From the NCBI GenBank assembly GCA_021807105.1, contig JAKAPL010000003.1, positions 13,017 to 77,016 of the forward strand: DNA of 64,000 nt, in the 5' to 3' direction. The notes beneath the pieces were generated by a model. The model worked only from the letters and a program-made list of their open reading frames with translations. It did not search any database and was not told where the DNA came from. Made by a program: the position numbers and the translations under genes. Source of the DNA: Myxococcales bacterium (lineage in GTDB: Bacteria; Myxococcota; Myxococcia; Myxococcales; JAKAPL01). Numbering within the stretch: the first letter of the stretch is position 1; every line of letters begins with the position of its first letter. Positions 1-64,000 of this stretch are shown here, piece by piece.

Positions 1-1
1 C

Positions 2-694
2 GCGGCCTCCCCCTCGCCCCCAGGCTCGCCGCCTACGGGAACCGCCGCCCTCTGGGAGGTCCTCGGCCACTTCGACGAGTACCCGGCCGCTGTCCCCTAC
101 CAGGTCGCGGACCAGATGAAGGTCGGGAGCGCGACGCTCCGGATGGCCGGGTTCACGACGGCCGATTCGCCCGCCAAGGTCCTCGCCTTCTACCGAGCCG
201 AGTTCGTGCGCGAGAAGCTGATCCTGCCCCCTGGCCCCCCTCCGGGAGACATCCCGTACGAGGGGCTGACGGGCTTCGACCTCCACGCGAAGCTCCAGAA
301 GACGGTGATGGTCATGGACGGAGGGGGGGGCCCGACCCGGGTGATCCTCAGCGTCTCCCCCGAGGCCGGTCTCGACGAGGAGACGCTCACCAGCGAGTCC
401 AAGGTCCCCGCGGGGCTGCCCGTCTTCCCCAAGTCCTCGGACGTCTTCCGAACCGACGGGGAGGACGGCCCCCGCTGGAGCAGCACCATCAGCTACCAGG
501 CGAGCGGCAAGCCGGCCGAGGTCCTCGACTACATCCGCAAGGGCCTCTCGGAGAAGGGCTGGGCCCAGGCGCCGGCGGCCGACACGTTGCCCGGGCAGGG
601 GCTGCGCTACTTGAGGTCCGGCGAATCCGTCGACATCATGCTGCGGCCGCTCGACCTCGGCTCGACCGAGGTCACCTACCTCTACGTGCACTAG
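2..694 (+). CDS. hypothetical protein, 5' end possibly outside window
   Basis: ORF-track ORF 116..694. The same frame stays open back to base 2 with GC-rich third positions, so the start is either ATG 116 or upstream of the window. No family motif recognised. The stop TAG (692-694) is part of the CTAG end of mini-element A1. Confidence 0.5.
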   Translation, partial: AASPSPPGSPPTGTAALWEVLGHFDEYPAAVPYQVADQMKVGSATLRMAGFTTADSPAKVLAFYRAEFVREKLILPPGPPPGDIPYEGLTGFDLHAKLQKTVMVMDGGGGPTRVILSVSPEAGLDEETLTSESKVPAGLPVFPKSSDVFRTDGEDGPRWSSTISYQASGKPAEVLDYIRKGLSEKGWAQAPAADTLPGQGLRYLRSGESVDIMLRPLDLGSTEVTYLYVH

Positions 695-972
695 GAGGCT
701 GGTGGGAACCCGTCTTATTCACGGTCCGGCTGCTGCGGCGTCCGATCCCACGCCTCCCGAAGGGGGGGCTTGCCACCCCTACCACGACATGGGGGGGTGT
801 GCTCGCTCCTTCCTCCTGCGGCGTGCTTTACGCGACGCCTCGTCGGTCGTCGCTCTCGCTTGCCCTTCTCGGCTCGCGGTCTAAAAACGCCTCGCTACGC
901 CGTACCGTGAATCAGACGGGCTTAGGTCTCGGCGCTCTCGCGACGGCACCCATTTCACATCAAGCCTCCTAG
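691..972. mobile_element. CTAG-flanked palindromic mini-element, family A copy 1 (carries a nested family-B MITE)
   Basis: Left end is CTAG|GAGGCTGGTG and right end is CATCAAGCCTC|CTAG. The right-end region is homologous to the copy at 2370..2493 (TTTCACA(C/T)C(A)AGCCTCCTAG). The two CTAGs supply the TAG stops of the convergent genes 2..694 (+) and rsmB (-). Confidence 0.5.
709..920 (+). mobile_element. MITE-like element, family B copy 1 (212 bp)
   Basis: Terminal inverted repeats are CCCGTCTTATTCACGGTCCGGC (left) and GCCGTACCGTGAATCAGACGGG (right). The body is homologous to 31144..31916 and, in reverse orientation, to 63220..63462. It sits inside element A1. Confidence 0.65.
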
Positions 973-2345
973 CGCTTCGCGAGCACCGCGGCGTAGAAGC
1001 CGTCGGTGCCGTGACGCTGCGGCCAGAGCCGCAGGCCGAGCTCCGACCGGAGCATCGCGGGGCCGCCCGCGAGCGGCTCGTCGAGCGCCGCCGAGAGGTC
1101 GGGGCCCAGGACCTCGCGCCAGGGAGCGACCGCGAAGTCACCCGACAGCGCGAGGAAGCGCGCCACGACCTCCTCGTTCTCCTCCCAGAGCAGGCTGCAG
1201 GTCGCGTACACGAGCCGGCCGCCCGGCCGGACGAGGGGCGAGAGCCGCTGCAGGATTGCGAGCTGCCGCGCCGCGTGATCGGCGATAGCCTCCTCGGACA
1301 GCCGCCGCCGCGCGTCCGGGTTTCGCCGCAGCGATCCCGTCCCGGAGCACGGCGCGTCGACGAGCAGGAGGTCGGCCTTCCCCGAGAGCCGATCGATCGC
1401 CGGGGGCAGCGGTCCCCCCTCGGCGATGGCGACGCAGCGGATGTTGTCGGCGCCCGCTCGCGCCGCCCTCGGACGCAGCATCGCCAGCCGGTCCTCGCGG
1501 GCGTCGAGCGCCCAGATCTCGCCCCGATTTCCCATCGCCGCCGCGAGCGCGAGGCTCTTTCCTCCCGCGCCCGCGCAGCCGTCGACGACCCGTCGCCCCG
1601 GTGGAACCCCGCAGGCCAGCGCGATGAGCTGGCTCCCCTCGTCCTGGACCTCGAAGAGTCCATCGTGGAAGGCCCGCAGCCCGAAGGCGTTGACGTGCGC
1701 GGGCAGGACGAGACCCCAGGGGGAGTAACGGCACGCCGCCGGCCGCGCGCCTTCGGCGGCCAGCCGTTCTCCGAGCTCCCCGGCCGCCGTCCGCAAGAGG
1801 TTCGCGCGAACCGTGAGCGGCGCCCTCCGGTTGAGGGCGCTCGCCAGCGCGGCGGTCTCCGCGGCGCCGAGCCGCCCGCCGAAGCGCGTCACGAACCAGC
1901 CGGGGAGGGACGTCTCGACGGCGATCCGTTCCCAGGGATCCTCCTCGCCTTCCAGGACGCTCCCGCGGAGCGCCGCCGCCCGCTCCGCCACCCGCCCTGG
2001 CAGCTCGCCCGGCGGAGGCGCGTCCCCGGCGAACGCCGCCGCGACGGCGAGCCGAAGCACGTCGAGGCGGGTCGCGGAGAGCGTCGCCCGTGGGACGCGC
2101 AATTCGCCCAGGGCGCGGTCGAGCACGGTCTCGACCAGCCGATCCTGCCGCAGGAGGCGGTAAACGGCCTCCGCGACCGCGCGCCGCTCGGCGCTCCAGA
2201 GTCCCCGCTCCCGGCGCAGCACGCGAGAGAGGGTCCGGTCGGCGAGCTGCCCCTCGGCGCGAATCGCCGCCAGGACCTCGAGGATGACCGCGAGGATCCG
2301 GTCGGGGCGAACGCGGCTCCGGAGACCCTGGGCTTTCACTCCCAT
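969..2345 (-). CDS. rsmB: 16S rRNA (cytosine-C5) methyltransferase, RsmB/Sun (NOL1/NOP2/Sun) family
   Basis: 458 aa. SAM-binding motif DGCAGAGGKS, catalytic motifs DAPCSGTGSLRRNPD and YATCSL, and an N-terminal NusB-like region. Confidence 0.85.
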   Translation of the reverse strand: MGVKAQGLRSRVRPDRILAVILEVLAAIRAEGQLADRTLSRVLRRERGLWSAERRAVAEAVYRLLRQDRLVETVLDRALGELRVPRATLSATRLDVLRLAVAAAFAGDAPPPGELPGRVAERAAALRGSVLEGEEDPWERIAVETSLPGWFVTRFGGRLGAAETAALASALNRRAPLTVRANLLRTAAGELGERLAAEGARPAACRYSPWGLVLPAHVNAFGLRAFHDGLFEVQDEGSQLIALACGVPPGRRVVDGCAGAGGKSLALAAAMGNRGEIWALDAREDRLAMLRPRAARAGADNIRCVAIAEGGPLPPAIDRLSGKADLLLVDAPCSGTGSLRRNPDARRRLSEEAIADHAARQLAILQRLSPLVRPGGRLVYATCSLLWEENEEVVARFLALSGDFAVAPWREVLGPDLSAALDEPLAGGPAMLRSELGLRLWPQRHGTDGFYAAVLAKR

Positions 2346-2369
2346 GGCCGCTGCCTTACCACACGGCTC

Positions 2370-2493
2370 CTAGGAGGCTGCTGTTTTTCGCGGGGATGCT
2401 TCACGCCAATCCCCGAAGCCCAGTGCCGGCGGGACGCCGGCGTTCCGAGGATACCCTCACGGTCGTCGCGCACGTTTCACACCAGCCTCCTAG
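2370..2493. mobile_element. CTAG-flanked palindromic mini-element, family A copy 2 (124 bp)
   Basis: CTAG|GAGGCTGCTG...CACCAGCCTC|CTAG, i.e. 10-bp terminal inverted repeats (9/10 complementary) with CTAG on both sides. It lies in the rsmB / 2868 divergent intergenic region. Confidence 0.5.
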
Positions 2494-2867
2494 AAAGGCC
2501 AGCCGCGCGGCGCGAGCCTCCTCGGAAGGAGGACAGGCTCCGGCCATCCTCGGCCCGCCCGACAAAATGGCACGAGAAAGAAGCGGCCTTCCCGCGAGAC
2601 GTGCCAAAAAGTCCCGCGACCGTTCACTGCTCGGAGAGGCAATGGCCATGAGGCGCCCAGGGAGCCAGGAGCCATGGATCGGCTGCTCTTCCGTTGCTTT
2701 CATGGCTTCCACCCGTATCTGCCGCGGGAAACGCGGATCCGATCCGTAAGCGGTTACCAAGCTCCCCGCCGCGTGGGGGCCTCCTCGTCACCACGGAGAA
2801 TCTCCCGTCCATGTCCGCCCGGCGCCCTGTTCGTGCCCTGGCCCGCGCCTTGCTATGATATCCCGTC

Positions 2868-4076
2868 ATGAGGTCGTGGCCTCTCCTCACCGGGATCGCC
2901 TTGCTGGGCGCCGTCGCGACGGCGACGCCCGCGTCGGCGCAGGTGACCAACGCCTACCTGGACGGCAACGCGACCTCCCCCATCTACTCGGGGTACGTCT
3001 GGCCGTTCCACTACGCCGGCTGCGAGGCCGGCTACAGCAACTCGCAGAGCGCCAACAGCGCGGCCGCCCAATCGGACGAGTTTACCCTGTCCGTCCCGTA
3101 CACGGAGGGGATGAGCTACCAGGCGTTCTGGAGCACGGATTCCTCCTGCGTGGCCCCCGACGGCGGCGCGAACAACCTCCCGATGCAGCTCAACCTGATC
3201 GGGGTCGGCGGAACGCCCACCGAGGACGTGCAGGTCAACCTCGAGTCGGTGCTGGCGACGGCCACCGGCGCCACGGATCCCTGCGACAGCCAACCGCCGC
3301 TCTCGGGCACCGGCTACGTGTGCGTCAACGAGAACGGGTACGGCGTGGGGGGCTATGGTTACGGCTATGGGTATGGGGGTTACGGCACGACTTCCATGCC
3401 CTTCTACGTGACGGTCGAGTACGACATGGCCGCGCCCCAGGCTCCTGGGGGCTTCGCCGTCACGCCGGCGGACGGCGAGCTCGACGTGTCGTGGACCTTC
3501 CCTTACGCCCAGGGGGGAGGCGACAACGCCGACCACTTCGTGGTGTTCGCCCAGGAGGATCCGGCCACCAGCCCGGACGTGTTCGGCACCTGCCAGCCCG
3601 CAGGGGGCGTCGCGGACGGCGGCATCGCCGACGGCGGCCCGGCCGGCGCGGCCATCGCGGACGGCGGCGCCGGGGATGGCGGCGCCGCCGGCGGGGGCGC
3701 CACGGACGGCGGCGTCGCGAACGGGGGCTCGTACGTCTCCTCGACCGCGAGCTCCGATCCCACCCACTGGGCCATCCAGCAGACGGTGCAGAACCCCGGC
3801 AACGCGAACCTCTCGTATCCCATGACCGGACTCACGAACGGCGTCTGTTACGACGTCGCGGTCATCGCCTTCTACAGCGACGGCACGCAGGGAAACCCGA
3901 CGGCCACCGTCACCGCGGCCCCCATCGAGATCCTCGACTACTGGCGGCTCTACCGGAAGTCCGGCGGCCAGGACCCGGGCGGGCTCCACTGTCAGGCCGC
4001 CGGAGGTGGGCTCGCGCCCCTCGCGTTCGTGCTCGCGGCCCTCGTCTTCTTCCGCAGCCGCCGCCGGAGGACATAG
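2868..4076 (+). CDS. secreted FN3-like protein with a MYXO-CTERM-type C-terminal sorting tail
   Basis: 402 aa. Signal peptide MRSWPLLTGIALLGAVATATPASA|Q, a GYGYGYGYGGYG stretch, and a Gly/Asp/Ala-rich low-complexity region. The C-terminus HCQAAGGGLAPLAFVLAALVFFRSRRRRT (Cys, Gly-rich, TM helix, Arg cluster) matches the MYXO-CTERM pattern. Confidence 0.75.
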   Translation: MRSWPLLTGIALLGAVATATPASAQVTNAYLDGNATSPIYSGYVWPFHYAGCEAGYSNSQSANSAAAQSDEFTLSVPYTEGMSYQAFWSTDSSCVAPDGGANNLPMQLNLIGVGGTPTEDVQVNLESVLATATGATDPCDSQPPLSGTGYVCVNENGYGVGGYGYGYGYGGYGTTSMPFYVTVEYDMAAPQAPGGFAVTPADGELDVSWTFPYAQGGGDNADHFVVFAQEDPATSPDVFGTCQPAGGVADGGIADGGPAGAAIADGGAGDGGAAGGGATDGGVANGGSYVSSTASSDPTHWAIQQTVQNPGNANLSYPMTGLTNGVCYDVAVIAFYSDGTQGNPTATVTAAPIEILDYWRLYRKSGGQDPGGLHCQAAGGGLAPLAFVLAALVFFRSRRRRT

Positions 4077-4934
4077 GTGCGCCGCGCCGGCTTGGCCGCG
4101 CTCCTGGTGGGACTCTTGTCCGCCCGGATCGCGCTCGCGGACGATCCGCGCCCGAGTGTCTGGAGCATCGAGGTCCGGGGGAGCACGGTCTTCTACCCCG
4201 ACGCCGACGCCGCGGCGACGCCGGGAAATTACGAGTCGTTCGTCGGCCTCGACGGGGCGACGCACTCCGGCCCTCCTTTCTATGACGTCTACGGTTCGAA
4301 GCATCGTCTCCTGACGGAGCTCGAGCTCGACCGCGACGTCTGGAAAGGCTTCGGATCGGTCTCCGTCGGCCTGACCGGCGGTTACGCCGAGTTCTACGGC
4401 CACGGCATGAAGCTGTGCGCGGGGTACGACGCCTCGGTCGGCTGCCTCGCCCAGGCCGCGGGCGGCGCCGGTTACCTCCAGCAGGTCGCCGTCAACTCGA
4501 GCTTCCACCTCGTCCCCGTGCGGCTCCTCGGCACCTACCGGTTCGACGTGCTGGTCCCGCGCGGCATCCCGCTCGTGCCGTTCATCCGCGGCGGACTCGA
4601 CTGGGTGCTCTACTGGAACGCCGAGCAGAGCGGGCAGATCTCGTTCGTCGCGAACGACGCCGGCGTCAAGGGGCTGGGATTGACGACCGGGTACGAGGGC
4701 GCGATCGGACTGGAGCTGCTGTTGGACTGGTTGGACGCCGAGATCGGCAACGACGCCTGGCGCGACCTGGGAATCGCGCACACCTACCTGCTCGTCGAGT
4801 ACGTGGACCAGATCATCCAGAACGGCCCCGGCGACGTCGTCCACGCCATCCGGACCCTCGGAGCGACACCCGCCGCCCCGGCGATCGACCTCTCGGCGCG
4901 CTACTTCGATTTTGGCCTCGGCTTCCAGTTCTGA
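4077..4934 (+). CDS. outer-membrane beta-barrel protein, translationally coupled to the MYXO-CTERM protein
   Basis: 285 aa. GTG start directly follows the upstream TAG (TAGGTG), with GGAGG 7 nt upstream. Signal peptide ends ...ARIALA|DD. Alternating beta-strand pattern and the terminal FGLGFQF are typical of OMP C-termini. Confidence 0.7.
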   Translation: MRRAGLAALLVGLLSARIALADDPRPSVWSIEVRGSTVFYPDADAAATPGNYESFVGLDGATHSGPPFYDVYGSKHRLLTELELDRDVWKGFGSVSVGLTGGYAEFYGHGMKLCAGYDASVGCLAQAAGGAGYLQQVAVNSSFHLVPVRLLGTYRFDVLVPRGIPLVPFIRGGLDWVLYWNAEQSGQISFVANDAGVKGLGLTTGYEGAIGLELLLDWLDAEIGNDAWRDLGIAHTYLLVEYVDQIIQNGPGDVVHAIRTLGATPAAPAIDLSARYFDFGLGFQF

Positions 4935-5114
4935 CTTGGGGTTCGCCCTTTTCGCCGTCGCGAGGTCGAGGACGGGGCGGCGCCGCCGCCGCGACGCACA
5001 GGCGGTTTTCGTCGAAGACGTACTGAAGTACGTCGAGACGAAAACCGCCGAGCACCGAAGCGCCGGCCGCGCCGGACCGACCGCGAGTGGGCGGGAAAAG
5101 GGCGAAACCCAAGT
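4934..5114. repeat. 180-bp nested palindrome (long imperfect hairpin) at a convergent gene junction
   Basis: Outer arms are ACTTGGGGTTCGCCCTTTTC (4934-4953) and GAAAAGGGCGAAACCCAAGT (5095-5114). The inner 49-nt near-perfect palindrome is GGCGGTTTTCGTCGAAGACGTACTGAAGTACGTCGAGACGAAAACCGCC (5001-5049). Both strands translate to the same SSDLGFALF peptide in the ORF track. It starts at the last base of the TGA of gene 4077..4934. Confidence 0.7.
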
Positions 5115-5153
5115 CCGAGGAGACGCACGTCCACACCTTCGCGAACCGCCGTC

Positions 5154-5366
5154 CTACATCCCGCCTTCGCCGGTCGCGAAGTTACGCAGGTTCTTGGTTC
5201 CCTGCCCCTGGAAGCCGGCCGTCACGGTCCTCGGGGTGGCGCTCGTCTGGCCGCCCAGGATGTCGACCGACGCGCCGAACAGCGCCCGGATGTCGTTCCC
5301 ATAGGTGGTGACGATCCCCACCGCGGCAATCGCGACGAGGGCGACGATGATGATGTACTCCGTCAT
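5154..5366 (-). CDS. Flp/Fap-like type IVb pilin (small hydrophobic protein)
   Basis: This is the last 70 codons of ORF 5154..5693. The N-terminus MTEYIIIVALVAIAAVGIVTTYG resembles the E-Y hydrophobic core of Flp pilins. The in-frame upstream residues ...RRGQG would give a G|MTEY prepilin-peptidase-type site if translation starts at GTG 5459. Confidence 0.5.
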   Translation of the reverse strand: MTEYIIIVALVAIAAVGIVTTYGNDIRALFGASVDILGGQTSATPRTVTAGFQGQGTKNLRNFATGEGGM

Positions 5367-5446
5367 CCCTTGGCCGCGGCGAGACCGTCCCCCCTCCAGA
5401 GCGGCACCGCCGCGCTCGATCGCCCGAGACCGAGGCCGCTTTTGCG

Positions 5447-7315
5447 TCAGTAGCAGCACCCCGGACCTCCCGCGGGGCAGGAACCGTACGTGCTGCTCGT
5501 GCCCGGCTGGATGCAGCTCTGATTCGACGGGCAATCGCCGTCGGTCTTGCAGCCCTGGGTGCAGGTCCCCTGGAAGCAGATCGCGTAGCTGTTGCTCTGA
5601 CCACAGTTGCAGTCCGAATCGGACTGACAGCCGCATCCGAGGGCTTCTCCCGGATCGCTCGTGCAGCTCCCCGGGTTCGCGTTGCTGCGGCACTGTCCCG
5701 CGCCGCAGGTTTGGCTGCCGCAGGCCCCGCCACCGCCGTCGAGCTGCTCTCCGCCGTCGAGGTTCGGGCTCCCCGCGTCCTCGGTGCCGGCGTCCGGCTC
5801 CTCAGGGCAGAGGGTCTGGTCGAGGAAGTCGGAGCCGGGGAGCTTGTAGCCCGGCTCGGCGGGGACGGTGAACTGGTTGAGCACCATGTCCACGGGGTCC
5901 CACTTCTGGGCCCAGAGGCCGAAGAGGCTGATCTCGCCGCCGGCGTGCGCCTTGAGCTTGGAGAAGAAGTCGCCGTAGAGGCCGGCCTCGCACTTGAGCT
6001 TCGGATCGGACGACAGCGGATCGATCGACGCGCTGTCCTCGACCTTGATCTCCGCCCCTGCCTTCCATTCCAGTCCGATGACCGGGCCGGCGAGATCGAA
6101 GACCATGAAGGAGATGTCGAGGCTCGTCTTGCCGTACGCCTCCATGCCCGCCTCACCCGTGCCTTTGAACTGGGGGCTCGGGGGCGTGAAAGTGGACTGG
6201 TTGACCCCCTGGAACCCATCGGCCGGCGTCCAGATGAACCCGGTCGTGAACGAGTCGCTCACCGATGCTTTGATGGTCGCCGAGATCTTCCCCTCGACCT
6301 CGATGCCGACGTCGCCACGGAACTCGAGGTTCGGGATGACCGGGACGGGGCCGACCTGGATGTCGCCGAGGGACACCTCCTCGGGGGGAAGCGACTCTTG
6401 CTCGAGGTTCTCGGCGGGCCCCCAGATGTGGCCGTCGTTCGGCAGGGGGACCTCGTAGGCCTCCTTGGCGGTCACCCCGACGCCGAACGTGAGCTCCGGG
6501 GTGCCCTGGAGGACGAACTTGACGAGATCCACCTCGACGTAGGGCACGGGGACGGACACGCAGACATGCGGCCACCAGGGGTCGCACTTCTGATCCCAGT
6601 GGATGCCCTGGCGGTGCACGATGTCGATCACGATGTTGTGGTGGAAGGTGGGCTCGAAATAGATGTGGCCGCTCACCTTCCCCTTGAAATGAGTCTCGCT
6701 CTCGTCCCCTGACGGCTCCGTCGACTCGGGCTTGCTGCCCTCGTCCTCCCGCGGGGCGGGCAGGCCGTTCCCCATCGAGGGGGGCGCCGTCGTCCCGCCG
6801 CTCGGGAGCGTCCGCGGGTCCTCGTCCGGGAGGGGGATCTCGGCGTGCAGCCAGCCGTTCCAGAGGAGGTCGGTCAGGGCCGCGTTCGTGACCTCCACCA
6901 CGACGGTGTCGCCGGACGGCGTGATCGAGACGATCTTTCGCAGGAACCCATGTCCGCCGCAGAGCTGGTTGCAGTAGAGCACGTCGCCGGGCTGCCGTGC
7001 GAGCAGCCAGTTCGCGTCGCTCCGGGCGAACACCAGCCGGCCGGGGAGGTTCTGCACCGAATGGACGCTCGGCGTCTTCGAGACGTCGACCGCCCGCGGA
7101 TTGAGCGTGAGGTTCTGGTTCGGCTCGCCGAAGTCGGCGCGCAGCGAGGTGTAGTCGACCGAACCGTCCGCCAGCCGGTAGGTCTTCGCCGCCACGCCGC
7201 CCACCATGGGGACGGCGCCCGCCGAGCTCGCCCCGTGATCGCCAGCCCCCCCGCACGCCGTACCGCCCAGCACCGCCGCGACGAACCCCGCCAAACCCCG
7301 CAACCCGATCCGCAT
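5447..7315 (-). CDS. secreted lipoprotein with a Cys-rich C-terminal module
   Basis: 622 aa. Lipobox LGGTAC|GG and an acidic linker. The C-terminal ~90 aa carries about 18 Cys including the CQSDSDCNC / CKTDGDCPSNQSC motifs shared with the 7409, 42446 and 45344 proteins. SD GGAAGGGAG lies upstream of the ATG. Confidence 0.7.
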   Translation of the reverse strand: MRIGLRGLAGFVAAVLGGTACGGAGDHGASSAGAVPMVGGVAAKTYRLADGSVDYTSLRADFGEPNQNLTLNPRAVDVSKTPSVHSVQNLPGRLVFARSDANWLLARQPGDVLYCNQLCGGHGFLRKIVSITPSGDTVVVEVTNAALTDLLWNGWLHAEIPLPDEDPRTLPSGGTTAPPSMGNGLPAPREDEGSKPESTEPSGDESETHFKGKVSGHIYFEPTFHHNIVIDIVHRQGIHWDQKCDPWWPHVCVSVPVPYVEVDLVKFVLQGTPELTFGVGVTAKEAYEVPLPNDGHIWGPAENLEQESLPPEEVSLGDIQVGPVPVIPNLEFRGDVGIEVEGKISATIKASVSDSFTTGFIWTPADGFQGVNQSTFTPPSPQFKGTGEAGMEAYGKTSLDISFMVFDLAGPVIGLEWKAGAEIKVEDSASIDPLSSDPKLKCEAGLYGDFFSKLKAHAGGEISLFGLWAQKWDPVDMVLNQFTVPAEPGYKLPGSDFLDQTLCPEEPDAGTEDAGSPNLDGGEQLDGGGGACGSQTCGAGQCRSNANPGSCTSDPGEALGCGCQSDSDCNCGQSNSYAICFQGTCTQGCKTDGDCPSNQSCIQPGTSSTYGSCPAGGPGCCY

Positions 7316-7383
7316 GACCAGACTCCCTTCCGTGGCGGACTACCGCCTGTCTCCCTCCTCCTACCACAGATGGCCGCTCACGT

Positions 7384-7403
7384 CATCCGTCGATCGACGG
7401 ATG
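7384..7403 (-). terminator. perfect 20-nt palindrome / intercistronic hairpin
   Basis: CATCCGTCGATCGACGGATG starts 5 nt downstream of the stop of gene 7409..8404 (minus strand) and lies upstream of the SD of gene 5447..7315. There is no U-tract, so it may be a stabiliser or attenuator rather than a full terminator. Confidence 0.35.
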
Positions 7404-7408
7404 GGGTA

Positions 7409-8404
7409 TCAGCCGCAGCTCCCCCCGTTGCAGCTCTCCCCGGTCGGGCAGTCCATGTCGAAGGTGCAGGAGCCGCACTGCCCGGTCGAGTAGTCGCAGC
7501 CCGGGGCGTTCGCCGGGCAATCGGTGGGCTTCTGACACTGCACGCAGCGGCCCGCGACGCAGTACGGCGCGCCGGCGTCGGCGCAATCGGCCGGGACTTG
7601 GCAGACGACGCAGACGTTGTCCGGGTTGCAGTACTTTCCGATCCCGGCGTCCCGGCACTCCGCCGCCTCGACGCATTCGACGCAGATGCCGCTGTCGAGG
7701 TCGCAGTCCGGCGTCGCTCCCTGGCAGACCCCGGGGGTCGCACAGCTCTCTGCGCAGGCCCCGTTGGGGAACGTTGGATCGCAGATGAACCCACCAGCGC
7801 AGTCGCTCGACTGGCGGCAGCCGCAGACCCCGCTGGAGAGGCAGACCGGAGCATCACCGCCGCAACCGCCGTTGTTCGTGCAGGCGCACGAACCGTTGTT
7901 GCAGTTCTCGTTCAACGGGCATTCCAGGTCCCCCTGGCAGAAGCCGCAATGACCGCCGGAGCAGCCCGGGTTGTGGTAAGGGCAGTCCGACGGTCCCAGG
8001 CATTCCACGCAGGTATAGGTCATGGGGTCGCAGCGCCCGGCATGAGGCTTGCCAGCGCAGTCGGCGTCGGACAGACAATCGACGCAGGCGCCGGTCATCG
8101 CGTCGCAGACCTGCCCGACGCAGGTGACGCCGCCGTCGGCGCAGCTCGGCCCCCCCCCGCTCGATGTCGATCCGCTCCCCGATCCGCTCGTCGATCCCCC
8201 GCCTGACGCTCCGCTCGTACTCCCGGTCACCCCGCTGGTGCCGCCGCTGGAACTGCTGCTGCCGCCGGAACTACCGCCGCCCCCGCCGCCGCTCGTGCTG
8301 CTCAGGGCCGTCCCGGTCCACCCCCCGTCGCTGCGGGTGATGACCGCCTGACACCCGAGCAGGGCTAGCCCCATCATGGCAAAGAATCGGAGTGCTCGTG
8401 CCAT
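7409..8404 (-). CDS. Cys-rich repeat lipoprotein
   Basis: Start taken at MARALRFFAMMGLALLGC (lipobox LLGC). The ORF-track extension to 8575 is only an off-frame reading of the groEL GGM tail. It has a Ser/Gly linker and then ~8 repeats of the C-x2-C-x3-(D/S)-C-x6-8-C-x5-7-C type. Confidence 0.7.
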   Translation of the reverse strand: MARALRFFAMMGLALLGCQAVITRSDGGWTGTALSSTSGGGGGGSSGGSSSSSGGTSGVTGSTSGASGGGSTSGSGSGSTSSGGGPSCADGGVTCVGQVCDAMTGACVDCLSDADCAGKPHAGRCDPMTYTCVECLGPSDCPYHNPGCSGGHCGFCQGDLECPLNENCNNGSCACTNNGGCGGDAPVCLSSGVCGCRQSSDCAGGFICDPTFPNGACAESCATPGVCQGATPDCDLDSGICVECVEAAECRDAGIGKYCNPDNVCVVCQVPADCADAGAPYCVAGRCVQCQKPTDCPANAPGCDYSTGQCGSCTFDMDCPTGESCNGGSCG

Positions 8405-8428
8405 CGGCCCCGGCGAGCCTAGCAGAAC

Positions 8429-8451
8429 GCGGGGAGCAAGCAAGCTCCCGC
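8429..8451 (-). terminator. GC-rich hairpin after groEL
   Basis: GCGGGGAGC-AAGCAA-GCTCCCGC lies 20 nt downstream of the groEL stop on the minus strand. There is no clear U-tract. Confidence 0.3.
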
Positions 8452-8471
8452 GCCAGGAGCTTCCGAGCCGA

Positions 8472-10169
8472 TCAGAAATCCATGTCCTCGCCGCCGCCGC
8501 CGAAGTCGTCCATGTCCCCCATCCCGCCCATGCCCCCGCCCATGCCACCGCCCATCCCCCCACCCATGCCCCCACCCACCTTGCGCGTCTTCCTCTTCGG
8601 CGCGTCGGCGACCATCGCCTCGGTGGTGAGCAGGAGCGAGGCGACGGAGGCCGCGTTCTGGAGCGCCGTCCGCTCGACCTTGGTCGGGTCGATCACTCCG
8701 GCCTTCTCGAGATCCTCGAACTGCTCGGTCGCGGCGTTGAACCCGAACGCGCCCTTCTCGCCGTTGATCCGCTCGATCACCACGGCCCCTTCGTGACCCG
8801 CGTTGATGGCGATTCGCCTCGCCGGCTCCTCCAGCGCGCGCCGCACGATGTCCACGCCCATGCGCTGGTCGCCGGGGGCCTCGAGCTTCGCGAGCCGGGG
8901 CAGGCAGCGGACGAAAGCCACCCCTCCCCCGGGGACGATCCCCTCCTCAACCGCGGCGCGGGTCGCGTGGAGCGCGTCCTCCACACGGGCCTTGCGCTCC
9001 TTCATCTCGGTCTCGGTCGCCGCGCCGACGTGGATCACAGCCACCCCGCCGGCGATCTTGGCGAGCCGCTCCTGGAGCTTCTCGCGGTCGTAGTCGGAGG
9101 TCGTCTCCTCGATCTGCGCCCGGATCTGCTTGATCCGCCCTTCGATGGCGTCCCGCTTGCCCGCGCCGTCGACGATCGTCGTGTCGTCCTTGTCGATAAC
9201 CACCCGCTTCGCCCGGCCGAGGTCCTTGAGCGTCAGGCTGTCGAGCTTGATCCCCAGCTCCTCGGAGACGACGTTGCCGCCGGTCAGCGTCGCGATGTCC
9301 TTGAGGATCTCCTTGCGCCGGTCGCCGAAGCCGGGCGCCTTGACCGCGGCGCACTTGAGCGTCCCGCGCAGCTTGTTGACCACCAGCGTCGCCAGCGCCT
9401 CCCCCTCGACCTCCTCGGCGATCAGGAGGATCGGCTTGCTGCCCCGGGCCACCTGCTCGAGCAGCGGAACGAGGTCGGCCATCGCCGAGAGCTTCTTCTC
9501 GGTGATCAGGATGTAGGGGTCCTCCAGGACCGTCTCCATCCGCTCCGCGTTCGTCACGAAGTAGGGAGAGATGTAGCCGCGGTCGAACTGCATCCCTTCG
9601 ACGACCTCCAAGGTCGTCTCCATCCCCTTCGCCTCTTCGACCGTGATCACCCCCTCCTTGCCGACCTTCTCCATCGCCTCGGCGATGATGTTGCCGATCG
9701 TCTCGTCGCCGTTCGCGGAGATGATGCCGACCTGGGCGATCTCCTTCTTGCCGCGGGTCTCCTTGGAGAGCTTCTTCAGCTCGTCGATCACGGCCTCCAC
9801 CGCGCGGTCGATGCCACGCTTCAGATCCATCGGGCTGTGACCGGCCGCAACGAGCTTGAGCCCTTCCTCGTAAATCGCGCGGGCGAGGACCGTCGCGGTC
9901 GTCGTCCCATCGCCCGCCTTGTCCGAGGTCTTGCTCGCGACCTCGCGGACCATCTTCGCCCCCATGTCCTCGAACTTGTTCTCCAGCTCGATTTCCTTGG
10001 CAACCGTCACCCCGTCCTTGGTCACCGTGGGCGATCCGAACGACTTCTCGATGACCACGTTCCGGCCCCGGGGGCCGAGCGTCACGGCCACCGCGTTGCT
10101 GAGCGTCACCACGCCGCGCAGGATGGCCTCGCGGGCGAGTTGGTGGAAGTAGATCTCTTTGGCGGACAT
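8472..10169 (-). CDS. groEL: chaperonin GroEL (Hsp60)
   Basis: 565 aa. [20 protein letters not shown]...[32 protein letters not shown], full-length GroEL pattern, C-terminal GGM repeats, and SD GGAGGAG. No groES ORF lies upstream. Confidence 0.95.
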
Positions 10170-10241
10170 CGTCTCCTCCGTTTTCTTTCCAAAACTGAAG
10201 TGGGCCGCGGTGCGGCAGGCGCCTACCCGCGAGCGGCGCGT

Positions 10242-10269
10242 AATCTAACCGCGGGCAGATCCGTGTCAA
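10242..10269 (-). promoter_or_regulatory. candidate sigma70-type promoter of groEL
   Basis: The minus strand reads TTGACA-16 nt-TAGATT (TGTCAA at 10264-10269 and AATCTA at 10242-10247 on the plus strand), about 70 nt upstream of the groEL ATG. Confidence 0.4.
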
Positions 10270-10440
10270 GGGTGGTTTAACCCAAGAGGAGCGACCTCGT
10301 CTTCTTGAGGCAACCGCTCGATTCCTGGACCCGTTCCCCTCCCGTCCCCGTTCTCGTCCCCGATACCCGACGGTCCGAGGCCTTCGCCCCCGGCTCATCC
10401 TTCTCGAACTCGAAGGCGTGCTCCTGCCGCCACGACGGGG

Positions 10441-11177
10441 CTCATCCAACGCTGGAACGATGGGTCCTGCGGCTGGAAGGGCCGCTCATGCGGCTGCAAA
10501 CGTGGCTCATGCCGCATGAACCCGACTTCATCCCGGATGCGAAGCCGTTCATGGTCGATGAGATCGATCTCATCCGGCATGAATGTCGATTCATTCGCCA
10601 TGAATTCAGTTTCATCCGCCTTCCCTTGGCCTTCATGGGGCATGAGCTGGCTTTCATGCAGGAGGATCGGGCCTTCATCCCGGATGCGAAGCCGTTCATG
10701 GTCGATGAGATCGATCTCATCCGGCATGAATGTTGGTTCATTCGCCATGAATTCAGTTTCATCCGTCTTCCCTTGGCCTTCATGGGGCATGAGCTGGCTT
10801 TCATGCAGGAGGATCGGGACTTCATCCCGGATGCGAAGCCGTTCATGGTCGATGAGATCGATCTCATCCGGCATGAATGTCGATTCATCCCCCATGAATT
10901 CAGTTTCATCCGCCTTCCCTTGGCTTTCATGGAGCATGCGCTGACTTTCATGCAGGAGGATCGGGCCTTCATCGAGCATGAGCTGGCTTTCATGCGACAT
11001 GAGCTCGTCTTCGTGCGGGAGGAGCCTGTCATCATCGAGCATGACCTGGTCTTCATGCGGGAGGATCAGGCTTTCATGGGGCATGAGCTCGTCTTCATCC
11101 GGCATGAGCATTCCCTCCATGCCGCATGAGCGGCTCTCCATGCGGCAGGATCTCTGTTCATCCGGGATGGGCGCCAG
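10441..11177. repeat. array of ~35 phase-locked 21-bp units with an internal TCAT-N5/6-ATGA inverted repeat
   Basis: Units start at 10485+21k with no indel through 11177. Examples: TTCATGGGGCATGAGCTGGCT, TTCATTCGCCATGAATTCAGT, TTCATGCGACATGAGCTCGTC. Local GC is visibly lower than in the flanks. It lies between divergent groEL and hsp70. Confidence 0.85.
10526..10966. repeat. three tandem 147-bp higher-order repeats (7 x 21 bp each)
   Basis: Copies start at 10526, 10673 and 10820. They differ at only 4-5 positions from each other (about 97% identity). Confidence 0.9.
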
Positions 11178-11755
11178 CCACAGGCGAATGGCCGCGAGCC
11201 CCTCCTCCTGGAAGCACCGATCCTCCGCCATGAACATGACTTCAGCGTCGATGAATGGAGCGCTCTTTGCAAGGGATGTGCGTTCATCGGGGCAGCGGTG
11301 AGGGCGATCCGGGTCCGCCGCCGTTTCGTGCCGAACGCTTGCGGCGTTGCGCCTGCATTATCGCCTCTGGCGTCGCACGATCGCGAGGTCATGATGCATG
11401 GAGGTCGACAGGTGCGGACCGCGAGAGGCGATCGCCCCCGCGCGATCGCGATCCATGCGCGTCTTCGTCCTGGCCGAGCCCCATGGAATCGATCGATGAA
11501 CGGCTCTGGGGGCTGCGCTGCCCGCAGGCGTGAGGAGGGAGCACGCCCCCTGAGGTCGCGGTAGGGATGGCAAGTCCCTCCGTCGCGCCCTGCTCGGGCG
11601 ATAGGGGCGCCTCGACTTCTGGGGTCAAGAGCGAAGCTGGGGAGCAGCCCCCTTCTCGCCGCTCAGGGCCGCGCCTCAGAAGGGGTGAGGCCGCGTACGG
11701 ACGGATCGGGGGAGCGCCCGCCCCATCGTCCTCGCGACGTGGTAACGTAGCCCCG

Positions 11756-13357
11756 ATGGCTCGCCCCTCCGCCGTCGGCGACGCTCTGGCGTTAGGCATC
11801 GACCTCGGGACGTCCTATAGCTGCGTCGCGGTCGTCCAGGACGGCAAGCCCGTCGTCGTGCCCAACGAGCGCGGGGAGCGAACCCACGCCTCGGTCGTCT
11901 CCTTCCTGCCAGACGGGGTCGTGCGCGTCGGCAACGAGGCGAAGAAGAACATCGTCCTCAACGCGGAGAACACGATCTACAGCGCGAAGCGGCTGATCGG
12001 CCGCTTCTTCTTCTCCGAGGAGGTGAAGCGGGCGCGAGCGCTGATGTCCTACACGATCGTCGAGGGAGAGAACCACGGCGTCCGCGTCCGGGCCGGCGGC
12101 CAGGATCTGTCTCTGCCGGAGGTCTCGGCGTTCGTGCTGCGGGAGATGAAGGCCATCGCCAGCCGCTTCCTCGGGCACGAAGTCACCCGGGCGGTCATCA
12201 CGGTCCCAGCCTACTTCAACGACAACCAGCGCCAGGCGACGCGCGACGCGGGCCGGATCGCCGGGCTCGAAGTCCTCCGGATCGTGAACGAGCCGACCGC
12301 GGCGGCGCTCGCCTACGGCGTCGGGCGCGGGCTCAAGCAGAAGGTGGCGATCTACGATCTGGGCGGCGGCACGTTCGACGTGTCGATCCTGGAGATCGGC
12401 GGCGACGTGTTCGAGGTGCTCGCGACCGCGGGAGACACGTTCCTCGGCGGCGACGACTTCGACGCCCGGATCGTCGGCTGGCTCGCGGATGGCTTCCTGA
12501 AGGAGCACGCACTCGACCTGCGGCAGAATCGCGTCTGCCTCCAGCGGCTGAAGGAAGCGGGCGAGAAGGCCAAGATCGACGTGGGCCGGGAGGGCCGGGC
12601 GGCGATCCATCTCCCCGCGATCTGCCAGGACATGCAGGGGCGGGTCATGGATCTCGACCAGACGCTTCCCGCCGCGCAGTTCGACTCGATGGTCGGGGAC
12701 CTGGTCCAGCGGACATTCAAGGTCTGCGACGAGGCGCTCCAGTCGGCGCACCTCGCCGCCGCGGATCTCGACGTGGTGATCCTCGTCGGCGGCCCCACCA
12801 GGTTGCCGATCATCCGCCGGTCGGTGGAGCAGTACTTCCAGAAGAACCCGATCACCGGCATCGACCCCGACGAAGTCGTGGCGATGGGAGCGGCCCTCCA
12901 GGCCCAGGCGCTCCTCGACGTCCGGGCCGCCAACACGCTGCTCGACGTGACGCCGCTGACGCTGCGGATCGGGACGGTGGGCGGCTACACCGAGACGATC
13001 ATCGACAAGAACACGCCGATCCCGATCGAGAAGACGAAGTCCTTCACGACGAGCCGCGACGGCCAGGACCGGGTCCGGATCCGGGTCTACCAGGGCGAGG
13101 ACGGTCGGGCGGAGGCGTGCGAGATGCTCGGCGAGTTCGAGTTCACGGGATTCCGCGTGGGCCTGCGGGGAGAGGTCAGGATCGACGTGACCTTCGAGAT
13201 CGACAGCAACGGCATCGTCAACGTCTCGGCCGCCGACGCCGAATCGGGGCAGCGGGCCTCGACGACCCTCCACCTCTCTTCCGGCCTGACCGAGCAGGAT
13301 ATCCAGGCCGCGTCGACCCGGGTCGCACGGGCGCCCGACCTGCCCGCGACCCTGTAG
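11756..13357 (+). CDS. Hsp70-family ATPase lacking the C-terminal helical lid (HscC-like)
   Basis: Start taken at MARPSAVGDALALGIDLGTSYS. Motifs GIDLGTSYS, DLGGGTFDVSILE and VILVGGPTRLPIIRRSVEQYF. At 533 aa it ends shortly after the beta-sandwich substrate domain. Confidence 0.85.
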   Translation: MARPSAVGDALALGIDLGTSYSCVAVVQDGKPVVVPNERGERTHASVVSFLPDGVVRVGNEAKKNIVLNAENTIYSAKRLIGRFFFSEEVKRARALMSYTIVEGENHGVRVRAGGQDLSLPEVSAFVLREMKAIASRFLGHEVTRAVITVPAYFNDNQRQATRDAGRIAGLEVLRIVNEPTAAALAYGVGRGLKQKVAIYDLGGGTFDVSILEIGGDVFEVLATAGDTFLGGDDFDARIVGWLADGFLKEHALDLRQNRVCLQRLKEAGEKAKIDVGREGRAAIHLPAICQDMQGRVMDLDQTLPAAQFDSMVGDLVQRTFKVCDEALQSAHLAAADLDVVILVGGPTRLPIIRRSVEQYFQKNPITGIDPDEVVAMGAALQAQALLDVRAANTLLDVTPLTLRIGTVGGYTETIIDKNTPIPIEKTKSFTTSRDGQDRVRIRVYQGEDGRAEACEMLGEFEFTGFRVGLRGEVRIDVTFEIDSNGIVNVSAADAESGQRASTTLHLSSGLTEQDIQAASTRVARAPDLPATL

Positions 13358-13366
13358 GGCGGCGGC

Positions 13367-13921
13367 ATGGACCCAGCGTTCGAGATCGAGACCGAGGCGC
13401 TCTGGGGGGTCCTCGACACGCTCGACTATTTTCAGCTCCTCGACCTGCCCCGGACGGCGAGTCCGGCGCAGATCCGGCAGGCTTTCCACGAAAAATCGCG
13501 GCTCTACCACCCGGACCGGATGAGCGCCCTCCCCGATTCGCCGCTGAAGGCCCACGCCTTCCGGATCTACAAGCGGATCGTCGAGGCGTACGTGACGCTG
13601 CGCGACGATCAGAGGCGCGAGCGCTACCGCGCGGACCTCGCGAGGCCCGACCGCGAGAAGAAGCTTCGCTTCGACGAAGGGGGCGAGCAGGAGACGAAGG
13701 CGGCCTACCGCCGTCAGGTGGAAGAACAGTTCGGGCAGACGCCGCGCGGGCGGGCGCTCTACCGGCAGGCGCAGGCGGATCTCGAGGCAGGGCGGGTCGA
13801 GGCCGCCGTCCGCGGCCTCAAGATGGCCTTGACGTTCGAACCCCGGAACGCGCGCTTCGCGGAGCTGCTCGCCCAGGCGGAGAGAGGGCTCGTTCACGGC
13901 CCTCGCTTCGAGATCAAGTAG
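13367..13921 (+). CDS. J-domain (DnaJ-like) co-chaperone with a TPR-like C-terminal helix pair
   Basis: 184 aa. DYFQLLDLPRTASPAQIRQAFHEKSRLYHPDR contains the HPD tripeptide. It starts 9 nt after the Hsp70 stop. Confidence 0.8.
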   Translation: MDPAFEIETEALWGVLDTLDYFQLLDLPRTASPAQIRQAFHEKSRLYHPDRMSALPDSPLKAHAFRIYKRIVEAYVTLRDDQRRERYRADLARPDREKKLRFDEGGEQETKAAYRRQVEEQFGQTPRGRALYRQAQADLEAGRVEAAVRGLKMALTFEPRNARFAELLAQAERGLVHGPRFEIK

Positions 13922-14470
13922 ATGATCCTCGACATCTGGGCCCTCCTCCTCGTCGCGATCTTCGCCATCGGCGGAGCGGTCGTGGGGCTGTCCGGGCAGG
14001 CGGCGCGCCTGCTCGCCCTGGCCGGGGCGACCGTCGCTGCCCTGTTGACCGGGTCGCGCCTGGGCGGATTCCTGCCCGCGCTCGCCCCGCGGCCCATGCG
14101 GACCGCGCTCGCGGCGGCGCTGGTGGGCATCGTCGTCTATCTGCTCCTCTCGTCCCTGCTCCGGTCGCTGCTGCGGCGGATCTTCACCCGCGGGAGAGGG
14201 GTCGACCGGCTGCTCGGGGGAGCGCTGGGCGCGGCGCAGGGCGGCTATCTCGCCTACCTGTTCGCGCTGCTCCTGCCGGTCGTGAACCTCGGGTTCCGCG
14301 CCGCGGGGTCTCGCCTCTACGTTCGGACCGAGGGCTCGCGGCTCGCCCGCTTCGCGGCGCTCCATCCCCTGCCGCTCGAGGCGGTGGACGAGCGACGGGA
14401 GCTGCGCAGGATCATCGATCGGGTCCGAGGGCTCCCGTCGCCGGGCGTGACGAGCTCGACGAAGAGATGA
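13922..14470 (+). CDS. CvpA-family integral membrane protein
   Basis: 182 aa. The ATG directly follows the upstream TAG. Four predicted TM helices and an N-terminus MILDIWALLLVAIFAIGGAVVG typical of CvpA. Confidence 0.55.
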   Translation: MILDIWALLLVAIFAIGGAVVGLSGQAARLLALAGATVAALLTGSRLGGFLPALAPRPMRTALAAALVGIVVYLLLSSLLRSLLRRIFTRGRGVDRLLGGALGAAQGGYLAYLFALLLPVVNLGFRAAGSRLYVRTEGSRLARFAALHPLPLEAVDERRELRRIIDRVRGLPSPGVTSSTKR

Positions 14471-14485
14471 GGGGCGTCCGGCGGC

Positions 14486-15967
14486 TCACGGGGCCGGCTT
14501 CTTCGGCAGGCCCGCGGCCACGATCTGCGCCGCTCGCAGGCCGGCGAGGAACTCACCCTCGAAGCCAAGCCCCGGGAGCACTTCGCGGCTCGCGAGGACG
14601 AGGTTCGCGATCGGCCCGCGCGCAGGCAGGCCGGTGACCCCGAGCGTTCCCCGCCGGCCGATCTCCAGCCTGGGGTGGATCCGGAGCCGCGCCGAGAGGC
14701 CGTCCTCCTCCTCAAGCTGGGGCGAGCTTTCGAAGTGGACGTGGCGTTCATGGAACGGCAGGAAGGGGGCCGCGGCTCTCCGCATCGCGGAGAGGGCGGC
14801 GCGGACCTCGACGTGGGAGTGCAACGTCGCCGGGAGCTGGAAGGAGAGCTGGAGCACGGCGGCTCCGCTCTCCTTCCCCTGCTCATCGAGGGCCGGCGTG
14901 GTCTGGACGAGCAGGGCGGGTATCGACGGCTCGCCGGTGAGGCAGAGCGCGACGGGGCCAAGGCCGGGAGGCAGCCCCTCGGTGGAGACGACGAGGTTCT
15001 GCGAGAGGAGCGCCCCATGGGGCTTCACGGTCGAGAGGAGGCCGCCCAGCCTGCCATCCGCCGCCCGCGCCGGCAGCAGGTCGCGCAGCTCCGCCGCGTC
15101 GAGCGCCGCCACGAAGAAGGAGGCCCGCCATTCGTGCGGGGACCCCTCGATACGGGCCCGCACGATCCTCCCCTTCTCGATATCGAGCCCCTCGATGGCC
15201 GACGGCGCCCCGCCGTTGCCGAGGACCGTCCCTCCCGCGGCCTCGACCCGGCGGAACAGCTCGGCCGCGAGCCCCTCGGCCCCCCCGGGGAAGAACTGGA
15301 CCCCACGGAGGAGCTGCGCCAGCGGCCGCTGGGCGGCCCGCGAGGAAGGTCCGTCCTCCAGGAGCCCACTCCCGAGGCGCCAGAGCTCGGAGAGGGCGCC
15401 TCCCATCTCGCTGTCCCGCGGCTCCGCCGGCCGGGCGCCGAGGCCGGGGTGGGCCCGCAGCGCTCGCCGCACCCTCCACGCGCCGGCGATCCCGCACGGC
15501 GGCAGAAGCGGTTTAGCGAAGAACGGGCCGTCCTCTTCCGCGGCGGCGAGGAGGGCGTCGATCTCTTCCGCGGCCCCCCGCCCGAGCTCGCCCAGCTCGC
15601 GGGAAAGCTCCGCCGCCCGCTGTCGAGCGTCGAGCGCGAGCGTGAGCCGCATCCGCGCCGCGAGAACCTGGACCGGCACGGGGGCCCCTGCGAGCCGCTG
15701 CACGTCGGCGCCGGCGGAGATCTCCGCGAGCACCGCGACCGCCGAGGGGAGCGAGCGGAGCGCCGGGAAGAACGCCGGCCCGGAAGGAAGCAGGAACCCG
15801 CCGCCGCGGTAGGCCAGCGGGCAGGCCCCGTGCGTCACCGCGAGCACGCGATGGCCACGGCGCGCGAGCAGGGCCGCGGCGATCGCCCCGGGGATCTGCG
15901 TCCCGAACACGAGCGCGTCGTAGCTCTGCCGGCTCGGCAGGCTTCGGGGGGCCTTTCTCATGACCAA
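14486..15967 (-). CDS. FAD/NAD(P)-binding oxidoreductase (phytoene-desaturase-like)
   Basis: 493 aa. N-terminal dinucleotide-binding stretch YDALVFGTQIPGAIAAALLARRGHRVLAV. The rest is of amine-oxidase/desaturase length. Confidence 0.55.
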   Translation of the reverse strand: MVMRKAPRSLPSRQSYDALVFGTQIPGAIAAALLARRGHRVLAVTHGACPLAYRGGGFLLPSGPAFFPALRSLPSAVAVLAEISAGADVQRLAGAPVPVQVLAARMRLTLALDARQRAAELSRELGELGRGAAEEIDALLAAAEEDGPFFAKPLLPPCGIAGAWRVRRALRAHPGLGARPAEPRDSEMGGALSELWRLGSGLLEDGPSSRAAQRPLAQLLRGVQFFPGGAEGLAAELFRRVEAAGGTVLGNGGAPSAIEGLDIEKGRIVRARIEGSPHEWRASFFVAALDAAELRDLLPARAADGRLGGLLSTVKPHGALLSQNLVVSTEGLPPGLGPVALCLTGEPSIPALLVQTTPALDEQGKESGAAVLQLSFQLPATLHSHVEVRAALSAMRRAAAPFLPFHERHVHFESSPQLEEEDGLSARLRIHPRLEIGRRGTLGVTGLPARGPIANLVLASREVLPGLGFEGEFLAGLRAAQIVAAGLPKKPAP

Positions 15968-16221
15968 TGACCGTTCACGACGCGGGATCCTCGAAGGCAG
16001 GAGCGGGAAGCGATTCAGAGCCCTTCCGGCCTGCCCGCTCTCATCGAGAGATCAGCCTCTCCGTTCTACTACCACCTGATCGATCACTTCCGGGAGTCGT
16101 CGCGGGACGAGAGAACGTCATCGAGGGAAGCGGGGAACGCGGCTGCCTCGATGTCGAGCTTCAGGTCTTCTGATGGTCGTGGGGGCCCTGGGGGGCGGCC
16201 GGCGGTCGGGATGAACGCGGA

Positions 16222-16872
16222 TCACGAGCGGACGCCCGGAGTGGGGCTCTCGAGGGCGCCCGCCGTCCGGGGGCTGTCCGTCCAGACGGCGCGCCTTCCT
16301 TCCTGGCGGACGCGCCCGTCGGCGATCCATCGGATGGCCGCCGGAAAGAGGCGATGCTCCTCGACGAGGATCCGGGCGGCGAGGCTCTCCTCGCTGTCCT
16401 CCGGCAGGACCGGCACCGCCGCCTGCGCGATGATGGGGCCGCTGTCCATCCCCGCGTCGACGAAGTGGACCGTGCAGCCCGCGATTCGAACGCCTCGGTC
16501 GAGGGCCTGCTTTGGGGCATGCAGCCCGGGGAAGGCCGGGAGGAGAGACGGGTGGACGTTGAGGATCCGGCCGGCGAAGGGTTCGATCAGCGGGGCGCCG
16601 ATCAGCCGGACGTAGCCGGCGAGGCAGACGAGATCGACCCGGGCGGCGCCAAGGGCGGCGGCCACCGCCCGGTCGTGGTCCGGCCTCACGGCGAAGACCG
16701 CCGGATCGACCACGCGGGTCGCCACCCCCGCTCGCCGGGCGATCTCGAGCGCCGGGCAGGTCGCGACGTTCGAGACGACGAGGGCCACCTCGGGGACCAC
16801 GCCCCGCGCCGCCGCCTCGAGGATGGCGGCGAGGTTCGATCCCCTCCCCGACACGAGGACGCCGATCCGCAC
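16222..16872 (-). CDS. purN: phosphoribosylglycinamide formyltransferase
   Basis: GTG start at 16872, 1 nt after the purM TAA. VRIGVLVSGRGSNLAAIL, NVHPSLLPAFPG and GCTVHFVD motifs. Confidence 0.85.
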   Translation of the reverse strand: MRIGVLVSGRGSNLAAILEAAARGVVPEVALVVSNVATCPALEIARRAGVATRVVDPAVFAVRPDHDRAVAAALGAARVDLVCLAGYVRLIGAPLIEPFAGRILNVHPSLLPAFPGLHAPKQALDRGVRIAGCTVHFVDAGMDSGPIIAQAAVPVLPEDSEESLAARILVEEHRLFPAAIRWIADGRVRQEGRRAVWTDSPRTAGALESPTPGVRS

Positions 16873-16873
16873 C

Positions 16874-16887
16874 TTAGGAGGCTGGTG
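16874..16887. other. solo end of mini-element family A embedded in the purM stop / purN start junction
   Basis: TTAGGAGGCTGGTG matches the A-element end TAGGAGGCTGGTG at 13/13 positions. On the minus strand it reads CCA GCC TCC TAA, the last three codons plus stop of purM. Confidence 0.45.
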
Positions 16888-17935
16888 CCCGGTAGACGAC
16901 CTCGGCCTCGGCTCCGGGAGCGCCCGCCTCGATCTCGCCGATCCGGTACGCGGCCTCACCGATCGCGGCGAGCGCCGCGATCCCCCTCCCGGCATCCTCC
17001 GGCGGCACGATCGCGCAGAGGCCGACGCCCATGTTGAACGTTCGGGCCATCTCGGCTTCGTCCACCTCGCCGCGCCGCCGCAGCAGCTCGAAGATGGGCG
17101 GCACGGGCCAGCTCCCCCGGCGGATCACCGCCCGCGTCCCGGGCGGCAGCACGCGCGGGAGGTTCCCCGGGATGCCCGAGCCCGTGACGTGGGCGAGGGC
17201 GCGGACCGGTGCAGCCTCCCGGAGCGCGCGGATCGCCCGCGCGTAGATCCGGGTCGGTGCGAGCAGCACCTCGCCCACGCTCCGCCCGGACAGCTCCGGC
17301 GGCCTCTCGTCGAGAGCGCGCGCGGGCTCGCCCGCGAAGAGGATCCGGCGCGCCAGCGAGTAGCCATTGGCGTGCAGGCCCGTCGAGGAGAGGCCGAGGA
17401 CGCAATCCCCGGGCGCCACCCGCGCGCCCTCCAGGATCTCCGACCGCTCGACGACGCCGACGGCGAAGCCCGCGAGGTCGTACCTTCCAGCCGGGTAGAA
17501 CCCCGGCATCTCCGCGGTCTCGCCGCCGAGCAGGGCGCAGCCCGCCTGCCGGCAGCCTTCGGCGATCCCGGCCACCACCTGGGCGGCGTCGTCCGCGCGC
17601 AGGGCGCCGGTCGCGTAGTAGTCGAGGAAGAAGAGCGGCTCCGCGCCGGTCGTGCAGACGTCGTTCACGCACATCGCGACGAGGTCGATGCCGATGGTGT
17701 CGTGCTTGCCCACCGCGGAGGCGACCTCGAGCTTGGTGCCGACCCCATCCGTCCCCGAGACCAGGACCGGCTCGCGGTAGCGGCCTGGCGCGAGTGCGAA
17801 CAGCCCGCCGAATCCGCCGAGCCCGCCCAGCACGCCTTCCCGAGTCGTGCTCTCCGCGTAGGGCCGGATCAACTCGACGAGCCGGTCGCCCTCGTCGATG
17901 TCCACCCCGGCCGCGCGGTAGGTGAGTCTGGGCAT
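16874..17935 (-). CDS. purM: phosphoribosylformylglycinamidine cyclo-ligase (AIR synthetase)
   Basis: 353 aa. MPRLTYRAAGVDIDEGDRLVELIRP, GGLGGFGGLF and SGTDGVGTKL motifs. Confidence 0.9.
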   Translation of the reverse strand: MPRLTYRAAGVDIDEGDRLVELIRPYAESTTREGVLGGLGGFGGLFALAPGRYREPVLVSGTDGVGTKLEVASAVGKHDTIGIDLVAMCVNDVCTTGAEPLFFLDYYATGALRADDAAQVVAGIAEGCRQAGCALLGGETAEMPGFYPAGRYDLAGFAVGVVERSEILEGARVAPGDCVLGLSSTGLHANGYSLARRILFAGEPARALDERPPELSGRSVGEVLLAPTRIYARAIRALREAAPVRALAHVTGSGIPGNLPRVLPPGTRAVIRRGSWPVPPIFELLRRRGEVDEAEMARTFNMGVGLCAIVPPEDAGRGIAALAAIGEAAYRIGEIEAGAPGAEAEVVYRAPAS

Positions 17936-17956
17936 CGCGGCCTTCCCGCGCCTCGC

Positions 17957-19741
17957 CTACTGCGGGCCCACGCAACTGCCGTGGATGGCGGCGGTCCAGG
18001 TGACCGGCGAGTATTCGTTCAGCTTGCCGTTGTTGCTGTCCGACTTGTCCACGAGGTTGGCCGTCACGCTCACGTCGATCTCGTCAGCGTTCATCTTGCT
18101 CGCACCCCCGGCCGTCACCGAGGCCGAGTTCGAGACCGAGAACGGGAAATCGGGCGACACGAGGAGGTGTTCGCTGTACAGGAGGTCGGTGGCGCCGATC
18201 CCGCTCACGGCGAGCGCGCAAGAGCCCTCGTTGCTGGGGGTGCCCGAGATGCTGTTGCCGCTCCCGAGCATCGCCGGAACGTTCAAGTTCTTGTCGGTCA
18301 CCCGGAAGACGAAGTTGCAGATCCCGCCCATGGGAATTTTCATGATGCAGTTCTGCGGGCTCTCCAAGCTCACCACCTCGCCCGTGACGAGGCAATCGCC
18401 GGCCGGCGGCGAGTTCGGCTGGCCGGGGGGGATGCCTCCTTGGACGCCCCCGCAGGCGGCCGAGAAGTCCTTGTCGCCGAGCTGCGGATACAGATAGCTT
18501 GTCCAGAGGACCTGCGTCGATGTCCAGAGCCGGACGTAGCCGTTCGTGTCGGGCGTCTGGAAATGGTCGAACTTGCCGTTGCAGTTCACGTCGATGAACG
18601 GCTCCGGCGGGTGGTGGACGCCGTTCTCGTCGGTGTAGGCATCGTCCCACTTCCCGTTGTCGTTCATGTCGACGTACGGCTCGGAGCAGGGAGGTTGATC
18701 GCCGGTGACGGCCCCGGCCGCGCAGGCGGTCTGCCAGTTGTCCAGCTTCCCCGCGGTGGCGGCGATGAGCGTCACCCAGCCGTCGCGCGGGTTGTAGACG
18801 TGGCCCGACCCATCCTTCCACCAGCGCTGGACCGGGGTCTGGTACGTGGAGCTGCCGGACTGCGACAGCAATGTGCCATCCAGCGTGGCGTCGTACGGCA
18901 CGTCCTGTGGGTAGGGGGTCGAGACGTGGAACTCGACGCTCGCCTCGCCCGTGCTGTCGGTGAGCATCGTCGAATGCTGCCCGGGCTTCTGGACCGAGGT
19001 CTGCATCGCGCCCGCCTCGGTCAGGTACTGGACCGCGGCGTTCATCAGACCCTGGTTCGGCCCGTCGCCCACGAAGGCCGTGCAGAGCTGGCTGTTGCCC
19101 TCGAAGGGGTGCTGCGTCTCCCAGGGGAAGCTGCCACCCATGGTGCTGTCGTTACACTTGAGGCTGATGTACGTCGCGACCCCGGACTCTCCATTGCCCG
19201 TAGCGGTCGTCGGCGTCGCCGGGGTCACGAAGCTGTCCTGGCAGGTGCCGCCGAAGTGGATCCTCGTCGAGCCCGCGAGCTGCGTGTTCGGGACGCCCGC
19301 GGTCTGCGCCTGGACCGTTGAGGTCAGGGTGACGATCACGTCCTCGACCGACATGTCGTACATCTGGACGGAGACCTTGCCGTCGGCGGAGTTCGGGCTT
19401 GCCGTCTGCGCGCGCGAGTAGGACGAGCCCGGCTGGATCGCCGTGAAGCTCGCGTTCGTGTTCGGATCGATGGCGAGGCTCACGCTGGTCCCGTCGGGGA
19501 CGAGCTCGCCGCTGGACTTGATGGTGATCGTGAGGACCGTCGGAGTCTGCCCGTCGTTCACCGCGGCCGTGGCCGACGGCGTGGCCACGAAGTCGCACTC
19601 GCCGCCGTTGCCGCAGTTCACCACGTCGACGCAGCCCCCGCCGTCGCAGTGCGTGCCGTAGTCAGGGCTGCCGCCGCAGCCGAGGAAGAAAAAGAGCAGA
19701 CCGCCGATCGGAACGAGCCGGAGCCGGGACACGGAACGCAT
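17957..19741 (-). CDS. large secreted lipoprotein, function unknown
   Basis: 594 aa. Lipobox FFFLGC|GG and high GC3 coding signal. Thr/Ser/Gly-rich beta-type sequence with scattered Cys pairs. Confidence 0.7.
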   Translation of the reverse strand: MRSVSRLRLVPIGGLLFFFLGCGGSPDYGTHCDGGGCVDVVNCGNGGECDFVATPSATAAVNDGQTPTVLTITIKSSGELVPDGTSVSLAIDPNTNASFTAIQPGSSYSRAQTASPNSADGKVSVQMYDMSVEDVIVTLTSTVQAQTAGVPNTQLAGSTRIHFGGTCQDSFVTPATPTTATGNGESGVATYISLKCNDSTMGGSFPWETQHPFEGNSQLCTAFVGDGPNQGLMNAAVQYLTEAGAMQTSVQKPGQHSTMLTDSTGEASVEFHVSTPYPQDVPYDATLDGTLLSQSGSSTYQTPVQRWWKDGSGHVYNPRDGWVTLIAATAGKLDNWQTACAAGAVTGDQPPCSEPYVDMNDNGKWDDAYTDENGVHHPPEPFIDVNCNGKFDHFQTPDTNGYVRLWTSTQVLWTSYLYPQLGDKDFSAACGGVQGGIPPGQPNSPPAGDCLVTGEVVSLESPQNCIMKIPMGGICNFVFRVTDKNLNVPAMLGSGNSISGTPSNEGSCALAVSGIGATDLLYSEHLLVSPDFPFSVSNSASVTAGGASKMNADEIDVSVTANLVDKSDSNNGKLNEYSPVTWTAAIHGSCVGPQ

Positions 19742-20056
19742 GGCTGCATTCTCGGCAAGGCGGGGCGCCAGTCAAGCACCCTGGCCGTCGGAGTCTGGCG
19801 AGAGGACGAAAACCTTGGGGGTCGGTTCCGGCCCACAGGGCGCCGCCGGCCTCGCCCCGCTGCTGCGGGACACCCTCCTGATCGCCGTCGCCGGCGTGAA
19901 GCCGAACTGGACCGGGCCCGCTTGGAGGGATTTCGCTTGACGGGATTCATCTGGCGGGCTGTAGTGTCCGCTGGGCTTGCGGTCCGTGCCAGCCAAATAG
20001 AGTGAGGCGGGTCGAAGTGAGGTCGTAAGCGTAACGGAAAGGCAAAGGAATCTTCG

Positions 20057-20653
20057 ATGAGGGCGCTACTCCTATCGTGGCTGATGATGGCTTCCACGGG
20101 CGTGCTCGCGCAAGAGGTGAATCCGCCGAGTGAGAAGCCGGGCAACGGCGTGATGTTGGCGCTGAGCGTCTTCCAGACGAGTTGGATCACGAGCTTTCTG
20201 GGCACCCAGCAGTCCGGATCCGGATCGACGGGCAACGCCCCGTTTGCGGGTCCCTTGCAGCCGGCGGTCTCGTTCGGCGGCCTCTTCGGGCAGGAGGCAA
20301 TTCTCCTCGGCTTCGGTTTCGGCGCGGCCGGCGCGAGCAGCGAGCAGGACAATGGAGGTGGAGGCTTCCTCTTCACGATCTCCCCGACCTTTCGTCACTA
20401 CTTCGAACCGCTCGTGAAAGGGGGGTTCAGCCCATTCATGGAGGGATCGGTGGCGGTGGAGGTCGTGGCGCCCAGCGCGACGCCCGCGAGCTTCGCCTTC
20501 GGCGCCGACCTGGGCGGCGGCGGTGAGTGGCTCTTCACGAAGAACTTTGGCCTGTTCGGTCGCGTGACGCTCGCCTATCAACACGCGAACTTCGGCTACA
20601 ACGTCGATGCCGCGGGCCTTACGGGAGACGCCGGGCTGACCGTACATCTGTAA
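20057..20653 (+). CDS. small outer-membrane beta-barrel-like protein
   Basis: 198 aa. Signal peptide ...STGVLA|QE, Gly/aromatic alternating strands, and a C-terminal ...[12 protein letters not shown]. Confidence 0.55.
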
Positions 20654-20662
20654 GATTAAGAT

Positions 20663-20806
20663 AAGGAGCTTCACCTGCACCGAGAGCGGGATCTCGCCCA
20701 CATCGTCGAGCAGGAGCGTGCCGTTCCCGGCCGCCTCGAAGAGCCCCTCGTGATCGCGATCGGCACCGGTGAACGCGCCCTTGACGTGGCTGACCCAGCA
20801 CGCGGC
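20663..20806 (-). pseudogene. remnant of a sigma54-dependent activator AAA+ domain
   Basis: The minus-strand frame reads ...[43 protein letters not shown]. This matches the GAFTGA loop and Walker B (LFLDEIGE) block of NtrC-type activators. Only ~45 aa are present, with no N- or C-terminal remainder, and it abuts the end of gene 20057..20653. Confidence 0.5.
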
Positions 20807-20880
20807 CTTTGAGGGCTGTAAGCCATCCCGGTCAAGAGGCGGGCCGGGCTGCGCCTTCCGGGCCGCATCCCGGAGGGTTC

Positions 20881-21036
20881 ATGGCCAGCGCGGATCACCT
20901 CGACCTCGTCATCCTCGGCTCGGGCTCGACCGCCGCAGCGGCAGGAGCGTGGATCGAGCCGGGTCAATCCCCAGGGGTCGAAGAACTCCCTGGCGCGGCG
21001 CTACCCACCGAGCAATCCGGTGGGCGACGGCGGTAA
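20881..21036 (+). pseudogene. N-terminal fragment of a FAD-dependent pyridine-nucleotide oxidoreductase
   Basis: MASADHLDLVILGSGSTAAAAGA (Rossmann GxGxxA fingerprint) is followed by unrelated sequence and a stop after 51 codons. A good SD (GGAGGG) is retained. Confidence 0.35.
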
Positions 21037-21067
21037 GCTCCGGTTCCAAACGAAAGGAAGGAACCGG

Positions 21068-21874
21068 ATGCAGACCGAAAACGGACGGGTGGCGCTCGTC
21101 ACCGGGGCGAGCCGCGGGATCGGGGCGGCCATCGCGAAGCGCCTCGCGCAGGGCGGCTATCGGATCGTGGGGACCTACCGGCAGGACGCCGTGGCCGCGC
21201 GAGCCGTCGAGGAGGAGATCCGCGCGGGCGGCGGCGCCTGCGACCTCGTCGTCGCCGACCAGCGCGATCCCGAGGCGCTGCGCGGGCCCGTGGACCTCGC
21301 CCGCGCGCGGTACGGCCGCCTCGACGCCTTCGTGGCCAATGCGGCCTCCACGGCGTTCTTGCCGTTGATGGACCTGAAACTCCATCAGATGGAGAAGACG
21401 TTCGCGGTCACGGTCCAGTCGTTCCTCTTGGGCACCCAGCTCTGCGCCCCGCTCCTTGCCGCCGCGCCGGGTAAGCCGGGCGGCGTGGTGCTCGCGATCT
21501 CGGGGATCGACAGCCAACAGGTATTGCCGATGCATGGCCTCCTGGGATCTTGCAAGGCGGCGATGGAGGTCCTCGTTCGCTACCTCGCCGTCGAGCTGTC
21601 GGGCCTCGGGATCCGGGCAAACGCCATCAACCCGGGGATCCTGGACACTGCCTCCAGCCGCATGTCGGTCGACCAGGAGCGCTGGAAGCATGTGGTCGAG
21701 TGGACCGCCGAGGTTGCCCCGGCCGGCCGCATGGGCACGCCCGAGGACGTGGCCGATCTCTCCGCTTTCCTATGCTCGGAGCGGAGCAGCTACCTGAACG
21801 GCCAGACGATCACCCTCGACGGGGGAATCCAGTGCGCGGCCTTCGTCGCGAGCATCGCGCAACGCCCGGTTTGA
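21068..21874 (+). CDS. short-chain dehydrogenase/reductase, FabL/FabI-like
   Basis: Start at MQTENGRVALVTGASRGIGAAIAKRL (TGxxxGIG), with SD AAGGAAGGAA. It has ...GSCKAAMEVLVRYLAVEL and NPGILDT. See the finding on the missing catalytic Tyr. Confidence 0.8.
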   Translation: MQTENGRVALVTGASRGIGAAIAKRLAQGGYRIVGTYRQDAVAARAVEEEIRAGGGACDLVVADQRDPEALRGPVDLARARYGRLDAFVANAASTAFLPLMDLKLHQMEKTFAVTVQSFLLGTQLCAPLLAAAPGKPGGVVLAISGIDSQQVLPMHGLLGSCKAAMEVLVRYLAVELSGLGIRANAINPGILDTASSRMSVDQERWKHVVEWTAEVAPAGRMGTPEDVADLSAFLCSERSSYLNGQTITLDGGIQCAAFVASIAQRPV

Positions 21875-21946
21875 CTCTCCGTAATCCTGTCTTACTGGTG
21901 AGGGCGTCGCCGGAACGGATCCGGCGCGAGAGAAAAGGAGAGCACC

Positions 21947-22402
21947 ATGCCGGGAATGATCCGGTGGGCCCCCGGTCGTACGGCCGGCGAGCTGCACCGC
22001 ATGCAGGAAGAGATGGATCGCTGGCTCGGCCAGCTCTGGAACTGGGGGCCGGAGGAGACCTCGCGCGCCGTCTGGCCGCGGACCGACATCTTCGAGGATG
22101 CCGAGGGGCTTCGGTTCCAGTTCGAGGTGCCTGGGCTCGACGGCAAAGACGTGAAGGTGACGCTCGCCGAGAACACGCTCACCGTGTCGGGCGAGCGCAA
22201 GCTGGAGAATGAGGACCGGCGGCAGAACTACCACCGGATCGAGCGGAGCTTCGGCGCCTTCGAGCGCAGCTTCACGCTGCCCGCGAGTCTCGACACGGAC
22301 AAGGCGCGCGCGGAGTACCAGAACGGCGTGCTCGCGGTTTTCATCCCGAGGAGCGAGCGGGCGAAGCCGCGGTCGGTGGCGGTGAAGGTCGAGACGAAGT
22401 AG
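21947..22402 (+). CDS. Hsp20/alpha-crystallin small heat-shock protein
   Basis: 151 aa. WPRTDIFEDAEGLRFQFEVPGLDGKDVKVTLAENTLTVSGERK...FERSFTLP...AEYQNGVLAVFIP. SD AAGGAG. Confidence 0.9.
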   Translation: MPGMIRWAPGRTAGELHRMQEEMDRWLGQLWNWGPEETSRAVWPRTDIFEDAEGLRFQFEVPGLDGKDVKVTLAENTLTVSGERKLENEDRRQNYHRIERSFGAFERSFTLPASLDTDKARAEYQNGVLAVFIPRSERAKPRSVAVKVETK

Positions 22403-22648
22403 CCCAGGACGTTCGAGCGGAGAGCGCAGCGCGGCCTTCGGAGGCCGAGAGCCCAACGTGGCCAAGACGCGGGCCGCGCTGCGATGCCCTGCCCGCCGGG
22501 CGGCGCTCCTCCGGGCGGGGAGGTCTGGAGCTTGTGAATCAATCCCCTTCCGTCGCCTGACGACGGTAGCGGCGGACCGGCCAAGAGCGTCAGGGCTTGT
22601 GCTCGGGGCGGACTTGCGGGACGATCCGGCCTTCCCTGGAGGCGGAAC

Positions 22649-22873
22649 GTGGACATGTCGAACGGAATGGCGGCGCTCGGGCTCATCGGCTTCCTCGTCT
22701 GGATGTTCGCGGCGGTCCTCGGGCTGGTGCTCGCGGTCCTCTGGATCTTGATGCCGTTCGCGGTCTTCTCCATCCGCCGGCGGCTGGAGGAGGAGCAGGC
22801 GCTGCTCGTCCGAATCGAGGGCCACCTCGCGAAGATCGCGGCGCGGGAACCAGCCTCGCCGCCGGCCGCGTGA
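22649..22873 (+). CDS. small membrane protein, function unknown
   Basis: 74 aa. Two hydrophobic helices (AALGLIGFLVWMFAAVLGLVLAVLWILMPFAVF) followed by a charged tail. GGAGG lies upstream. No homology recognised. Confidence 0.4.
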   Translation: MDMSNGMAALGLIGFLVWMFAAVLGLVLAVLWILMPFAVFSIRRRLEEEQALLVRIEGHLAKIAAREPASPPAA

Positions 22874-22936
22874 CCGTGGGGCAGCGTCCGGCCCGAGAAG
22901 CCCTCCCGGCGCATACGGTATTTCTCGGTCCGGACC

Positions 22937-23878
22937 TCAGGCGGACACGCGTTCGCGCCAACCTTCCAGGAGATCGCGCAGCGTCGTCTCCAGCGGGAGA
23001 GTCGGTTCCCACCCGAGCGCACGCAACTTGGTCGCGTCTCCCACGCGGCGCGGGGCGTCGGCCGGACGAAACCGCGAAGGATCGACGCGCACCTTCACGT
23101 GGACCCGCCCGAGGGTGCGCAGGACGTCGAGCAGCGCACCGATGCGCACGGCGGCGCCCGAAGCCACGTTGAAGACCTCGCCCGGCTTCCCTTGTTCGAG
23201 GACGATCGGGTAGGCCCGGACCGTGTCACGCACGTCGGTCACGTCGCGCTCGGCGGACAGGTTCCCGACCTCGATCAGCGGCGGTCCGAGGCCCGCCTCG
23301 GCCTCGGCGATCCGGCGGGCGAACGCCGACGCCGCGAAGCGGTCGCTCTGGCCCGGTCCGAGGTGGGCGAACGGGCGGACGATGACGACGGGCAAGCCGC
23401 GCCGGACGGCCATCCGCGCGAAGGCCTCCGCGGCGAGCTTGCCAATCCCGTAAGGGCTGTCGGGGTCGAGGGGCTGGTCCTCGCGGGCAGGGTCCGGGCC
23501 CGCGGCATAGACCTCGGCGCTGCTCACCAGGAGTACGCGCGGCGGGCGCGAAAGGAGCGAGGCGGCCCCGAGCACGGCTGCCGTTCCGGCGGTCAGGGCC
23601 TGGACGCTCTCGATGGGACGCGCGAACGACTCGCCGACGTGGGACGGCGCGGCCAGGTGGAAGACGCGGCTGGGCCTAATCCTGCCGAAGATCCGATCGA
23701 CCTCCCTGGGCTTCGTCACGTCGCAGCGGTGCAGATGGATCCCGGGCAGGGACGGAGCAGGCCCGTCGAGCCACGTGCCGTGGAGCGGCGCGGTCGCCGT
23801 CCGGGTGAGGTGCCGGCAGAGGTGGACCCCGGCAAAGCCGGTCGCGCCGGTGACGAGGACCGGTCCAGCGTCGTTCAT
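22937..23878 (-). CDS. NAD-dependent epimerase/dehydratase, probable GDP-4-keto-6-deoxy-D-mannose reductase (Rmd-like)
   Basis: 313 aa. [14 protein letters not shown] Rossmann motif. Overlaps the gmd stop by 4 nt, so the two genes form an operon. Confidence 0.65.
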
Positions 23879-24867
23879 CGCTGGCCGTCCTGGCGGCCGG
23901 AAACCTCCCGGGCGACGCGCGCGAGATCCGCGTCGACCATGGTCTCGACGAGGCCGCGGAAGCCCACCGTCGGCTCCCAGCCGAGATCGCGCCGAGCTTT
24001 CCCTGCGTCGCCGACGAGGAGATCGACCTCGGCGGGACGGAAGAAGGCGGGATCGGTCACCACGTGTTCGCGCCAGTCGAGGCCCGCGCGGGCAAAGGCG
24101 ATCTCGCAGAACTCGCGGACGCTGTGGGTCTCGCCGCTCGCGATCACGTAGTCGTCCGGGCTCGGCCGCCGCAGCATCTGGACCATCATCCGCACGTAGT
24201 CGGGGGCGAAGCCCCAGTCACGCCGCGCGTCGAGGTTGCCGAGCCGAAGCTCTCGGGCGAGGCCGTGCCGGATGCGCGCGACCCCGTCGGTGATCTTGCG
24301 GGTGACGAACTCGCGGCCCCGGCGCGGCGACTCGTGGTTGAAGAGGATGCCCGCGCAGGCGAAGAGTCCGTAGCTCTCCCGGTAGTTCACGGTCAGGTAG
24401 TGGGCGTAGGTCTTCGCGACGGCGTACGGGCTGCGGGGGTAAAATGGCGTCCGCTCGTTCTGGGGTGTCTCGAGGGCCTTTCCGAACATCTCGCTCGAGG
24501 ACGCCTGGTAGAAGCGGATCTTCGGGTCGACCGTCCGGATGCCCTCGAGCATGCGGGTGACTCCGAGGGCCGTGTACTGCGCCGTCAGCTCCGGCTGGGA
24601 GAACGACGTCGGCACGAAGGACTGGGCCGCCAAGTTGTAGACCTCGACCGGCTCCGCTTGCTGGAGTGCGCGCAGCACGGAGGTCTGATCGAGCAGGTCC
24701 GCCTGGACCAGGGTCAGCCGGTCGCGCAGGTGGGCGATCCGCTCGAACGTCTCGGTGCTGCTCCGGCGCACCATGCCGAAGACCTCGCAGCCCCCGGCGA
24801 GGAGCTGCTCGGCGAGGTAGCTGCCGTCCTGTCCGGTGATGCCGGTGATGAGCACGCGCTCGCCCAT
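23875..24867 (-). CDS. gmd: GDP-mannose 4,6-dehydratase
   Basis: 330 aa. [40 protein letters not shown] and [11 protein letters not shown]. Confidence 0.9.
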
Positions 24868-24937
24868 GTCTCGCTCCTGTCGAACGGGCTACATAGCGCG
24901 GCGCCGGCGGCGTAAACAAGCTGCTATCCTCGACACG

Positions 24938-26053
24938 ATGCGCGATCGGACGGAGCGCGCCGATCTGGCGCGGGCCTGGGACCTCGTGGCTTTCCTGCTC
25001 GGGGAGCGGCGAACGTCTCCCGGGCCTGTTCGTCCGGCCGTCCTGCGCGAGCTCGCGCGGCTCCATCGGCTCGACACGATGCTCGCGCAGCCGCGGCTCA
25101 CGGCGGTCTCGCCGGCCGAGCACGTGGACGAGGAGACCTGGCGCGGGTGGCAGGCCGCCCGCAAGGCGGCCCTCGCTCAGGTGATCGCCCGCGGGCCGGC
25201 GTCGCGCCGGGCGTTGGATCGCTTGTTCCCGCTGCCGGTCATCGTCATCAAGGGCTGCGCCGCGGCGGAGTTGCTCTACCCATCCCCGGCCGATCGCAGC
25301 ACCGGCGACCTCGATGTGCTCGTCCGGATGCAGGATCTCGCTGAAGCGCTCGAGCGGCTGACCGACGCGGGCTTCTCGCGCCACAACGCGGGTGATCCTT
25401 CCTTTGATTCGCCGACGAGTCCGGAGCGGCAGCTTGGGAGCCCGGAGCTCGATCTGGATCTTCACCAGGCATTCACGCATCAGGCGCGGCTCCCGATCGA
25501 CTACGACGCGGTGTTCGCGCGTTCGCTCCCCTGGCCGGCGTTCGCCCCGAACGCGCGCCTGCTCGCGCCCGAGGATGCGGTCGTCTACCAGACCGTGCAC
25601 GCCGGTTGCGGCGAGCTGTCCGTCGCCACCGCGCCCGCGCTCGGCCTCTTCGACCTGCGCCTGATGCTCGCGCGCAAGGGACCGTTCTGGGGCGCCGCGG
25701 GCGGGCCGGCGCTCGACCTCGATGCCGCCGTACGCAGGGCGGCGGAGTGGGGCGCCGAGCGGATGTTCTATGCCGTGCTCTCCGCGGCCTCCCGCATCTT
25801 CCCGAGCCTCTCGCCGGCAGCCTCCGATGCGGCCGAGGCAGTGCCCATGCTCATCCGGACGTTGCTCGATCGCGTCATCGTCGACCAAGCCAGTCCGCCG
25901 CGCCTTCGCGCGCCCCCTCGCGCCGCAGTCCTCGTGCGCAAGGCGCTGCTCATTCGCCCCGCCGCCCGTCTCCGCCTCCTTCGCTACCGGCTTCCCCAGG
26001 TGGCCGCGGCGCGGCGCCGCCGGCCGGCAAAGGCGCGGCCGATGGTGGTATAG
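24938..26053 (+). CDS. uncharacterised nucleotidyltransferase-family protein
   Basis: Start at MRDRTERADL. The block VIVIKGCAAAELLYPSPADRSTGDLDVLV...LTDAGF resembles the 'putative nucleotidyltransferase' family seen next to peptide-modification and kinase genes. Confidence 0.5.
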   Translation: MRDRTERADLARAWDLVAFLLGERRTSPGPVRPAVLRELARLHRLDTMLAQPRLTAVSPAEHVDEETWRGWQAARKAALAQVIARGPASRRALDRLFPLPVIVIKGCAAAELLYPSPADRSTGDLDVLVRMQDLAEALERLTDAGFSRHNAGDPSFDSPTSPERQLGSPELDLDLHQAFTHQARLPIDYDAVFARSLPWPAFAPNARLLAPEDAVVYQTVHAGCGELSVATAPALGLFDLRLMLARKGPFWGAAGGPALDLDAAVRRAAEWGAERMFYAVLSAASRIFPSLSPAASDAAEAVPMLIRTLLDRVIVDQASPPRLRAPPRAAVLVRKALLIRPAARLRLLRYRLPQVAAARRRRPAKARPMVV

Positions 26054-26087
26054 GGAGCACAGGGTTCCAATCGACGGAACATTCCCC

Positions 26088-28292
26088 TTGCGGCGAGGCC
26101 TTCTCCTCATCGTGGGCGCGGCAGGGCTGATCATCGTCAGCCAGCCCGGCGTCCTGGCGCGGCCCTCGGCCGAAGGCAAGACGTCGGGCTCCGCGCTCGT
26201 CGAGCTGGTCGAGCCGGACTCGGCGTTCCACGAGGGCGCCCGCTGGCTCGCCGGGATCCTGGCCGTCCTGGGCCTGGTCGCGGTAGCCAGGACAATCGGT
26301 GAGGGCAGCCGCCCCCGCCCGGCCCCGCCCAACCGGAGGCCCCCGCCGCGGGTCCACCCGACGCCCGCCGCCACGCCCGCCGCGCTGGCGGCCGAAGCCG
26401 AGCGGCGCGGCGATCACCCCCGCGCCGCTTCCCTCTACGACGCCATCCACGACTGGGCCTCCGCCGCCCGCTGCTACGAGGCCGCGGCCCGCGCCGCACA
26501 GGAGGGCTCGCGCGAGCGGGGCTCGTTCCTGCAGCTCTTCGCCCAGCGTTCGTTCGCGGCTGGCCGGGCGGAGGTCGCGGCCGCGGCCCTCGCCGAGCTG
26601 GGCGACCTTCGCGGCGCGGCGGATCTCTGCGCGAAGGCCGGCGATCGCCACCGGCAGGCCGAGTACCTGGCGCGGGCGGGCGACGTCGCCGCCGCCGCCG
26701 CGGCGCTCGTCGAGGCCGGAGACCCCGCGGGCGCGGCGCAGGTCCTCGAAGCCGGCGGCGATGTCGAGGGCGCCGTGGCTCTCCTCGCCCCCCGTGACGC
26801 CCGGAGCGCCGCCCGCATGTGCGAGAAGCACGGCCTGTTCGCGCGGGCCGCTGAGCTGTACGCGGGCATCGGTGACGCCGACCTCGCCGCCCAACTCTAC
26901 CTGCACGCAGGCGATGGGGCGCGCGCCGCCCAAGTCTTCCGCGAGGCGGGCGATCTCGACTCCGCGGCCGAACAGCTCGCCGCGAACGGCGCCCTCGCCG
27001 AGGCCGCGGATCTCTGGCTCGATCTGGGGCAGCCGGAGCGCGCCGCGCAGGCGTTCCAGACGCTCGGCGATCCCGGGGGTCTCGCCCGGGCGTTCGAGCG
27101 GCGCGGCGATTTCGCCTCTTCTGCCCGGGAGTTTCTCAAGCTCGGCAAGTCGGAGGAAGCGATCCGGGTCGTCGCGCTCCTGCCGCCCGAGAAACGGGAC
27201 GTCCCGGCCGTCCGCCTGCTCCTCGGCGCCGCGCAGCTCAAACTCGGCCGGTCCTCGGACGCCGCGGCGACCGTCCGTCCGGTCGTCTCCCGTGGTGGGG
27301 CCGAGACGCGCCTGCGCTGCGAGGCGCTCTACCTCCTCGGGCTCGCCGCCCAGCAGGGCGGCGACATCCCGCAGGCGGTGACCTGCTTCGAGCAATGCCT
27401 CGCCCTCGATCATGGTTTCCGCGACGCGCCCCTTCGTCTTTCCCAGCTCCGGAACGCGACGCCGCCGCCCGGGCAGCTCTCCGCGTCCACCATCCTGCCC
27501 CGCCGCTACCTCCTGGTCTCCAAGATTGGCGAGGGGGCCATGGGCACCGTCTACAAGGCGAAGGACAGCGTCCTCGATCGGGTCGTCGCGCTCAAGGTCT
27601 TGAACCGCGCCCTTTCGGACAACGAGACGGCCCGGAGCTACTTCCTGCGGGAGGCGCGGGCGGCCGCGGCCCTCTCCAACCCACACATCGTGACCGTCCA
27701 CGACGCGGGGTTCGAGGGCGCGGTCCTCTTCCTGGTGATGGAGTTCCTCGACGGCGAGGATCTCGAATCGCTGTCGATGCGCGTCGGCGGCTTGCCCGAG
27801 CGGACGGCCCTGCGCTACGCGGCCCAGGTCTCCGATGCCCTTGCCGCGGTCCACGCCCAGAACATCGTCCACCGGGACGTGAAGCCGGGCAACGTCATGT
27901 TGCTCAAGGGCGGCGACTCGGTGAAGCTCATGGACTTTGGCATCGCACACCTCGCCTCCTCCGGCGGCTCGCGCCGGAAGATCACCAACGTCGCCGGCAC
28001 CCCGGACTTCATGGCCCCCGAGCAGCTCGTCGGCCAGGGACTCGGGCCCTGGACCGACATCTACGCCCTCGGGGGCACGCTCTATGAGCTGCTCACCGGA
28101 CAGGTCCCGTTCCCCGAAGGAGATCCCGCCGCCATGAACCGGGACCCGCCGCCCGACCCCCGGCGTCTCAAGCCGGACCTCCGCGTCGAGGTCGCCGACC
28201 TCGTCCGGGGCTGCCTCACGAAGGAGCCGCGCGCGCGGCCGCAGAGCGCCACGTCGTTGCGCGCCCGCCTCGAGCAGCTCGCCGTGGGGTGA
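26088..28292 (+). CDS. membrane-anchored Ser/Thr protein kinase with N-terminal helical-repeat region
   Basis: The C-terminal Hanks kinase has GEGAMGTVYKA, VALKVL, HRDVKPGNVML, DFGIA and GTPDFMAPE. The N-terminus has two TM helices and then ~10 short xAGDxxxAAxxx helical repeats. The start is uncertain: TTG 26088 or GTG 26112, with no in-frame ATG after the upstream stop. Confidence 0.8.
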   Translation: MRRGLLLIVGAAGLIIVSQPGVLARPSAEGKTSGSALVELVEPDSAFHEGARWLAGILAVLGLVAVARTIGEGSRPRPAPPNRRPPPRVHPTPAATPAALAAEAERRGDHPRAASLYDAIHDWASAARCYEAAARAAQEGSRERGSFLQLFAQRSFAAGRAEVAAAALAELGDLRGAADLCAKAGDRHRQAEYLARAGDVAAAAAALVEAGDPAGAAQVLEAGGDVEGAVALLAPRDARSAARMCEKHGLFARAAELYAGIGDADLAAQLYLHAGDGARAAQVFREAGDLDSAAEQLAANGALAEAADLWLDLGQPERAAQAFQTLGDPGGLARAFERRGDFASSAREFLKLGKSEEAIRVVALLPPEKRDVPAVRLLLGAAQLKLGRSSDAAATVRPVVSRGGAETRLRCEALYLLGLAAQQGGDIPQAVTCFEQCLALDHGFRDAPLRLSQLRNATPPPGQLSASTILPRRYLLVSKIGEGAMGTVYKAKDSVLDRVVALKVLNRALSDNETARSYFLREARAAAALSNPHIVTVHDAGFEGAVLFLVMEFLDGEDLESLSMRVGGLPERTALRYAAQVSDALAAVHAQNIVHRDVKPGNVMLLKGGDSVKLMDFGIAHLASSGGSRRKITNVAGTPDFMAPEQLVGQGLGPWTDIYALGGTLYELLTGQVPFPEGDPAAMNRDPPPDPRRLKPDLRVEVADLVRGCLTKEPRARPQSATSLRARLEQLAVG

Positions 28293-28416
28293 GCCTCGAA
28301 TACGTACCTTCTGCGCCGCTGTCTCACCCTCCGCCCCTTGCGCCCTCGCGCGCCGATCGCTAATCGTCGGCAGCCTCGCGCGGAAGGCGAGGACCGAGCG
28401 ACGAGGTCTTCAACCC

Positions 28417-31143
28417 ATGCGTGTCCATCGAATCCTTTTCCTCGTCGCGGGCGCCGGAGGAGGAATCCTCTCGGGTTGCTGCCCCCACCACGGCTCCGGC
28501 GGCTCGGGGACCATCGTCGGGGTCGACGGCGTCGGTAAGACCAGCGACCTCGACTTCGGCAGCGTCCTCGTCGGGCAGACCAAGACGCTCCAGCTCAAGC
28601 TCACCGACACGGGAGCGCAGGCCCTCGCCGTCTTGAACGTCGCGCTCTCCGGTCCGGACGCCCAGGACTTCAAGGTGCGCGGCAATCTGCCGCCCTCGAT
28701 CCAGCAGGACGCTACGGCCAGCGTCTCGGTGGTGTTCGCACCCTCCGCGGGCGGAGCCCGGACGGCGAACGTCACCATCCAGACCAACAGCCAGGAGACC
28801 CCCATGGTCACGGCCAAGCTCACCGGCGCGGGCATCGAGCTCGGCCTGTGCGCTCACCCCTCGACGCTGGACTTCGGCAACGTCCAAGTGCTCGGCACGC
28901 CGAGCGTCCAAGAGGTCGACCTCGGCAACTGCGGCCCGTCCCCGTTCTCCATCACGGCCGGTCCGGTCAAGGGGACGCAGGCCGGAGACTTCTCGCTGTC
29001 GGCGGAGACCTCGGCCACGCTGCCGCCGGGCGGGAAGCTCGTCGTATGGGTCAGCTACTCGCCGGCCGCCATCGGTCCCTCGTCGGCCTTCCTGCCCCTG
29101 ACCGTCAGCCTGACCGGCTGCACGAACTGCACGGCCCCATCGATCTCCCTCGCGGGCGTCGGCGTTGACGGAGCGCTCGTGTTCTCTCCGAGCCCGGTGA
29201 GCTTCCCCTCCGTCCCCGCGGGCACCACCTCGACCCAGAAGGTCCTGGTGAGCAACGTCGGCACCGAGCCGGTCACCATCGGGACCAACGACCTCGGCAC
29301 CCTGGGCGGGAACTCCGTCTTCACCCTGTCGGGCGTCCCTCAGCTTCCGGTGACGATTTCTCCCGGGGGGAACGTCCCGCTCTTCGTCGTCTACAGCCCA
29401 TCGAGTCAGGCCGGCGATCAGGACACGCTGGTCGCCTGGTGGTTCGTGAAGGATCCGAAGGTGTCCCCCCGGGAGGCGACGGATCTGCTCTCCGGCAATC
29501 AGGTCCTCGGACCGTGCAGCCTCCAGGTCGCGCCCGCCGCGCTGAACTTCGGCAACGTGAAGACGGCCACGCAGGCGACCGAGCAGGTCACCCTGACGAA
29601 CTCGGGCGGGACGGCCTGCAAGGTGTCGGGGATCACCCTCGACCCGGCGAGCGATCCGGACTTCGGCCTCGCCTCCGGGCAGGCGGTCGCGCTCGCCGTA
29701 CCCCCGGGCAGCAGTGCGAAGGTCGGCGTGACCTTCTCCTCCCCGCAGAACGCCAACGCCCCCCTCTTGCGCCGAGGCACGCTCGTCTTTACGACCGGCG
29801 ACCCACAGAACCCGAACGCCGCCGTACCTCTGTCCGCCTTCATCGACAAGGGCAGCGTCTACTCCGGCGGGTGGCCCAAGTGGCACCACGACAACGGCAA
29901 CACGGGCCAGACGGGCGCCGACACGTCCACCCTCAAGGGCACCGTCGGCTGGACGTTCAACGTCGGCAGCCCGACGGCTGGGAATGGCTGGCTCGGCGGG
30001 ACGTTCCTCGAGTCGCCGGTCATCGACGGGAGCGGCAACATCTACTTCCTGGAGATGGACGGCACCTACGTCGCGGTGAGCCCCGCGGGCCAGAAGCTCT
30101 GGTCGGTCGCGCTCTCGGATCCATCCCAGGACCCGCATCCCTGCACCCCCGCCATCCTCGCCGGTGGCAGCATGTACGTGAACTCAGGCTCCGAACAGAA
30201 CACCGATCCGAACCTGTACCTGATCTCCTCCTCCGGGAACATCCTCTACCAGACCACCTTCGGGGTGGAGGGGTTCTCCTCCACCCCCGGGCTCGGCAAC
30301 GACGGCGTCCTGTTCGAGGCGGACGACGACGGCATCCCGGGCAACGGTCCGGACAAGTTCGACATCATCGCCTTCCAGGCGCAAGCGAGCGGCCAGGTCA
30401 GCCAGATCGGGCAGTACCGGCTGCCCTTCTCGGTGCCCGGCGAGCGGCTCTCGGTCGCGATCGCCGACGACGACACGAGCTACTGGTGCAGCGGCGCCCA
30501 GTGCTTCGCGGTCTCGCCGCCGAAGAGCGGCTTCGCCCCGCTCCCGGCGTGGCCGGCGAGAGGCGTCACCCTCGCCAACACGGACCCGAACGCGCAGGAC
30601 AACGGCGACGGCGTGATCATCTCGGACCTCGCGGTCGATCTGTACGGGACGACGGGGTTCATTTACGCGTACGCGGGATGGGAAGACCTCGACCCGTCGA
30701 GCAACGACTACTCCGTCCAGGGCGTCCTCGTCGCCCTCGACCCCTCGAACGGCGCCCAGAAATGGACGATGCCGCTGCGGGCCGGCCCGCTGCCCTCGGG
30801 CTGGAACGTCCTGATGTCCGATTATGGGAACGCCCCGCCGGCGATCGGCAACGACGGGACGGTCTACGTCGGCAACGGCGACGGCCTGCACGCGGTGGAC
30901 GGGGCGACGGGCCAGCAGAAGTGGATCTTCAAGAGCGCCAACGTGAGCGACGCCCCGGCGGTCGGCGGCGACGGCACGGTCTTCTTCGGTTGCTCGGACG
31001 GCAACTTCTACGCCGTTGGAGCGGACGGCAGGCTCCGCTTCCAGATCCAGACGAAGGGGGCGATCAGCTCGTCCCCGGCGATTGCCACGGACGGCACGGT
31101 CGACTTCGTCTCCGACGACGGGAATCTCTACCACGTGAATTAA
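28417..31143 (+). CDS. large lipoprotein: four Ig-like (ASH / choice-of-anchor-D-like) domains plus a PQQ-type beta-propeller
   Basis: 908 aa. Lipobox ILSGC|C. Repeated LDFG(S/N)V.VG...V.L.N.G...L.I modules. The C-terminus has DGTVYVGNGDGLHAVDGATGQQKW and DGTVFFGCSDGNFYAVGADG propeller blades. Confidence 0.8.
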   Translation: MRVHRILFLVAGAGGGILSGCCPHHGSGGSGTIVGVDGVGKTSDLDFGSVLVGQTKTLQLKLTDTGAQALAVLNVALSGPDAQDFKVRGNLPPSIQQDATASVSVVFAPSAGGARTANVTIQTNSQETPMVTAKLTGAGIELGLCAHPSTLDFGNVQVLGTPSVQEVDLGNCGPSPFSITAGPVKGTQAGDFSLSAETSATLPPGGKLVVWVSYSPAAIGPSSAFLPLTVSLTGCTNCTAPSISLAGVGVDGALVFSPSPVSFPSVPAGTTSTQKVLVSNVGTEPVTIGTNDLGTLGGNSVFTLSGVPQLPVTISPGGNVPLFVVYSPSSQAGDQDTLVAWWFVKDPKVSPREATDLLSGNQVLGPCSLQVAPAALNFGNVKTATQATEQVTLTNSGGTACKVSGITLDPASDPDFGLASGQAVALAVPPGSSAKVGVTFSSPQNANAPLLRRGTLVFTTGDPQNPNAAVPLSAFIDKGSVYSGGWPKWHHDNGNTGQTGADTSTLKGTVGWTFNVGSPTAGNGWLGGTFLESPVIDGSGNIYFLEMDGTYVAVSPAGQKLWSVALSDPSQDPHPCTPAILAGGSMYVNSGSEQNTDPNLYLISSSGNILYQTTFGVEGFSSTPGLGNDGVLFEADDDGIPGNGPDKFDIIAFQAQASGQVSQIGQYRLPFSVPGERLSVAIADDDTSYWCSGAQCFAVSPPKSGFAPLPAWPARGVTLANTDPNAQDNGDGVIISDLAVDLYGTTGFIYAYAGWEDLDPSSNDYSVQGVLVALDPSNGAQKWTMPLRAGPLPSGWNVLMSDYGNAPPAIGNDGTVYVGNGDGLHAVDGATGQQKWIFKSANVSDAPAVGGDGTVFFGCSDGNFYAVGADGRLRFQIQTKGAISSSPAIATDGTVDFVSDDGNLYHVN

Positions 31144-31356
31144 CCCGTCTTATTCACGGTCCGGCTGCGGCGGCGTCCGATCCCGCAACGGTTCCGGTCC
31201 TCGCTCCGTCTGCGCTGGGGCGAGGAGCGAAGCTTTGGAGCTGCACCTTATCTCGCCGGCCGGCCGCGCCTCACACGGGGTGATCGCTTCTTACGGGCGG
31301 ATCAGGGCCGGGCTCGGTCCGGAGGTTCATTCCCACCGTCCGAGCGCTCCGCGGCC

Positions 31357-31566
31357 CCGTCCGCAGCCTCCGGGGCTCCGTCCGCAGCCTCCGGGGCTCC
31401 GTCCGCAGCCTCCAGGCTTCCGTCCGCAGCCTCCAGGCTTCCGTCCGCAGCCTCCGAGCTTCCGTCCGCAGCCTCCGGGCTTCCGTCCGCAGCTTCCGGG
31501 GCTCCGTCCGCAGCTTCCGGGCTTCCGTCCGCAGCCCCCGGGCTTCCGTCCGCTGGCGTGGGGCCT
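31357..31566. repeat. tandem array, 9-10 x 21 bp (CCGTCCGCAGCCTCCGGGCTT)
   Basis: Units start at 31357+21k and are exactly phased, with point variants only (CTCCGGGG / CTCCAGGC / CTTCCGGG). Confidence 0.9.
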
Positions 31567-31725
31567 TCGTCGATGGCCCCCAAGCCTCCGTCCGAGCCGC
31601 TGAAGCTTCCGTCGGGACCGGACGAGCCTCCGTCCGCGCCGGACGAAGCCTCGTCCACCGCGGACGGAGCGCTCCCGAGCGCGGACGAGGATCCGCCGCC
31701 GCGGGACGGGGCTCCGTCCGCGCCG

Positions 31726-31830
31726 GACGGAGGCCCCACGGCACGAGACGGAGGCCCCACGGCACGAGACGGAGGCCCCACGGCACGAGACGGAGGCCCG
31801 GCGGCACGAGACGGAGGCCCGGCGGCGGCG
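31726..31830. repeat. tandem array, 5 x 21 bp (GACGGAGGCCCCACGGCACGA)
   Basis: Units at 31726, 31747, 31768, 31789 and 31810. The first three are identical. Confidence 0.85.
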
Positions 31831-31917
31831 GCCGGTGCTCTCGCTTGCCCTTCTCGGCTCGCGGTCTAAGAACGCCTCGCTACGCCGTACCATGAATAAA
31901 CCGTGAATAAGACGGGC

Positions 31918-32613
31918 TCACGCCACGGCACGCGCGATGGCGAAGGCGGCCGCCGCGGCGAAGGAGCCGACGGCCGCGGTCTGGAGCGCTCCGCGGATAG
32001 GCCGCGAGCCGGTCAGGCGCGCCTTCACCCAGCCGAACGCGAGGAGCGCGAGGAGGGTGACGCCGATCGAGACGGGCAGTGCGGCACGGACGGAGCCGAG
32101 CACGGCGTAGGGCACGAGCGGCATCAGACCTCCGGCGACGTAGGCGGCGGCGATGATCGCGCCGCTCTCGAACGCGCGCCGCCCTTGCGGCCGTTCGAGC
32201 CCCAGCTCAAAGCGCATCATGAAGTCGACCCACCCCTCGCGGGTACGGCGGATGGCGGCGACAATCGGCGCGATCTCGTCCTCGGAGAGCCCGTAGGGGC
32301 GAAAGAGCTGCCGGACCTCCTCTTCCTCCATCTCCGGCTTCTCCCGCGTCTCGTCGATCTCCCGCCGCCGCTCGCGCTCGTAGTGTTCGGCGTCGGTGCG
32401 GGCCGCGAGGTACCCCCCGAGGCCCATCGCGATCGAGCCGGCCGCCACCTCGGCGAGCCCGGCGGTCAGTACGACGCCCGCCGAAGCGACGGCGCCCGAC
32501 AGGCCGGCGGCGAGGGCGAACGGGACGGTCAAACCGTCGGCCATGCCGATGACCACGTCGCGGACCGCGGCACTGCCCCGAAAGTGGCGCTCGACGTGCG
32601 GCGTCTGCGGCAT
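31918..32613 (-). CDS. VIT1/CCC1-family iron/manganese transporter
   Basis: 231 aa. VIGMADGLTVPFALAAGLSGA, a central acidic loop (EKPEMEEEE), and C-terminal TM helices. Confidence 0.75.
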   Translation of the reverse strand: MPQTPHVERHFRGSAAVRDVVIGMADGLTVPFALAAGLSGAVASAGVVLTAGLAEVAAGSIAMGLGGYLAARTDAEHYERERRREIDETREKPEMEEEEVRQLFRPYGLSEDEIAPIVAAIRRTREGWVDFMMRFELGLERPQGRRAFESGAIIAAAYVAGGLMPLVPYAVLGSVRAALPVSIGVTLLALLAFGWVKARLTGSRPIRGALQTAAVGSFAAAAAFAIARAVA

Positions 32614-32715
32614 GCGCGATCCCTCGGGGCCAAGGAATAGCGCGATTCGCCACGGGGGCCAATGGGAGAGAGGTCCGCGGGCGGGCGCTCGCGGGAGGCG
32701 ACCCCGCCCGTTCGC

Positions 32716-35700
32716 CTACCCCGAGCCCTCGCCCCATTGGACGAGCGCGATTGGAAACGTCCCGAGCAGCTCCGCGAGCGGAACGCCGATCCGGCCGCCC
32801 GCGCGTTCGATCCGAACGGGGAGCCCGGTGAACAGCTCGAGGGGCTCGCCGGCGAGCCCCTCGGGGAGGGCGAGCCAGGTGTCTCCCCAGGTGGCAGCGG
32901 GATCGAGCGTCTGACCCTCGCCGCCGAGCAGGCCAGCGACGAGCCGCGGGGCGACCGCCACGTCCGTGCGCGGGCCGAGGCGGCGGGCGAAGGCGACGAC
33001 GCGCTCCTCCTGCACGCCGGAGGCGGACAGCGGCAGGTAGTCGCCGCCGGCGAGCGGCGAGCCCGGCGCGGCCCGCGCCTGGAGGAGCAGCCAGGTCGAA
33101 AAGAGCTTCAGCCTTCCATCGTCGGGCCGGGTGAAGAGCGCCCGCGCCATGACCGCGCGGTGGGCGGGCTTCTCGGCGTCGGCGCGGATCTCGCGCAGGA
33201 AGCGCGCGCGCAGCTTGAAGTCCACGGACCGGCGGTTGTCGGGGTCGACGAGCGAGAGGTCCCATAGCTCGGTCCCCTGGTAGAAATCGGGTACGCCGGG
33301 CGAGGCCACCTTGAGCAGGAGCTGCGAGAGGCTGGTCATGACGCCGCAGCGGGCGATTCGCCGCTCGAAGGGAAGGAAGTCGTCGAGGAAGGGCGTCGTC
33401 TGCCGGGGCGGCGGCTCCTTGGGCAGCACGTGGCGCAGGAAGGCGACGAGCGCCTCCTCGTAGGCAGGATCTTGGTTAATCCAGCTCGTGTGGACCTTGG
33501 CCTCCCGGGCCGCCTTGACGAGATAGCCTTCGATTCGGCGGAGCAGATCGCCCCAGGCACGCTCGTTCAGCTCCCCGAAGGGCCAGACGCCGAGCAGCGT
33601 CTGGTAGAGGAGCAGCTCGGCGTCGGGGTCGGGCACCGGATCGTCGCCGTCCGCGGCAAGATGCGGGCGGTTCATCCCCCGCCAGCGCGAGAGCCGCGCC
33701 TCCCACTCGGACGGCAGCTCGGAGAGCGCATGGAGCCTCGCCCGCACGTCCTCGCCGCGCTTGGTGTCGTGGGTCGCGGTGGCGAGCAGGGAGTAGGGCG
33801 TCGCTCGGGTCCGCTCCTCGTTGCGGGCGTGGAACGCCGAGACGGGGGCGCCGAAGCGGTCGGGCTCGCCGCCCACCTCGTTGAGCGAGACGAGCCGGTT
33901 GTAGCGGTAGAACGCGGTGTCCTCGACGCCGCGCGCGGTCACCGGCGCGGTGAGCTGCTGGAGCCGCAGGGCGAAATGGCGCCGCTCGCGCCGCTGCGGC
34001 TCCGAGAGATCGGTCTCACCCCGCCGCAGGAGCACGTCGCCCAGAAACTCGTAGAGGGAGGCGCTCTGGTTGGGGTTGCGCCGCCGGGCGCGGTCGAGCG
34101 CGCTCTGGATGTGGCGCCGGTCGCGCTCGTCGATCGGCTCGTCCCCCTCGCGCAGGTAGGTCCGGTAGACCGGGAAGGCGGCGCACAATTCGACGAGGGC
34201 GGTGGTGAGGCTCCCCAAGGTGAAGTCGCGGGTGCGCCGGTCGGTCTCCGAGATTCGGTTGAGCTGGCGGGCGAGGACGTGAATCTCCGAGGACATCGTG
34301 GATTCCAGGATGAGGCGTTTCCCGCGGTAGGAGAGCTCGGGGAAGTCCACCCGCTCGCCCCGTACCGCCGCGTAGAGCCGGTCGAAGGGGGGCGCGTTCT
34401 CGGTGCGGACGAAGATGGCCGAGACGGCGTTCAGGAACTCGTAGCCGGTGGTCCCGTGGACCGCCCATTCGGAAGGGAGCTTCTCTCCGGGGAAGAGGAT
34501 CTTCTCGGCCACCACGTAGAGCGGGCGGAAGGACGGGTCGCGGGCGAGCGCTGCGAACCTCTCGCGAACCACGGGCTCAACCGCCTCCCACGCCCCGCCG
34601 GCCAGCTCCCGGGCCACCTCGAGCGCATAGCGGATCTGGAGCCGGCGGAAGTACTGGGTCGGATCGTAGAGCCCATCCGGGTGATCGATCCGCAGGCCGG
34701 TCGCCCGCCCGCCGCGAATCCGCTCGAAGATCCGGCGGTGGACCTCCTCGAAGACGACCGGGTCCTCGACCCGGATGGCGGCGAGCCGGTCGATGTCGAA
34801 GAAGCGCCGGTAGTTGACCTCCTCGCCGGCCACCCGCCAGTGGGCGAGCCGGTAGACCTGCGCGTCGAGCAGGGCGTCGAGCCGGTCGAAGCTCGCAGGG
34901 TCGCCCGTACGGCCGTTCACGTCGGCGACGTTCTCCGCGATAAAGCGGGCGACGATCTCGCTCCGCTCGCAAAGCCGCTGGAGGCGGCGCTTGTGGACCT
35001 CCTTCTCCCGCTGCCGCTCGGCCGCGCGCGAGGGCTCGGTCTCCCGCGCGGCAGGGAGGTGGCCGAAGGCGTTGATCAGGCTCTCGTAGTCCTGGAGCGT
35101 CTCGGTATCCGAGGCGAGGCGGGAGTGCAGCTCGGGAAGCCTGTGGGCGAGCAGGCGAGGGTACTCCCGGGGATCCAGCGGAAACCGCTGGTCGTGGTAG
35201 GTGAGCTCGAACGCGCCGCCGGCCTGCGAGACCGAGAGCTCGCCTCGTTCGAGAACGCGGCCATACTGATCGCCGAGGATCGGCAGGAGGACCTTTCCGC
35301 GCAGCTCCTCTTTGACCGGGCGCCAGTCGATGTCGAAGAAGACGGCCGCGGGTGAGCTGGGGCCGTTTTCCAGGACATCCATCCAGAGGGGGTTGCCGGA
35401 TCCGATCCCCATGTGGTTCGGGACCACGTCGAGAAGCGCGCCCATGCCGTGGCGGGCGAGGGCCTGCTCGAGCGCGTCGAGGTCCCCCTCCTCGCCCAGT
35501 TCGGGGTTCACGGTCTGGTGATCGACGATGTCGTAGCCGTGCGTGCTGCCGGGCGCCGCCCGCAGGTACGGCGACAGGTAGGCGTCGGAGACGCCCAGCG
35601 CCGCGAGGTAAGGCACGATCGCGGCGGCGTCCCGAAAGCGAAGAGCCGGCCCCAACTGGAGGCGGTACGTCGCCCGGGGGTGGCGCGCGCGCTCCGAGAG

Positions 35701-35775
35701 CCGCGCGAGCGTGGCCTCGACGAGGCTCTCCGGCGTAGGGCGTTCGGGCGCCGGAGCTCTCCGCAGATCGGCCAT
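32716..35775 (-). CDS. treY: malto-oligosyltrehalose synthase
   Basis: 1019 aa. ATYRLQLGPALRFRDAAAIVPYLAALGVSDAYLSPYLRAAPGSTHGYDIVDH, GLRIDHPDGL, and a GH13-type layout. Confidence 0.85.
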   Translation of the reverse strand: MADLRRAPAPERPTPESLVEATLARLSERARHPRATYRLQLGPALRFRDAAAIVPYLAALGVSDAYLSPYLRAAPGSTHGYDIVDHQTVNPELGEEGDLDALEQALARHGMGALLDVVPNHMGIGSGNPLWMDVLENGPSSPAAVFFDIDWRPVKEELRGKVLLPILGDQYGRVLERGELSVSQAGGAFELTYHDQRFPLDPREYPRLLAHRLPELHSRLASDTETLQDYESLINAFGHLPAARETEPSRAAERQREKEVHKRRLQRLCERSEIVARFIAENVADVNGRTGDPASFDRLDALLDAQVYRLAHWRVAGEEVNYRRFFDIDRLAAIRVEDPVVFEEVHRRIFERIRGGRATGLRIDHPDGLYDPTQYFRRLQIRYALEVARELAGGAWEAVEPVVRERFAALARDPSFRPLYVVAEKILFPGEKLPSEWAVHGTTGYEFLNAVSAIFVRTENAPPFDRLYAAVRGERVDFPELSYRGKRLILESTMSSEIHVLARQLNRISETDRRTRDFTLGSLTTALVELCAAFPVYRTYLREGDEPIDERDRRHIQSALDRARRRNPNQSASLYEFLGDVLLRRGETDLSEPQRRERRHFALRLQQLTAPVTARGVEDTAFYRYNRLVSLNEVGGEPDRFGAPVSAFHARNEERTRATPYSLLATATHDTKRGEDVRARLHALSELPSEWEARLSRWRGMNRPHLAADGDDPVPDPDAELLLYQTLLGVWPFGELNERAWGDLLRRIEGYLVKAAREAKVHTSWINQDPAYEEALVAFLRHVLPKEPPPRQTTPFLDDFLPFERRIARCGVMTSLSQLLLKVASPGVPDFYQGTELWDLSLVDPDNRRSVDFKLRARFLREIRADAEKPAHRAVMARALFTRPDDGRLKLFSTWLLLQARAAPGSPLAGGDYLPLSASGVQEERVVAFARRLGPRTDVAVAPRLVAGLLGGEGQTLDPAATWGDTWLALPEGLAGEPLELFTGLPVRIERAGGRIGVPLAELLGTFPIALVQWGEGSG

Positions 35776-35823
35776 CGGTCCGGGAAAGATGGAGACCCCG
35801 TCCGAACTCGGCCACGGCCTGGG

Positions 35824-36030
35824 CTACATCGGCGGCGCGGCGGCTTCGCGCGGCGCCCCGATCCCCGGGCGAAGCTCCCAGCCGGTGCAGCCGTTCGACG
35901 CAAAGACGGTCAGCCGGTACTTCACGTGAACCGGATGGAGGCAGGGCGCCTCCTCCTCCTCCAACGGCGCCGTCGCCGGACTTCCGAAGAACTTGCAGCT
36001 TCCGCAGTGTCCCCACTTCCCGTCGGCCAT
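35824..36030 (-). CDS. small four-Cys protein, function unknown
   Basis: 68 aa. MADGKWGHCGSCKFFGSP...APCLHP...SNGCTGW (a CxxC plus two further Cys). It lies between fdxA and treY on the same strand with GAGG upstream. This is the internal start of ORF 35824..36192. Confidence 0.35.
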   Translation of the reverse strand: MADGKWGHCGSCKFFGSPATAPLEEEEAPCLHPVHVKYRLTVFASNGCTGWELRPGIGAPREAAAPPM

Positions 36031-36086
36031 GGGTCGCCTCGCTTTCCGGCGAAACGGTGGAGACGCCCCGTGGCCGAGGCAAGTCC

Positions 36087-36425
36087 TTATGCGGCGAACG
36101 GGTCGAGCTTCAACATCTCGCGCTTCGGCAGGGTCTCCTTGAGCGACTCTGCCTCGGGCAGCGATTCCTTCTTCTCGTTGATGTTCGGCCACTCAGTGGC
36201 GAGCTTCGCGTTCAGCTCGACGTACTCCTTCCACTTCTCGGGCAGGTCGCTCTCGGCGAAGATGGCCTTCGTGGGGCAGACCGGCTCGCAAGCGCCGCAA
36301 TCGATGCACTCGTCGGGGTGAATGACCAGGAAGTTCACTCCCTCGTAGAAGCAATCGACTGGACATACCTCGACGCAGTCGGTGTACTTGCAGGCGACGC
36401 AGGGCTCGGCAACGATATAAGCCAC
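36087..36425 (-). CDS. fdxA: 7Fe ferredoxin (3Fe-4S + 4Fe-4S)
   Basis: GTG start with [46 protein letters not shown]...[16 protein letters not shown]. Confidence 0.85.
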
Positions 36426-36506
36426 GTTCTTTTTCCTCCTACGCGACCGGGAGACCACCGGCCGCCGATGGGTGGGGCCCCTATAGCATGAATTCGTCCG
36501 CGTGTT

Positions 36507-36962
36507 CTACTGGCTCGCGGCGGCCAGTTTCCGCTGCTCGACCATGAGGCAGCGGCCCTGGACGACCTGGATGCCCGCGCGGGCGAAGGTCTCCGCCGCC
36601 TCGTCGTTGAAGATGAGCGTCTGGAACCAGACCGCCCGCGGATGGGCCTTCAGGATGTCGGGGACGTGCGCGGGGATGTCCTCGGACTTGCGGAACACGT
36701 CCACCACGTCGATGGGGCCAGGGACGTCCGCCACCGTCCGATAGACGGGCTGGCCGAGGATCGTCGGCTGGCCGGGGTCCTGGACGGCAACCGGGAGGAT
36801 GGTGAACCCCACGCTCGCGAGGTAGGCGGGCACGTAGTAGGCCGCGCGCTCCGCGTACCGCTCGGGGCGGATGCCCAGCACGGCCACCCGCCGGAAGGAA
36901 CGAACGAGCTCGGCGATACGCCCGGGGTCCACGATCAGATTCTGGCGCCACTCGTCGTTCAT
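36507..36962 (-). CDS. CoA-binding domain protein (YccU/YneT-like)
   Basis: 151 aa. RVAVLGIRPERYAERAAYYVPAYLASVGFTILPV...IDVVDVFRKSEDIPAHV...AVWFQ. Confidence 0.75.
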   Translation of the reverse strand: MNDEWRQNLIVDPGRIAELVRSFRRVAVLGIRPERYAERAAYYVPAYLASVGFTILPVAVQDPGQPTILGQPVYRTVADVPGPIDVVDVFRKSEDIPAHVPDILKAHPRAVWFQTLIFNDEAAETFARAGIQVVQGRCLMVEQRKLAAASQ

Positions 36963-37041
36963 AGCCGGTTAGAGCCCCCCGTCCGTCCCGCCGGTTCTTT
37001 CCCGTTGACGCGCTCGCCGGGGGGGCGTAGACCGCGCGCCC

Positions 37042-39324
37042 ATGGCCACCTCATTCGGCAAATGGAAGATACGCAAGGAAGACGCGCTCGACTACCACTC
37101 GCGGGGCCGGCGCGGCAAGATCGAGGTCGTCCCGACCAAGCCCTGCGCTACCGCGCGCGACCTCTCGCTCGCCTACACCCCAGGGGTCGCGGAGCCGTGC
37201 CTGGAGATCGCGAAGGACCCCGACCTCTCGTACAAGTACACCGCCCGCGGCAACCTGGTCGCGGTCATCTCGAACGGCACCGCGGTCCTCGGCCTCGGTG
37301 ACATCGGCCCGTTCGCGGGCAAGCCGGTGATGGAAGGAAAGGGGGTGCTCTTCAAGAAGTTCGCGGACATCGATGTCTTCGATATCGAGCTCTCCGCGCT
37401 CGACGTCGACGCTTTCTGCAAGACGGTAGAGGCGCTCGAGCCGACCTTCGGCGGCATCAACCTGGAGGACGTGAAGGCGCCGGAGTGCTTCGCCATCGAG
37501 GAGCGGCTGAAGCAATCGATGAAGATCCCGGTCTTCCACGACGATCAGCATGGCACGGCGATCATCAGCGGCGCGGCCCTGCTCAACGCGGTGGAGCTCG
37601 CGGGGAAGAAGCTCGACCGCATCCGGGTGGTCACGAGCGGCGCGGGGGCCTCGGCCATCGCGTGCACCTCCTTCTACCTGACCCTCGGAGTACGGCCGGA
37701 GAACGTCCTGATGGTCGACACGAAGGGCGTGATCTACGAGGGCCGGCGCGAGGGGATGAACCCGTACAAGCAGCGCTTCGCCCGGCCGACCAAGGCCCGA
37801 ACGCTCGCCCAGGCGGTCGAGGGCGCGGACGTGCTGCTCGGCTGCTCGGTCAAGGGGCTCATCACCCAGGACATGATCCGCTCGATGGCCCGCAACCCGA
37901 TCGTCTTCGCGCTGGCGAACCCCGACCCGGAGATCTCGTACGAGGAGGCTGTGGCCGCGCGCGACGACGTGATCATGGCGACCGGCCGTAGCGACAACCC
38001 GAACCAGGTGAACAACGTCCTCGGCTTCCCATTCATCTTCCGCGGCGCCCTCGATGTACGAGCGCGCGCGATCACGGAGGGGATGAAGCTCGCCGCCTCC
38101 CGCGCGCTCGCCGCCCTCGCGCACGAGGAGGTCCCCGATTCGGTCTCTCGCGCGTACGGCGGCAAACGGTTCTCGTTCGGCCGCGACTACGTGATTCCGA
38201 AGGCCTTCGACCCGCGCGTGCTCCTCTGGGTCGCCCCGGCGGTCGCCAAGGCGGCGATGGACGAAGGCGTCGCCCGCCAGACTCTCGACGTCGTGCAGTA
38301 CCGCGAAGCGCTGCAGAAGCGGGTCTCGCGCAGCTACGAGGTGATGCGGGTCGCGGCCGGCAAGGCGCGCAAGAGCATCAAGCGCATCGTGTTCCCCGAG
38401 GGCAACCACCCGCGCATCCTCCAGGCGGCGCGGGAGCTGGTCGAGGACGGCCTCTGCGCGCCGGTCTTGCTCGGCGACGCGGAGGCGATCCGGAAGACGA
38501 TCGAGGAGAACAAGATCGACTCCCTCTCGCAGGTCGAGATCCTCGATCCCCCGCGCGACCCGCGCTTCTCCGAGTACGTGGACACCTACTACAGGCTGCG
38601 CGGGCGTCACGGCGTCTCGCAGCGCGAGGCGCGCAAGGCGGTCCGCACCCGCAACGTGTTCGCCGCCCTCATGGTGCGGGCCGGCCACGCGGACGGCATG
38701 GTGACCGGACTCACGATGAGCTACCCGGAGGCGATCCACGCGCCGCTCCAGATCATCCGGGCGAGGCCCGGCGAGCGGGCGGGCGGCCTCTACCTGCTCG
38801 TCTTCAAGCAGGGTTTCAAGCTGCTCGCGGACTGCACGGTCAACGTCGACCCGACGGCGGAGGAGCTCGCGGAGATTGCCGGCCGGACGGCGGATGTGGC
38901 GCGCTACTTCGACCAGGTGCCCAGGGTCGCCATGCTGTCCCACTCGAACTTCGGCAGCTCGCGGGCGGCGAGCGCGGAGAAGGTCCGCCGGGCGGTCGAG
39001 ATCCTCAAGAGTCGGCGGCCGGACCTCGCGGTCGACGGCGAGATGCAGGTCGACCCGGCGGTGGTGCCGGAGATCCTGGCGGAGGACTTCCCGTTCTCGA
39101 CGCTCGGCGGCGAGGCGAACGTCCTCGTCTTCCCGAACCTCGACGCGGCGAACATCGCCTACAAGCTCCTCTGGCGGCTCGGCGGCGCCGAGGTCATCGG
39201 CCCGATCCTCATCGGCATGCAGAAGCCGGTGAATGTGCTCCAGGCCGGCGCCTCGGTCCGTGACGTGGTGAACCTGGCGACGATCACCGCACTGCGCGCG
39301 CAAGGAGAGGAGTTCGCGTTCTAG
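37042..39324 (+). CDS. maeB: NADP-dependent malic enzyme with C-terminal phosphotransacetylase-like domain
   Basis: 760 aa. [33 protein letters not shown], and a PTA-like C-terminal half. The TAG stop is the CTAG end of mini-element A3. Confidence 0.9.
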
Positions 39325-39391
39325 GAGGCTGGTGGGAAACGGCTGCCTGCTGCGAAAGCCGAACCCTTCGCTGCGACGGGCGGCCTCCTAG
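39321..39391. mobile_element. CTAG-flanked mini-element family A copy 3 (71 bp, right end degenerate)
   Basis: CTAG|GAGGCTGGTGGGAAAC...GGCGGCCTC|CTAG. The first 18 nt are identical to copy 1 (CTAGGAGGCTGGTGGGAA). Confidence 0.45.
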
Positions 39392-39443
39392 TTCGCCGCC
39401 CGTGAGGTCATGGAGCGCCGCGCGCGCGCCGCTCTCCTTCCGG

Positions 39444-40079
39444 TCACGCCGGCGGCGGGGCGGCGGCCCGCTGCCTCACATGGCGCCAGATCCAGAACGC
39501 CGCCGAGGCCGCCGCCCCGGCGGCGATGACGCCGTCCGAAGCACGGAAGAAGGGGCGGATGGCGTCCCAGTGTTCCCCGAGCTTCATCCCCACCCAGGCG
39601 AGGCCGAGGCACCAGGGGAGCGAGCCGGCGAAGGTGTAGGCGATGAACTTCCCCATCTCCATCCTGGCGACGCCGGCCGGGAAGGCGATGAACGTCCGGA
39701 CGACCGGCAACAGGCGCGCGATGAAGACGATCCGGTCGCCGTGGGAGGAGAAGAGCCGGTCGGCGAGGTCGAGGTCGTGGCGCGAGATCAGGACGAATCG
39801 GCCCCAGCGCTCGATGGCCGGCCTGCCGCCGAAGCGGCCGAGGTAATAGGCGGGGACGCTGCCGAGCACGCAGCCGATCGCGCCGGCGAGTCCGACCTGC
39901 CAGAAGCCGAGGCTGCCAAGCGCGATGAGCGACCCCGCGAAAGGCATGATGACCTCGGAAGGGAGGGGGATGCAGGCGCTCTCGACGGCCATCAATCCGA
40001 CGACGGCGAAGTAGCCGCCGGAGGCGATGACGGTCTGGATCCAGCTGCCGAGCGCTTCGAGCAAGACGTGCAAGTGCAA
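39444..40079 (-). CDS. DedA-family membrane protein
   Basis: 211 aa. ...IPLPSEVIMPFAG... and IFIARLLPVVRTFIAFPAGVARM. Confidence 0.8.
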   Translation of the reverse strand: MHLHVLLEALGSWIQTVIASGGYFAVVGLMAVESACIPLPSEVIMPFAGSLIALGSLGFWQVGLAGAIGCVLGSVPAYYLGRFGGRPAIERWGRFVLISRHDLDLADRLFSSHGDRIVFIARLLPVVRTFIAFPAGVARMEMGKFIAYTFAGSLPWCLGLAWVGMKLGEHWDAIRPFFRASDGVIAAGAAASAAFWIWRHVRQRAAAPPPA

Positions 40080-40175
40080 GGGATCTCCGCCTGGAAGGGG
40101 TCAGCTTCGCCGGGGCCCCGGCCCGGGAGGGAGGTTCTGCGCGACGCCGCCGGGGGCCATCATGGGCGGCGCAGT

Positions 40176-40622
40176 CTACGGCGCCTGGGTCGCGATGGCC
40201 AGCCGATCCAGGCCCGCGGCGCGGGCGGCTTCCATGACCTCGACCACCTTGCCGTGGGCGACCCCCGCGTCGGCCTGGACGATGACCGTCGTGTCGGCGT
40301 CGTGCGCGCGGGCGGCGACCAGCCGCTCCTTCAGCTCCTCCGGCGTGACGACCGTGCCGCCGACGACGGTCCGCCCGTCGGCGAGGATGGCGATCGCGAG
40401 GCTCGACGGCGCCGTGGTCCGCACATCGTTCTTCGATCCTTTGGGCAGGGTCACGTGAACGCCGGTCTGCCCGCCGGTGCCCGCCTGGACGATCACCGAG
40501 GAGGTCACCATGAAGATGATCAGCAGCACGAGGAAGATATCGGTCAGCGGGGTGATGTTGATCTCGGCGAAGACCCCTTCGCCGCCCGACGCGTCTTCCT
40601 CGGGGAGCTTGCCAATCGCCAA
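40176..40622 (-). CDS. exbD: ExbD/TolR biopolymer transport protein
   Basis: 148 aa. EINITPLTDIFLVLLIIFMVTS followed by a periplasmic domain. Confidence 0.85.
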   Translation of the reverse strand: MAIGKLPEEDASGGEGVFAEINITPLTDIFLVLLIIFMVTSSVIVQAGTGGQTGVHVTLPKGSKNDVRTTAPSSLAIAILADGRTVVGGTVVTPEELKERLVAARAHDADTTVIVQADAGVAHGKVVEVMEAARAAGLDRLAIATQAP

Positions 40623-40628
40623 GGGGCG

Positions 40629-41324
40629 TCACTCCTTCTCGGCGGCCGGCGCGGCGGCGAGGGCGGGCGCGGGGACCGGCGCCGCGGCGGGAACGGCGGC
40701 GAACTGCCGCTCGGCGAGGACCTCGAGGAACTCGTCCGAGACGAGCTTCAGCTCGACGAGCATCCGCTGCACGCGGGACTGGAAGTAATTGTAGAGGACC
40801 ACCGCGAGGACCGCGGCGACGATGCCGCCCGCCGTCGTGACGAGCGCCTCGCTGATCCCCTCGGCGACCACGGCGAAGCCGCCCTGACCAGTCGAGTAGA
40901 TTTGGTGGAAGGCGCGCATGATGCCGACGATCGTCCCGAAGAGGCCGACGAAGGGGGCGACCGCTCCGACCGTGCCGAGCATCCAGAGGTGGGAGCGAAG
41001 CCGCAATCCGACCGCCTGTCGCTCCCGTTCGACGGCGGCCGCGACATGGTCGAACGGCGCCCGGCCCAGGCGCGCGAAGCCGGCGAGGAAGATGTCCGCA
41101 GCCGCCGTCCGCGACCGCTCGCAGGCCGCGCGCCCCTCGACGACCTCGCCCCGAAAGAGGTGGCGGGCGACCGTATCGCCCAGGTCACGCGCCGCGGCGA
41201 GGACGCCCCAGAGTGCGAGCGTCCGCTCGACCGACACCACGAGGGCGACGAAGCCGCAGCCGAGGATGACGGCCATGGCGAGGCCGCCGGAGCGAACGAG
41301 GTTCAGGAGGTCTTGGGAGGGCAT
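40629..41324 (-). CDS. exbB: MotA/TolQ/ExbB proton-channel protein
   Basis: Start at MPSQDLLNLV. LGTVGAVAPFVGLFGTIVGIMRAF is the signature helix. Confidence 0.8.
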   Translation of the reverse strand: MPSQDLLNLVRSGGLAMAVILGCGFVALVVSVERTLALWGVLAAARDLGDTVARHLFRGEVVEGRAACERSRTAAADIFLAGFARLGRAPFDHVAAAVERERQAVGLRLRSHLWMLGTVGAVAPFVGLFGTIVGIMRAFHQIYSTGQGGFAVVAEGISEALVTTAGGIVAAVLAVVLYNYFQSRVQRMLVELKLVSDEFLEVLAERQFAAVPAAAPVPAPALAAAPAAEKE

Positions 41325-41359
41325 GGAGCTGTCGTCGAGGGCAATAACCGTACTGGACG

Positions 41360-42352
41360 TTGCGGTCAATCCCTGGGGCAAGGTATGGACGCAGGCCGCC
41401 TGCCGGCAGCCAAGGCTCCAGGGGTCCCATGCCCGCTCCCGAAACCCGAGGTGAACGCGCGACAACCGTAGGCGTCTTCTCGGGAGCGGTCGATCCGAGG
41501 GAGGCAGGGAGGCGGGAAAGGGGCGGATTGCCTTCCCGCCCGCCCACCTCCCCCGGCGCCTGGCCGCGTGCGTGCAGATCGCTGCCGGCCCGACGCCTGC
41601 TCGTGTCCTTGTTCGCCCTCTCCGCCTGCCACCACCTCCGGCCGCTCCGCTTCGGCCCCGGCGGCGAGATCCGCGACCCCCATGTCTTGCTGCGCGCCCT
41701 CGACGAGCGGAGCGCCAGGCTCACCTCGATCGAGGCGCACGGCCGGATCGAGATCCACGGTCCGCGAGGGAACGGGTCCACGGGGATCGAGATCGCCGCG
41801 CGGCGTCCCTCGTCCCTGCGCATCGAGATCGACTCGTTCTTCGGAAGCCCCGTCGGGCTGCTCGCCACGGATGGCCGGGACGTGGCGTTCCTGGACGAGG
41901 AGAGGGGAGTCTTCGCCGCAGGGCCCGCGACCCCAGAAGCCATGGCCCGGATCCTGCCCGTCGCCTGGCCGCCCGCCCGGGCCGTCGACCTCCTGCTCGC
42001 CGATCCGCCACGCCTCTCCGGATCGATGACCCTGCGCGTCGATCCCGGGCGGGCGGCTTACGAGCTCGCGATCTCCGCGGGCGGTGTCCGCCAGTTGCTC
42101 GACCTCGACACCGAGTCGCTCGCCCTCGTCCACGCGAGCCTGTCCGGCGAGGAGGGATACGAGGCCGACTTCCACGATCTCGCGAGCATCGGGGGGGTCG
42201 ACTTCCCGCGTGAGATCGCTGTGCGCGTCCCGGCGGCGGCGACGATCCTCCGGCTGCGCTGGCGTGAGGTGAAGCTCGACGTGGCCTTCTCGCCCGCGCT
42301 CTTTCGGCTGTCGCCCCCTCCAGGGCTGCGGGTCACGCCGATGGTCCCGTGA
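41360..42352 (+). CDS. LolB/DUF4292-like outer-membrane lipoprotein (start uncertain)
   Basis: Lipobox LFALSAC at codon ~88 of the ORF. The true start is probably internal but no canonical start codon is obvious. The body LTSIEAHGRIEIHGPRGNGSTGIEIAARRPSSLRIEIDSFFGSPVGLLATDGRDVAFLD fits the LolB-like pattern. Confidence 0.5.
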   Translation: MRSIPGARYGRRPPAGSQGSRGPMPAPETRGERATTVGVFSGAVDPREAGRRERGGLPSRPPTSPGAWPRACRSLPARRLLVSLFALSACHHLRPLRFGPGGEIRDPHVLLRALDERSARLTSIEAHGRIEIHGPRGNGSTGIEIAARRPSSLRIEIDSFFGSPVGLLATDGRDVAFLDEERGVFAAGPATPEAMARILPVAWPPARAVDLLLADPPRLSGSMTLRVDPGRAAYELAISAGGVRQLLDLDTESLALVHASLSGEEGYEADFHDLASIGGVDFPREIAVRVPAAATILRLRWREVKLDVAFSPALFRLSPPPGLRVTPMVP

Positions 42353-42445
42353 GGGCGCAGGGCTTGCCTCGCGTCCCGCTCCTTGACCCGCTCGCTCGCC
42401 ATGGGCTAGATCGAGTGGTTACCGACGAATGAAGGAGGGGTACCC

Positions 42446-44935
42446 GTGCGTAAACTCTGCTTCCTCGTAGCAACGGCGATCGCGGCTGCCGGTCCGGCGT
42501 GCACCTGCTCTCCCCCCTCGCCGAATCTCCAGAACTGCAACGGGGCCATGGTCGATATCCTGACCAGTCTCACCGATTGCGGGAGCTGCGGCAACGCCTG
42601 CCTCTCCGTCCAGACGTGCCAGAACGGGACGTGTGTCCTGACGAGCGGGGCGGGCCCCGACGCCGGCCCGGCGACGGTCTGCCAGGCGTGCACGACCGGC
42701 GCCGACTGCGGCGGGGGAAACAACCTCTGCCTGACCGACGAGAACGGCTACGCCGGCTGCGGCCTCGACTGCGGCAGCGGCGAGCCCTGCCCGGCCGGCA
42801 CGACCTGCCAGACGGTCCACGAAGCGAACGGCAGCGCGGTGAAGAACTGCTTCCCGGCGTCGGGCGTCTGCAACGCCGGCGCCCAGTGTAAAGACGCCTG
42901 CACGTCCGGCGCGACGCAATGCTCTCCCGACGGGAGCGGCGTCGAGACCTGCGACCTCCAGGCGAACGGCTGCTACGGGTGGACTCCCTCCGCGGCCTGC
43001 GCGGTCGGCCAGTCGTGCAGCAACGGGCAATGTGGGAACGGGTGCACCGATGGATGCCTCACGTCGGGGGCGACCCGCTGCACGGCGGACTATTCGGGCG
43101 TCGAAACGTGTCAGACGCAAGCGAACGGCTGCCTTGGATGGAGCGCGGGCGTGGCCTGCGGCGCGGGCGAGACGTGCAGCGGCGGCTTTTGCTCGACCTC
43201 GTGCCCCTACGCCTGCATCCAGAACACCACGCAGTGCGCGGCGGACGGGAGCGGGGTCCAGACCTGCGTCGAACAGGCAAACGGCTGTTATGAGTGGAGC
43301 AGCGGCGTGGCCTGCGCGGCCGGCCAGTCGTGCAGCGGGGGGCAGTGCGTGACCGGCTGCACCAACGCCTGCACGGCGGCCACCACCCAGTGCGCGGCGG
43401 ACGGGAGCGGCGTCCAGACCTGCGGCCTCCAGGCGAGCGGCTGCTACGGGTGGAGCAGCGGCGTGGCCTGCGCGGCCGGCCAGTCGTGCAGCGGGGGGAA
43501 GTGCGTCGCCGGGTCCTCCGTTCCGAACGCGCCAGCCAGCGTCACCGCCGTCGCCGGCAACCAGCAGGCGACGGTAAGCTGGGCGGCGCCGAGCAAGGAC
43601 GGGGGCAGCGCGATCACGAGCTACACGGTGACCTCTTACCCCGGCGCGAAAACGGTGACCGTGAGCGCGCCCACCCTGTCCGCCACGGTCACCGGCCTCG
43701 TGAACGGCACCGCGTACCACTTCACGGTCTACGCGACCAACGCGAACGGCAACGGCCCTCCGGCATCTTCGAACACCGTCACGCCGACCTCCGCGTGCGC
43801 GGCGTCGGCCCCCGTGCTGACGGGCGGGCCTGGGCCGAGCTTCACTGCGAAGCTCTCCTGGACCGCCGATCCGTCCTGCACGACGTTCAACGTCTACTGG
43901 ACCACGACTCCCCCCGTCACGACCGGCAGCACCGCCGTCACCGGCGCGGCGAGCCCGTACACCCAGGTCTCGCTGACCCCGGACACGACCTATTCGTTCG
44001 CCGTCGCGGCGGTCGAGGGAGGAACACCGGACCAGCTTTCGAACGCGGTGACCTTCAAGACCCCGATCTCGTGCAGCCCGAGCGGCTGGTGCGTCTACGA
44101 CGCCGGGCTGCCGGGAGGCGCCTTCCCCCCGTCGGTCGGGGGGATCTGGGGTGACGCGGCGACCGACGTCTACTTCGGGAGCGGCGGCAACTTCTCCGGA
44201 GAGCTCGTGAACTGGAACGGTGACGCCTTCTCCGACGCGAACGACGCCGCAGCCGGGGCCATCTGGGGAACCGGGAGCGACATCTGGGCGCTCTGGGAAA
44301 CTACCGTCTATTCGCGAAGCGGGGGCGCCTGGTCCTCGCAGACACTGGGCAGCCAGTCGCTCAACGCCGTCTGGGGGAGCGGCAGCGACAACGTCTGGGT
44401 CGTGGGAAGCTCCGGTGTCGCCTACTACTGGGACGGCGCCGCCTGGAACTCCAGCGCGACCGGCTCGACGAGCGACTTCTTCGGCGTCTGGGGGACCGAC
44501 GCCACGGACCTCTGGGCGGTCGGCGGCGCCGCCGGACAATATGGACAGGGCGATGTCGCCGGCACGATCCTCTTTTACAACGGCACCGTCTGGACCGCGC
44601 AGGCGAGTGGAACGACGGAGATCCTGCGAGGCGTCTGGGGCGACGGCTCCGGGGACATCTGGGCGGTCGGTGACGCCGGGACGATTCTCCGGTGGACCAG
44701 CGGCTGGACCAGCGTTCCCGACAGCCTGACGACCGGAAATCTGTACGCGGTCTGGGGCACGAGCGCGGCCAACGTCTATGCCGTGGGCGATGGGGGAGCG
44801 ATCCTTCACTTCAACGGCAGCGGATGGGCCAAGGAGAACAGCGGCACCAGCGCCGGCCTGGGCGCCATCTGGGGGAGCGGTCCGGACGACATCTGGGTCG
44901 GCGGCAGCGGGACGATCTTGCGTTACCTGAAGTAG
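42446..44935 (+). CDS. giant lipoprotein: Cys-rich 52-aa repeats x4, two FN3 domains, seven-bladed Trp-rich propeller
   Basis: 829 aa. Lipobox AAAGPAC. Four repeats of the C..C...T.C..DGSGV.TC..QANGCY.WS.GVAC.AGQSCS.G.C type, FN3 (VTAVAGNQQATVSWAAPSKDGGSAITSYTV), and seven VWG(S/T)G..D(I/V)WAVG...G.IL..dG..W blades. Confidence 0.8.
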   Translation: MRKLCFLVATAIAAAGPACTCSPPSPNLQNCNGAMVDILTSLTDCGSCGNACLSVQTCQNGTCVLTSGAGPDAGPATVCQACTTGADCGGGNNLCLTDENGYAGCGLDCGSGEPCPAGTTCQTVHEANGSAVKNCFPASGVCNAGAQCKDACTSGATQCSPDGSGVETCDLQANGCYGWTPSAACAVGQSCSNGQCGNGCTDGCLTSGATRCTADYSGVETCQTQANGCLGWSAGVACGAGETCSGGFCSTSCPYACIQNTTQCAADGSGVQTCVEQANGCYEWSSGVACAAGQSCSGGQCVTGCTNACTAATTQCAADGSGVQTCGLQASGCYGWSSGVACAAGQSCSGGKCVAGSSVPNAPASVTAVAGNQQATVSWAAPSKDGGSAITSYTVTSYPGAKTVTVSAPTLSATVTGLVNGTAYHFTVYATNANGNGPPASSNTVTPTSACAASAPVLTGGPGPSFTAKLSWTADPSCTTFNVYWTTTPPVTTGSTAVTGAASPYTQVSLTPDTTYSFAVAAVEGGTPDQLSNAVTFKTPISCSPSGWCVYDAGLPGGAFPPSVGGIWGDAATDVYFGSGGNFSGELVNWNGDAFSDANDAAAGAIWGTGSDIWALWETTVYSRSGGAWSSQTLGSQSLNAVWGSGSDNVWVVGSSGVAYYWDGAAWNSSATGSTSDFFGVWGTDATDLWAVGGAAGQYGQGDVAGTILFYNGTVWTAQASGTTEILRGVWGDGSGDIWAVGDAGTILRWTSGWTSVPDSLTTGNLYAVWGTSAANVYAVGDGGAILHFNGSGWAKENSGTSAGLGAIWGSGPDDIWVGGSGTILRYLK

Positions 44936-45111
44936 AGACCGAGCGGGCAAGGCCGCCCACATGGACACCGGAGGGCGGCACGGAGATGGGGTTCTGCTGC
45001 ACGAAGATCCAGGGAGGCTCCGGCGAAGGCGAGGGGCCGTGGTGGAACTGCGCCTTCAGGGGATACGCGCCCGTATCGGGTCGAACCTATTGCAATGACG
45101 CAAACTTCTTT

Positions 45112-45161
45112 TTGTCGGGCGTGTCCGACTCCTTGTCGGGCACGCTCCTCCCCTTGTCGGG
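45112..45161 (+). promoter_or_regulatory. three direct TTGTCGGG repeats at exact 21-bp spacing
   Basis: TTGTCGGG occurs at 45112, 45133 and 45154, in the intergenic region upstream of lipoprotein gene 45344. It is followed by three CGCGATCTC repeats (45232-45270) and a TTGACT hexamer (45275). Confidence 0.4.
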
Positions 45162-45343
45162 TGCCCCCCAAAAAACGCGGGCGCGGTCCCGTGGACCACG
45201 CCCGCGGCTCAATGCGGATCGCCCCAGCGAACGCGATCTCGCACCCTGTCGCGATCTCTCGCGATCTCGCGCCCTTGACTCAGCGAAAGGAATGCGTCAA
45301 GAAAGTCCAAGGCCGCGGGGTGCGGTCGGGAGGAGACAATACC

Positions 45344-46402
45344 ATGAGGCTTTCCGGGTGGAATCTGGCCGTGGCGGCGTCGCTCGCGGCGGCGGGGTGC
45401 AGTGGCGGCAACGGCAATGGCGGAAACGGCGCCGGGACGGACGCTGGTCCCGTGGCTCAGCAGTCGGTGACCGCGGCGGCGGGAGGCACGGTGACCGTCT
45501 CCTCCGCGCAGGACGAGAACCTCGCGGGCGTCTCGGTCACGATTCCGGCCGGCGCGCTCGCGCAAGACACCACGATCACCGTCACCGAGGGGGCTCCGCT
45601 CTCCCTCCCGGCCGGGAGCAAGTCGGTGACGCCGGTCGTGGACCTCGGCCCCGCCGGGACCAAGTTCGCAAAGCCGGTGACGATCACGCTGCCGTTCCTC
45701 GCAGGCGAGGCGAACACGAGCGACCTCTCGGCGGTCGGCGTCGAGGCGGACGGGACCACGACGGTCTACGCGGGTTCGGCCCTGACGGTGGGCGCGACGA
45801 CCCTCGCATTCAACGTCTCGGGCTTCACCCGCTTCGGCGGCGTCTCGGGGCCGCCGTGCCCGAACGGCAACGCCTGCACCGGCTGCAACGGCACGGAGAC
45901 CTGCCCGCCGGCCGCGGGAGTATGCCCGACGCAGCCTTGCCAGTCGAGCAGCTCCGGCGGCGGCAGCTCCGGAAGCAGCTCCTCGGGCAACTCCGGAAGC
46001 AGCAGCTCAGGGAGCAGCTCCTCCTCGGGGAGCAGCTCTGGTGGGAGCACGACCAGCTCGGGCGGGACCACGTCGGCAGGCTGCATCGGCTGCCAGAAGG
46101 ACAGCGACTGCCCGAACTACCAGTTCTGCCTCAACTTCCAGAACGCGACCGATGGTCAGGACTGGACGGGTCCCTTGAGCTTCTGCGCGACCATCACGAC
46201 CGGCACCTGCCCCTCCGGAACGACCACCCAGGACGTCGGGAGCAGCCAGTTCTGTGGCGTCTCCTGCACCGGGGGTGGACAGCCGAGCGGCTGCGCGAGC
46301 GCCATCGTCCTGCCCGACGGCGGTATGGGCGGCTGGAACGCCGGCTACTGCGTGTCGGTGGGGACCTACCCGTCGTTCTGCGCGGTCTGCACGCAGCAGT
46401 AG
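45344..46402 (+). CDS. lipoprotein with Ser/Gly linker and Cys-rich C-terminal module
   Basis: Start at MRLSGWNLAVAASLAAAGC|SG with SD GGGAGGAG. It has an SSSGGGSSGSSSSGNSGSSSSGSSSSSGSSSGG linker and CIGCQKDSDCPNYQFC. Confidence 0.75.
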   Translation: MRLSGWNLAVAASLAAAGCSGGNGNGGNGAGTDAGPVAQQSVTAAAGGTVTVSSAQDENLAGVSVTIPAGALAQDTTITVTEGAPLSLPAGSKSVTPVVDLGPAGTKFAKPVTITLPFLAGEANTSDLSAVGVEADGTTTVYAGSALTVGATTLAFNVSGFTRFGGVSGPPCPNGNACTGCNGTETCPPAAGVCPTQPCQSSSSGGGSSGSSSSGNSGSSSSGSSSSSGSSSGGSTTSSGGTTSAGCIGCQKDSDCPNYQFCLNFQNATDGQDWTGPLSFCATITTGTCPSGTTTQDVGSSQFCGVSCTGGGQPSGCASAIVLPDGGMGGWNAGYCVSVGTYPSFCAVCTQQ

Positions 46403-46426
46403 CCGCCCGGCGAAACCACGGGCAGC
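46402..46426 (+). terminator. candidate intrinsic terminator
   Basis: GCCGCCCG-GCGAAACCA-CGGGCAGC followed by GGTTTGGG, immediately after the stop of gene 45344..46402. Confidence 0.3.
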
Positions 46427-46441
46427 GGTTTGGGCGCGCCC

Positions 46442-46469
46442 TTGACTCGTTCGGGGGCGCGTCTATAAC
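46442..46469 (+). promoter_or_regulatory. candidate sigma70-type promoter of ilvE
   Basis: TTGACT-16 nt-TATAAC, about 90 nt upstream of the ilvE ATG. Confidence 0.45.
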
Positions 46470-46558
46470 CTGCCGGCGTGCAGATCGACCGGCCGGTCTC
46501 GACGCAGCTACCCGAACCGCCCGAAGGGGGGCCCACCCCTCACCGGAAGGCACGGAAC

Positions 46559-47482
46559 ATGGCGGAGACGCGCACGCCCGATAGGGTCTGGCTGGACGGC
46601 AAGCTGGTCGGCATGGACGAGGCCCGGTTTCCCCTCCTCACCCATAGCCTCCATTACGGTCTCGGCGTCTTCGAGGGGATCCGTTGCTACCGCTGCGAAG
46701 ATGGCCGTTCGGCCGTCTTTCGGCTGCGCGAGCACGTCCACCGGCTGTTCGAATCGGCGCACATCTGCCTGATGGACATGCCATTCCCGGAAGCCGAGGT
46801 CGTCGAGGCTTGCCTCGCGGTCCTGCGCGAGAACGGGATGGCCGAAGGCTACGTGCGGCCCATCGCCTTCCTGGGGGACGGCGCGATGGGGGTCGGCTCG
46901 GTCAATCCGACCCGCGTGGCGGTGGCGGCCTGGTACTGGGCCGCCTACCTCGGGGAGGAAGGTATCAAGCGGGGGATCCGGACGAAGATCTCGTCGCTCA
47001 CCCGAATGACGGCGAACGGGGCCATGGTCCGGGGCAAGATCACCGGGCAGTACGTCAACTCCATCCTCGCCAAGCGCGAGGCGTTGCTCGGCGGGTACGA
47101 CGAGGCGATCCTGCTCGACCAGAACGGGCTCGTCGCCGAGGGGTCCGGCGAGAACATCTTCATGGTCTCCGGCGGGACGCTCTGCACCCCCCCGCTCACC
47201 TCGCCGATCCTCGCCGGCGTGACCCGCGACACGGTCCTGCGCCTGGCCCGCGACCGAGGCTATCCGGTCGAAGAGCGGACGTTCACCCGGGACTCGCTCT
47301 ACACCGCCGACGAGGCGTTCTTCTCCGGGACCGCGGCCGAGATCACCCCCATCCGCGAGGTCGACAACCGGAGGATCGGGGATGGCCGGCCGGGGCCGAT
47401 CACGCGCGCGCTCCAGGATCTGTTCTTCCGGGTAACCCGCGCGCGAGAGCCGCGCTACCACGAGTGGCTGACCTTCCGGTAG
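46559..47482 (+). CDS. ilvE: branched-chain amino acid aminotransferase (class IV)
   Basis: Start at MAETRTPDRVWLDGKLV with SD GGAAGG. YGLGVFEGIRCY and EGSGENIFMVSGGTLCTPPLTSPILAGVTRD. Confidence 0.9.
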   Translation: MAETRTPDRVWLDGKLVGMDEARFPLLTHSLHYGLGVFEGIRCYRCEDGRSAVFRLREHVHRLFESAHICLMDMPFPEAEVVEACLAVLRENGMAEGYVRPIAFLGDGAMGVGSVNPTRVAVAAWYWAAYLGEEGIKRGIRTKISSLTRMTANGAMVRGKITGQYVNSILAKREALLGGYDEAILLDQNGLVAEGSGENIFMVSGGTLCTPPLTSPILAGVTRDTVLRLARDRGYPVEERTFTRDSLYTADEAFFSGTAAEITPIREVDNRRIGDGRPGPITRALQDLFFRVTRAREPRYHEWLTFR

Positions 47483-47490
47483 TCGAGGAG

Positions 47491-48768
47491 GTGCCGGCGC
47501 TCGGGTTCGCCCCGCCTGAGCCGCGCAGCATCGAGGAGACCGGGCTCACCCAGGCGTTCCTGGTGAGCCTCACGCTCAAGCACCTGTACGCGGAGGGGCT
47601 CGACTCGGGCCTTCAGCTCTCGCGGGCCCTGCACCTTCCCTGGGGCGGGGTGATGGACCAGGTCTTCGACTTCCTCGCCCAGGAGCAGTTCGTCGAGCTG
47701 CGCGGCGGCAAGGGCTTCGGCCGGGCGTCGGTGACCTTCTCTCTGACGATGAAGGGGCGGGAGGCGGCGCGGGAGGCCATGGCCCGCTCCGGGTACGCGG
47801 GGCCAGCGCCCGTACCTCTCGCCCAGTACACGGCGCAGGTGATCGCCCAGAGCACCGAGCCGCGCCGGATCGACCGGGCGGCGATCGAGGCCGTGACCTC
47901 GCATCTCGTCCTCGAGCCGGAGGTGCTCGACGCCCTGGGACCCGCCGTCGCGTCGGCCCGCGCGCTCTTCCTCTTCGGCGACCCCGGCAACGGCAAGACC
48001 GCGCTCGCCGAGGCGCTGTCGCAGGCGCAGGGCGGAGCGGTCGCCATCCCCTACGCCGTTGAGATCGACGGCCAGGTGATCGTCGTCTACGATCATGCCT
48101 GGCACGTGCCGCTCGAGCCGGCGGCGGATGGAGCCGGCGATGGGATCGATCAGCGGTGGGTCCCCTGCCGCCGGCCGTTCCTGGTGGTCGGGGGCGAGCT
48201 GACGCTCGACATGCTGGACCTCGCGCACAACCGCCTCTCAAACGTCTACGAGGCGCCCTGCCACATGAAGGCCAACGGCGGCATGCTCTTGGTCGACGAC
48301 TTCGGCCGGCAGCGGGTCGAGGCGCGGGCGATGCTCAACCGCTGGATCATCCCGCTGGAGAAGCGGGTGGACCTGCTCGCACTGCAGACGGGCCGCAAGT
48401 TCGAGGTGCCGATGGAGGAATTCATCGTCTTCTCGACGAACCTCGACCCGCAGTCCCTGGTGGACGAGGCGTTCCTTCGCCGGATCAAGTACAAGGTCCA
48501 CCTACCCGATCCCGACGAGGGGGGCTTCCGCGAGATCTTCCGCCGCCTCTGCGCCGCCCAGGGGATCCGATACGACGATCGGGCGATCGACTGGCTGATG
48601 GAGAACGAGTATCGGGTCCATAACCGGCCGCTGCGGGCCTGCCACCCCCGCGACCTGCTGCAGATCGCGAGCGACATCGCCGCGTTCATGGGCAGGGAGC
48701 CAGCGCTCTCGGCCGGCCTACTGGACCAGGCGCGCGGCCTCTACTTCGCCGCCGTCCACGGGGGCTGA
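47491..48768 (+). CDS. AAA+ ATPase with N-terminal winged-helix-like domain, function unknown
   Basis: Walker A GDPGNGKT, Walker B GGMLLVDDFG, sensor region FIVFSTNLDPQSLVDEAFLRRI. The start is ambiguous (GTG 47491 or GTG 47464, which overlaps ilvE). Confidence 0.7.
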   Translation: MPALGFAPPEPRSIEETGLTQAFLVSLTLKHLYAEGLDSGLQLSRALHLPWGGVMDQVFDFLAQEQFVELRGGKGFGRASVTFSLTMKGREAAREAMARSGYAGPAPVPLAQYTAQVIAQSTEPRRIDRAAIEAVTSHLVLEPEVLDALGPAVASARALFLFGDPGNGKTALAEALSQAQGGAVAIPYAVEIDGQVIVVYDHAWHVPLEPAADGAGDGIDQRWVPCRRPFLVVGGELTLDMLDLAHNRLSNVYEAPCHMKANGGMLLVDDFGRQRVEARAMLNRWIIPLEKRVDLLALQTGRKFEVPMEEFIVFSTNLDPQSLVDEAFLRRIKYKVHLPDPDEGGFREIFRRLCAAQGIRYDDRAIDWLMENEYRVHNRPLRACHPRDLLQIASDIAAFMGREPALSAGLLDQARGLYFAAVHGG

Positions 48769-49923
48769 CGCTCCGAGGAGCAGCGCCGCCACGCGCTCGG
48801 AGGCGCCGGGGCCGCCGAGCTTTTCGCGGACCTCCTGGTAGCCGGCGAGCAGCTCGGCGCGCCGGCCCGCGTCGCGCCAGACCCCGCGCAGGGCCTCGGC
48901 CATCGCCGCCGGTTTGGCCGCGCCCTGGAGCAACTCGGGGACGAGACGCCGGCCGGCGAGGAGGTTGACGATCGCCACGTGCGCAACGCGCACGAGCAGG
49001 CGCCCGACGAGCCAGGAGAGCCAGGAGACGCGATAGACGACGACCATCGGACGGCCGGCGAGCAGCGTCTCGAGGGTCGCGGTCCCGCTCGCCACCAGCG
49101 CGGCGTCGGCGGCGGCGAGGACCTCGGCGGTCTTCCCGCTCACGAGGCGCACGGGGAGTCGGCGGCCAGCGGCGAGCCGCGCGAGCCGGCCGGCGTCGAC
49201 CGTCGGCGCGACCGGGACGATGGCCTGGAGCGGCCCCTGCGCGGCGAGCTGCTCGGCGGCCGCCAGCATCGCGGGGAAGAGCCGCTCGACCTCGCGCTCG
49301 CGGCTGCCCGGCAGGAGGGCGACGGCCGGCAGCGACGGGTCGGCGCCGAGCGCGGCGCGGGCGGCCGGTCCCTCGGCGGTGGGTCGCGGTGTCTCGATCA
49401 GGGGATTGCCGACGTAGGTCGCCCGCACGCCCCGCTCGCGCAGGAAAGGCTCCTCGAACGGGTAGATGCAGCACAGCTCGTCCACGCACGCCGCGATCCG
49501 GCGCGTGCGCCCCGGCCGCCAGGCCCAGACCATCGGGCTCACGTAGTAGACGACGCGGATGCCCGCCGCCTTGAGGCGCCGGGCGAGCCGCAGGTTGAAG
49601 TCCGGCAAGTCGACGAGCAGCGCCGCGTCCGGCCGGCGCTCGCGCGCGAGCCGGGAGAGGCCGCGGAGGGCCGCGAGGATGCCCGGGAGCCGGCCCAGGA
49701 CCTCGGTGATGCCCATGACCGCGACCTCGCGGGCGTCGTAGATCGTCTCGACGCCCGCCGCGCGGGCATCATCACCGCCCATGCCGAAGAAGCGGGCGCC
49801 GGGGACGCGGCGCCGGACCGCGCGGACCGCGGCCGCGGCGAGCAGGTCGCCCGAAGCCTCGCCCGCGACGACGAGGAAGTTCGGTGCGTCGCCGATCCCT
49901 CCTCCCGCTTCTCGGTTAGCCAC
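48718..49923 (-). CDS. lpxB: lipid-A-disaccharide synthase
   Basis: 401 aa, GTG start. FLVVAGEASGDLLAA...FFGMGG..., DLPDFNLRLA and YYVSPMVWAWR. Confidence 0.9.
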   Translation of the reverse strand: MANREAGGGIGDAPNFLVVAGEASGDLLAAAAVRAVRRRVPGARFFGMGGDDARAAGVETIYDAREVAVMGITEVLGRLPGILAALRGLSRLARERRPDAALLVDLPDFNLRLARRLKAAGIRVVYYVSPMVWAWRPGRTRRIAACVDELCCIYPFEEPFLRERGVRATYVGNPLIETPRPTAEGPAARAALGADPSLPAVALLPGSREREVERLFPAMLAAAEQLAAQGPLQAIVPVAPTVDAGRLARLAAGRRLPVRLVSGKTAEVLAAADAALVASGTATLETLLAGRPMVVVYRVSWLSWLVGRLLVRVAHVAIVNLLAGRRLVPELLQGAAKPAAMAEALRGVWRDAGRRAELLAGYQEVREKLGGPGASERVAALLLGASAPVDGGEVEAARLVQ

Positions 49924-50743
49924 GCAGCCCCACGACGCTCACCCGCGCCTTCCCGGCCGCTGCCCGCAGCTCCTCGCGGTCGAGCACGATCGTCGTGCCT
50001 GCTTCCACGGCCAAGAGCCCTGCCCCCGCCTCCGCCATCACGGCAATGGTCGCCGGCCCGATCGCGGGCAGGTCGAAGCGGCGGTCCTGGCCCGGCTTGC
50101 TGCTCTTGACGATCACGGCGTGTTCGGCGAGCGTCCCGGCGCGGCGGATGCAGGCGTCGGTTCCCTCCATCGCCTCCACCGCGAGCACCGCGCCGTCGCG
50201 GACCGCGACGGTCTGGCCGACGTCCGCCGCCCCGAGGATTCGGGCGACGCGGACGCCCTCCGCGGCGTCGGACAGCTCCGCCGGCGTGGGCGGACGTCCC
50301 GCGACGAGCCCTGCCTCGGCGAAGCAGCCGTCGAGCAGCCCGTGGGGCGCGACGATCTCGAGGCCCTGGCCGGCGAACCACCCGGCGATCGCCCGCAGGA
50401 GTCCGTCGTCTCCCCGCGCGCGCGTCGCCGCCACCAGCTTGAGCGCGGCGAGGTCCGGACGGGCGCCCGAGAACCACCCGGCCTTGCGCAGGCCGCCGGC
50501 CAGGATCGCGCGCGAGGCGCCCCCCTCGCGCAGCGCCTTCGCGATCCTGCCGAGCTGGCCGAGCCGCACCCAGGTGCAGGCGTCCACCTCGTGTTCCAAC
50601 GCCGGGTCGGTCTCTCCGTGATGAGCCGCGGCGATGACCCGCAGCCCCCGGGCCCGCGCCGCGCGGGCGAGCGTGAACGGCAGCCGCCCGCTGCCCGCGA
50701 GCAGGCCGATGACCTCGGGGACGGGCGGCGCGACTTGATCCAT
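49916..50743 (-). CDS. lpxI: UDP-2,3-diacylglucosamine diphosphatase LpxI (DUF1009 family)
   Basis: Start at MDQVAPPVPEVIGLLAGSGRLP. GDDGLLRAI..., DVGQTVAVRDGAVLAVEAMEGTDACIRRAG and FDLPAIGPATI. Overlaps lpxB by 8 nt (GTGGCTAA). Confidence 0.8.
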   Translation of the reverse strand: MDQVAPPVPEVIGLLAGSGRLPFTLARAARARGLRVIAAAHHGETDPALEHEVDACTWVRLGQLGRIAKALREGGASRAILAGGLRKAGWFSGARPDLAALKLVAATRARGDDGLLRAIAGWFAGQGLEIVAPHGLLDGCFAEAGLVAGRPPTPAELSDAAEGVRVARILGAADVGQTVAVRDGAVLAVEAMEGTDACIRRAGTLAEHAVIVKSSKPGQDRRFDLPAIGPATIAVMAEAGAGLLAVEAGTTIVLDREELRAAAGKARVSVVGLRG

Positions 50744-50798
50744 GCTCGACGGTTGCGCATAGTACGCCCCCGCCGGCTCGCCGGCCAAGGAGGCCCTG

Positions 50799-52049
50799 AT
50801 GGTTCGCTCGTTCTCCGCCGCCGCGGCGGCCACGCTCGTCCTCGCCGCCTGCTGCGGCAAGCCCCTCGTGCCCCAGCAGGCGACGACCTCGGGCGCCATC
50901 GGCGTCGCCCAGGTGACCGTCTCCGGCAAGCAGCAGCAACTCCTCTTCGTCCCGCAGCCGAGCCTCGATGGGAACGGCGTGCCGTGGGTCGCCATTCTCG
51001 ACGCCGCCTACGACGGGACGAGCAAGCCGCTGCTCGGCACGGTCGAGCTGACCGGCCACGCCGACCTGAGCCTCCCGACCGCGGCGGCCGCGAGCCCGAC
51101 CGCGGTCGTCGTGGTCGGGGCCAAGAGCCCCTACGTCGATTTCATCGATCCCGTGGCGGGAACCGTCCAGGCGACCGTGACGCTGCCGGACGCGGTCCGG
51201 AAGGACGAGGCGACGAGTTACAGCGGCGCGGGGGGACTCGCGACCGGCGTCGTCCTCGACCCGGCGGGAAACCGCGCGTGGATCTCCGTGCCGACCGGCT
51301 TCCTACCCATCGACCTCTCGTCCCACCAGTTCGGCGCGCTCGTCGCCGCTGCCCCCGCGGAGAGCTTCGCCTACTGGCCGCAAAAAGGCTTCCTGCTCGC
51401 GCCTTTCTACTCGTGCTCCGCCTGCCCGGCGAGCACCCCCGGCGGGGGGCTCCAAGTTGTCGACACAGGCAAGGGCACGGTGCGCTTCCTGGGCGGCGCC
51501 GACGGCGGCATGCCGGTCGGGCTCGCGCCGGGCGCGGCCGACGTGGACCCAGCGACCGGCGTGGCGCTCGTCGCCGACGACCAGGCCGGAACGCTGTACA
51601 CGGTCAACCTGAGCACGGCCGCCGGAGACGGCCCGGCCGGGACGATCATGGCGCCGGTCGGGCAGGTCGCGGGCGCGACCAACTACACCGGGGTCGCCGT
51701 CGATCCGTCGGGCCACCGCGCGCTGCTCGAACAGGCAGCTTCGACCGGCGTCGCGCTCGTCGTCCTCCCGCAGCAAGCAGGGAGCGGCGCGATCGACCCC
51801 GGCGTCGTCGTGACGGCGGACATGCCGAGCCCGGGGGGGGAGAGTTGGACGAACTCGGGGAACCCGCCGGGGCTCGCCGTCACCATCGGCCTCTCCTCGC
51901 AACAGCCGGTCGGCTTCGTCTCCGGCAATGGGGGGAGCGTGGTCGCGCGCATCGATCTCGACGCCTTCGCCCAGGCACAGCCCAAGGGCGGCGCGGTCGA
52001 CGCGGAGACTTTCCTCCCGCTCGTGACGTTCATCCCGGCCCACAACTAG
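50799..52049 (+). CDS. secreted lipoprotein, possible beta-propeller
   Basis: 416 aa. Lipobox LVLAAC|CG and repeated strand-rich segments. No catalytic motif recognised. Confidence 0.6.
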   Translation: MVRSFSAAAAATLVLAACCGKPLVPQQATTSGAIGVAQVTVSGKQQQLLFVPQPSLDGNGVPWVAILDAAYDGTSKPLLGTVELTGHADLSLPTAAAASPTAVVVVGAKSPYVDFIDPVAGTVQATVTLPDAVRKDEATSYSGAGGLATGVVLDPAGNRAWISVPTGFLPIDLSSHQFGALVAAAPAESFAYWPQKGFLLAPFYSCSACPASTPGGGLQVVDTGKGTVRFLGGADGGMPVGLAPGAADVDPATGVALVADDQAGTLYTVNLSTAAGDGPAGTIMAPVGQVAGATNYTGVAVDPSGHRALLEQAASTGVALVVLPQQAGSGAIDPGVVVTADMPSPGGESWTNSGNPPGLAVTIGLSSQQPVGFVSGNGGSVVARIDLDAFAQAQPKGGAVDAETFLPLVTFIPAHN

Positions 52050-52135
52050 CGTCCGGTCCGAGAAATCCCTTGGCATCCGGGCACCCTCGCCGGAAGCTGC
52101 GGTAGTCCGAGGACGGGGAGGTCCGTGGTTCGCCC

Positions 52136-54178
52136 CTACCCACGGCAGCCGGGAGGCAGGTCCGAAGCCGAGAAGAACGTGTAGTCCCGGCAGTCGTCGG
52201 GCGCGGGCGGGCGGGGCGGGGGGATCGCGTGGTTGACGGGCGGCAGGCGGCGCAGCCAGGCGATCAGGGCGCGAACGTCCTCCTCCTCCAGGTTCGCGAA
52301 GAGGTCCCAGGGCATCGCCTGCCAGTGGAGCGGCCGGCCGTCGCGAGCCATGCCGCTGCGAATCGCCCGGGCGATCTGCGCGTCGCTCCAGCGGCCCAGC
52401 CCCGTCTCGCGATCGGGCGTGACGTTCGGGACGTAGATCGTCCCCGAGACCTTCCATGAGAGCTTGGCCCCACCGCGGCCGTCCGCGCCGTGGCAATAGA
52501 CGCAGGAGGCCGTCTCCCAGAGGTGGCGGCCGCGGGCGGCGAGCGCCGAATCCCAGGGCGTCATGCGGGTCGGATCGATCTTGGGGACCGCGGACAAGAG
52601 CGGGTTCGCGATCGTCGCGGGAGGGATGAGCGGGGGCGACGGCAACCACGCGACGAGGTCCACGGCGAACGCGAGCATGGCGAGTCCCGCGAGCGCGAGC
52701 GTCCGGCGCGCCCAGCCTCCAAACGCCCGGGGACGGCGCCCCCCGAAGAGGAAGGCGAGGGTAAAGAGGACAAGGACGGCGCTCTCGCAGCCGGCGAGCC
52801 GGCGTTCGATTGGGCGTGCGTTCGCGACCCCCGAGAAGTCGCCGTCGAGATAGACGAGCCGCGGGGGGATCGCGGCGGGCAGGCCGAAGAAGCTCTTCGC
52901 GAGCGCTGATTCGATCACGCCGTAGCGCACGCTCTCCGGGACGGGGTGGGAGAGCGGCGGGAGCTTCTTGAGCCAGCGCGCGAGTCCGTGGGCGTCCTCC
53001 TCGCTGAAGGCGTGGAAGACCATCCACGGCATCCCCCACGTCGAGAGGACCTCGGAGCCCCGGCGTCCGTCGCGGAGGATCCGCGCGATCTCGGACTCGG
53101 AGAGCCGCGCCAGGCCAGTCCGCGGATCGGAGGTCAGGTTGCGGCTGACGAAGTCGCCGTGCGGGTAGGCGCGCATGGCCATCCCCCCCGCGAACCGCCG
53201 GTCGTCACGGTAGATGCCGGTCGCGCCGATTGGCGTGTGGCAGCGTTGGCAGATCTCGACGCGTGAGAGGTACTCGCCGCGGCGCAGCAGGTCGGGCGTG
53301 ACGCCGAGGCCGCGCAGCCTCCCGCCGGGCGCCCAGGGCGCGGGCCAGGCGAGCGAGACGACGTAGTTCGACAGATCCCACCGCTCTCGCGGGGTCGCCG
53401 CCGCCGCGTACGAGGGCATCGGCCCGGGCACGATGCCGGCCGTCAGCCGCACCCAGACGTGCGCCGCGTCCGAGCCGCCGTGGAAGGTCCAGGGCTGCCC
53501 GAGGTCGGGCGCGAACGTCGCGTGGCCGGCGAGGGGCGGCTCCTCGGCTGCGGGAGTCGGGCTCCCTTCGCACGGGAAGACACGCCGCTCATGGCCGTCG
53601 TCACCGTGACAGGAGGCGCAGCGCATTTCCCCATAGAGCACCTCGCCGCGCGCGACGCTCGCCCTATCGCCGGGAGAGGACGGGATCGCGAGCGGCGTGG
53701 GGTCGGTCCCGTCGATGCCCGCGAGCTTCTCCACGTAAGCGACGACCGCAGAGATCTCCTCGGGCTTCAACACGTCCGAGAAGTAGGGCATCGGACTCGC
53801 GGGGAGCCCGTCCCGGACGATCCGGACGAGGTCCTCGCGGGTCGGGGGCTCCCCCTGGGCGGTGGACTTGAACTTGAACTCGCCTTGCGTGAAGTCGCGC
53901 GGCGGAGTGCGCAGCGACGGGGCGGCGGGTCCGTTCCCGCGGCCCGCCGGTCCGTGGCAGACGGCGCAGCGCGACCGGTAGAGGCGCTCGCCGAGCGGAG
54001 CGTCCGCCCGCGTGCCGGAGCCCGGCGGCCACGCCAGTTCCTCGGCGACGTCCGGCGTTGGCCCCCAGCGCTCGTGAGGCTTCCGGTAGGCCCGCCATGC
54101 GATCCAGGAACGCCCGGCGTCGAGCAGGCCGAAGAGCAGCAGCGCGGCGGCCGCGACCTTCGCCCGCGAGAGGGCCAT
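52136..54178 (-). CDS. membrane-bound tetra-haem c-type cytochrome
   Basis: 680 aa. Four CxxCH motifs (CAVCHG, CASCHG, CQRCHT, CVYCHG), an N-terminal TM anchor, and two central TM helices. Confidence 0.8.
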   Translation of the reverse strand: MALSRAKVAAAALLLFGLLDAGRSWIAWRAYRKPHERWGPTPDVAEELAWPPGSGTRADAPLGERLYRSRCAVCHGPAGRGNGPAAPSLRTPPRDFTQGEFKFKSTAQGEPPTREDLVRIVRDGLPASPMPYFSDVLKPEEISAVVAYVEKLAGIDGTDPTPLAIPSSPGDRASVARGEVLYGEMRCASCHGDDGHERRVFPCEGSPTPAAEEPPLAGHATFAPDLGQPWTFHGGSDAAHVWVRLTAGIVPGPMPSYAAAATPRERWDLSNYVVSLAWPAPWAPGGRLRGLGVTPDLLRRGEYLSRVEICQRCHTPIGATGIYRDDRRFAGGMAMRAYPHGDFVSRNLTSDPRTGLARLSESEIARILRDGRRGSEVLSTWGMPWMVFHAFSEEDAHGLARWLKKLPPLSHPVPESVRYGVIESALAKSFFGLPAAIPPRLVYLDGDFSGVANARPIERRLAGCESAVLVLFTLAFLFGGRRPRAFGGWARRTLALAGLAMLAFAVDLVAWLPSPPLIPPATIANPLLSAVPKIDPTRMTPWDSALAARGRHLWETASCVYCHGADGRGGAKLSWKVSGTIYVPNVTPDRETGLGRWSDAQIARAIRSGMARDGRPLHWQAMPWDLFANLEEEDVRALIAWLRRLPPVNHAIPPPRPPAPDDCRDYTFFSASDLPPGCRG

Positions 54179-54181
54179 GGC

Positions 54182-54721
54182 TCACGGTCCGGTCTCGACC
54201 CGGGCCTTGAGCGCCTTGATCGCGGCGAGCGCCGAGGCGACGTTGACGCCGACGGTCACGGTCTGCTGCGAATCCTCGAACGTGGTCACGAGCTTGGAGA
54301 AGTTGCGTGTGGCAATCGTGTAGTGGACCCGCGCGCGCGCATCGCCCGCCGCCAAGATCCGCCAGTCGCAGGTCGAGTCGCGCAGGTCACCGGCAACCCA
54401 GCGGCCATGAATCTCACGGCGGGCGGGGTCGAGCACGTAGCGGAAGGTGTAGCGTTCGTTGCGCCCTGGGAAGGGGATGGCGATCTCGAAGCGGACATCG
54501 ACCTCGTTGGGTCCCCGCGGCGTCGGCGTGCTCGCGACGAGCTTGGGCATGAAAGTCCGGTGGCCGGCGAAGTCGCTCGTCACCCTCCAGACGGCGTCGG
54601 CCGGCCGGGCGATCTCCACGATCGCCGTCGCGCTCGCGAAGCGACCGACGGCGTCGGACTCGACGAGCACCAGCGGCCCCCGCTCCAGAAGCTCGCTCAG
54701 CTCGCCGCTGTCCTGGCCCAC
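54182..54721 (-). CDS. SRPBCC (START/polyketide-cyclase-like) family protein
   Basis: 179 aa. ATAIVEIARPADAVWRVTSDFAGHRTFMP... has the layout typical of the SRPBCC fold. It sits 3 nt upstream of the cytochrome gene. Confidence 0.5.
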   Translation of the reverse strand: MGQDSGELSELLERGPLVLVESDAVGRFASATAIVEIARPADAVWRVTSDFAGHRTFMPKLVASTPTPRGPNEVDVRFEIAIPFPGRNERYTFRYVLDPARREIHGRWVAGDLRDSTCDWRILAAGDARARVHYTIATRNFSKLVTTFEDSQQTVTVGVNVASALAAIKALKARVETGP

Positions 54722-54724
54722 GCC

Positions 54725-56131
54725 CTAGCCTTTCTTGGCCGCCAGCTTCGCCTTGAACAGGTCGCCGAGCGTCCCGAGCTTGCCCGGCTTCTCCTCCCGC
54801 GGCGATCGCCCCTCGTCCCGCGGTCTCCTCTCGCCCCTCGCCTCGGGCGCGGGTCTCCGCTCCCGCCGCGGCGGGAGCGGACGGTGGCGCGGGGCCGCCG
54901 CCGCGAGCAACGCCTTCTGGGCGAGGTAGCTCTCGACCTTCTGTCCCCCCTCGACCGCGGAGACAGCCGCGCGCGAGAGCCGGATTCGCGGGGAGGGCTC
55001 GGTCGCGATCTCGATCACCGCGACGCGGAGCTTGGTCCCCGGCGGCAGCGCCTTCTCGAGCGTCTCGTCCTTGCCGAGCGCCGCCTCGCTCACGTGGATC
55101 ATCCCCCGCCCGCCCCCGGCGATCTTGACGAACGCGCCGTAAGGCTCCAGCCTGTCGATGGTCGCCTCGACGATCTCGCCCACGGAGAGCCGCTCGTGTG
55201 CAGGGAGCTTCGCGCGCTCGCGTTCCGCGCGCCGGGCCGCGCGCCGCGCGTCGACCTCGGCGACCTCCTTCTCTCCGGGCAGGCGCCGCAGCGAGATCTT
55301 CTGCGTCTCCCGGTGAATCGCGACGACCTCCACCTCGACCGAATCGCCCGCCGTCAGCCCCTCCGGGCGCGGGAACCCCTCCGGCGAGAGCGCCTCGCGC
55401 CGCACCCGTCCCGTTACGCCCGGGAGCAACTCGACGAGCAGGCCGCCCCACTCCATGACGCGCAGGATCTTGCCTGAGAGCTTCTGCCCGACGGCGATCC
55501 CCTCGGTCGCCCGCTCCCAGGCCGACGGCAGCAGTGCCTTGCGGGAGACGAGGATCCGATCGCCCTTGACCGGATCGTGGCGGATCTCCAGGACCTTGAC
55601 CTGGATCTCCTCGCCCATCGTCACCGCCTCGCCCGGATCGGCCGGGGCCTCCTCGGCGAGGTCCGGGCGGCGGATGAACCCCTCGATGCCGCCGATATCG
55701 ACGTAGACGCCGTGCGGCCGGATCCTCACGACCTTGCCGGTCAGCACCGCGCCGGGCGTCGCCCGCTCGCGCGCCTTGAGCGCTCGCACGTCCGACTCGA
55801 TCGCGAGCTGCCGCCGCTGCGAGAGCAGGATCTCCTCGGGTGTGGCCTCCTTGACCTGGAAGAGGAGTTGCTGGCCGACGAGCTTGCCCGGGTTCTTCTG
55901 GTGGCGCAGGTCCACCTCGTCCATGGGGCACAGGACGACGAAGCCGCCGCCAAGGTCCACGTCCAGGCCGACGCTCCCGCGCTGGGAGACGACGACGCCG
56001 GGGACGGGCTCCCGCTTCTCCTTGGCCTCGCGCAGGAGGTCGAGCGGGGAGAGGACGGGGAGAGCCTCCGGCGGCGGGGCTTCCTCGATCGGGATCGACT
56101 CGGGAGGGGCTTCAGGGGTCTTCGGGTCCAC
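54725..56131 (-). CDS. multi-S1-domain RNA-binding protein
   Basis: 468 aa. At least four S1 motifs (G.V..G.V..I...G..V.IGG.EGFI), and a basic C-terminal tail. Confidence 0.8.
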   Translation of the reverse strand: MDPKTPEAPPESIPIEEAPPPEALPVLSPLDLLREAKEKREPVPGVVVSQRGSVGLDVDLGGGFVVLCPMDEVDLRHQKNPGKLVGQQLLFQVKEATPEEILLSQRRQLAIESDVRALKARERATPGAVLTGKVVRIRPHGVYVDIGGIEGFIRRPDLAEEAPADPGEAVTMGEEIQVKVLEIRHDPVKGDRILVSRKALLPSAWERATEGIAVGQKLSGKILRVMEWGGLLVELLPGVTGRVRREALSPEGFPRPEGLTAGDSVEVEVVAIHRETQKISLRRLPGEKEVAEVDARRAARRAERERAKLPAHERLSVGEIVEATIDRLEPYGAFVKIAGGGRGMIHVSEAALGKDETLEKALPPGTKLRVAVIEIATEPSPRIRLSRAAVSAVEGGQKVESYLAQKALLAAAAPRHRPLPPRRERRPAPEARGERRPRDEGRSPREEKPGKLGTLGDLFKAKLAAKKG

Positions 56132-56140
56132 GACTCTGGA

Positions 56141-57247
56141 TCAACGATACCGCGGAAGGCGCATCGGCGGCGAGAAGATTCCACCGGCCTCCCGGGAGGG
56201 GGCGGCCGCGATCGCGCGCATCGCGGCGACGACGTCGGGGAGTTGTGGGACGCTGGCCGCTTCCAGCGGCCAGGCCATGCCGATCCCCGGAACGTCCGCC
56301 CCGGAGAGGAGCACCGGGGCGGCCGTCAGCTCGCCGAAGGCGCGGTCGATGACCCCGCGGATCACATGCTCGCCGAAGTTCGTAACGGCCGTGTCCTCGT
56401 TGACCACGAGCAGCCGCCCGGTCCGCCCGACGGAGGCGACGATCGCCTCCCAGTCGAGCGGCACGAGGCTGCGCAGGTCGAACAGGTCGAAGGAGAGACC
56501 TTCCGCGGCCAGTTCGCCGGCCGCGTTCAGGCAGACCGGCGCGAGTCGACCGTACGTGACGACGGTCGCGGTCCTCCCCTCCCGAAGCCGCTTCGCCTTG
56601 CCGAGCGGGACTACGTAGCGCTGCACCTCCGGCCAGCGCGGGCTCCAGCGGGTCCGATCGCCGAGCGGCGCGTCGATCCGGGCGTGCAGCTCGCGCGAGT
56701 CCTCGGGCTCGCCCGGGATCTTCTCTGCGCCCTTGACGCGTAGGAGCGCCTTGGGGGGCAGGAAAAAGACCGGGTTGCCGTCCTCGACCGCGGCGAGCAT
56801 GAGTCCGTATGCGTCGATCGGTGTCGAGGGGATGACGATCTTCCAGCCCGACAGGCGGGTCAACAAGCTCTCGATGCTGTGCGAGTGGTAGATCGACCCG
56901 TGGATCCCCGACCCGACCGGGGTCATCACCACCATCGGCAGGTGGAAGGCGCCGGCGCTTGTCCAGCAGGTGTTGCCGGCGAGCTTCAGCAGGTCGAGGG
57001 CATTGAAGATGTAGTCGCAGAACTGGATCTCGGCCACCGCGACGTGCCCGGTGAAGGCGATCCCGGTGGCCATGCCTACGATGCCTCGCTCATCGAGCGG
57101 GCTGTTCCACGCCGTCCGGAGCCCTTGCGTCGCGGTGAAGACGCCGCCCAGCGGCGGCCCCACGTCCTCGCCAAAGACGTCGGTCACCCCGAGGTTCTCC
57201 TCGGCGTAGTGAAGGGCCAGCCGGATGGCTTGCGCCATGTTGGCCAT
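56141..57247 (-). CDS. 2-oxoacid dehydrogenase E1 component, beta subunit
   Basis: 368 aa. MANMAQAIRLALHYAEE...VFGEDVG.PLGGVF.AT.GL. Transketolase pyrimidine-binding plus C-terminal domains. Confidence 0.85.
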   Translation of the reverse strand: MANMAQAIRLALHYAEENLGVTDVFGEDVGPPLGGVFTATQGLRTAWNSPLDERGIVGMATGIAFTGHVAVAEIQFCDYIFNALDLLKLAGNTCWTSAGAFHLPMVVMTPVGSGIHGSIYHSHSIESLLTRLSGWKIVIPSTPIDAYGLMLAAVEDGNPVFFLPPKALLRVKGAEKIPGEPEDSRELHARIDAPLGDRTRWSPRWPEVQRYVVPLGKAKRLREGRTATVVTYGRLAPVCLNAAGELAAEGLSFDLFDLRSLVPLDWEAIVASVGRTGRLLVVNEDTAVTNFGEHVIRGVIDRAFGELTAAPVLLSGADVPGIGMAWPLEAASVPQLPDVVAAMRAIAAAPSREAGGIFSPPMRLPRYR

Positions 57248-58219
57248 CTACGTGCCTTGTTCCTTCCGTCCCCAGAACGTGTAATCGTGGATCGTCGCGG
57301 GATCGGGCAGCGGCTCGCCCCGGACGATCTCCAGATCGGCCCGGAGGGCTGCCCGGTGCTTCTCCCAGATGGCCGCGGCGTCCTCGCGCGATAGCTTGCC
57401 CTCCGTGATGAGCTTCGCCTCGAACTCCTTCAGGCAGTCGCGCTCGTCGACGAGCGCGCCGCCCGTGGACGAGCTGTGGCCGTGCAGCCGGCTCACGTCC
57501 GCCTGGAGGCAGAAGGGCCGCCGCTCGTGCCGCACGTAGTCCATCGCACTCTCGATCGCCGCCCACGAGGCGGCGACGTCGTTGCCGTCGATGCGCGCGT
57601 GGCGGATGCCGAAGGCCCCGGCCCGACTCGAAATATCCGTCATCGGCCACTGGGTCCTCGATTCCGTCGAGATGCCCCAGTGGTTGTTCATCACGAGGAT
57701 CAGGATGGGCAGCTCGGCCCCCGGCCGGCTCGACCAGACGAGGCAGGTCGCGAAGTCGCCCTCGGCCGCGCCCGCGTCGCCGCCGTTCACGATCGTGATG
57801 CCCGTGCCACCCTCGCGCTTCTGGACGTGCGCGGTGCCGATCGACTGGGAGTACTGGACCGCGACGGCCGAGGTGACGGGGAGGACGTTCCACTCCCGGC
57901 GCGCGTAATGGTTCGCGAAGTTGCGGCCGCCCGTATACGGATCGGTCGCCGTTGCGCGCATCTGCCGCAACGTGTCGATGGGCGCCGCCCCCATGGCGAG
58001 CAGCGTCGCGCTCGACCGGTAGCTGAAGTGGAGGTAGTCGAAGGATGGCCCCTCCCCCTTCTGCACGAGCAGGCCGAGCGGGACGTTGAACGCCTCCTCG
58101 CCGGGACCACCGATCCAGAAATAGCCATCCCCGCCATGCACCATGGCGATGAGCTGGTCCTCCAGCACGCGGGCCTGAACCATCAGGCCGTGGATGCGAA
58201 GCTCGAGCGCGGCGTCCAT
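57248..58219 (-). CDS. 2-oxoacid dehydrogenase E1 component, alpha subunit (TPP-binding)
   Basis: TPP motif NGGDAGAAEGDFATCL and NNHWGIST. The stop abuts the beta-subunit ATG (TAGATG). The start is uncertain (ATG 58219 with GAGGG upstream, or ATG 58243). Confidence 0.8.
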   Translation of the reverse strand: MDAALELRIHGLMVQARVLEDQLIAMVHGGDGYFWIGGPGEEAFNVPLGLLVQKGEGPSFDYLHFSYRSSATLLAMGAAPIDTLRQMRATATDPYTGGRNFANHYARREWNVLPVTSAVAVQYSQSIGTAHVQKREGGTGITIVNGGDAGAAEGDFATCLVWSSRPGAELPILILVMNNHWGISTESRTQWPMTDISSRAGAFGIRHARIDGNDVAASWAAIESAMDYVRHERRPFCLQADVSRLHGHSSSTGGALVDERDCLKEFEAKLITEGKLSREDAAAIWEKHRAALRADLEIVRGEPLPDPATIHDYTFWGRKEQGT

Positions 58220-58346
58220 CGAGAGATGCCCTCGGCAAGGCATATGCGATCCCAACGACTTGCGCAACGGAATCGCGAACAGCGAGAGGCCGCCTTCTCT
58301 CCCGTCCCCCGGGGGGCTATATTCCGCTTCCCGACCGGAGGGTTCG

Positions 58347-59729
58347 ATGGCCTCGATCAATCCCCAGATCTTTCGTGAGTACGACATCCGTGGCCTCGTC
58401 GACCGCGACCTGACCGAGGACGCCGTGCGGCTCATCGGCCGCGGCCTCGGGACGATGGTGCGCCGCGCGAACCCCGGTAAGCCGGCGAGCGTCGCCCTCG
58501 GGCGCGACGCACGGGAATCGTCGGTTCGCTTCCGCGTGGCCATGACCGAGGGGCTGAACGCGAGCGGCGTGGACGTGGTCGACGTCGGCTTGATCCCGAC
58601 GCCGCTTTGTTATTTCGCGGCCAACACCTTGCCGGTGGACGGCCTCGCCATGATCACCGGATCGCACAACCCGCCCGAATACAACGGTATCAAGGTGGGG
58701 GTGGGCAGGACGACCCTCCACGGCGACGAGATCCGCGAGCTGCGCGCCCGGATCGAGCGCGAAGACTTCGAGCGGGGGGCGGGCGGCCGGCGGGAAGAGG
58801 ACATCGTCGGCCCGTACCAGGCTTTCGTACGCGCGAACCTCCGCCTCGGCCCGCGCCGCCCGGAGGTCGTGATCGACGCGGGTAACGGCGTGGGTGGGAT
58901 CGCCGCCCTCCCGCTCTTCACGTCGCTCGGCTTCCCCGTCCACGGTCTCTTCCTCGAGCCGGATGGCCGCTTCCCGAATCATCACCCGGATCCGACGATC
59001 GTCGCGAACATGGAAGACCTCCGCCGCGAGGTGCTCGCGCGCCACGCGGCCGTGGGCCTCGCCTACGACGGCGACGCCGACCGCCTCGGGGTCGTCGACG
59101 ACGCGGGGAACATCCTGTGGGGCGACCAGATCCTCATCCTCCTCTCCCGCAAGATCCTCGAGGAGGTCCCCGGCGCGTCGATCATCGGCGAGGTGAAGTG
59201 CTCGATGACCCTCTACGAGGACATTGCCCGGCACGGCGGCAAGCCGATCATGTGGAAGGCGGGCCACTCGCTCATCAAGGCGAAGATGAAGGAGACGGGC
59301 GCCGCCCTCGCCGGCGAGATGAGCGGCCACATCTTCTTCGCGAACCGCTGGTTCGGCTTCGACGACGGCATTTACGCTTCCGCGCGGTTGCTGGAGATCC
59401 TGACCCGTGAAAAGCGGCCGCTCTCCCGGCTGCTCTCCGACGTGCCGAAGACGTTCATCTCGCCCGAGATCCGGATCGACTGCCCGGAGGAGAAGAAGTT
59501 CCAGGTGGTCGAAGAGGTGAGGAACCGATTCGCGCGTGGGCCAAACCCGATCGTCGAGGTGGACGGCGTGCGGGTGACCTTCCCTGACGGCTGGGGGCTC
59601 GTCCGGGCGTCGAACACGCAGGCGCTCCTCGTGCTCCGCTTCGAAGCGCGCACCGCGCCGCGGATGGACGAGATCCGGCGCCAGGTCGAGAACGAAGTTC
59701 ATGATGCGATGAAGCGGCTAGGCGCGTAA
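58347..59729 (+). CDS. phosphomannomutase/phosphoglucomutase
   Basis: Start at MASINPQIFREYDIRG with SD GGAGGG. Active-site TGSHNPPEYNGIK, plus DGDADR and GEMSGH. Confidence 0.9.
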   Translation: MASINPQIFREYDIRGLVDRDLTEDAVRLIGRGLGTMVRRANPGKPASVALGRDARESSVRFRVAMTEGLNASGVDVVDVGLIPTPLCYFAANTLPVDGLAMITGSHNPPEYNGIKVGVGRTTLHGDEIRELRARIEREDFERGAGGRREEDIVGPYQAFVRANLRLGPRRPEVVIDAGNGVGGIAALPLFTSLGFPVHGLFLEPDGRFPNHHPDPTIVANMEDLRREVLARHAAVGLAYDGDADRLGVVDDAGNILWGDQILILLSRKILEEVPGASIIGEVKCSMTLYEDIARHGGKPIMWKAGHSLIKAKMKETGAALAGEMSGHIFFANRWFGFDDGIYASARLLEILTREKRPLSRLLSDVPKTFISPEIRIDCPEEKKFQVVEEVRNRFARGPNPIVEVDGVRVTFPDGWGLVRASNTQALLVLRFEARTAPRMDEIRRQVENEVHDAMKRLGA

Positions 59730-59738
59730 TATCCGCGC

Positions 59739-60695
59739 GTGCCCGGCTACGCGATCGGCATCGACCTCGGAGGGACCCACGCGCGTGCCGCGGTGATCGA
59801 CGCGACGGGGCGGGTGCGCGCGGCCTGCAAGAAGGCCCATGACCAGAGATCGCCCGTGGAGATCGCGGGCGTGCTCGCGCAAGCCACAGCGCGAGCGGTC
59901 GCCGACGCCGGCCTCGCGCCCGAGGAGATTGCCGCCGCGGGCGTCGGTATCGCGGGCCAGATCCACTCCGGGAGCGGCGTCGTGACCAACGGCCCGAACC
60001 TCGGCTGGCGCGAGGTCCCGTTCGGCGCGCTCCTCTCCGCGCGCGTCGCCTGGCCGGTCCTCCTGATGAACGACCTGTCGGCCGCGGCGTGGGGCGAATG
60101 GCGCGCCGGCGCGGGTGAGGGACAGGACGACATCTTCGTCTTCTTCGTCGGCTCGGGAGTCGGCTCCGCGCTGATCCTCGGCGGCCGGCTGTACGAGGGC
60201 GCGTCCGGTGTCGCGGGCGAGGTCGGCCACGTCAAGGTCGTCCTGGGCGGGCGGCGCTGCGGCTGCGGCGAACTGGGCTGCCTGGAGGCGTATTGCGGGG
60301 GCGCGAACCTCGCGGCCCGGGCGGCCGAGGCGCTCGCCGCGGGTCGGACGAGCGTGCTCGCCGGCACCGCCCGGACCGCCGCTGACATCGAACGGGCGGC
60401 GCTCTCCGGGGACGAGCTCGCCCGGGAGTTCTGGGACGACTGCGCGCGTTGGCTTCCGATGACCCTCGCGAACTGCATCACCCTCGTGAACCCCGCGCGC
60501 GTCATCCTGGGGGGGGGCGTGCTCGCGACCGCCCCCGCGCTCCGCGCGGTGGTGCGCGAACGGGCGTTCGCGCTCGCCTCGACCTCGGCACGCACCGGAC
60601 TTTGCATTGTCGACGCCCGCCTCGGCGACGACGCCGGCGTCGTGGGCGCCGGCTTGCGGGCCCTCGCCGGAACCACTTCCCGGAGGACCGATTGA
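59739..60695 (+). CDS. ROK-family sugar kinase (glucokinase-like)
   Basis: 318 aa. IGIDLGGTHARAAV and the ROK zinc motif CGCGELGCLEAY. Confidence 0.85.
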   Translation: MPGYAIGIDLGGTHARAAVIDATGRVRAACKKAHDQRSPVEIAGVLAQATARAVADAGLAPEEIAAAGVGIAGQIHSGSGVVTNGPNLGWREVPFGALLSARVAWPVLLMNDLSAAAWGEWRAGAGEGQDDIFVFFVGSGVGSALILGGRLYEGASGVAGEVGHVKVVLGGRRCGCGELGCLEAYCGGANLAARAAEALAAGRTSVLAGTARTAADIERAALSGDELAREFWDDCARWLPMTLANCITLVNPARVILGGGVLATAPALRAVVRERAFALASTSARTGLCIVDARLGDDAGVVGAGLRALAGTTSRRTD

Positions 60696-61426
60696 GCCAT
60701 CCGAAACCCGCCGCCAAGTCGCGACCGCGCCAGTTCCTCGAATTCGCGGGGCTTCTGCTCGCCGCCTTCGCCATTCGATCGTTCGTCGCCGAGCCCTACG
60801 AGATCCCCACGGGCTCGATGCTGCCCGCCGTCCAGATCGGCGATCGGCTCGTCATCTCGAAGCTGGCGTACGGCGCGCGTCTGCCCTTCACCTTGAGCGA
60901 TCAGGTACGCTGGGGAACGCCCGAGCGAGGCGACATCGTCGTCCTCTTGAACCCCAAACCCGGCGGGCCCGACCTCGCCAAGCGTGTCGTCGCCCTTCCG
61001 GGCGACCGCGTCGCCGTCCGCGGCGGTCGACTCGTCTTGAACGGCAAGGAGGTCCGGGAGGCGCTCATCCCCGGCCCCTGCCGCGACGAGGACCGCGACG
61101 AGGAGTCCGGCCGCTGGGTTTCTGTCGGCTGCCTTGCCTTCGAGGAGACCCTCGATCACACGACCTTCCAGGTCCACCATGTTCCCGGCAGCGACGTCCG
61201 GGACTTCGGCCCGATCATCATCCCGCCGGATCATGTCTTCCTGATGGGCGACAATCGGGACCGCTCCCTCGACAGCCGCTACTTCGGCCCAGTGCCCATC
61301 GGCAAGCTCAAGGGCAAGGCGTTCTTCATCCTCTGGAGCAACGGGCCCGACGGCCCGCGCTGGAGCCGGTTCCTGCACCCCATTCGCCCGCCGCCCCAGG
61401 ACGCGAGGCTCGCGGCGATTCCATGA
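60692..61426 (+). CDS. lepB: signal peptidase I
   Basis: TTG start overlaps the ROK stop (ATTGA), with SD GGAGGA 5 nt upstream. IPTGSMLPA, KRVVALPGD and GDNRDRSLDSRYFG. Confidence 0.85.
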   Translation: MSHPKPAAKSRPRQFLEFAGLLLAAFAIRSFVAEPYEIPTGSMLPAVQIGDRLVISKLAYGARLPFTLSDQVRWGTPERGDIVVLLNPKPGGPDLAKRVVALPGDRVAVRGGRLVLNGKEVREALIPGPCRDEDRDEESGRWVSVGCLAFEETLDHTTFQVHHVPGSDVRDFGPIIIPPDHVFLMGDNRDRSLDSRYFGPVPIGKLKGKAFFILWSNGPDGPRWSRFLHPIRPPPQDARLAAIP

Positions 61427-61501
61427 GGTGATGGTGCGGCGCGAAGCTTGCGCTCGCGCCCTTCGTCGTCCATTCTGACGGCCAACCCTCCGGAGATTTC
61501 C

Positions 61502-62509
61502 ATGTCCCGCGCCGTCGTCGTCTCCCTCGCCGTTTCCCTCGCCGCCTGCGGGGAGGGCGGCGGCGATCTGCCAGGCGCGACGAGCGGACCCGGCGGCGCC
61601 GGCGGCGGTGGTCAGAGAGGTGGCGTGAGCGAGGGCGGCGCCGCCAGCTCAGGCGGCTCTTCGGGCGGCGGCGTGGCGACCGGGGATGGCGGGAGCGCCG
61701 TGGGCGAAGGTCGCTCCGACGGCGGCGGCGCGACCGGCACCGGAGGCCCGAGCGACGCCGGCAGCGGGGCCGACGGAGGAGGTTCGGCCGACTCCGGCAC
61801 GCCAGGCTCGCCCACGGGCTGCGTTGGCCACGTGACCTGGCCCGCCCCGGACGCTGGGACCTGGTACACGGTCCACTTCCTGCTCGTCGACTTGCAGACC
61901 GACGCCGGGGTCGCGGACGCGACCATCGCCCTCTGCCCGAGCGACGCCGGCACGTCCTGCGCGAACCCGAGCGCCCAGGCCGACAATTACTCCGACTCGA
62001 GCGGCGCGGCCACCCTCACCGGACCCGCGTCCACCGGCGGACTCGACGGCTTCCTCCAGATCACCGCCAGCGATTACGTTCCGCTTCTCGGTTACTTCCC
62101 GGCCGTGGACAACGTCGCCTTCTACGGCGCGAGCCCCACGATTCGTGTCGCGATGATCGCGACGACTCCCACGTTTCAGGAGATGGAGGCGCAGGTGGGC
62201 AGCTTCTCCAGCAGCCGCGGCCACGTACTGTTCACTGTCACCGACTGCGGCGGCAGGCCGCTCGCCGGGGTCACCGTCGCGTGCAGCCTGAGCGACGCCA
62301 GTTCGACGACGGCGTACGAGATGGGCGGCATGCTCTCCACGTCCGCCACCGCGACCGATGCCTCGGGCCGGGGCCTCCTCGTGAACGTCGAGCCCGGGGT
62401 GGGAACGCTGACCGCGACGCTGAAAGGCAGCGGCCCGATGAGCCGCATCGACGTGGCCGTCCGCGCGGCCGCCGTCACGGAGGTCGCGCTCCCCCCGACG
62501 CCGTTGTAA
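61502..62509 (+). CDS. lipoprotein with Gly/Ser-rich linker and two beta-sandwich-like domains
   Basis: Start at MSRAVVVSLAVSLAAC|GE. ~90 aa of low-complexity Gly/Ser/Ala. Two segments of carboxypeptidase-regulatory-like type (VHFLLVDLQTDAGVADATIALC; VLFTVTDCGGRPLAGVTVAC). Confidence 0.65.
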   Translation: MSRAVVVSLAVSLAACGEGGGDLPGATSGPGGAGGGGQRGGVSEGGAASSGGSSGGGVATGDGGSAVGEGRSDGGGATGTGGPSDAGSGADGGGSADSGTPGSPTGCVGHVTWPAPDAGTWYTVHFLLVDLQTDAGVADATIALCPSDAGTSCANPSAQADNYSDSSGAATLTGPASTGGLDGFLQITASDYVPLLGYFPAVDNVAFYGASPTIRVAMIATTPTFQEMEAQVGSFSSSRGHVLFTVTDCGGRPLAGVTVACSLSDASSTTAYEMGGMLSTSATATDASGRGLLVNVEPGVGTLTATLKGSGPMSRIDVAVRAAAVTEVALPPTPL

Positions 62510-62556
62510 CAAAGCAGCGTTGTCTCGCGGGTGGCGGCGGAGTAACGTCCCTCGTC

Positions 62557-63075
62557 ATGAACGACGACCTGAAGCAGCTCATTCGCGATGTGCCGGGCTT
62601 TCCAAAGCCGGGCATCCTGTTTCGCGACCTGACGCCCCTGCTCGAAGAGCCCCGCCTCTTCCGGCAGGCGATCGATCGGCTGGCCGTGGAGTACTCGGGC
62701 GACGGCGTGCAGAAGGTCGCGGCCATCGAATCGCGCGGCTTCTTGTTCGGCGCGCCGCTCGCCTACGCGCTTGGCGCGGGCCTCTGCATCCTGCGCAAGC
62801 CGGGCAAGCTCCCGCGCAAGTCAGCGCGTGAGACTTACGCCCTGGAGTACGGCACGGACGCGCTCGAACTGCACGAGGATGCGCTCGCGATCGGCGAGAA
62901 CGTCCTCGTGGTCGATGACCTGCTCGCGACCGGCGGGACCGCGGCCGCGGCCGGCCGGCTCGTGCAGAAGCTCGGCGCCACGCTTGTCGGTTACAGCTTC
63001 GTCGTGGAGCTCTCCGACCTGGGCGGCCGGGCGAAGCTCGCCCACGACCGCGTGAACGCGCTGATTCGGTACTGA
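62557..63075 (+). CDS. apt: adenine phosphoribosyltransferase
   Basis: 172 aa. IRDVPGFPKPGILFRDLTPLL and the PRPP motif VLVVDDLLATGGTA. Confidence 0.9.
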   Translation: MNDDLKQLIRDVPGFPKPGILFRDLTPLLEEPRLFRQAIDRLAVEYSGDGVQKVAAIESRGFLFGAPLAYALGAGLCILRKPGKLPRKSARETYALEYGTDALELHEDALAIGENVLVVDDLLATGGTAAAAGRLVQKLGATLVGYSFVVELSDLGGRAKLAHDRVNALIRY

Positions 63076-63219
63076 AGCCGGCAAGGGGGGACCCGCGCCC
63101 GCTGCGTCCCCACCCCACCGCGCCTTCCTCGCCCCCCCCTTCCAGGCGGAGGGCGAGTACGCGAGGCTCGGCAGCGCCCGATCGAGCTTTCCTTCCCCTC
63201 GCGGTGGCTCGCCCTTCAG

Positions 63220-63462
63220 CCCGTCTTATTCACGGTACGGCGTAGCGAGGCGTTCGAGACCGCAGCCGAGAAGGGCAAGCGAGAGCGACGACCGACGAGG
63301 CGTCGCGTAAAGCACCTCCCCCCAAGTCGTTTGGAGGGTGGCAAGCCCCCCGCGAGGAGGTACGGAGCGAGCACCCCCCCATGTCGTTGTAGGGGTGGCA
63401 AGCCCCCCCTTCGGGAGGCGCGGGATCGGACGCCGCAGCAGCCGGACCGTGAATAAGACGGG
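63220..63462 (-). mobile_element. MITE-like element family B copy 3 (243 bp, inverted orientation)
   Basis: It is the reverse complement of copy 1 with both TIRs intact (CCCGTCTTATTCACGGTACGGC ... GGACCGTGAATAAGACGGG). It has an internal ~31-bp duplication of the GGGGGCTTGCCACCC segment. Confidence 0.65.
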
Positions 63463-63992
63463 ATCAGAACCTCCTCTTCGAGGACAACGACCGGCCGGGC
63501 ATGCTCGGCGGCCGCGTGGTCCAGCGGCTCGTCCGGCGCCACCGGCTGCTGCCGAGCGCGCGGGCGCTCGTCGTCGGAGACGGCCCCGAGGCCGAGCCGA
63601 CCTGCCGCGCCCTGCTCGAATCGGGCGCGGACGTTGCCTGGGCGGGCGAGGGTGCCGGCCCCGATTTGCCCGGTCTCCGCCGCCTGCCGGGTCACCGCGT
63701 CCGCGCGGCGCGCGGCGGCGCCCGCGTGCGCGCGATCGAGCTTCAGGGACCGGACGGCCACATGCCCTTCCGCGCCGGGCTCGTCGCGGTCTGCGGTCCG
63801 CGCGCCGCGGCGTTCGAGCTGGGCGCCCAAGCCGGCCTGCCCGTCGAGCCGCGCGGCTCGCGCGGCTTCGTCCTGCGGGCGGGCGAGGACGGCGCGACCG
63901 CCCTCCCCTGGCTCTGGGCCGCCGGCTCCTGTACGTCGGCCGGCGTCGGATCGGACGTCCACGGCGCGCGCGCCGGCAGGGCCGCCGCCTAG
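63463..63992 (+). pseudogene. C-terminal fragment of a FAD-dependent oxidoreductase (HcnB / opine-oxidase-A / SoxA-like), truncated at the MITE
   Basis: The frame opens at the MITE edge and reads DQNLLFEDNDRPGMLGGRVVQRL...ALVVGDGPEA...LWAAGSCT. The NDxPG(M/V) and second Rossmann blocks normally sit mid-protein. Only 140 non-coding bp separate the MITE from apt, so no N-terminal half is present. An internal ATG at 63501 could still give a 163-aa product. Confidence 0.45.
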
Positions 63993-64000
63993 GATCGCGG

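Follow-up and report, generated by a model that had tools for sequence, protein, structure and literature searches.

Three short palindromic segments in a 64,000-nucleotide stretch of a Myxococcales MAG (this whole stretch is what we call the window) are very probably old, non-autonomous derivatives (MITEs) of IS1182-family insertion sequences that inserted at the tetranucleotide CTAG, with their contact with stop codons incidental to that target. They would then be decayed forms of a commonplace kind of mobile element, notable for a single neat by-product. Their termini are common with those of IS1182 elements, CTAG flanks them on both sides, elements with the same end have a high copy number in other Myxococcota, and relatives of the host lack the spacer that one of the segments occupies.

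The segments lie at 691-972 (copy 1), 2370-2493 (copy 2) and 39321-39391 (copy 3), exactly where the initial annotation had placed them, and all three start with CTAG followed by GAGGCTG and finish with CCTC followed by CTAG. The 18 identical terminal nucleotides reported for copies 1 and 3, CTAGGAGGCTGGTGGGAA, were likewise found. The segments and their neighbouring genes are as follows.

2..694, plus strand: gene X, without a Pfam match; the orthologues in relatives end ...TEVTY(I/V)YVH before the stop and share a 7-nt overlap with rsmB
691..694: left CTAG of copy 1, target-site duplication; TAG at 692-694 is the stop of gene X
695..708, plus strand: left terminal inverted repeat of copy 1, GAGGCTGGTGGGAA, which, counted with CTAG, gives the 18 nt that copy 3 also has at its left end
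709..920, plus strand: nested copy of repeat family B, with ends CCCGTCTTATTCACGG and CCGTGAATCAGACGGG, lying outside the CTAG-type element
921..968, plus strand: right part of copy 1, with a degenerate right inverted repeat, TTTCACATCAAGCCTC, at 953-968
969..972: right CTAG of copy 1; on the minus strand, CTA at 969-971 reads as the TAG that stops rsmB
969..2345, minus strand: rsmB, 16S rRNA m5C methyltransferase family, 458 aa
2370..2493, plus strand: copy 2, 124 bp, reading CTAG, GAGGCTGCTGTTTTT ... TTTCACACCAGCCTC, CTAG, in the divergent spacer upstream of rsmB
37009..39324, plus strand: maeB-type malic enzyme with a PTA domain, 771 codons
39321..39391, plus strand: copy 3, 71 bp, reading CTAG, GAGGCTGGTGGGAAACGGCTGC ... 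GGCGGCCTC, CTAG, with a degenerate right inverted repeat

Read from the outside inward, the left ends are CTAGGAGGCTGGTGGGAAC (copy 1), CTAGGAGGCTGCTGTTTTT (copy 2) and CTAGGAGGCTGGTGGGAAA (copy 3), and the right ends are CTAGGAGGCTTGATGTGAAA (copy 1), CTAGGAGGCTGGTGTGAAA (copy 2) and CTAGGAGGCCGCCCGTCG (copy 3), the last of which matches over only 9-10 nt. With up to one mismatch allowed, CTAGGAGGCTG has nine matches in the window against 0.78 expected, none of 100 shuffles gave nine, and element ends make up six of the nine. What the copies have in common is their ends and a few subterminal bases; their interiors do not align. All are small (71 bp, 124 bp and, for copy 1 without the nested repeat, about 70 bp), and none carries a transposase or a conserved ORF. 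An Rfam scan of the whole window returned no family at the gathering threshold.

The proposal that the element ends supply the stops of the flanking genes holds for three of the six CTAGs. TAG at 692-694 ends the gene X reading frame of at least 230 codons (GC3 of 0.94), CTA at 969-971 is the rsmB stop on the minus strand, and TAG at 39322-39324 is the maeB stop. The CTAGs at 2370, 2490 and 39388 coincide with no credible gene stop, and the right end of copy 3 falls 52 bp short of the next gene.

A search for full-length insertion sequences with the same ends, which the initial annotation had suggested, yielded elements of 1844-1878 bp with CTAG on both sides. They occur in Solirubrobacterales, Acidimicrobiaceae, another Actinomycetota MAG and Chloroflexia, with flanks that differ from site to site, and CTAG flanks both ends in all nine full-length copies whose right end was located. 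These elements start with CTAGGAGGCTGGTGTGAA. The right end of copy 2 is identical to them over the 18-mer, copies 1 and 3 agree with CTAGGAGGCTGGTGTGAA at their left ends in 17 of 18 positions (G for T at position 15), and copy 2 is similar at its left end to ISMgi3, a named member of the IS1182 family. Actinomycetota, Chloroflexota and Myxococcota thus have one IS1182 terminal sequence in common. In one full-length element (L074), which sits inside a group II intron RT gene, a 536-aa ORF matches the NCBIfam model NF033551, 'IS1182 family transposase', at 280.7 bits (cut-off 270), and its Pfam domains are DDE_Tnp_1_6, DDE_Tnp_1 and DUF772. The IS5-group parentage put forward earlier did not survive this comparison: the same protein scores 58 bits against NF033581 (cut-off 140) and 42 bits against NF033578 (cut-off 275). 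Because NF033551 is passed and the IS5 models fall far below their cut-offs, we assign the parent to the IS1182 type and not to IS5 proper. The family is very large, with more than 7,900 clusters at E<=1e-80 in a protein search with the transposase. A tblastn search found no IS1182 transposase in the window or in the Myxococcota loci that we fetched.

Two plasmid elements document the target. A tblastn search of plasmids identified ISMgi3, bounded as CTAG, GAGACTGCTGAATTA ... TAATTCAGCAGTCTC, CTAG and lying within a tyrosine-recombinase gene; deleting the element and one CTAG restores a continuous catalytic region, ...HALRHTFGTAMAEAGVDLAVMQALLGHAHIDTTARYIH..., and therefore directly demonstrates insertion at CTAG with CTAG regenerated on both sides. 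An IS1182 element on a Rhodococcus plasmid reads CTAG, ATGGCTGGTGTTTTTCG ... CACCAGCCAT, CTAG, and a second copy lies next to it, sharing that CTAG. For ISPse1, another IS1182-family element, 4-bp direct repeats are reported (PMC3281130, Table 2).

The same end also recurs on short elements in other genomes. Scanning one genome per species for exact CTAGGAGGCTGGTGKGAA gave at least 86 loci, and about half of the matches listed come from a single MAG, Polyangiaceae bacterium SMAG_U8720. Here CTAGGAGGCTGGTGKGAA marks the left boundary of an element of about 158 bp that varies little from copy to copy and is present at at least 44 sites. Its right end is ...GTTTGAAAAACACCAGCCTC followed by CTAG; variants include internal deletions (72-147 bp) and forms of about 380 bp. 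Among the matches listed, CTAG stands at both ends in 24 of 27 paired copies from this MAG and in 30 of 33 pairings from all MAGs. A separate 169-bp MITE with this tip is present in two Acidimicrobiia MAGs, and in a 185-bp Kofleriaceae copy (L037) the first 25 nt match the left end of copy 3 bar one base. A uniform, many-copy, CTAG-flanked element in relatives is the signature of a MITE family. Additional copies, as anticipated by the initial annotation, thus occur in these relatives, alongside the three in the 64-kb window.

Copy 1 had been described as a single element, and this needs revision. Its ends are of the CTAG type, while positions 709-920 belong to a different repeat family, B, which a repeat search found again in the window at 31144-31916 and 63220-63462 without CTAG-type ends. 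With B removed, the CTAG-type element of copy 1 (691-708 plus 921-972) measures about 70 bp, near the size of copy 3. The nesting suggests that an unrelated family B miniature element landed inside copy 1 later, with B probably inserting after the CTAG-type element. Repeat families B and D are also flush with stops in the window. At contig edges in two loci (L092 and L093) family B ends are rearranged, probably as assembly artefacts.

Comparison with relatives of the host bears on whether the DNA at 691-972 is inserted. The host belongs to the Myxococcota and is uncultured. The best named matches of its RsmB are in Myxococcales MAGs, and identity to the nearest proteins other than itself is 63-65%. 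In three relatives at this distance a gene X orthologue (59-70% identical), which keeps the C-terminus TEVTY(I/V)YVH of gene X, converges on rsmB, and the two genes overlap by 7 nt in the sequence TCAGTGA, with no spacer. Because gene X and rsmB overlap in these relatives, we take the 282 bp at 691-972 to be inserted DNA; the 282 bp between the two stops consist wholly of the two nested repeats. The relatives are not literal empty sites, since their stops are TGA and the junction carries TCAGTGA rather than CTAG. The ancestral site reconstructed in the initial annotation, gtgcaCTAGcgctt, would be a 4-nt overlap comparable to that of the relatives. In the comparison with empty orthologous sites that it had proposed, the spacer is missing from the 63-65% relatives, a single CTAG was not seen, and the near-identical strain is occupied; ISMgi3 alone allowed an exact empty site to be reconstructed. 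Contigs of that strain (L092-L094), whose DNA is 99.8% identical, carry the same insertions and so provide no empty site. A scan of JGI metagenomes with RsmB returned only relatives of at most 39% identity. For copy 3, maeB in the Polyangiaceae MAG (L043) has the stop context GTAG and a different neighbouring gene and is uninformative for these reasons.

CTAG is as scarce as had been claimed, with 13 sites in 64 kb of 70.5% GC DNA against about 55 expected from a Markov model of trinucleotide content, and six of the 13 bound elements. Among the seven free sites, three (52046, 54725 and 63989) and probably a fourth (42406) are where long ORFs with high GC3 stop, two (8365 and 8419) lie in spacer, and one (59718), three codons before a stop, is the sole free CTAG within coding sequence, in a window of which long ORFs cover at least 73%. 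The elements touch stops because CTAG, their target, is at 70% GC nearly restricted to spacers and the ends of genes. Neither neighbour loses its stop, since CTAG can be read as TAG on either strand and is restored at each side of the insertion. The stop association is a by-product of CTAG specificity and of how CTAG is distributed, to which the purging of gene-damaging insertions may add.

The earlier statement that the element targets stop codons without destroying them is thus right about the stops being kept intact, but the target is CTAG. Active targeting of stops, or of the 3' ends of genes as safe sites, over and above recognition of CTAG would account for the three of six window element ends that are stop codons, for the position of families B and D flush with stops and for the excess in the Polyangiaceae MAG (65% GC), where stops of long ORFs coincide with 15 of 54 MITE ends (28%) and 52 of 293 free CTAGs (18%). 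That excess (odds ratio 1.8) is not significant (Fisher p=0.09), and it could instead arise from survival bias, since insertions within genes are purged; many copies also lie away from stops, in other repeats or in genes, as L074 and ISMgi3 do. We therefore regard active stop targeting as very unlikely. A second proposal, made as the alternative to a transposon end, was that TAG-GAGG-CTG-GTG is a selected termination and re-initiation module. GGAGG followed by GTG does occur in the motif, directly after a stop at 691 and 39321, but the gap between them is only 3 nt, the sole ORF from there (702-884) enters the unrelated nested repeat, and no ORF is kept between copies. The motif is found as inverted pairs, three of the six ends do not follow a gene, and in three phyla the 18-mer forms the tip of IS1182 elements that encode a transposase, so that this proposal is almost certainly wrong.

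The flanks themselves leave room for a different parent. CTAG borders all three copies, as expected of the target-site duplication that had been proposed; because the target is palindromic, its length reads either as 4 bp (CTAG) or as 2 bp (TA inside CTAG). IS630 elements duplicate TA within CTAG, and the window flanks are formally compatible with C-TA-(GGAGG...CCTCC)-TA-G. Among the imperfect Polyangiaceae copies, four of five differ at the outermost base (CTAC, CTAA, CTAT and TTAG, the last on the left side at L034:568) and one at an inner base (CTGG), which fits a shorter duplication slightly better. MITEs of the IS630/Tc1-mariner type with TA duplicated and CTAG preferred are nonetheless highly improbable, given that all full-length elements found with the termini of the window copies encode an IS1182-family DDE transposase with DUF772 and none encodes an IS630-type enzyme. 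A further reading concerns present function and is compatible with a MITE origin rather than exclusive of it: the relics could have been co-opted, with selection keeping their hairpins as terminators, or as structures that stabilise 3' ends, where genes converge. Every copy folds into a long terminal-stem hairpin (z-scores -1.9 to -6.7), and copy 1 lies exactly between two convergent genes. Such stems follow automatically from inverted repeats, however, no Rfam family matches, and the interiors are not conserved between copies; a search for intrinsic terminators at the element ends gave one weak 5-pair match (2364-2380), none at the other ends and no U-tract. We consider co-option improbable, although the hairpins could in principle affect transcripts.

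For the IS1182-derived MITEs that we favour, the parent would be an IS1182 element with termini GAGGCTGGTG(T/G)GAA... that inserts at the palindrome CTAG and leaves a CTAG on each side. Depleted at 70% GC, CTAG would survive mainly at gene ends and in spacers, so that an element specific for CTAG would settle beside stops without recognising them. Insertion into a CTAG that contains a stop would leave one intact stop for the left gene and one for a convergent right gene and, with one stop regenerated per gene, would be neutral for both proteins while creating or lengthening the spacer between them. At 691-972 the element would have inserted where two convergent genes meet, genes whose counterparts overlap in relatives. 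No transposase is encoded in the window, and the enzyme for any movement would therefore have come from another part of the genome. To judge by how far their interiors have diverged and how imperfect their inverted repeats are, the copies are probably no longer active.

Correia, RUP and other bacterial MITEs located at the ends of genes are likewise small, palindromic spacer elements without a transposase of their own; they can change transcript ends, and they belong to other transposase families with other targets than the IS1182 type and CTAG. To our knowledge, the location of Correia- and RUP-type MITEs needs no palindromic target containing a stop. Our literature search on IS1182 with CTAG, myxobacterial MITEs, and CTAG duplication together with stops found no paper on this element or on the stop-codon point. 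ISMgi3, from the Mycolicibacterium gilvum plasmid pMSPYR101, and the Rhodococcus plasmid elements begin CTAG, GAGACTGCTG... and CTAG, ATGGCTGGTGTTTTTCG..., respectively, compared with CTAG, GAGGCTG(G/C)TG... in the window, with CTAG on both sides in each case; these plasmid elements are autonomous, 1.8 kb long and transposase-bearing, whereas the window copies lack a transposase.

Among the closest known counterparts is MITEPye1 of Paracoccus yeei, an intergenic element of 159 bp with 18-bp inverted repeats like those of the IS1182-family ISPye18 and with 4-bp repeats (PMC11578231). MITEPye1 resembles our elements in being short and non-coding, in its inverted repeats of about 18 bp of IS1182 type and in its long hairpin, and its length matches the Polyangiaceae MITE of about 158 bp; its host belongs to another phylum and its sequence is apparently different. 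Next to MITEPye1, the window copies show much more decay and a less constant length (71-124 bp, and in one case a nested composite). In Pseudomonas syringae, MITEPsy1, a relative of the IS5-family ISPsy2, inserts at CTAG or YTAA with duplication of 4 nt (PMC3189936). Such IS5-group behaviour is what the initial annotation envisaged. MITEPsy1 differs in its inverted repeat, GGAAGGTCTGAAAAAGCC, and in its IS5-family parent (PMC3189936), whereas the parent found here fails the IS5 models.

The locus offers a concrete case in which convergent genes that overlap in relatives are separated by 282 bp of nested transposon DNA and neither is harmed, and in which a palindromic target with a stop on both strands makes insertion at a gene end harmless. 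We put forward as a tentative idea, with the balance of probability against it, that stop-containing palindromic targets (CTAG for the IS1182 type, TNA for family B) are a regular source of new intergenic DNA in high-GC bacteria, prying convergent genes apart. If so, insertion at shared or abutting stops would regenerate both and separate overlapping genes at no coding cost, the new spacers would draw further insertions, each of which would double the CTAG sites, and CTAG specificity could itself be a safe-haven adaptation in such genomes. For annotation, several spacers of this myxobacterial MAG that would otherwise be anonymous are accounted for by the relics together with the two other repeat families. 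The repeats also explain breaks in short-read contigs, as two loci (L001 and L094) end inside copies 1 and 2.

CTAG sites are reused by different elements. The Polyangiaceae MAG SMAG_U8720, which carries many copies of a ~158-bp MITE bearing the same tip as the decayed IS1182-type MITEs of the window (copies 1 to 3), also holds a further repeat family with the terminus ...CGCCCAA(G/C)TCGAG-N-CTAG, found at loci L002, L007, L031, L034, L052, L054, L070, L081 and L083. The terminal CTAG of this family is followed by unique DNA in some copies and by the 158-bp MITE in others, and the same sites are therefore used by more than one element; every insertion at CTAG yields a new CTAG for the next. 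On a Rhodococcus plasmid (L098), one CTAG is common to two IS1182 copies, and a full-length IS1182 element on a Solirubrobacteraceae contig (L074 404-2247) sits at a CTAG within a group II intron reverse-transcriptase-like ORF, directly after ...FLGYTFRP. Within the window, one spacer contains a pair of CTAG sites 54 bp apart (8365-8422), and the short stretch between them shows no more than a weak internal palindrome; because CTAG is so rare, this segment might be the remnant of a further CTAG-targeting element.

Two independent short-read assemblies (SRR13206618 and SRR13170410) yielded a 1495-bp contig (L001 and L094; window 933-2427) with one edge within copy 1 and the other within copy 2. 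Such contig edges would be expected if the elements also occur at other places in the genome and break the assembly.

We identified a second, MITE-like repeat family (B), with the termini CCCGTCTTATTCACGG, and a third palindromic element (D), together with their neighboring genes:

709-920, B copy nested in copy 1
31141-31143, TAA stop of a 1001-aa gene, left neighbor of the next B copy
31144-31916, long B copy
31918-31920, VIT-family gene stop, TCA (=TGA), right neighbor of the long B copy
63220-63462, B copy
L092 2969-3226, B copy in the near-identical sister strain
4935-5113, element D, ends CTTGGGGTTCGCCC / GGGCGAAACCCAAG

From their sequence, the flanks of family B look like a 3-bp TNA duplication. 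TGA lies on either side of the copy at 63220-63462 and of the copy in L092, and TTA/TCA flanks the copy at 31144-31916, which occupies the entire gap between two gene stops; inspection of the flanks of the copy within 691-972 revealed no clear duplication. Element D is likewise immediately preceded by a stop, the TGA (4932-4934) of gene 4077-4934. In L092 a B element abuts the right end of D, where the window has unrelated sequence; the difference is either a true polymorphism or the product of a chimeric contig.

A further match to the element tip, TTAGGAGGCTGGTG at 16874-16887, has 13 of its 14 positions in common with it. Read on the minus strand, this sequence supplies the C-terminal codons of purM (..APAS) and its TAA stop, which ends one base ahead of the purN GTG start. 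Judged by sequence, the match may have arisen by chance, or it may be what is left of a single element end, now serving as the purM C-terminus and stop; a search for a partner end found none.

The long B copy also contains a 21-nt unit (CCGTCCGCAGCCTCCGGGGCT-like) in ~12-17 tandem copies (31272-31636), with more short tandem repeats reaching ~31820. Two long tandem-repeat arrays lie elsewhere in the window (identities are relative to the reference copy):

10507-11107, 147-nt period, 4 copies, 62-95% identity
42894-43520, ~156-nt period, 4 copies, 61-78% identity

Of the two, the array at 10507-11107 falls where the GC content of the window is lowest (63%).

Follow-up and report, generated by a model that had tools for sequence, protein, structure and literature searches.

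The window analysed here, a 64,000-nucleotide stretch of Myxococcales DNA, carries a tandem array of 21-bp units between two divergently transcribed chaperone genes. The identity of both flanking genes was confirmed, and the gap between them, put at 1.6 kb in the earlier note, measures 1586 bp. The proteins encoded around the array are GroEL, Hsp70, a J-domain protein, a CvpA-like protein, and unknowns that lack par domains. As had been claimed, the array lies upstream of a candidate groEL promoter, with its start 216 bp upstream of the -35 hexamer. The features of the region, in order of position, are:

8472 to 10169, minus strand: stand-alone groEL (Pfam Cpn60_TCP1, 1.6e-79; NCBIfam GroEL, 844 bits)
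10242 to 10269, minus strand: sigma70-like candidate groEL promoter, TTGACA-16-TAGATT, 10/12 consensus (promoter scan)
10395 to 11237, minus strand: open frame of 280 aa with xxLMxHE heptads, same codon register as the plus-strand frame, judged not to be a real gene (ORF list)
10401 to 10484, no strand: left edge, four decayed in-phase units, e.g., TCCTGCCGCCACGAC (unit alignment)
10485 to 11177, no strand: core array, 33 contiguous 21-bp units in a single register (TRF, unit alignment, motif counts)
10488 to 11129, plus strand: open frame of 213 aa with FMxHExx heptads, judged not to be a real gene (ORF list, codon tests)
10527 to 10967, no strand: three 147-bp higher-order copies of 7 units apiece (TRF, pairwise comparison)
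11115 to 11156, no strand: two aberrant units (CTCCATGC.GCA.GA...) with an internal +1/-1 shift (unit alignment)
11178 to 11261, no strand: right edge, decayed in-phase units, e.g., ATCCTCCGCCATGAA and TTCAGCGTCGATGAA (unit alignment)
11756 to 13357, plus strand: short Hsp70/DnaK-like gene, first of an hsp70 / J-domain / CvpA-like operon (domain searches)

In each unit of the core array, positions 1-15 form the palindrome nTCATG-CnG-CATGAn, intact or decayed, and positions 16-21 a variable 6-bp linker. Tandem Repeats Finder (TRF) returned periods of 21, 42, 63, 147, and 294 bp over 10524-11147, the 147-bp period with 3.0 copies over 10526-10973 at 95% matches and without indels. The earlier note had described some 35 units in one register with no indel; the single register from 10485 to 11177 stands, the count is 33, and freedom from indels applies to the phase but not to the units at 11115 and 11136, each with an internal +1/-1 pair. 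These two aberrant units, which are kept in all alleles, create a TGA at 11127-11129 that closes the plus frame, and the next unit is again in 21-bp phase. The start YTCAT, ascribed to every unit, is found in 29 of the 33, the exceptions being 11010 (TTCGT), 11031 (ATCAT), and 11115 and 11136 (CTCCATG...); TCAT occupies positions 2-5 in 30/33. SATGA at positions 10-14, said to be carried by most units, is present in 17/33, or half. The three 147-bp copies exist, with pairwise identities of 97.3, 95.9, and 93.2% rather than a uniform ~97%. The array is indeed AT-richer than its surroundings, with a GC content of 0.553 (0.531 in the block of three 147-bp copies) versus 0.705 for the window. The motif TCATNNNNSATGA has 33 matches on both strands of the window, 32 of them inside the array, where shuffles give 0.31. 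Within the array, A/T content has a 10.5-bp periodicity whose Fourier peak reaches 38 times the mean. The register extends beyond the core in decayed units, to ~10401 on the left, where core A/T has been swapped for G/C, and to ~11261 on the right. The leader from 10422 onward is common to the window and to the alternative left flank of one metagenome allele (L004).

Four further alleles came from near-identical strains with flanks 99.5-99.96% identical, and the search of related genomes that the earlier note had called for revealed that copy number at this locus differs between them. Five independent assemblies contain the array, in variant forms, and it is not an assembly artifact. The alleles L005 and L006, from metagenome-assembled genomes (MAGs), are shorter than the window array by 147 bp (7 units) and hold two copies of the 147-bp block instead of three; L004 shows a 21-bp difference and reshuffled units, L001 has extra units, and reciprocal hybrid units occur among the strain alleles. 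The alleles differ by whole units only and the array is thus a hypervariable minisatellite, or VNTR, made of head-to-tail 21-bp units that change in copy number among close strains. Neither this VNTR nature nor membership in a wider class figured in the earlier note. The order groEL-array-hsp70 is found in the window and in two MAGs (GCA_027418035.1 and GCA_027417975.1). In L004 the left neighbor differs, with another gene in the place of groEL, and sample ERZ27237364 contains two different left ends of the array (L001 and L004); the metagenome contigs L001 and L007 terminate within the array. Recent polymorphisms fall in the core in 7/26 cases versus 9.9 expected, a depletion that is not significant (p = 0.17), and only 1/26 lies in the left half-site; an eye count puts synonymous changes at ~6 of 21 recent ones for the plus frame and 3 of 21 for the minus frame.

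The same architecture occurs elsewhere. A pattern scan of metagenomes returned at least four other unit families on five GC-rich contigs (L193, L151, L215/L246, and L157), in which TCAT..ATGA recurs at period 21 with unrelated linkers. It should be noted that the resemblance among these matches arises partly by construction, because the scan pattern demanded two palindromes plus one half-site. The class-wide form is nTCAYR-N3-YRTGAn plus a free linker of ~6 bp at period 21, its core can serve as a search motif (NTCAYRNNNYRTGAN at 21-bp period), and the arrays hold 13-33 units. TCATG, TCACA, and TCATC are the core types to be distinguished within the class. Their gene contexts are unrelated: the L151 array lies between DUF218 and DUF885 genes and the L246 array between convergent ferritin-like and 4Fe-4S genes, while L215 and L246 share one unit family at two places in a single metagenome (Ga0181517). 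No palindrome-class array was found in the viral contigs or plasmids searched, and the window array had no match among 72,556 plasmids. A scan of genome contigs (YTCAT every 21 bp, five times) gave no palindrome-class array among the matches listed; microsatellites of 7 bp and 21-bp repeats of unrelated sequence (Nostoc, Sorangium, and others) were among these. A search of genome contigs for related loci with the minus-strand open frame gave no match. Non-palindromic 21-bp minisatellites are also present in the source genome and its relatives, so that phase-lock alone is ordinary minisatellite behavior. A literature search of incomplete coverage found no described element of the same architecture, which is no proof of novelty.

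Constraint on these arrays acts at the level of the DNA and is symmetric. Across 44 distinct units of the window family, conservation is centered on positions 2-14 without codon periodicity, and linker positions 15-21 are near random. At position 3, a wobble position of the plus frame, 44/44 of these units have C, and at position 4, a wobble position of the minus frame, 41/44 have A. In six arrays, the His/Asp codon of the plus frame reads NAT in 71 distinct units and NAC in none, and the mirror codon on the opposite strand NAT in 90 and NAC in 2, which pooled over both strands makes NAT in 161/163 distinct units and NAC in 2; genes of the window, with a GC3 of 0.916, use NAT for 87/529 NAY codons (16%), and genes flanking the other arrays for 3-28%. 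The statement that His is always CAT holds for the plus strand (16/16) and, with one exception, for the minus strand (14/15), and its companion, that Glu is often GAA on both strands, holds for the minus (27/34) but not for the plus strand (7/25). In the L151 array, units of two types, RTCATG-CGG-CATGAC and ATCACA-AAT-TGTGAT, share one phase. Of its 13 units, 12-13 show complementarity at pairs 5/11, 6/10, and 7/9, so the two half-sites of a unit have changed together. Pair 7/9 is complementary in 30/44 units of the window family, 14/15 of L193, and 13/13 of L151; complementarity of pair 6/10 is lacking in L193 and L157 and in roughly half of the units in the window. Moreover, the first element of the L151 array is a left half-site and the last a right half-site, which, together with a palindrome that reaches the center of the unit, points to the intra-unit dyad as the site. 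Coding is dispensable: L001 has a TAA in the plus frame, a TGA closes the minus frame in 5/10 distinct units of L157 with T at position 12 still kept, and after a +1/-1 pair that breaks the frame the following units resume the phase. At the edges, decayed units no longer have the A/T of the core, and a core without constraint drifts to G+C. As far as sequence comparison can tell, selection on the double-stranded DNA palindrome, and not on codons or an RNA fold, is the best explanation for these patterns. The proposal in the earlier note of a constraint on the palindrome instead of on codons is therefore backed by wobble fixation, paired half-site change, stops, and the lack of a homologue or fold.

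The reading preferred here, with a probability of roughly 0.5, is that of a reiterated palindromic site array for a predicted dimeric protein, with one site per two helical turns. The phased array of dimer-binding sites put forward in the earlier note is still the best reading, with the binding of a protein itself something that we infer. The chromosomal minisatellite of 21-bp units, each a 13-15-bp palindrome plus a freely varying 6-bp linker, would be a long row of operator-like sites for a putative sequence-specific homodimeric (or dimer-of-dimers) DNA-binding protein. Half-sites would lie about one helical turn apart and successive sites exactly two turns apart, so that all bound dimers would sit on one face of the helix and could contact each other; cooperative binding of neighboring dimers might then yield an extended nucleoprotein filament or a wrapped complex. 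Slippage or unequal recombination may make the array grow, shrink, and reshuffle in whole units, which would keep the phase and leave the array hypervariable between strains, and edge units may escape both homogenization and selection and so decay towards G+C. Possible cellular roles would be chromosome structuring, titration, or local regulation. Counting against binding sites are the right half-site, intact in only 17/33 window units, the lack of complementarity at pair 6/10 noted above, and recent polymorphisms that do not significantly spare the core as a whole. As for the gene of the binder, no HTH or RHH gene is consistently adjacent to the arrays, and because a single extra motif match lies outside the array in 64 kb, no regulon is visible. 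A wider proposal is offered tentatively and may well prove wrong: GC-rich soil bacteria (Myxococcota and perhaps further groups) could possess a novel family of site-array elements, with several chromosomal loci in each genome, at which a putative dimer coats 13-33 in-phase 15-bp palindromes as a one-faced or wrapped filament that serves chromosome structuring, segregation, or titration, the arrays themselves being fast VNTRs.

The alternative that survives best, although we consider it unlikely, is a selfish or neutral minisatellite without host function. Its core might be needed by the amplification machinery, through slipped or hairpin intermediates or as a recombinase or nickase site, or else the units might be young copies of one ancestral unit that spread within and between genomes. 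Much of the population-level evidence is of the kind that such a model would produce: whole-unit turnover at the strain level is extreme and leaves reciprocal hybrid units, recent polymorphisms are without clear purifying selection and do not significantly spare the core, one unit family occupies both L215 and L246 in one metagenome, two left ends coexist in ERZ27237364, the gene contexts are unrelated, and palindrome-free 21-bp minisatellites reside in the same genome. However, linker and center are near saturation while TCAT and ATGA are kept in at least five unit families whose linkers differ, so that youth alone is insufficient, and the decayed edge units display the outcome without constraint. 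Unit hairpins of -1.6 to -3.4 kcal/mol are also too weak for a structure-based mechanism. The neutral model too needs something that recognizes the core, and thus leads again to a protein-DNA site.

Translation is an improbable account of the array. A His/Asp/Glu/Met-rich heptad-repeat protein, possibly acidic and metal-binding or chaperone-associated, would be made from the plus or the minus open frame. The heptads noted earlier on both strands are real, in that both same-register frames are open (the plus frame over 10305/10488 to 11129), ~30 diverged units show no net indel, the plus ORF is predicted by gene callers in every related contig, and GGAAGGG stands 7 nt before the ATG at 10488. 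Chemically similar heptads are found in real proteins, such as the LAFVEPD linker of lipoprotein P0132 and DDVIIDE in L200, both of the type hydrophobic-hydrophobic-x-D/H-D/E; the L249 array (FQSHDRP) has host-like CAC/GAC codons, and the neighboring gene shares the codon register of the array in 4/5 cases. Yet openness is trivial for a repeat, as three/six frames are nearly or fully open. GC3 is 0.72 and 0.63 in the two frames versus 0.92 in the host, and the synonymous-usage score is 0.15 and -0.06 versus 0.29-0.80 in 13 reference genes (at least 0.60 in 11/13), which places the array within the antisense-frame range. Wobble positions fixed against host bias on both strands, conservation that lacks three-base periodicity, symmetric half-site change in L151, and stops that interrupt the plus frame in L001 and the minus frame in L157 all argue against coding. 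Neither frame had a homologue in a word-indexed search of 5.8 billion clusters, and phmmer over 1.84 billion representatives returned nothing beyond translations of generic heptad repeats and an L193 antisense ORF called in error; the array ORFs of related contigs are missing from the protein collection, so that the absence of homologues there means less than it appears to. The frames are without a match in Pfam, NCBIfam, or the PDB, and AlphaFold2 gave mean pLDDT values of 37 and 32 in single-sequence runs, which are weak evidence. Orthologues that keep the amino acids but not the nucleotides, named in the earlier note as grounds for a protein, were not found, and related arrays instead keep the nucleotide core including its wobble bases. 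Host-like codons, homologues diverged in DNA, and a frame open in all members, as a coding repeat would have, are likewise lacking. As a separate observation, a look-alike of a heptad gene on both strands can be distinguished from coding DNA by the behavior of its wobble positions.

Still less credence is given to a bank of heat-shock operators, a special case of the binding-site model in which sites for a groEL/hsp70 regulator act as an enhancer, silencer, or titration sink. The array does lie between divergent chaperone genes, close upstream of the groEL -35 hexamer, and this order is kept in the two MAGs. Arrays of the class nonetheless occur in non-chaperone contexts, including between convergent genes without a promoter, and copy number is free to vary between strains. 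The nearest groEL relatives, P0001 and P0002 (84% identity for P0002), have no upstream array, a direct scan of the L003 intergenic region found none, and L002 has groES directly upstream of groEL, the loci of these closest GroEL relatives not being orthologous to the window locus. With up to 3 mismatches allowed, the CIRCE operator of HrcA (TTAGCACTC-N9-GAGTGCTAA) and the HAIR operator of HspR (CTTGAGT-N7-ACTCAAG) had 0 matches in the whole window. A regulator sink near heat-shock genes, one of the roles suggested earlier, lacks support, given the non-chaperone contexts of L151 and L246 and the other left neighbor in L004, and so does any link to chaperone regulation.

It is very unlikely that the array works as RNA, whether as a transcribed structured leader, a small RNA, or a protein sponge with short repeated hairpins: the palindromes could form many small hairpins and the L151 and L246 arrays, downstream of genes, are likely transcribed, but the window array lies upstream of the groEL promoter, its 5-6-pair AT-rich stems are marginal, RNA folding gives z-scores of -1.0 and -1.4, Rfam has no match above noise, and arm mismatches are mostly not wobble pairs and show no G-U bias. 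A REP-like hairpin element was rejected on the same weak z-scores and hairpins and the lack of an Rfam family, and a CRISPR array because the units are contiguous and 6-bp linkers are far too short for spacers.

If a protein coats the arrays, as the preferred site-array reading has it, they would constitute a natural chromosomal scaffold of tunable length on which DNA binding is cooperative, in a phylum with poorly understood nucleoid organization, and pull-down with the 15-bp palindrome would offer a direct handle on the binder. Whatever their function, such arrays break short-read assemblies, give rise to spurious "hypothetical proteins" that gene callers annotate on one strand or the other, among them fusions with antisense shadow ORFs (P0123), and provide high-resolution strain markers.

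Among known systems, CIRCE/HrcA and HAIR/HspR share with the array inverted repeats upstream of groEL/dnaK, but they are single sites whose sequence and spacing are unlike those of the array. The motif of the nucleoid protein CdbA of M. xanthus is a GC-rich direct repeat and does not fit. Plasmid partition sites offer a closer parallel. The parC site of R1 has ten 11-bp iterons, and pSK41 has contiguous 20-bp repeats that form a superhelical segrosome with ParR; type II parC repeats are direct, lie beside parM and parR, and flank or overlap the par promoter. The array resembles them in its contiguous short repeats of ~10-11 bp per half-unit, which would permit cooperative one-face dimer binding and wrapping, and differs in its inverted half-sites, its 13-33 units, and the lack of par genes in view. 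The R6K gamma ori, with seven contiguous 22-bp plasmid iterons, is similar in the phased direct repetition of a ~20-bp unit that binds protein (presumptively so for the array), whereas the array units are internally palindromic, far more numerous, and without an adjacent rep gene. A replication origin was rejected, as no rep or dnaA gene is among the neighbors and cumulative GC skew has no window-wide minimum at the array. The sopC centromere of plasmid F consists of 12 direct 43-bp repeats, and SopB binds the 16-bp inverted repeat in each of them (PMC3177203). Both sopC and the array are head-to-tail, with one palindromic site per unit (its dimeric binder in the array being predicted) and whole helical turns, and the array differs in its 21-bp rather than 43-bp unit, its chromosomal location, and a copy number that varies freely between strains. 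No sopA/sopB-like or other par genes were found among the immediate neighbors scanned. The plasmid-type centromere or iteron role mentioned in the earlier note is not borne out, there being no par/rep genes among the neighbors tested, no plasmid match, and no skew switch.

The operators of ArgR, defined as 18-bp palindromes TNTGAATWWWWATTCANW with a 2-3-bp gap (PMC5839063), also share geometry with the array. ARG boxes comprise two 18-bp palindromes 3 bp apart in E. coli and contiguous 20-nt palindromes in Streptomyces (PMC5839063), and the array likewise has a 21-bp, two-turn period and, read across unit junctions, is a series of 18-mers sATGAr-N6-yTCATs exactly 3 bp apart. Junction matches to TGAAT-N4-ATTCA in the 147-bp block are perfect at 10579-10596 and have one mismatch at 10600-10617. 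The center of an ARG box is A/T-rich and conserved, whereas positions 16-21 of the array are the most variable and G+C-rich, and ARG operators have 1-2 boxes where the array class has 13-33 units. An ArgR operator was rejected because the WWWW center falls on these variable G+C-rich positions and because L151 covariation and the array ends favor the other dyad.

The array also shares with VNTRs and minisatellites, of which MIRU is a mycobacterial example, an intergenic location, whole-unit strain variation, central homogenization, and decayed edges. The minisatellite of P. gingivalis is another bacterial example (PMC4596501). Unlike VNTRs, the arrays have a palindromic core that is common to different organisms and accompanied by unrelated linkers, and a composition that, in a genome of 70% G+C, is shifted strongly towards A/T with a 10.5-bp phase.

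The array between groEL and hsp70 (window 10485-11177) consists of 33 head-to-tail units of exactly 21 bp each, slightly fewer than the ~35 proposed in the earlier note, and holds one register as that note had claimed. The YTCAT start attributed to the units is found in 29 of 33, with TCAT at positions 2-5 in 30 of 33, while SATGA, attributed to most units, occupies positions 10-14 in only 17 of 33, yielding TCATS-N3-SATGA, often as TTCATG-CNG-CATGAR. Decayed units keep the phase out to ~10401 (left) and ~11261 (right); the claim that no indel occurs holds for the phase but not for units 11115 and 11136, which hold an internal +1/-1 pair, with the following unit again in phase. The central 441 bp (10527-10967) comprise the three 147-bp copies described, seven units each, at identities of 93-97% and not uniformly ~97%. 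The array is AT-richer than its surroundings, as had been noticed (GC 0.55 vs 0.70 for the window), and its edge units decay towards G+C, suggesting that selection preserves the A/T core in the inner units. With these minor corrections, the phased 21-bp array is confirmed. The window contains 33 matches to TCATNNNNSATGA on both strands, 32 of them within the array (shuffles expect 0.31). Further, A/T content in the array is phased at 10.5 bp (Fourier peak 38x mean) in a G+C-rich background, and half-sites switch orientation every 10 and 11 bp, resulting in dyads both inside units (TCATG-CnG-CATGA) and across junctions (ATGAr-N6-yTCAT). GATC is enriched in the array, with three per 147-bp block.

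The array lies in the 1.6-kb gap reported previously (1586 bp), between a stand-alone groEL (8472-10169, minus strand) and a divergent, short hsp70 (11756-13357, plus strand), and starts 216 bp upstream of the -35 hexamer of the groEL promoter:

10269..10242, minus strand: groEL promoter, good sigma70-like, TTGACA-16-TAGATT (sequence match)

Within 8472-10280, groEL has neither groES upstream nor a CIRCE element and is driven from a strong sigma70-like promoter of its own; groEL genes standing alone have been described in Myxococcota (PMC5406781). The closest database relatives of the GroEL (Anaeromyxobacter, Myxococcaceae) share only 84% identity where reported, indicating a poorly sampled lineage, and weak matches of a 322-aa groEL neighbour (7409-8377, minus strand) to the Myxococcus Cys-rich repeat (TIGR04201) and TraA support a Myxococcota origin of the window. 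The Hsp70 is short (533 aa); DnaK models of 625 positions match it only up to about position 507, and its score falls slightly short of the DnaK equivalog cut-off. Its gene is the first in an apparent operon (11756-14470), followed by genes for a J-domain/TPR protein and for a membrane protein resembling CvpA, an arrangement suggestive of a specialised Hsp70 system. Between the array and hsp70 (11300-11500), GCGATCGC and CGATCG motifs form a cluster. A second 21-bp tandem array at 31336-31820, between convergent genes at 28417-31143 (plus strand) and 31918-32613 (minus strand), is G+C-rich, non-palindromic, and open in several frames (CCGTCCGCAGCCTCCGGGCTT ~10x, then diverged units, then GACGGAGGCCCCACGGCACGA ~4.5x), indicating that intergenic 21-bp minisatellites recur in this genome.

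Metagenome contigs were scanned with a pattern requiring two palindromes and one further half-site, all in phase at 21 bp. The matches listed were mostly 7-bp microsatellites; among them, genuine long arrays were found in the following GC-rich contigs:

L193: 21 units, TTCATS-NNN-SATGAA, linkers CCTCGA and YCCACT, 42-bp higher order
L151: 13 units
L215 and L246: ATCATC-NTT-GATGAT units, both from metagenome Ga0181517, flanks different
L157: TTCATGAGCGATGAA units

These arrays have in common a period of 21, a TCAYR..YRTGA core that always occupies the same place in the unit, and ~6 bp of free linker, and nothing else. The L151 array lies between co-directional DUF218 and DUF885 genes and the L246 array separates a ferritin-like gene from a 4Fe-4S gene, the two being convergent with their 3' ends towards the array, indicating that the class is tied neither to chaperone genes nor to promoters; the link to heat-shock regulation raised in the earlier note is therefore not borne out. 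No candidate binder was found among the genes adjoining the arrays. GATC is present at every unit junction (TCG/ATC) in L151, L215, and L246 and absent from L193 units. A 21-bp array in another contig, L249 (1796-2300; ENA ERZ25039517 contig_75121), contains GTTCCAGAGCCACGACCGGYCG ~20x and reads as FQSHDRP heptads; it is non-palindromic, with host-like CAC/GAC codons and one palindrome-type unit (GTCATGAGGCATGAC). It directly follows an MqsA-like Zn-ribbon/HTH gene, and automatic gene calling has merged it with a 300-aa ORF that lacks Pfam hits. This array may be related to the palindrome class, its composition having shifted towards G+C.

Exact-protein look-up of the flanking genes recovered the locus from five other assemblies: NCBI MAG contigs L005 (GCA_027418035.1) and L006 (GCA_027417975.1), and ENA metagenome contigs L001, L004, and L007. 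Flanks are 99.5-99.96% identical to the window whereas the arrays themselves differ. L005 and L006 carry two 147-bp copies instead of three, making the array shorter by exactly 147 bp, and L001 has six extra units at the groEL end. In L004, unit order is rearranged, the length of array plus leader is off by 21 bp, and the reciprocal hybrids FMGHDRA and FMQDELT, from FMGHELA and FMQEDRA, are present. Copy number in relatives, a point raised in the earlier note, is thus found to vary by whole units, and since every length change within the array is a multiple of 21 bp, the element is a fast-evolving VNTR. The L001 and L007 contigs terminate within the array because the repeat breaks short-read assembly. 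From ~60 bp outside the array, the left flank of L004 (1-8700) is wholly different, with groEL replaced by an unknown 469-aa gene and then alternative-complex-III-like (respiratory-complex) genes; L001, from the same sample (ERZ27237364), has groEL and another array left end. These contigs represent either two strains, with a rearrangement whose breakpoint is ~60 bp away from the array, or a single genome with two array loci. The window left of ~4922 (1-4921) has no counterpart in otherwise collinear L005, whose first 3316 bp differ; this is a strain-level insertion or rearrangement.

Junction dyads include some very good palindromes (e.g., GATGAGATC/GATCTCATC at 10557-10574). In L151, two unit types in one phase, RTCATG-CGG-CATGAC and ATCACA-AAT-TGTGAT, differ at seven adjacent bases and each is still a palindrome; 12-13 of the 13 units have complementary bases at pairs 5/11, 6/10, and 7/9, this covariation falls within units, and the first half-site of the array is a left one and the last a right one. 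Conservation peaks near unit position 8, pair 7/9 included, and is lowest at positions 16-21. Together, these observations argue for the 15-bp intra-unit palindrome as the putative site, with 6 bp as linker, and on such comparative sequence grounds the intra-unit dyad is favoured over the junction dyad. The array would then present identical operator-like palindromes, one after another, to a DNA-binding protein acting as a homodimer (or dimer of dimers). With half-sites one helical turn apart and sites two turns apart, all dimers would lie on the same face, and since 10.5-bp A/T phasing favours bending to one side, cooperative coating or wrapping of the array by the putative dimers is plausible. 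Slippage or unequal exchange in whole units would change its length and preserve phase. The core motif is not dispersed as single sites over the 64 kb of the window (1 of the 33 TCATNNNNSATGA matches is outside the array), giving no hint of a conventional regulon. The main competing explanation, a minisatellite, selfish or neutral, with a core that functions solely in amplifying the array itself, is unlikely, if by no means negligible, and would still require that something recognise the core.

Six kinds of evidence favour a symmetric constraint on the DNA itself, and the earlier note's preference for the palindrome over codons gains comparative support from wobble positions, NAT bias, L151 covariation, and dispensable frames. 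Heptads are indeed read on both strands: the plus frame (10305/10488..11129) gives F-M-x-H-E-x-x and the minus frame (11237..10395), with identical codon boundaries, x-x-L-M-x-H-E, because TTC ATG nnn CAT GAA is its own reverse complement. Three of six frames over the array are open or nearly so, which is no evidence for a gene since any stop-free repeat unit gives an open array. In the window family (44 distinct units), TCAT at positions 2-5 hardly varies, the plus-frame wobble (position 3) is C in all 44 and the minus-frame wobble (position 4) is A in 41, and mean information is about equal across codon positions (0.90, 1.01, 0.87), indicating no coding periodicity. Host bias runs the other way: 13 window genes have a GC3 of 0.916, NAT in 87 of 529 NAY codons, and GAA as 13% of Glu codons, and genes flanking the other arrays have a GC3 of 0.79-0.91 and NAT in 3-28% of NAY codons. 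Across six arrays, 71 distinct units have NAT as codon 4 of the plus frame and none has NAC; for the mirror codon on the opposite strand the counts are 90 NAT and 2 NAC. On both strands the F-M dipeptide agrees with codon bias and the H-E dipeptide breaks it, a combination unexplained by any single-strand coding model. A protein repeat would offer no reason for the paired half-site change in L151. Further, a TAA within the plus frame of L001 and a TGA closing the minus frame in 5 of 10 distinct L157 units, where T at position 12 is still kept, indicate that the frames are dispensable. Of approximately 21 recent point differences between copies and alleles, ~6 leave the plus-frame amino acid unchanged and 3 the minus-frame one, roughly the neutral expectation. 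No homologue, family, solved relative, or confident fold was found for either array ORF, an exhaustive protein search returning only generic heptad translations. One of these, P0123, a public 377-aa 'protein', is the antisense (minus) reading of the L193 array (or an identical contig) plus a shadow ORF of the neighbouring gene, an annotation artefact showing that gene callers are misled by palindrome arrays. Translation of the array as protein is accordingly very unlikely, even though heptads of similar chemical type occur in real proteins (the lipoprotein P0132, with a heptad linker, and contig L200), the non-palindromic L249 relative has host-like codons, and the neighbouring gene tends to share the array codon register (4/5, p ~0.045). 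Of the five genes ending next to a palindrome array (L151 8603-8626; L246 3996-4080 and 4395-4439; L193 739-775; L215 6257-6352), all but a FliQ-like ORF in L215 share the register and have their stop 3-84 nt before the first unit; stop-codon read-through, origin from 3' coding repeats, or chance are possible explanations.

The array is neither an RNA nor a hairpin element: shuffled sequences fold as well as the 147-bp block does, whichever strand is taken (z = -1.0 and -1.4), a DNA hairpin formed by one unit gains just -1.6 to -3.4 kcal/mol, most mismatched positions in the arms are something other than wobble pairs, an Rfam search of the array gave no match, and its position upstream of the groEL promoter counts against an RNA reading.

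Among known systems, a search of the literature, with incomplete coverage, returned no description of this architecture, which is probably novel. CIRCE and HAIR heat-shock operators are rejected, neither element having been found in the window. The nearest in architecture are plasmid centromeres with reiterated palindromic sites, such as sopC of plasmid F (12 repeats of 43 bp, each with a 16-bp inverted repeat; PMC3177203), together with ParR-bound parC arrays, iterons, and tandem ARG boxes. The centromere- or iteron-like role proposed in the earlier note is not supported, as the array has no par or rep genes among its neighbours, no plasmid match, and no GC-skew switch. The spacing of the junction reading, 18 bp plus 3 bp, is exactly that of tandem ARG boxes (PMC5839063), but their A/T-rich centre is absent, and an ARG-box operator is therefore rejected. 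In population behaviour the array is a bacterial VNTR. The element is classed as a putative binding-site array and a bacterial minisatellite at once, both known kinds.

Follow-up and report, generated by a model that had tools for sequence, protein, structure and literature searches.

The stretch of DNA analysed here (the 'window', 64 kb in length) contains three related elements of 212, 773 and 243 bp, members of a repeat family that we refer to as family B. Working along the window from left to right, copy 1 (709..920, + strand) lies in a convergent gap, between an open reading frame at 116..694(+) and an RsmB/F-like gene at 969..2345(-); copy 2 (31144..31916, +) lies between the converging ends of a gene at 28417..31143, encoding a 908-aa protein with ASH/Cep192-type Ig domains and PQQ-like propeller repeats, and a VIT1-family gene at 31918..32613(-); and copy 3 (63220..63462, -) is placed between two co-directional genes, those for APRT (62557..63075, +) and for a 163-aa protein (63501..63992, +). 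All three had been proposed as copies of a single family of miniature inverted-repeat elements (MITEs), and their positions and sizes hold. A database look-up of the 192-aa reading frame upstream of copy 1 returned no record, and that of the 458-aa gene flanking the same copy gave only one short contig, ending 13 nt outside the element.

The elements are defined by their ends. Allowing up to three mismatches, the 17-mer CCCGTCTTATTCACGGT is found six times in the window, against an expectation of 0.05 and with none of 100 shuffled sequences reaching six; the matches fall into three inverted pairs, at 709(+) and 920(-, one mismatch), 31144(+) and 31916(-), and 63220(+) and 63462(-). Taken out to 22 nt, the terminal inverted repeats (TIRs) read GGTCCGGC at one end and GGTACGGC at the other, and are identical at 21/22 positions, as expected from the prediction of shared 22-bp TIRs. 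Each of the six ends carries a TIR of 17–22 nt, and the similarity among copies stops at the TIR tips. Inwards of the TIRs, the subterminal sequence that had also been predicted to be shared extends for 43–44 nt on the left (L) side and for about 72–98 nt on the right (R) side. Copy 1, with its L TIR at 709-730 and its R TIR at 899-920 (the latter containing the one mismatch in the 17-mer), represents the shorter of two canonical forms, of 212 bp and 243–245 bp respectively; the longer form, seen in copy 3, contains a duplication of an internal G-run/C-run hairpin module, which had been recognised from the outset. A single long hairpin is predicted for copy 1 (-110.5 kcal/mol, z = -7.3), and very stable folding for all three copies (z = -7.3, -7.3 and -5.9)—a property to be expected of any element with long inverted ends.

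Copy 2 shares the ends of the family and has an unrelated interior. It starts immediately after the TAA stop codon (31141-31143) of the 908-aa gene and ends one base short of the VIT1 stop, thereby filling the entire stop-to-stop gap, just as had been predicted, with both junctions present in independent contigs. Family sequence amounts to only 44 nt on the left (31144..31187, +; made up of the TIR and the subterminal GGCGTCCGATCCCGC, with 98% identity to the other two copies) and about 90 nt on the right (31826..31916, +); the 640-bp interior is unrelated to the family core and replaces it. The earlier description of an 'expanded copy' is thus right as to the family ends and the filled gap but not as to the interior, since the core has not been amplified. 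From left to right, the interior comprises a unique, non-repetitive part of 148 nt (31188..31335, +), a 21-bp tandem array of about 10.4 units (CCGTCCGCAGCCTCCGGGCTT; 31336..31553, +), a central palindrome with 19-nt arms and a 4-nt loop (31628..31669), and a second 21-bp array of 4.5 units (GACGGAGGCCCCACGGCACGA; 31726..31820, +) that is a rough inverse of the first. An inverted repeat of 110 nt, with arms at 31462-31571 and 31726-31835 that are 70% complementary, contains the second array in its right arm. The R TIR of this copy additionally carries an 11-bp duplication (31889-31910; ACCATGAATAA ACCGTGAATAA), which is present in the window and in contigs L081 and L082 but absent from L080 and L083.

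The number of 21-nt units also varies between strains, L080 having fewer in the second array, and may change by replication slippage or unequal exchange. Within the unique part (31188..31335), strains are further distinguished by indels of +1 and -2 nt, and this part is accordingly non-coding. The interior was considered as a gene and rejected, as it gives no Pfam match in any frame and the strain indels break the frame; a frame encoding PSAASGA heptads reads through without stops, yet no start codon precedes position 31558, and a 232-aa reading frame called in L080 was set aside for want of a credible N-terminus. To judge from the sequence, the interior is a non-coding, hairpin-forming and imperfectly palindromic minisatellite of 21-bp units. 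One copy with this interior is known; a search with its six-frame pseudo-protein gave 0 matches, a result that is no evidence for uniqueness, as low complexity probably swamped the candidates.

Directly outside the terminus, 14 of the 15 MITE ends available (from about ten flank contexts within the same species) carry the motif (c)T-N-A-(r). Among the first 14 ends, T is found at position -4 in 13 (P about 1e-10) and A at position -2 in all 14 (P about 1e-12), where P is calculated against the base composition of a genome with about 15% T and about 15% A; a fifteenth end (CTTAC, in L181) also fits. C is favoured at -5 and G or A at -1, so that the motif can be written over 5 bp as (C)T-N-A-(G). 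Read toward the element, T-N-A is a stop codon whenever N is A or G, and it is because the flank motif doubles as a stop codon that copy 2 abuts both of its neighbours so exactly: in the left flank (ATTAA, 31139..31143, +) T-N-A overlaps the TAA of the 908-aa gene, and in the right flank (CTCAC, 31917..31921, +) TCA is the TGA of VIT1 on the minus strand. CTNAG occurs at 27 sites in the 64 kb, in a genome of 70.5% GC. Targets of this kind, being rare at such a composition and often stop codons, would lead copies to accumulate between genes and, in some cases, to abut stop codons precisely; this offers a simple reason for elements sitting flush against stop codons in high-GC genomes.

Left and right flanks can be compared for five copies: CTGAT/CTGAA (copy 3), CTAAG/CTGAG and CTCAC/TTCAA (two further copies, in contigs L087 and L088 respectively; see below), ATTAA/CTCAC (copy 2) and GGGAA/CTTAG (copy 1), the first two pairs being the best matched. 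On average about 2.8 of the 5 positions agree, against roughly 2.9 expected by our own estimate from the motif frequencies; as the flanks match no better than the motif predicts, a target-site duplication is not demonstrated for the MITE, in line with the original prediction, in which no consistent duplication had been recognised. Models with a duplication of 3, 4 or 5 bp, with or without a one-base offset, were tried and none fits all copies. Exchange of flanks between copies, age or mis-assembly could possibly account for the mismatches.

The ends of family B are those of an insertion sequence (IS) family. In a Caulobacteraceae MAG, a 1629-bp element (L047) carries this 17-mer at each end as an inverted pair; it was retrieved by scanning the genome collection with a degenerate 15-base pattern, the other matches to which were mostly due to chance. 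Its single open reading frame encodes a protein of 447 aa that scores 407 bits against the NCBIfam model NF033539 (transpos_IS1380; cut-off 180) and 532 bits against Pfam DDE_Tnp_1_4. The termini of family B agree with the inverted repeats of L047, and with those of two further loci (L095 and L096), at 17/17 nt at both ends, and related elements on alphaproteobacterial plasmids, annotated as belonging to the ISMex4 or ISBdi2 family, have the same kind of ends. Scanning the JGI metagenomes with an IS1380-family transposase gave 80 loci, which together with L047 and two plasmid loci yielded 56 complete IS of 1600–1966 bp, an ISMex4-family copy among them. All 56 end in CCCGTCTTATTCAC... and have a 14-nt terminal consensus in common. 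Their flanks are 4-bp YTAR sequences, with CTAG in 33/56 of the left and 35/56 of the right flanks, and in 34/56 the left and right flanks are identical, indicating a genuine 4-bp target duplication in this clade. The (C)TNA(G) motif beside family B corresponds to the CTAG target of the IS clade opened by one central base, and is here documented alongside the 4-bp CTAG duplication of those related elements. A 5-bp duplication has been described for IS1247, another member of the IS1380 family (PMC3281130, Table 2), and the 5-bp motif thus fits within the family's 4–5-bp range.

Saying this, the likeness does not extend inwards. Compared by blastn-short with 84 IS loci (the 80 metagenome loci, L047 and three plasmid loci), family B has nothing in common beyond the terminal 17–27 nt, such that its assignment to IS1380 is firm but no direct parent was found among them. 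No copy contains a reading frame matching DDE_Tnp_1_4 or NF033539, nor does any other part of the window; we therefore regard family B as a derivative of an IS1380-family element rather than as a member IS. By tblastn, no IS1380-family transposase is found in the window, as the original prediction had it, or in about 130 kb of loci from the host species and its relatives. As to an autonomous partner with identical TIRs, which had been suggested as something to look for, identical 17-nt TIRs are found on IS1380 elements of other organisms, and no such partner is seen in the roughly 130 kb of host and relative DNA. The exact 22-mer has no match in the JGI metagenomes, the 17-mer none in viral contigs, and the 212-bp copy none by blastn against plasmids; the only matches to family B itself come from assemblies of a single species, in ENA, Logan and NCBI.

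Taken together, we consider family B to be a MITE derived from an IS1380-family insertion sequence, with a probability of roughly 0.85. The element would be a transposase-less deletion derivative of such an IS—a group of bacterial relatives of piggyBac—whose 17–22-bp TIRs (CCCGTCTTATTCACGGT...) would be bound by an IS1380-family DDE transposase supplied in trans, and which that transposase would move to short target sites that contain T and A and conform to (C)TNA(G). We infer the identity of the transposase, any current mobility and the origin of copy 2. Besides the termini, the reading as a MITE draws on the roughly ten flank contexts, the contig breaks and the absence from the nearest relatives, all of which uphold what had been proposed for the three copies in the window. 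In the literature that could be searched we met with no MITE attributed to the IS1380 family, which does not prove that none exists; the present family ties a MITE to IS1380-type ends, a link that we did not find in that literature.

Could a different enzyme be responsible, with an IS1380-like terminus that has arisen by convergence? The candidates would be an IS5-family transposase, or a RAYT acting on an element of the REP/REPIN type. For the IS5 and IS1031 groups the targets are CTAG or TNA, and the T-N-A located one base from CCCGTC could be read as a 3-bp duplication of TNA on the assumption that the element extends one base further; with this 3-bp model the flanks of copy 3 (TGA/TGA) and of the L088 copy (TCA/TCA) match, and tblastn found no IS1380 transposase in the host DNA available. 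Those two matches are, however, the only ones among five independent copies, which is no better than the motif predicts, and the base beside CCCGTC varies among copies in a manner unlike a true terminus. With 17 nt identical to IS1380 inverted repeats at both ends, a 14-nt consensus common to 56 IS, and, as an incidental observation, no RAYT or IS5 transposase in the loci examined, we think this explanation very improbable. Family B was likewise considered as a REP/REPIN family and rejected, its termini being IS1380 inverted repeats.

Further copies were found by comparing a six-frame pseudo-protein of the 212-bp copy with the protein collection, by way of two spurious reading frames. One lies in the divergent gap upstream of atpH (L087:2874-3118) and another in a divergent gap adjoining lexA (L088:8456-8703), both 97.6–98% identical to copy 3; additional copies or ends are present at L080:13622 and L172:1-190, with distinct flanks in L171, L172 and L181, making about ten flank contexts within the same species. 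Convergent, co-directional and divergent gaps are all occupied, in both orientations, which makes a terminator or other gene-end regulatory motif unlikely.

The same distribution bears on the wider idea that family B is a structural or regulatory motif encoded by the host (for instance an sRNA, a transcription terminator or a hairpin that stabilises RNA at the ends of genes) and kept by its function. Such a role would go well with the very stable hairpins of all copies and with the intergenic placement of the three copies in the window, two of them between convergent genes; but any element with TIRs would be expected to form a long hairpin, copies also lie on the promoter side of genes, in divergent gaps and in both orientations, and the termini equal IS1380 inverted repeats. 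Rfam 15 gives 0 matches at gathering score across the whole window, and there is no sigma-70-like promoter or intrinsic-terminator consensus in or beside any copy. A conserved motif might also be looked for at orthologous positions in all relatives. In the nearest of these, where VIT1 is 75% identical (L176-L179, including GCA_021778955.1), the element is absent from five loci (37 kb), among them the orthologous VIT1 3' end, beside which a different gene is found; the closest VIT1 homologue has 76% identity. We accordingly attach very little weight to a host-encoded motif, and return to the reading of family B as an IS1380-derived MITE. In these relatives the VIT1 stop overlaps the stop of a convergent methyltransferase gene in the tetranucleotide CTAG, which is the kind of site preferred by the IS clade.

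How copy 2 came by its interior is a separate matter. Foreign DNA may have been captured between two family ends, or illegitimate fusion may have brought them together. In the latter case, copy 2 would be a truncated R end and a truncated L end around native repeat DNA, whether joined in the genome or by assembly. Contig L080 (99.2% identical) contains VIT1, the R end and the whole interior, and then changes to unrelated DNA at 31187/31188, precisely where the 44-nt L segment ends on its inner side; a degenerate L end at this junction was considered and rejected, local alignment being no better than for shuffled sequences (p about 0.19). The difference between the two flanks of copy 2 is in keeping with a fusion, as is the presence of a different gene downstream of VIT1 in the relatives, and a second copy of the interior did not turn up, though the search was uninformative. 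Against this, in L089 (99.5%) and L090 (100%) the 908-aa gene runs on into the L end and the interior, as in the window, and the centre of copy 2 is crossed by both L080 and L089, so that outright mis-assembly of the window at this point is unlikely; both junctions and the centre are supported piecewise by the independent contigs L089, L090, L080 and L081. We view fusion or artefact as a possible origin, though not the one that we favour. In its biological form, fusion is compatible with descent of the family from an IS1380 element, and concerns only the origin of copy 2.

Strains differ in what adjoins the elements. At the APRT site, the unique flank ...cgcccttcag adjoins the R end of the element in four cases (the window, L181, L182 and L183), whereas in L184, a k141-named contig from another sample, it adjoins the L end. 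The last k-mers of L184 span the L-end junction and, inferring that these k-mers originate from single reads, the junction is not a product of the assembly. Depending on the sample, the element therefore occurs at the APRT site in one orientation or the other, having either been flipped by way of its TIRs or excised and then re-inserted. For copy 3, the L end together with the 163-aa gene is joined to three R-side contexts (in the window, L171 and L172), and the APRT side to two L-side contexts (in the window and L181); these variants reflect either recombination between copies or chimeric assembly through the 243-bp repeat. In ERZ27237364, contig k141_59549 (L181), near-identical to the window in other respects, contradicts the junction at 63462/63463. 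As the joins at copy 3 conflict, this junction of the window is not secure; the window may be chimeric here, or two arrangements may coexist. Within the species, no clean empty site came to light.

It could be imagined that family B is still transposing and that it generates structural differences among the strains of this uncultured lineage, with copy 2 a newly formed, mobilisable cassette in which a hairpin-forming minisatellite has been captured by an IS1380-type transposase. Such activity would show itself in the inverted or re-inserted element beside the APRT gene, in the variant joins of copies 2 and 3, and in the altered surroundings of VIT1. We consider this combined scenario improbable.

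Set beside the ISMex4/ISBdi2/L047 clade of Alphaproteobacteria and metagenomes, family B shares the TIR CCCGTCTTATTCAC(GG) and a short T/A-centred target adjoining the CCC terminus; it differs in having no transposase gene, in its length (212–773 bp versus 1600–1966 bp), in its 5-bp (C)T-N-A-(G) flank motif as opposed to 4-bp CTAG, and in its host, which is of a different lineage (70% GC) represented solely by metagenome assemblies. With bacterial MITEs such as Correia, ERIC, RUP and TIMEs (PMC4133298) it has in common a small size, TIRs, non-coding sequence, dispersed intergenic copies, a stable hairpin, and length subfamilies with common ends, whereas target-site duplications, unlike in bacterial MITEs in general, are not recoverable. 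Family B is an ordinary kind of bacterial genome parasite and not a new one. It leaves the understanding of MITEs unchanged, and its value is for annotation, for studies of population structure, and as a marker of structural variation at the level of strains.

Copy 2 invites other comparisons. In mobile insertion cassettes (MICs), IS ends flank DNA that does not encode a transposase; in copy 2, IS-type ends likewise enclose passenger DNA, with the difference that the passenger is a non-coding minisatellite and not a gene. ISEcp1, of the IS1380 family, mobilises adjacent DNA in transposition units. ISPme1 and IS1247a, from the same family, mobilise unrelated adjacent DNA of various lengths as 'transposable modules' (TMos; PMC3281130). 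TMos offer a route by which unrelated DNA may come to lie between family ends, as it does in copy 2, but they have a complete IS at one end and a surrogate second end, whereas in copy 2 both ends are short and genuine and there is no IS. The architecture of copy 2, as read from its sequence, would fit a MIC- or TMo-like unit, its transposition as such being putative.

IS1380 transposases form the prokaryotic outgroup for piggyBac (PMC10813416), and the termini of eukaryotic piggyBac elements, like those of family B and the IS clade, begin with 5'-CCC. The IS clade and piggyBac each have a short palindrome-like T/A tetranucleotide at the terminus, CTAG/YTAR in the former and TTAA, the piggyBac target, in the latter; as far as family B is concerned, the relationship to piggyBac is a distant, family-level one only. 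Were copy 2 indeed a mobilisable cassette, this satellite-carrying copy would be a bacterial counterpart of the gene- or satellite-carrying non-autonomous elements of piggyBac type.

Lastly, the repeat explains breaks and mis-joins in short-read assemblies of this organism, and flags 63462/63463 as possibly chimeric. Short-read contigs end at or inside the element in L082, L083, L173, L174, L180, L182 and L183, and at the end of L080. The window is identical to contigs L090 (18417-31656) and L081 (31692-42613) of the ENA assembly ERZ27237364, which break in the middle of copy 2, at 31656 and 31692, to either side of the central palindrome.

Looking at the end of the VIT1 gene in the nearest relatives (L176 and L178, in which VIT1 is 75% identical), we see that it overlaps a convergent UbiE-like methyltransferase gene by four bases, CTAG (L176:2679-2682, L178:4831-4834), reading as a TAG stop on each strand; elements of the IS1380 clade preferentially target this four-base sequence. 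The gene neighbourhood further downstream (Ppx-GppA, TolB, TonB, ExbD, ExbB) is not that of the window.

Between strains, copy 2 of the family-B MITE varies at both of its ends. In L080, a strain-level variant contig, 2.2 kb (L080:11394-13621) encoding two ORFs of 266 and 388 aa stands in place of the 44-nt L-terminal segment (window 31144-31187) and the adjoining 908-aa gene, the change in sequence falling exactly at the inner edge of that segment; another family-B element follows directly after the replacement. At the opposite end, the right TIR contains an 11-bp tandem duplication (window 31889-31910; ACCATGAATAA ACCGTGAATAA) that is itself polymorphic: present in the window and in the same-species contigs L081 and L082, absent from L080 and L083.

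Copy 3 (window 63220-63462) has several different flanks across the window, L171, L172, L181 and L184, with the MITE lying in reverse orientation at the APRT site in L184. The window's junction at 63462/63463 is contradicted by L181 (contig k141_59549, assembly ERZ27237364); elsewhere this assembly matches the window at 100% over 31692-42613 and at 99.94% over 60057-63462.

A second MITE family, unrelated to family B, is represented at window 4935-5113 by a 179-bp element (TIR CTTGGGGTTCGCCCTTTTCGCC / GGCGGGAAAAGGGCGAAACCCAAG) flanked by TCTGA/TCCGA, and probably corresponds to the ‘family A’ of the original prediction. A further copy, 91% identical (L171:4540-4714), is bounded by TCTGA/TCTGA, a perfect 5-bp duplication; another lies at about 4534-4721 of L172.

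Same-species contigs (L088:10546-18875; L089:1-373) encode a BREX-type defence cluster (BrxA, BrxC/PglY and a PglX-like methyltransferase), which is separated from a family-B copy by about 1.8 kb. An ORF containing a group II intron maturase domain is also present on these contigs. Tandem repeats at window 10507-11107, which has internal palindromes, and 42894-43520 have units of 147 nt and 156 nt respectively, both multiples of 3, and are probably coding repeats.
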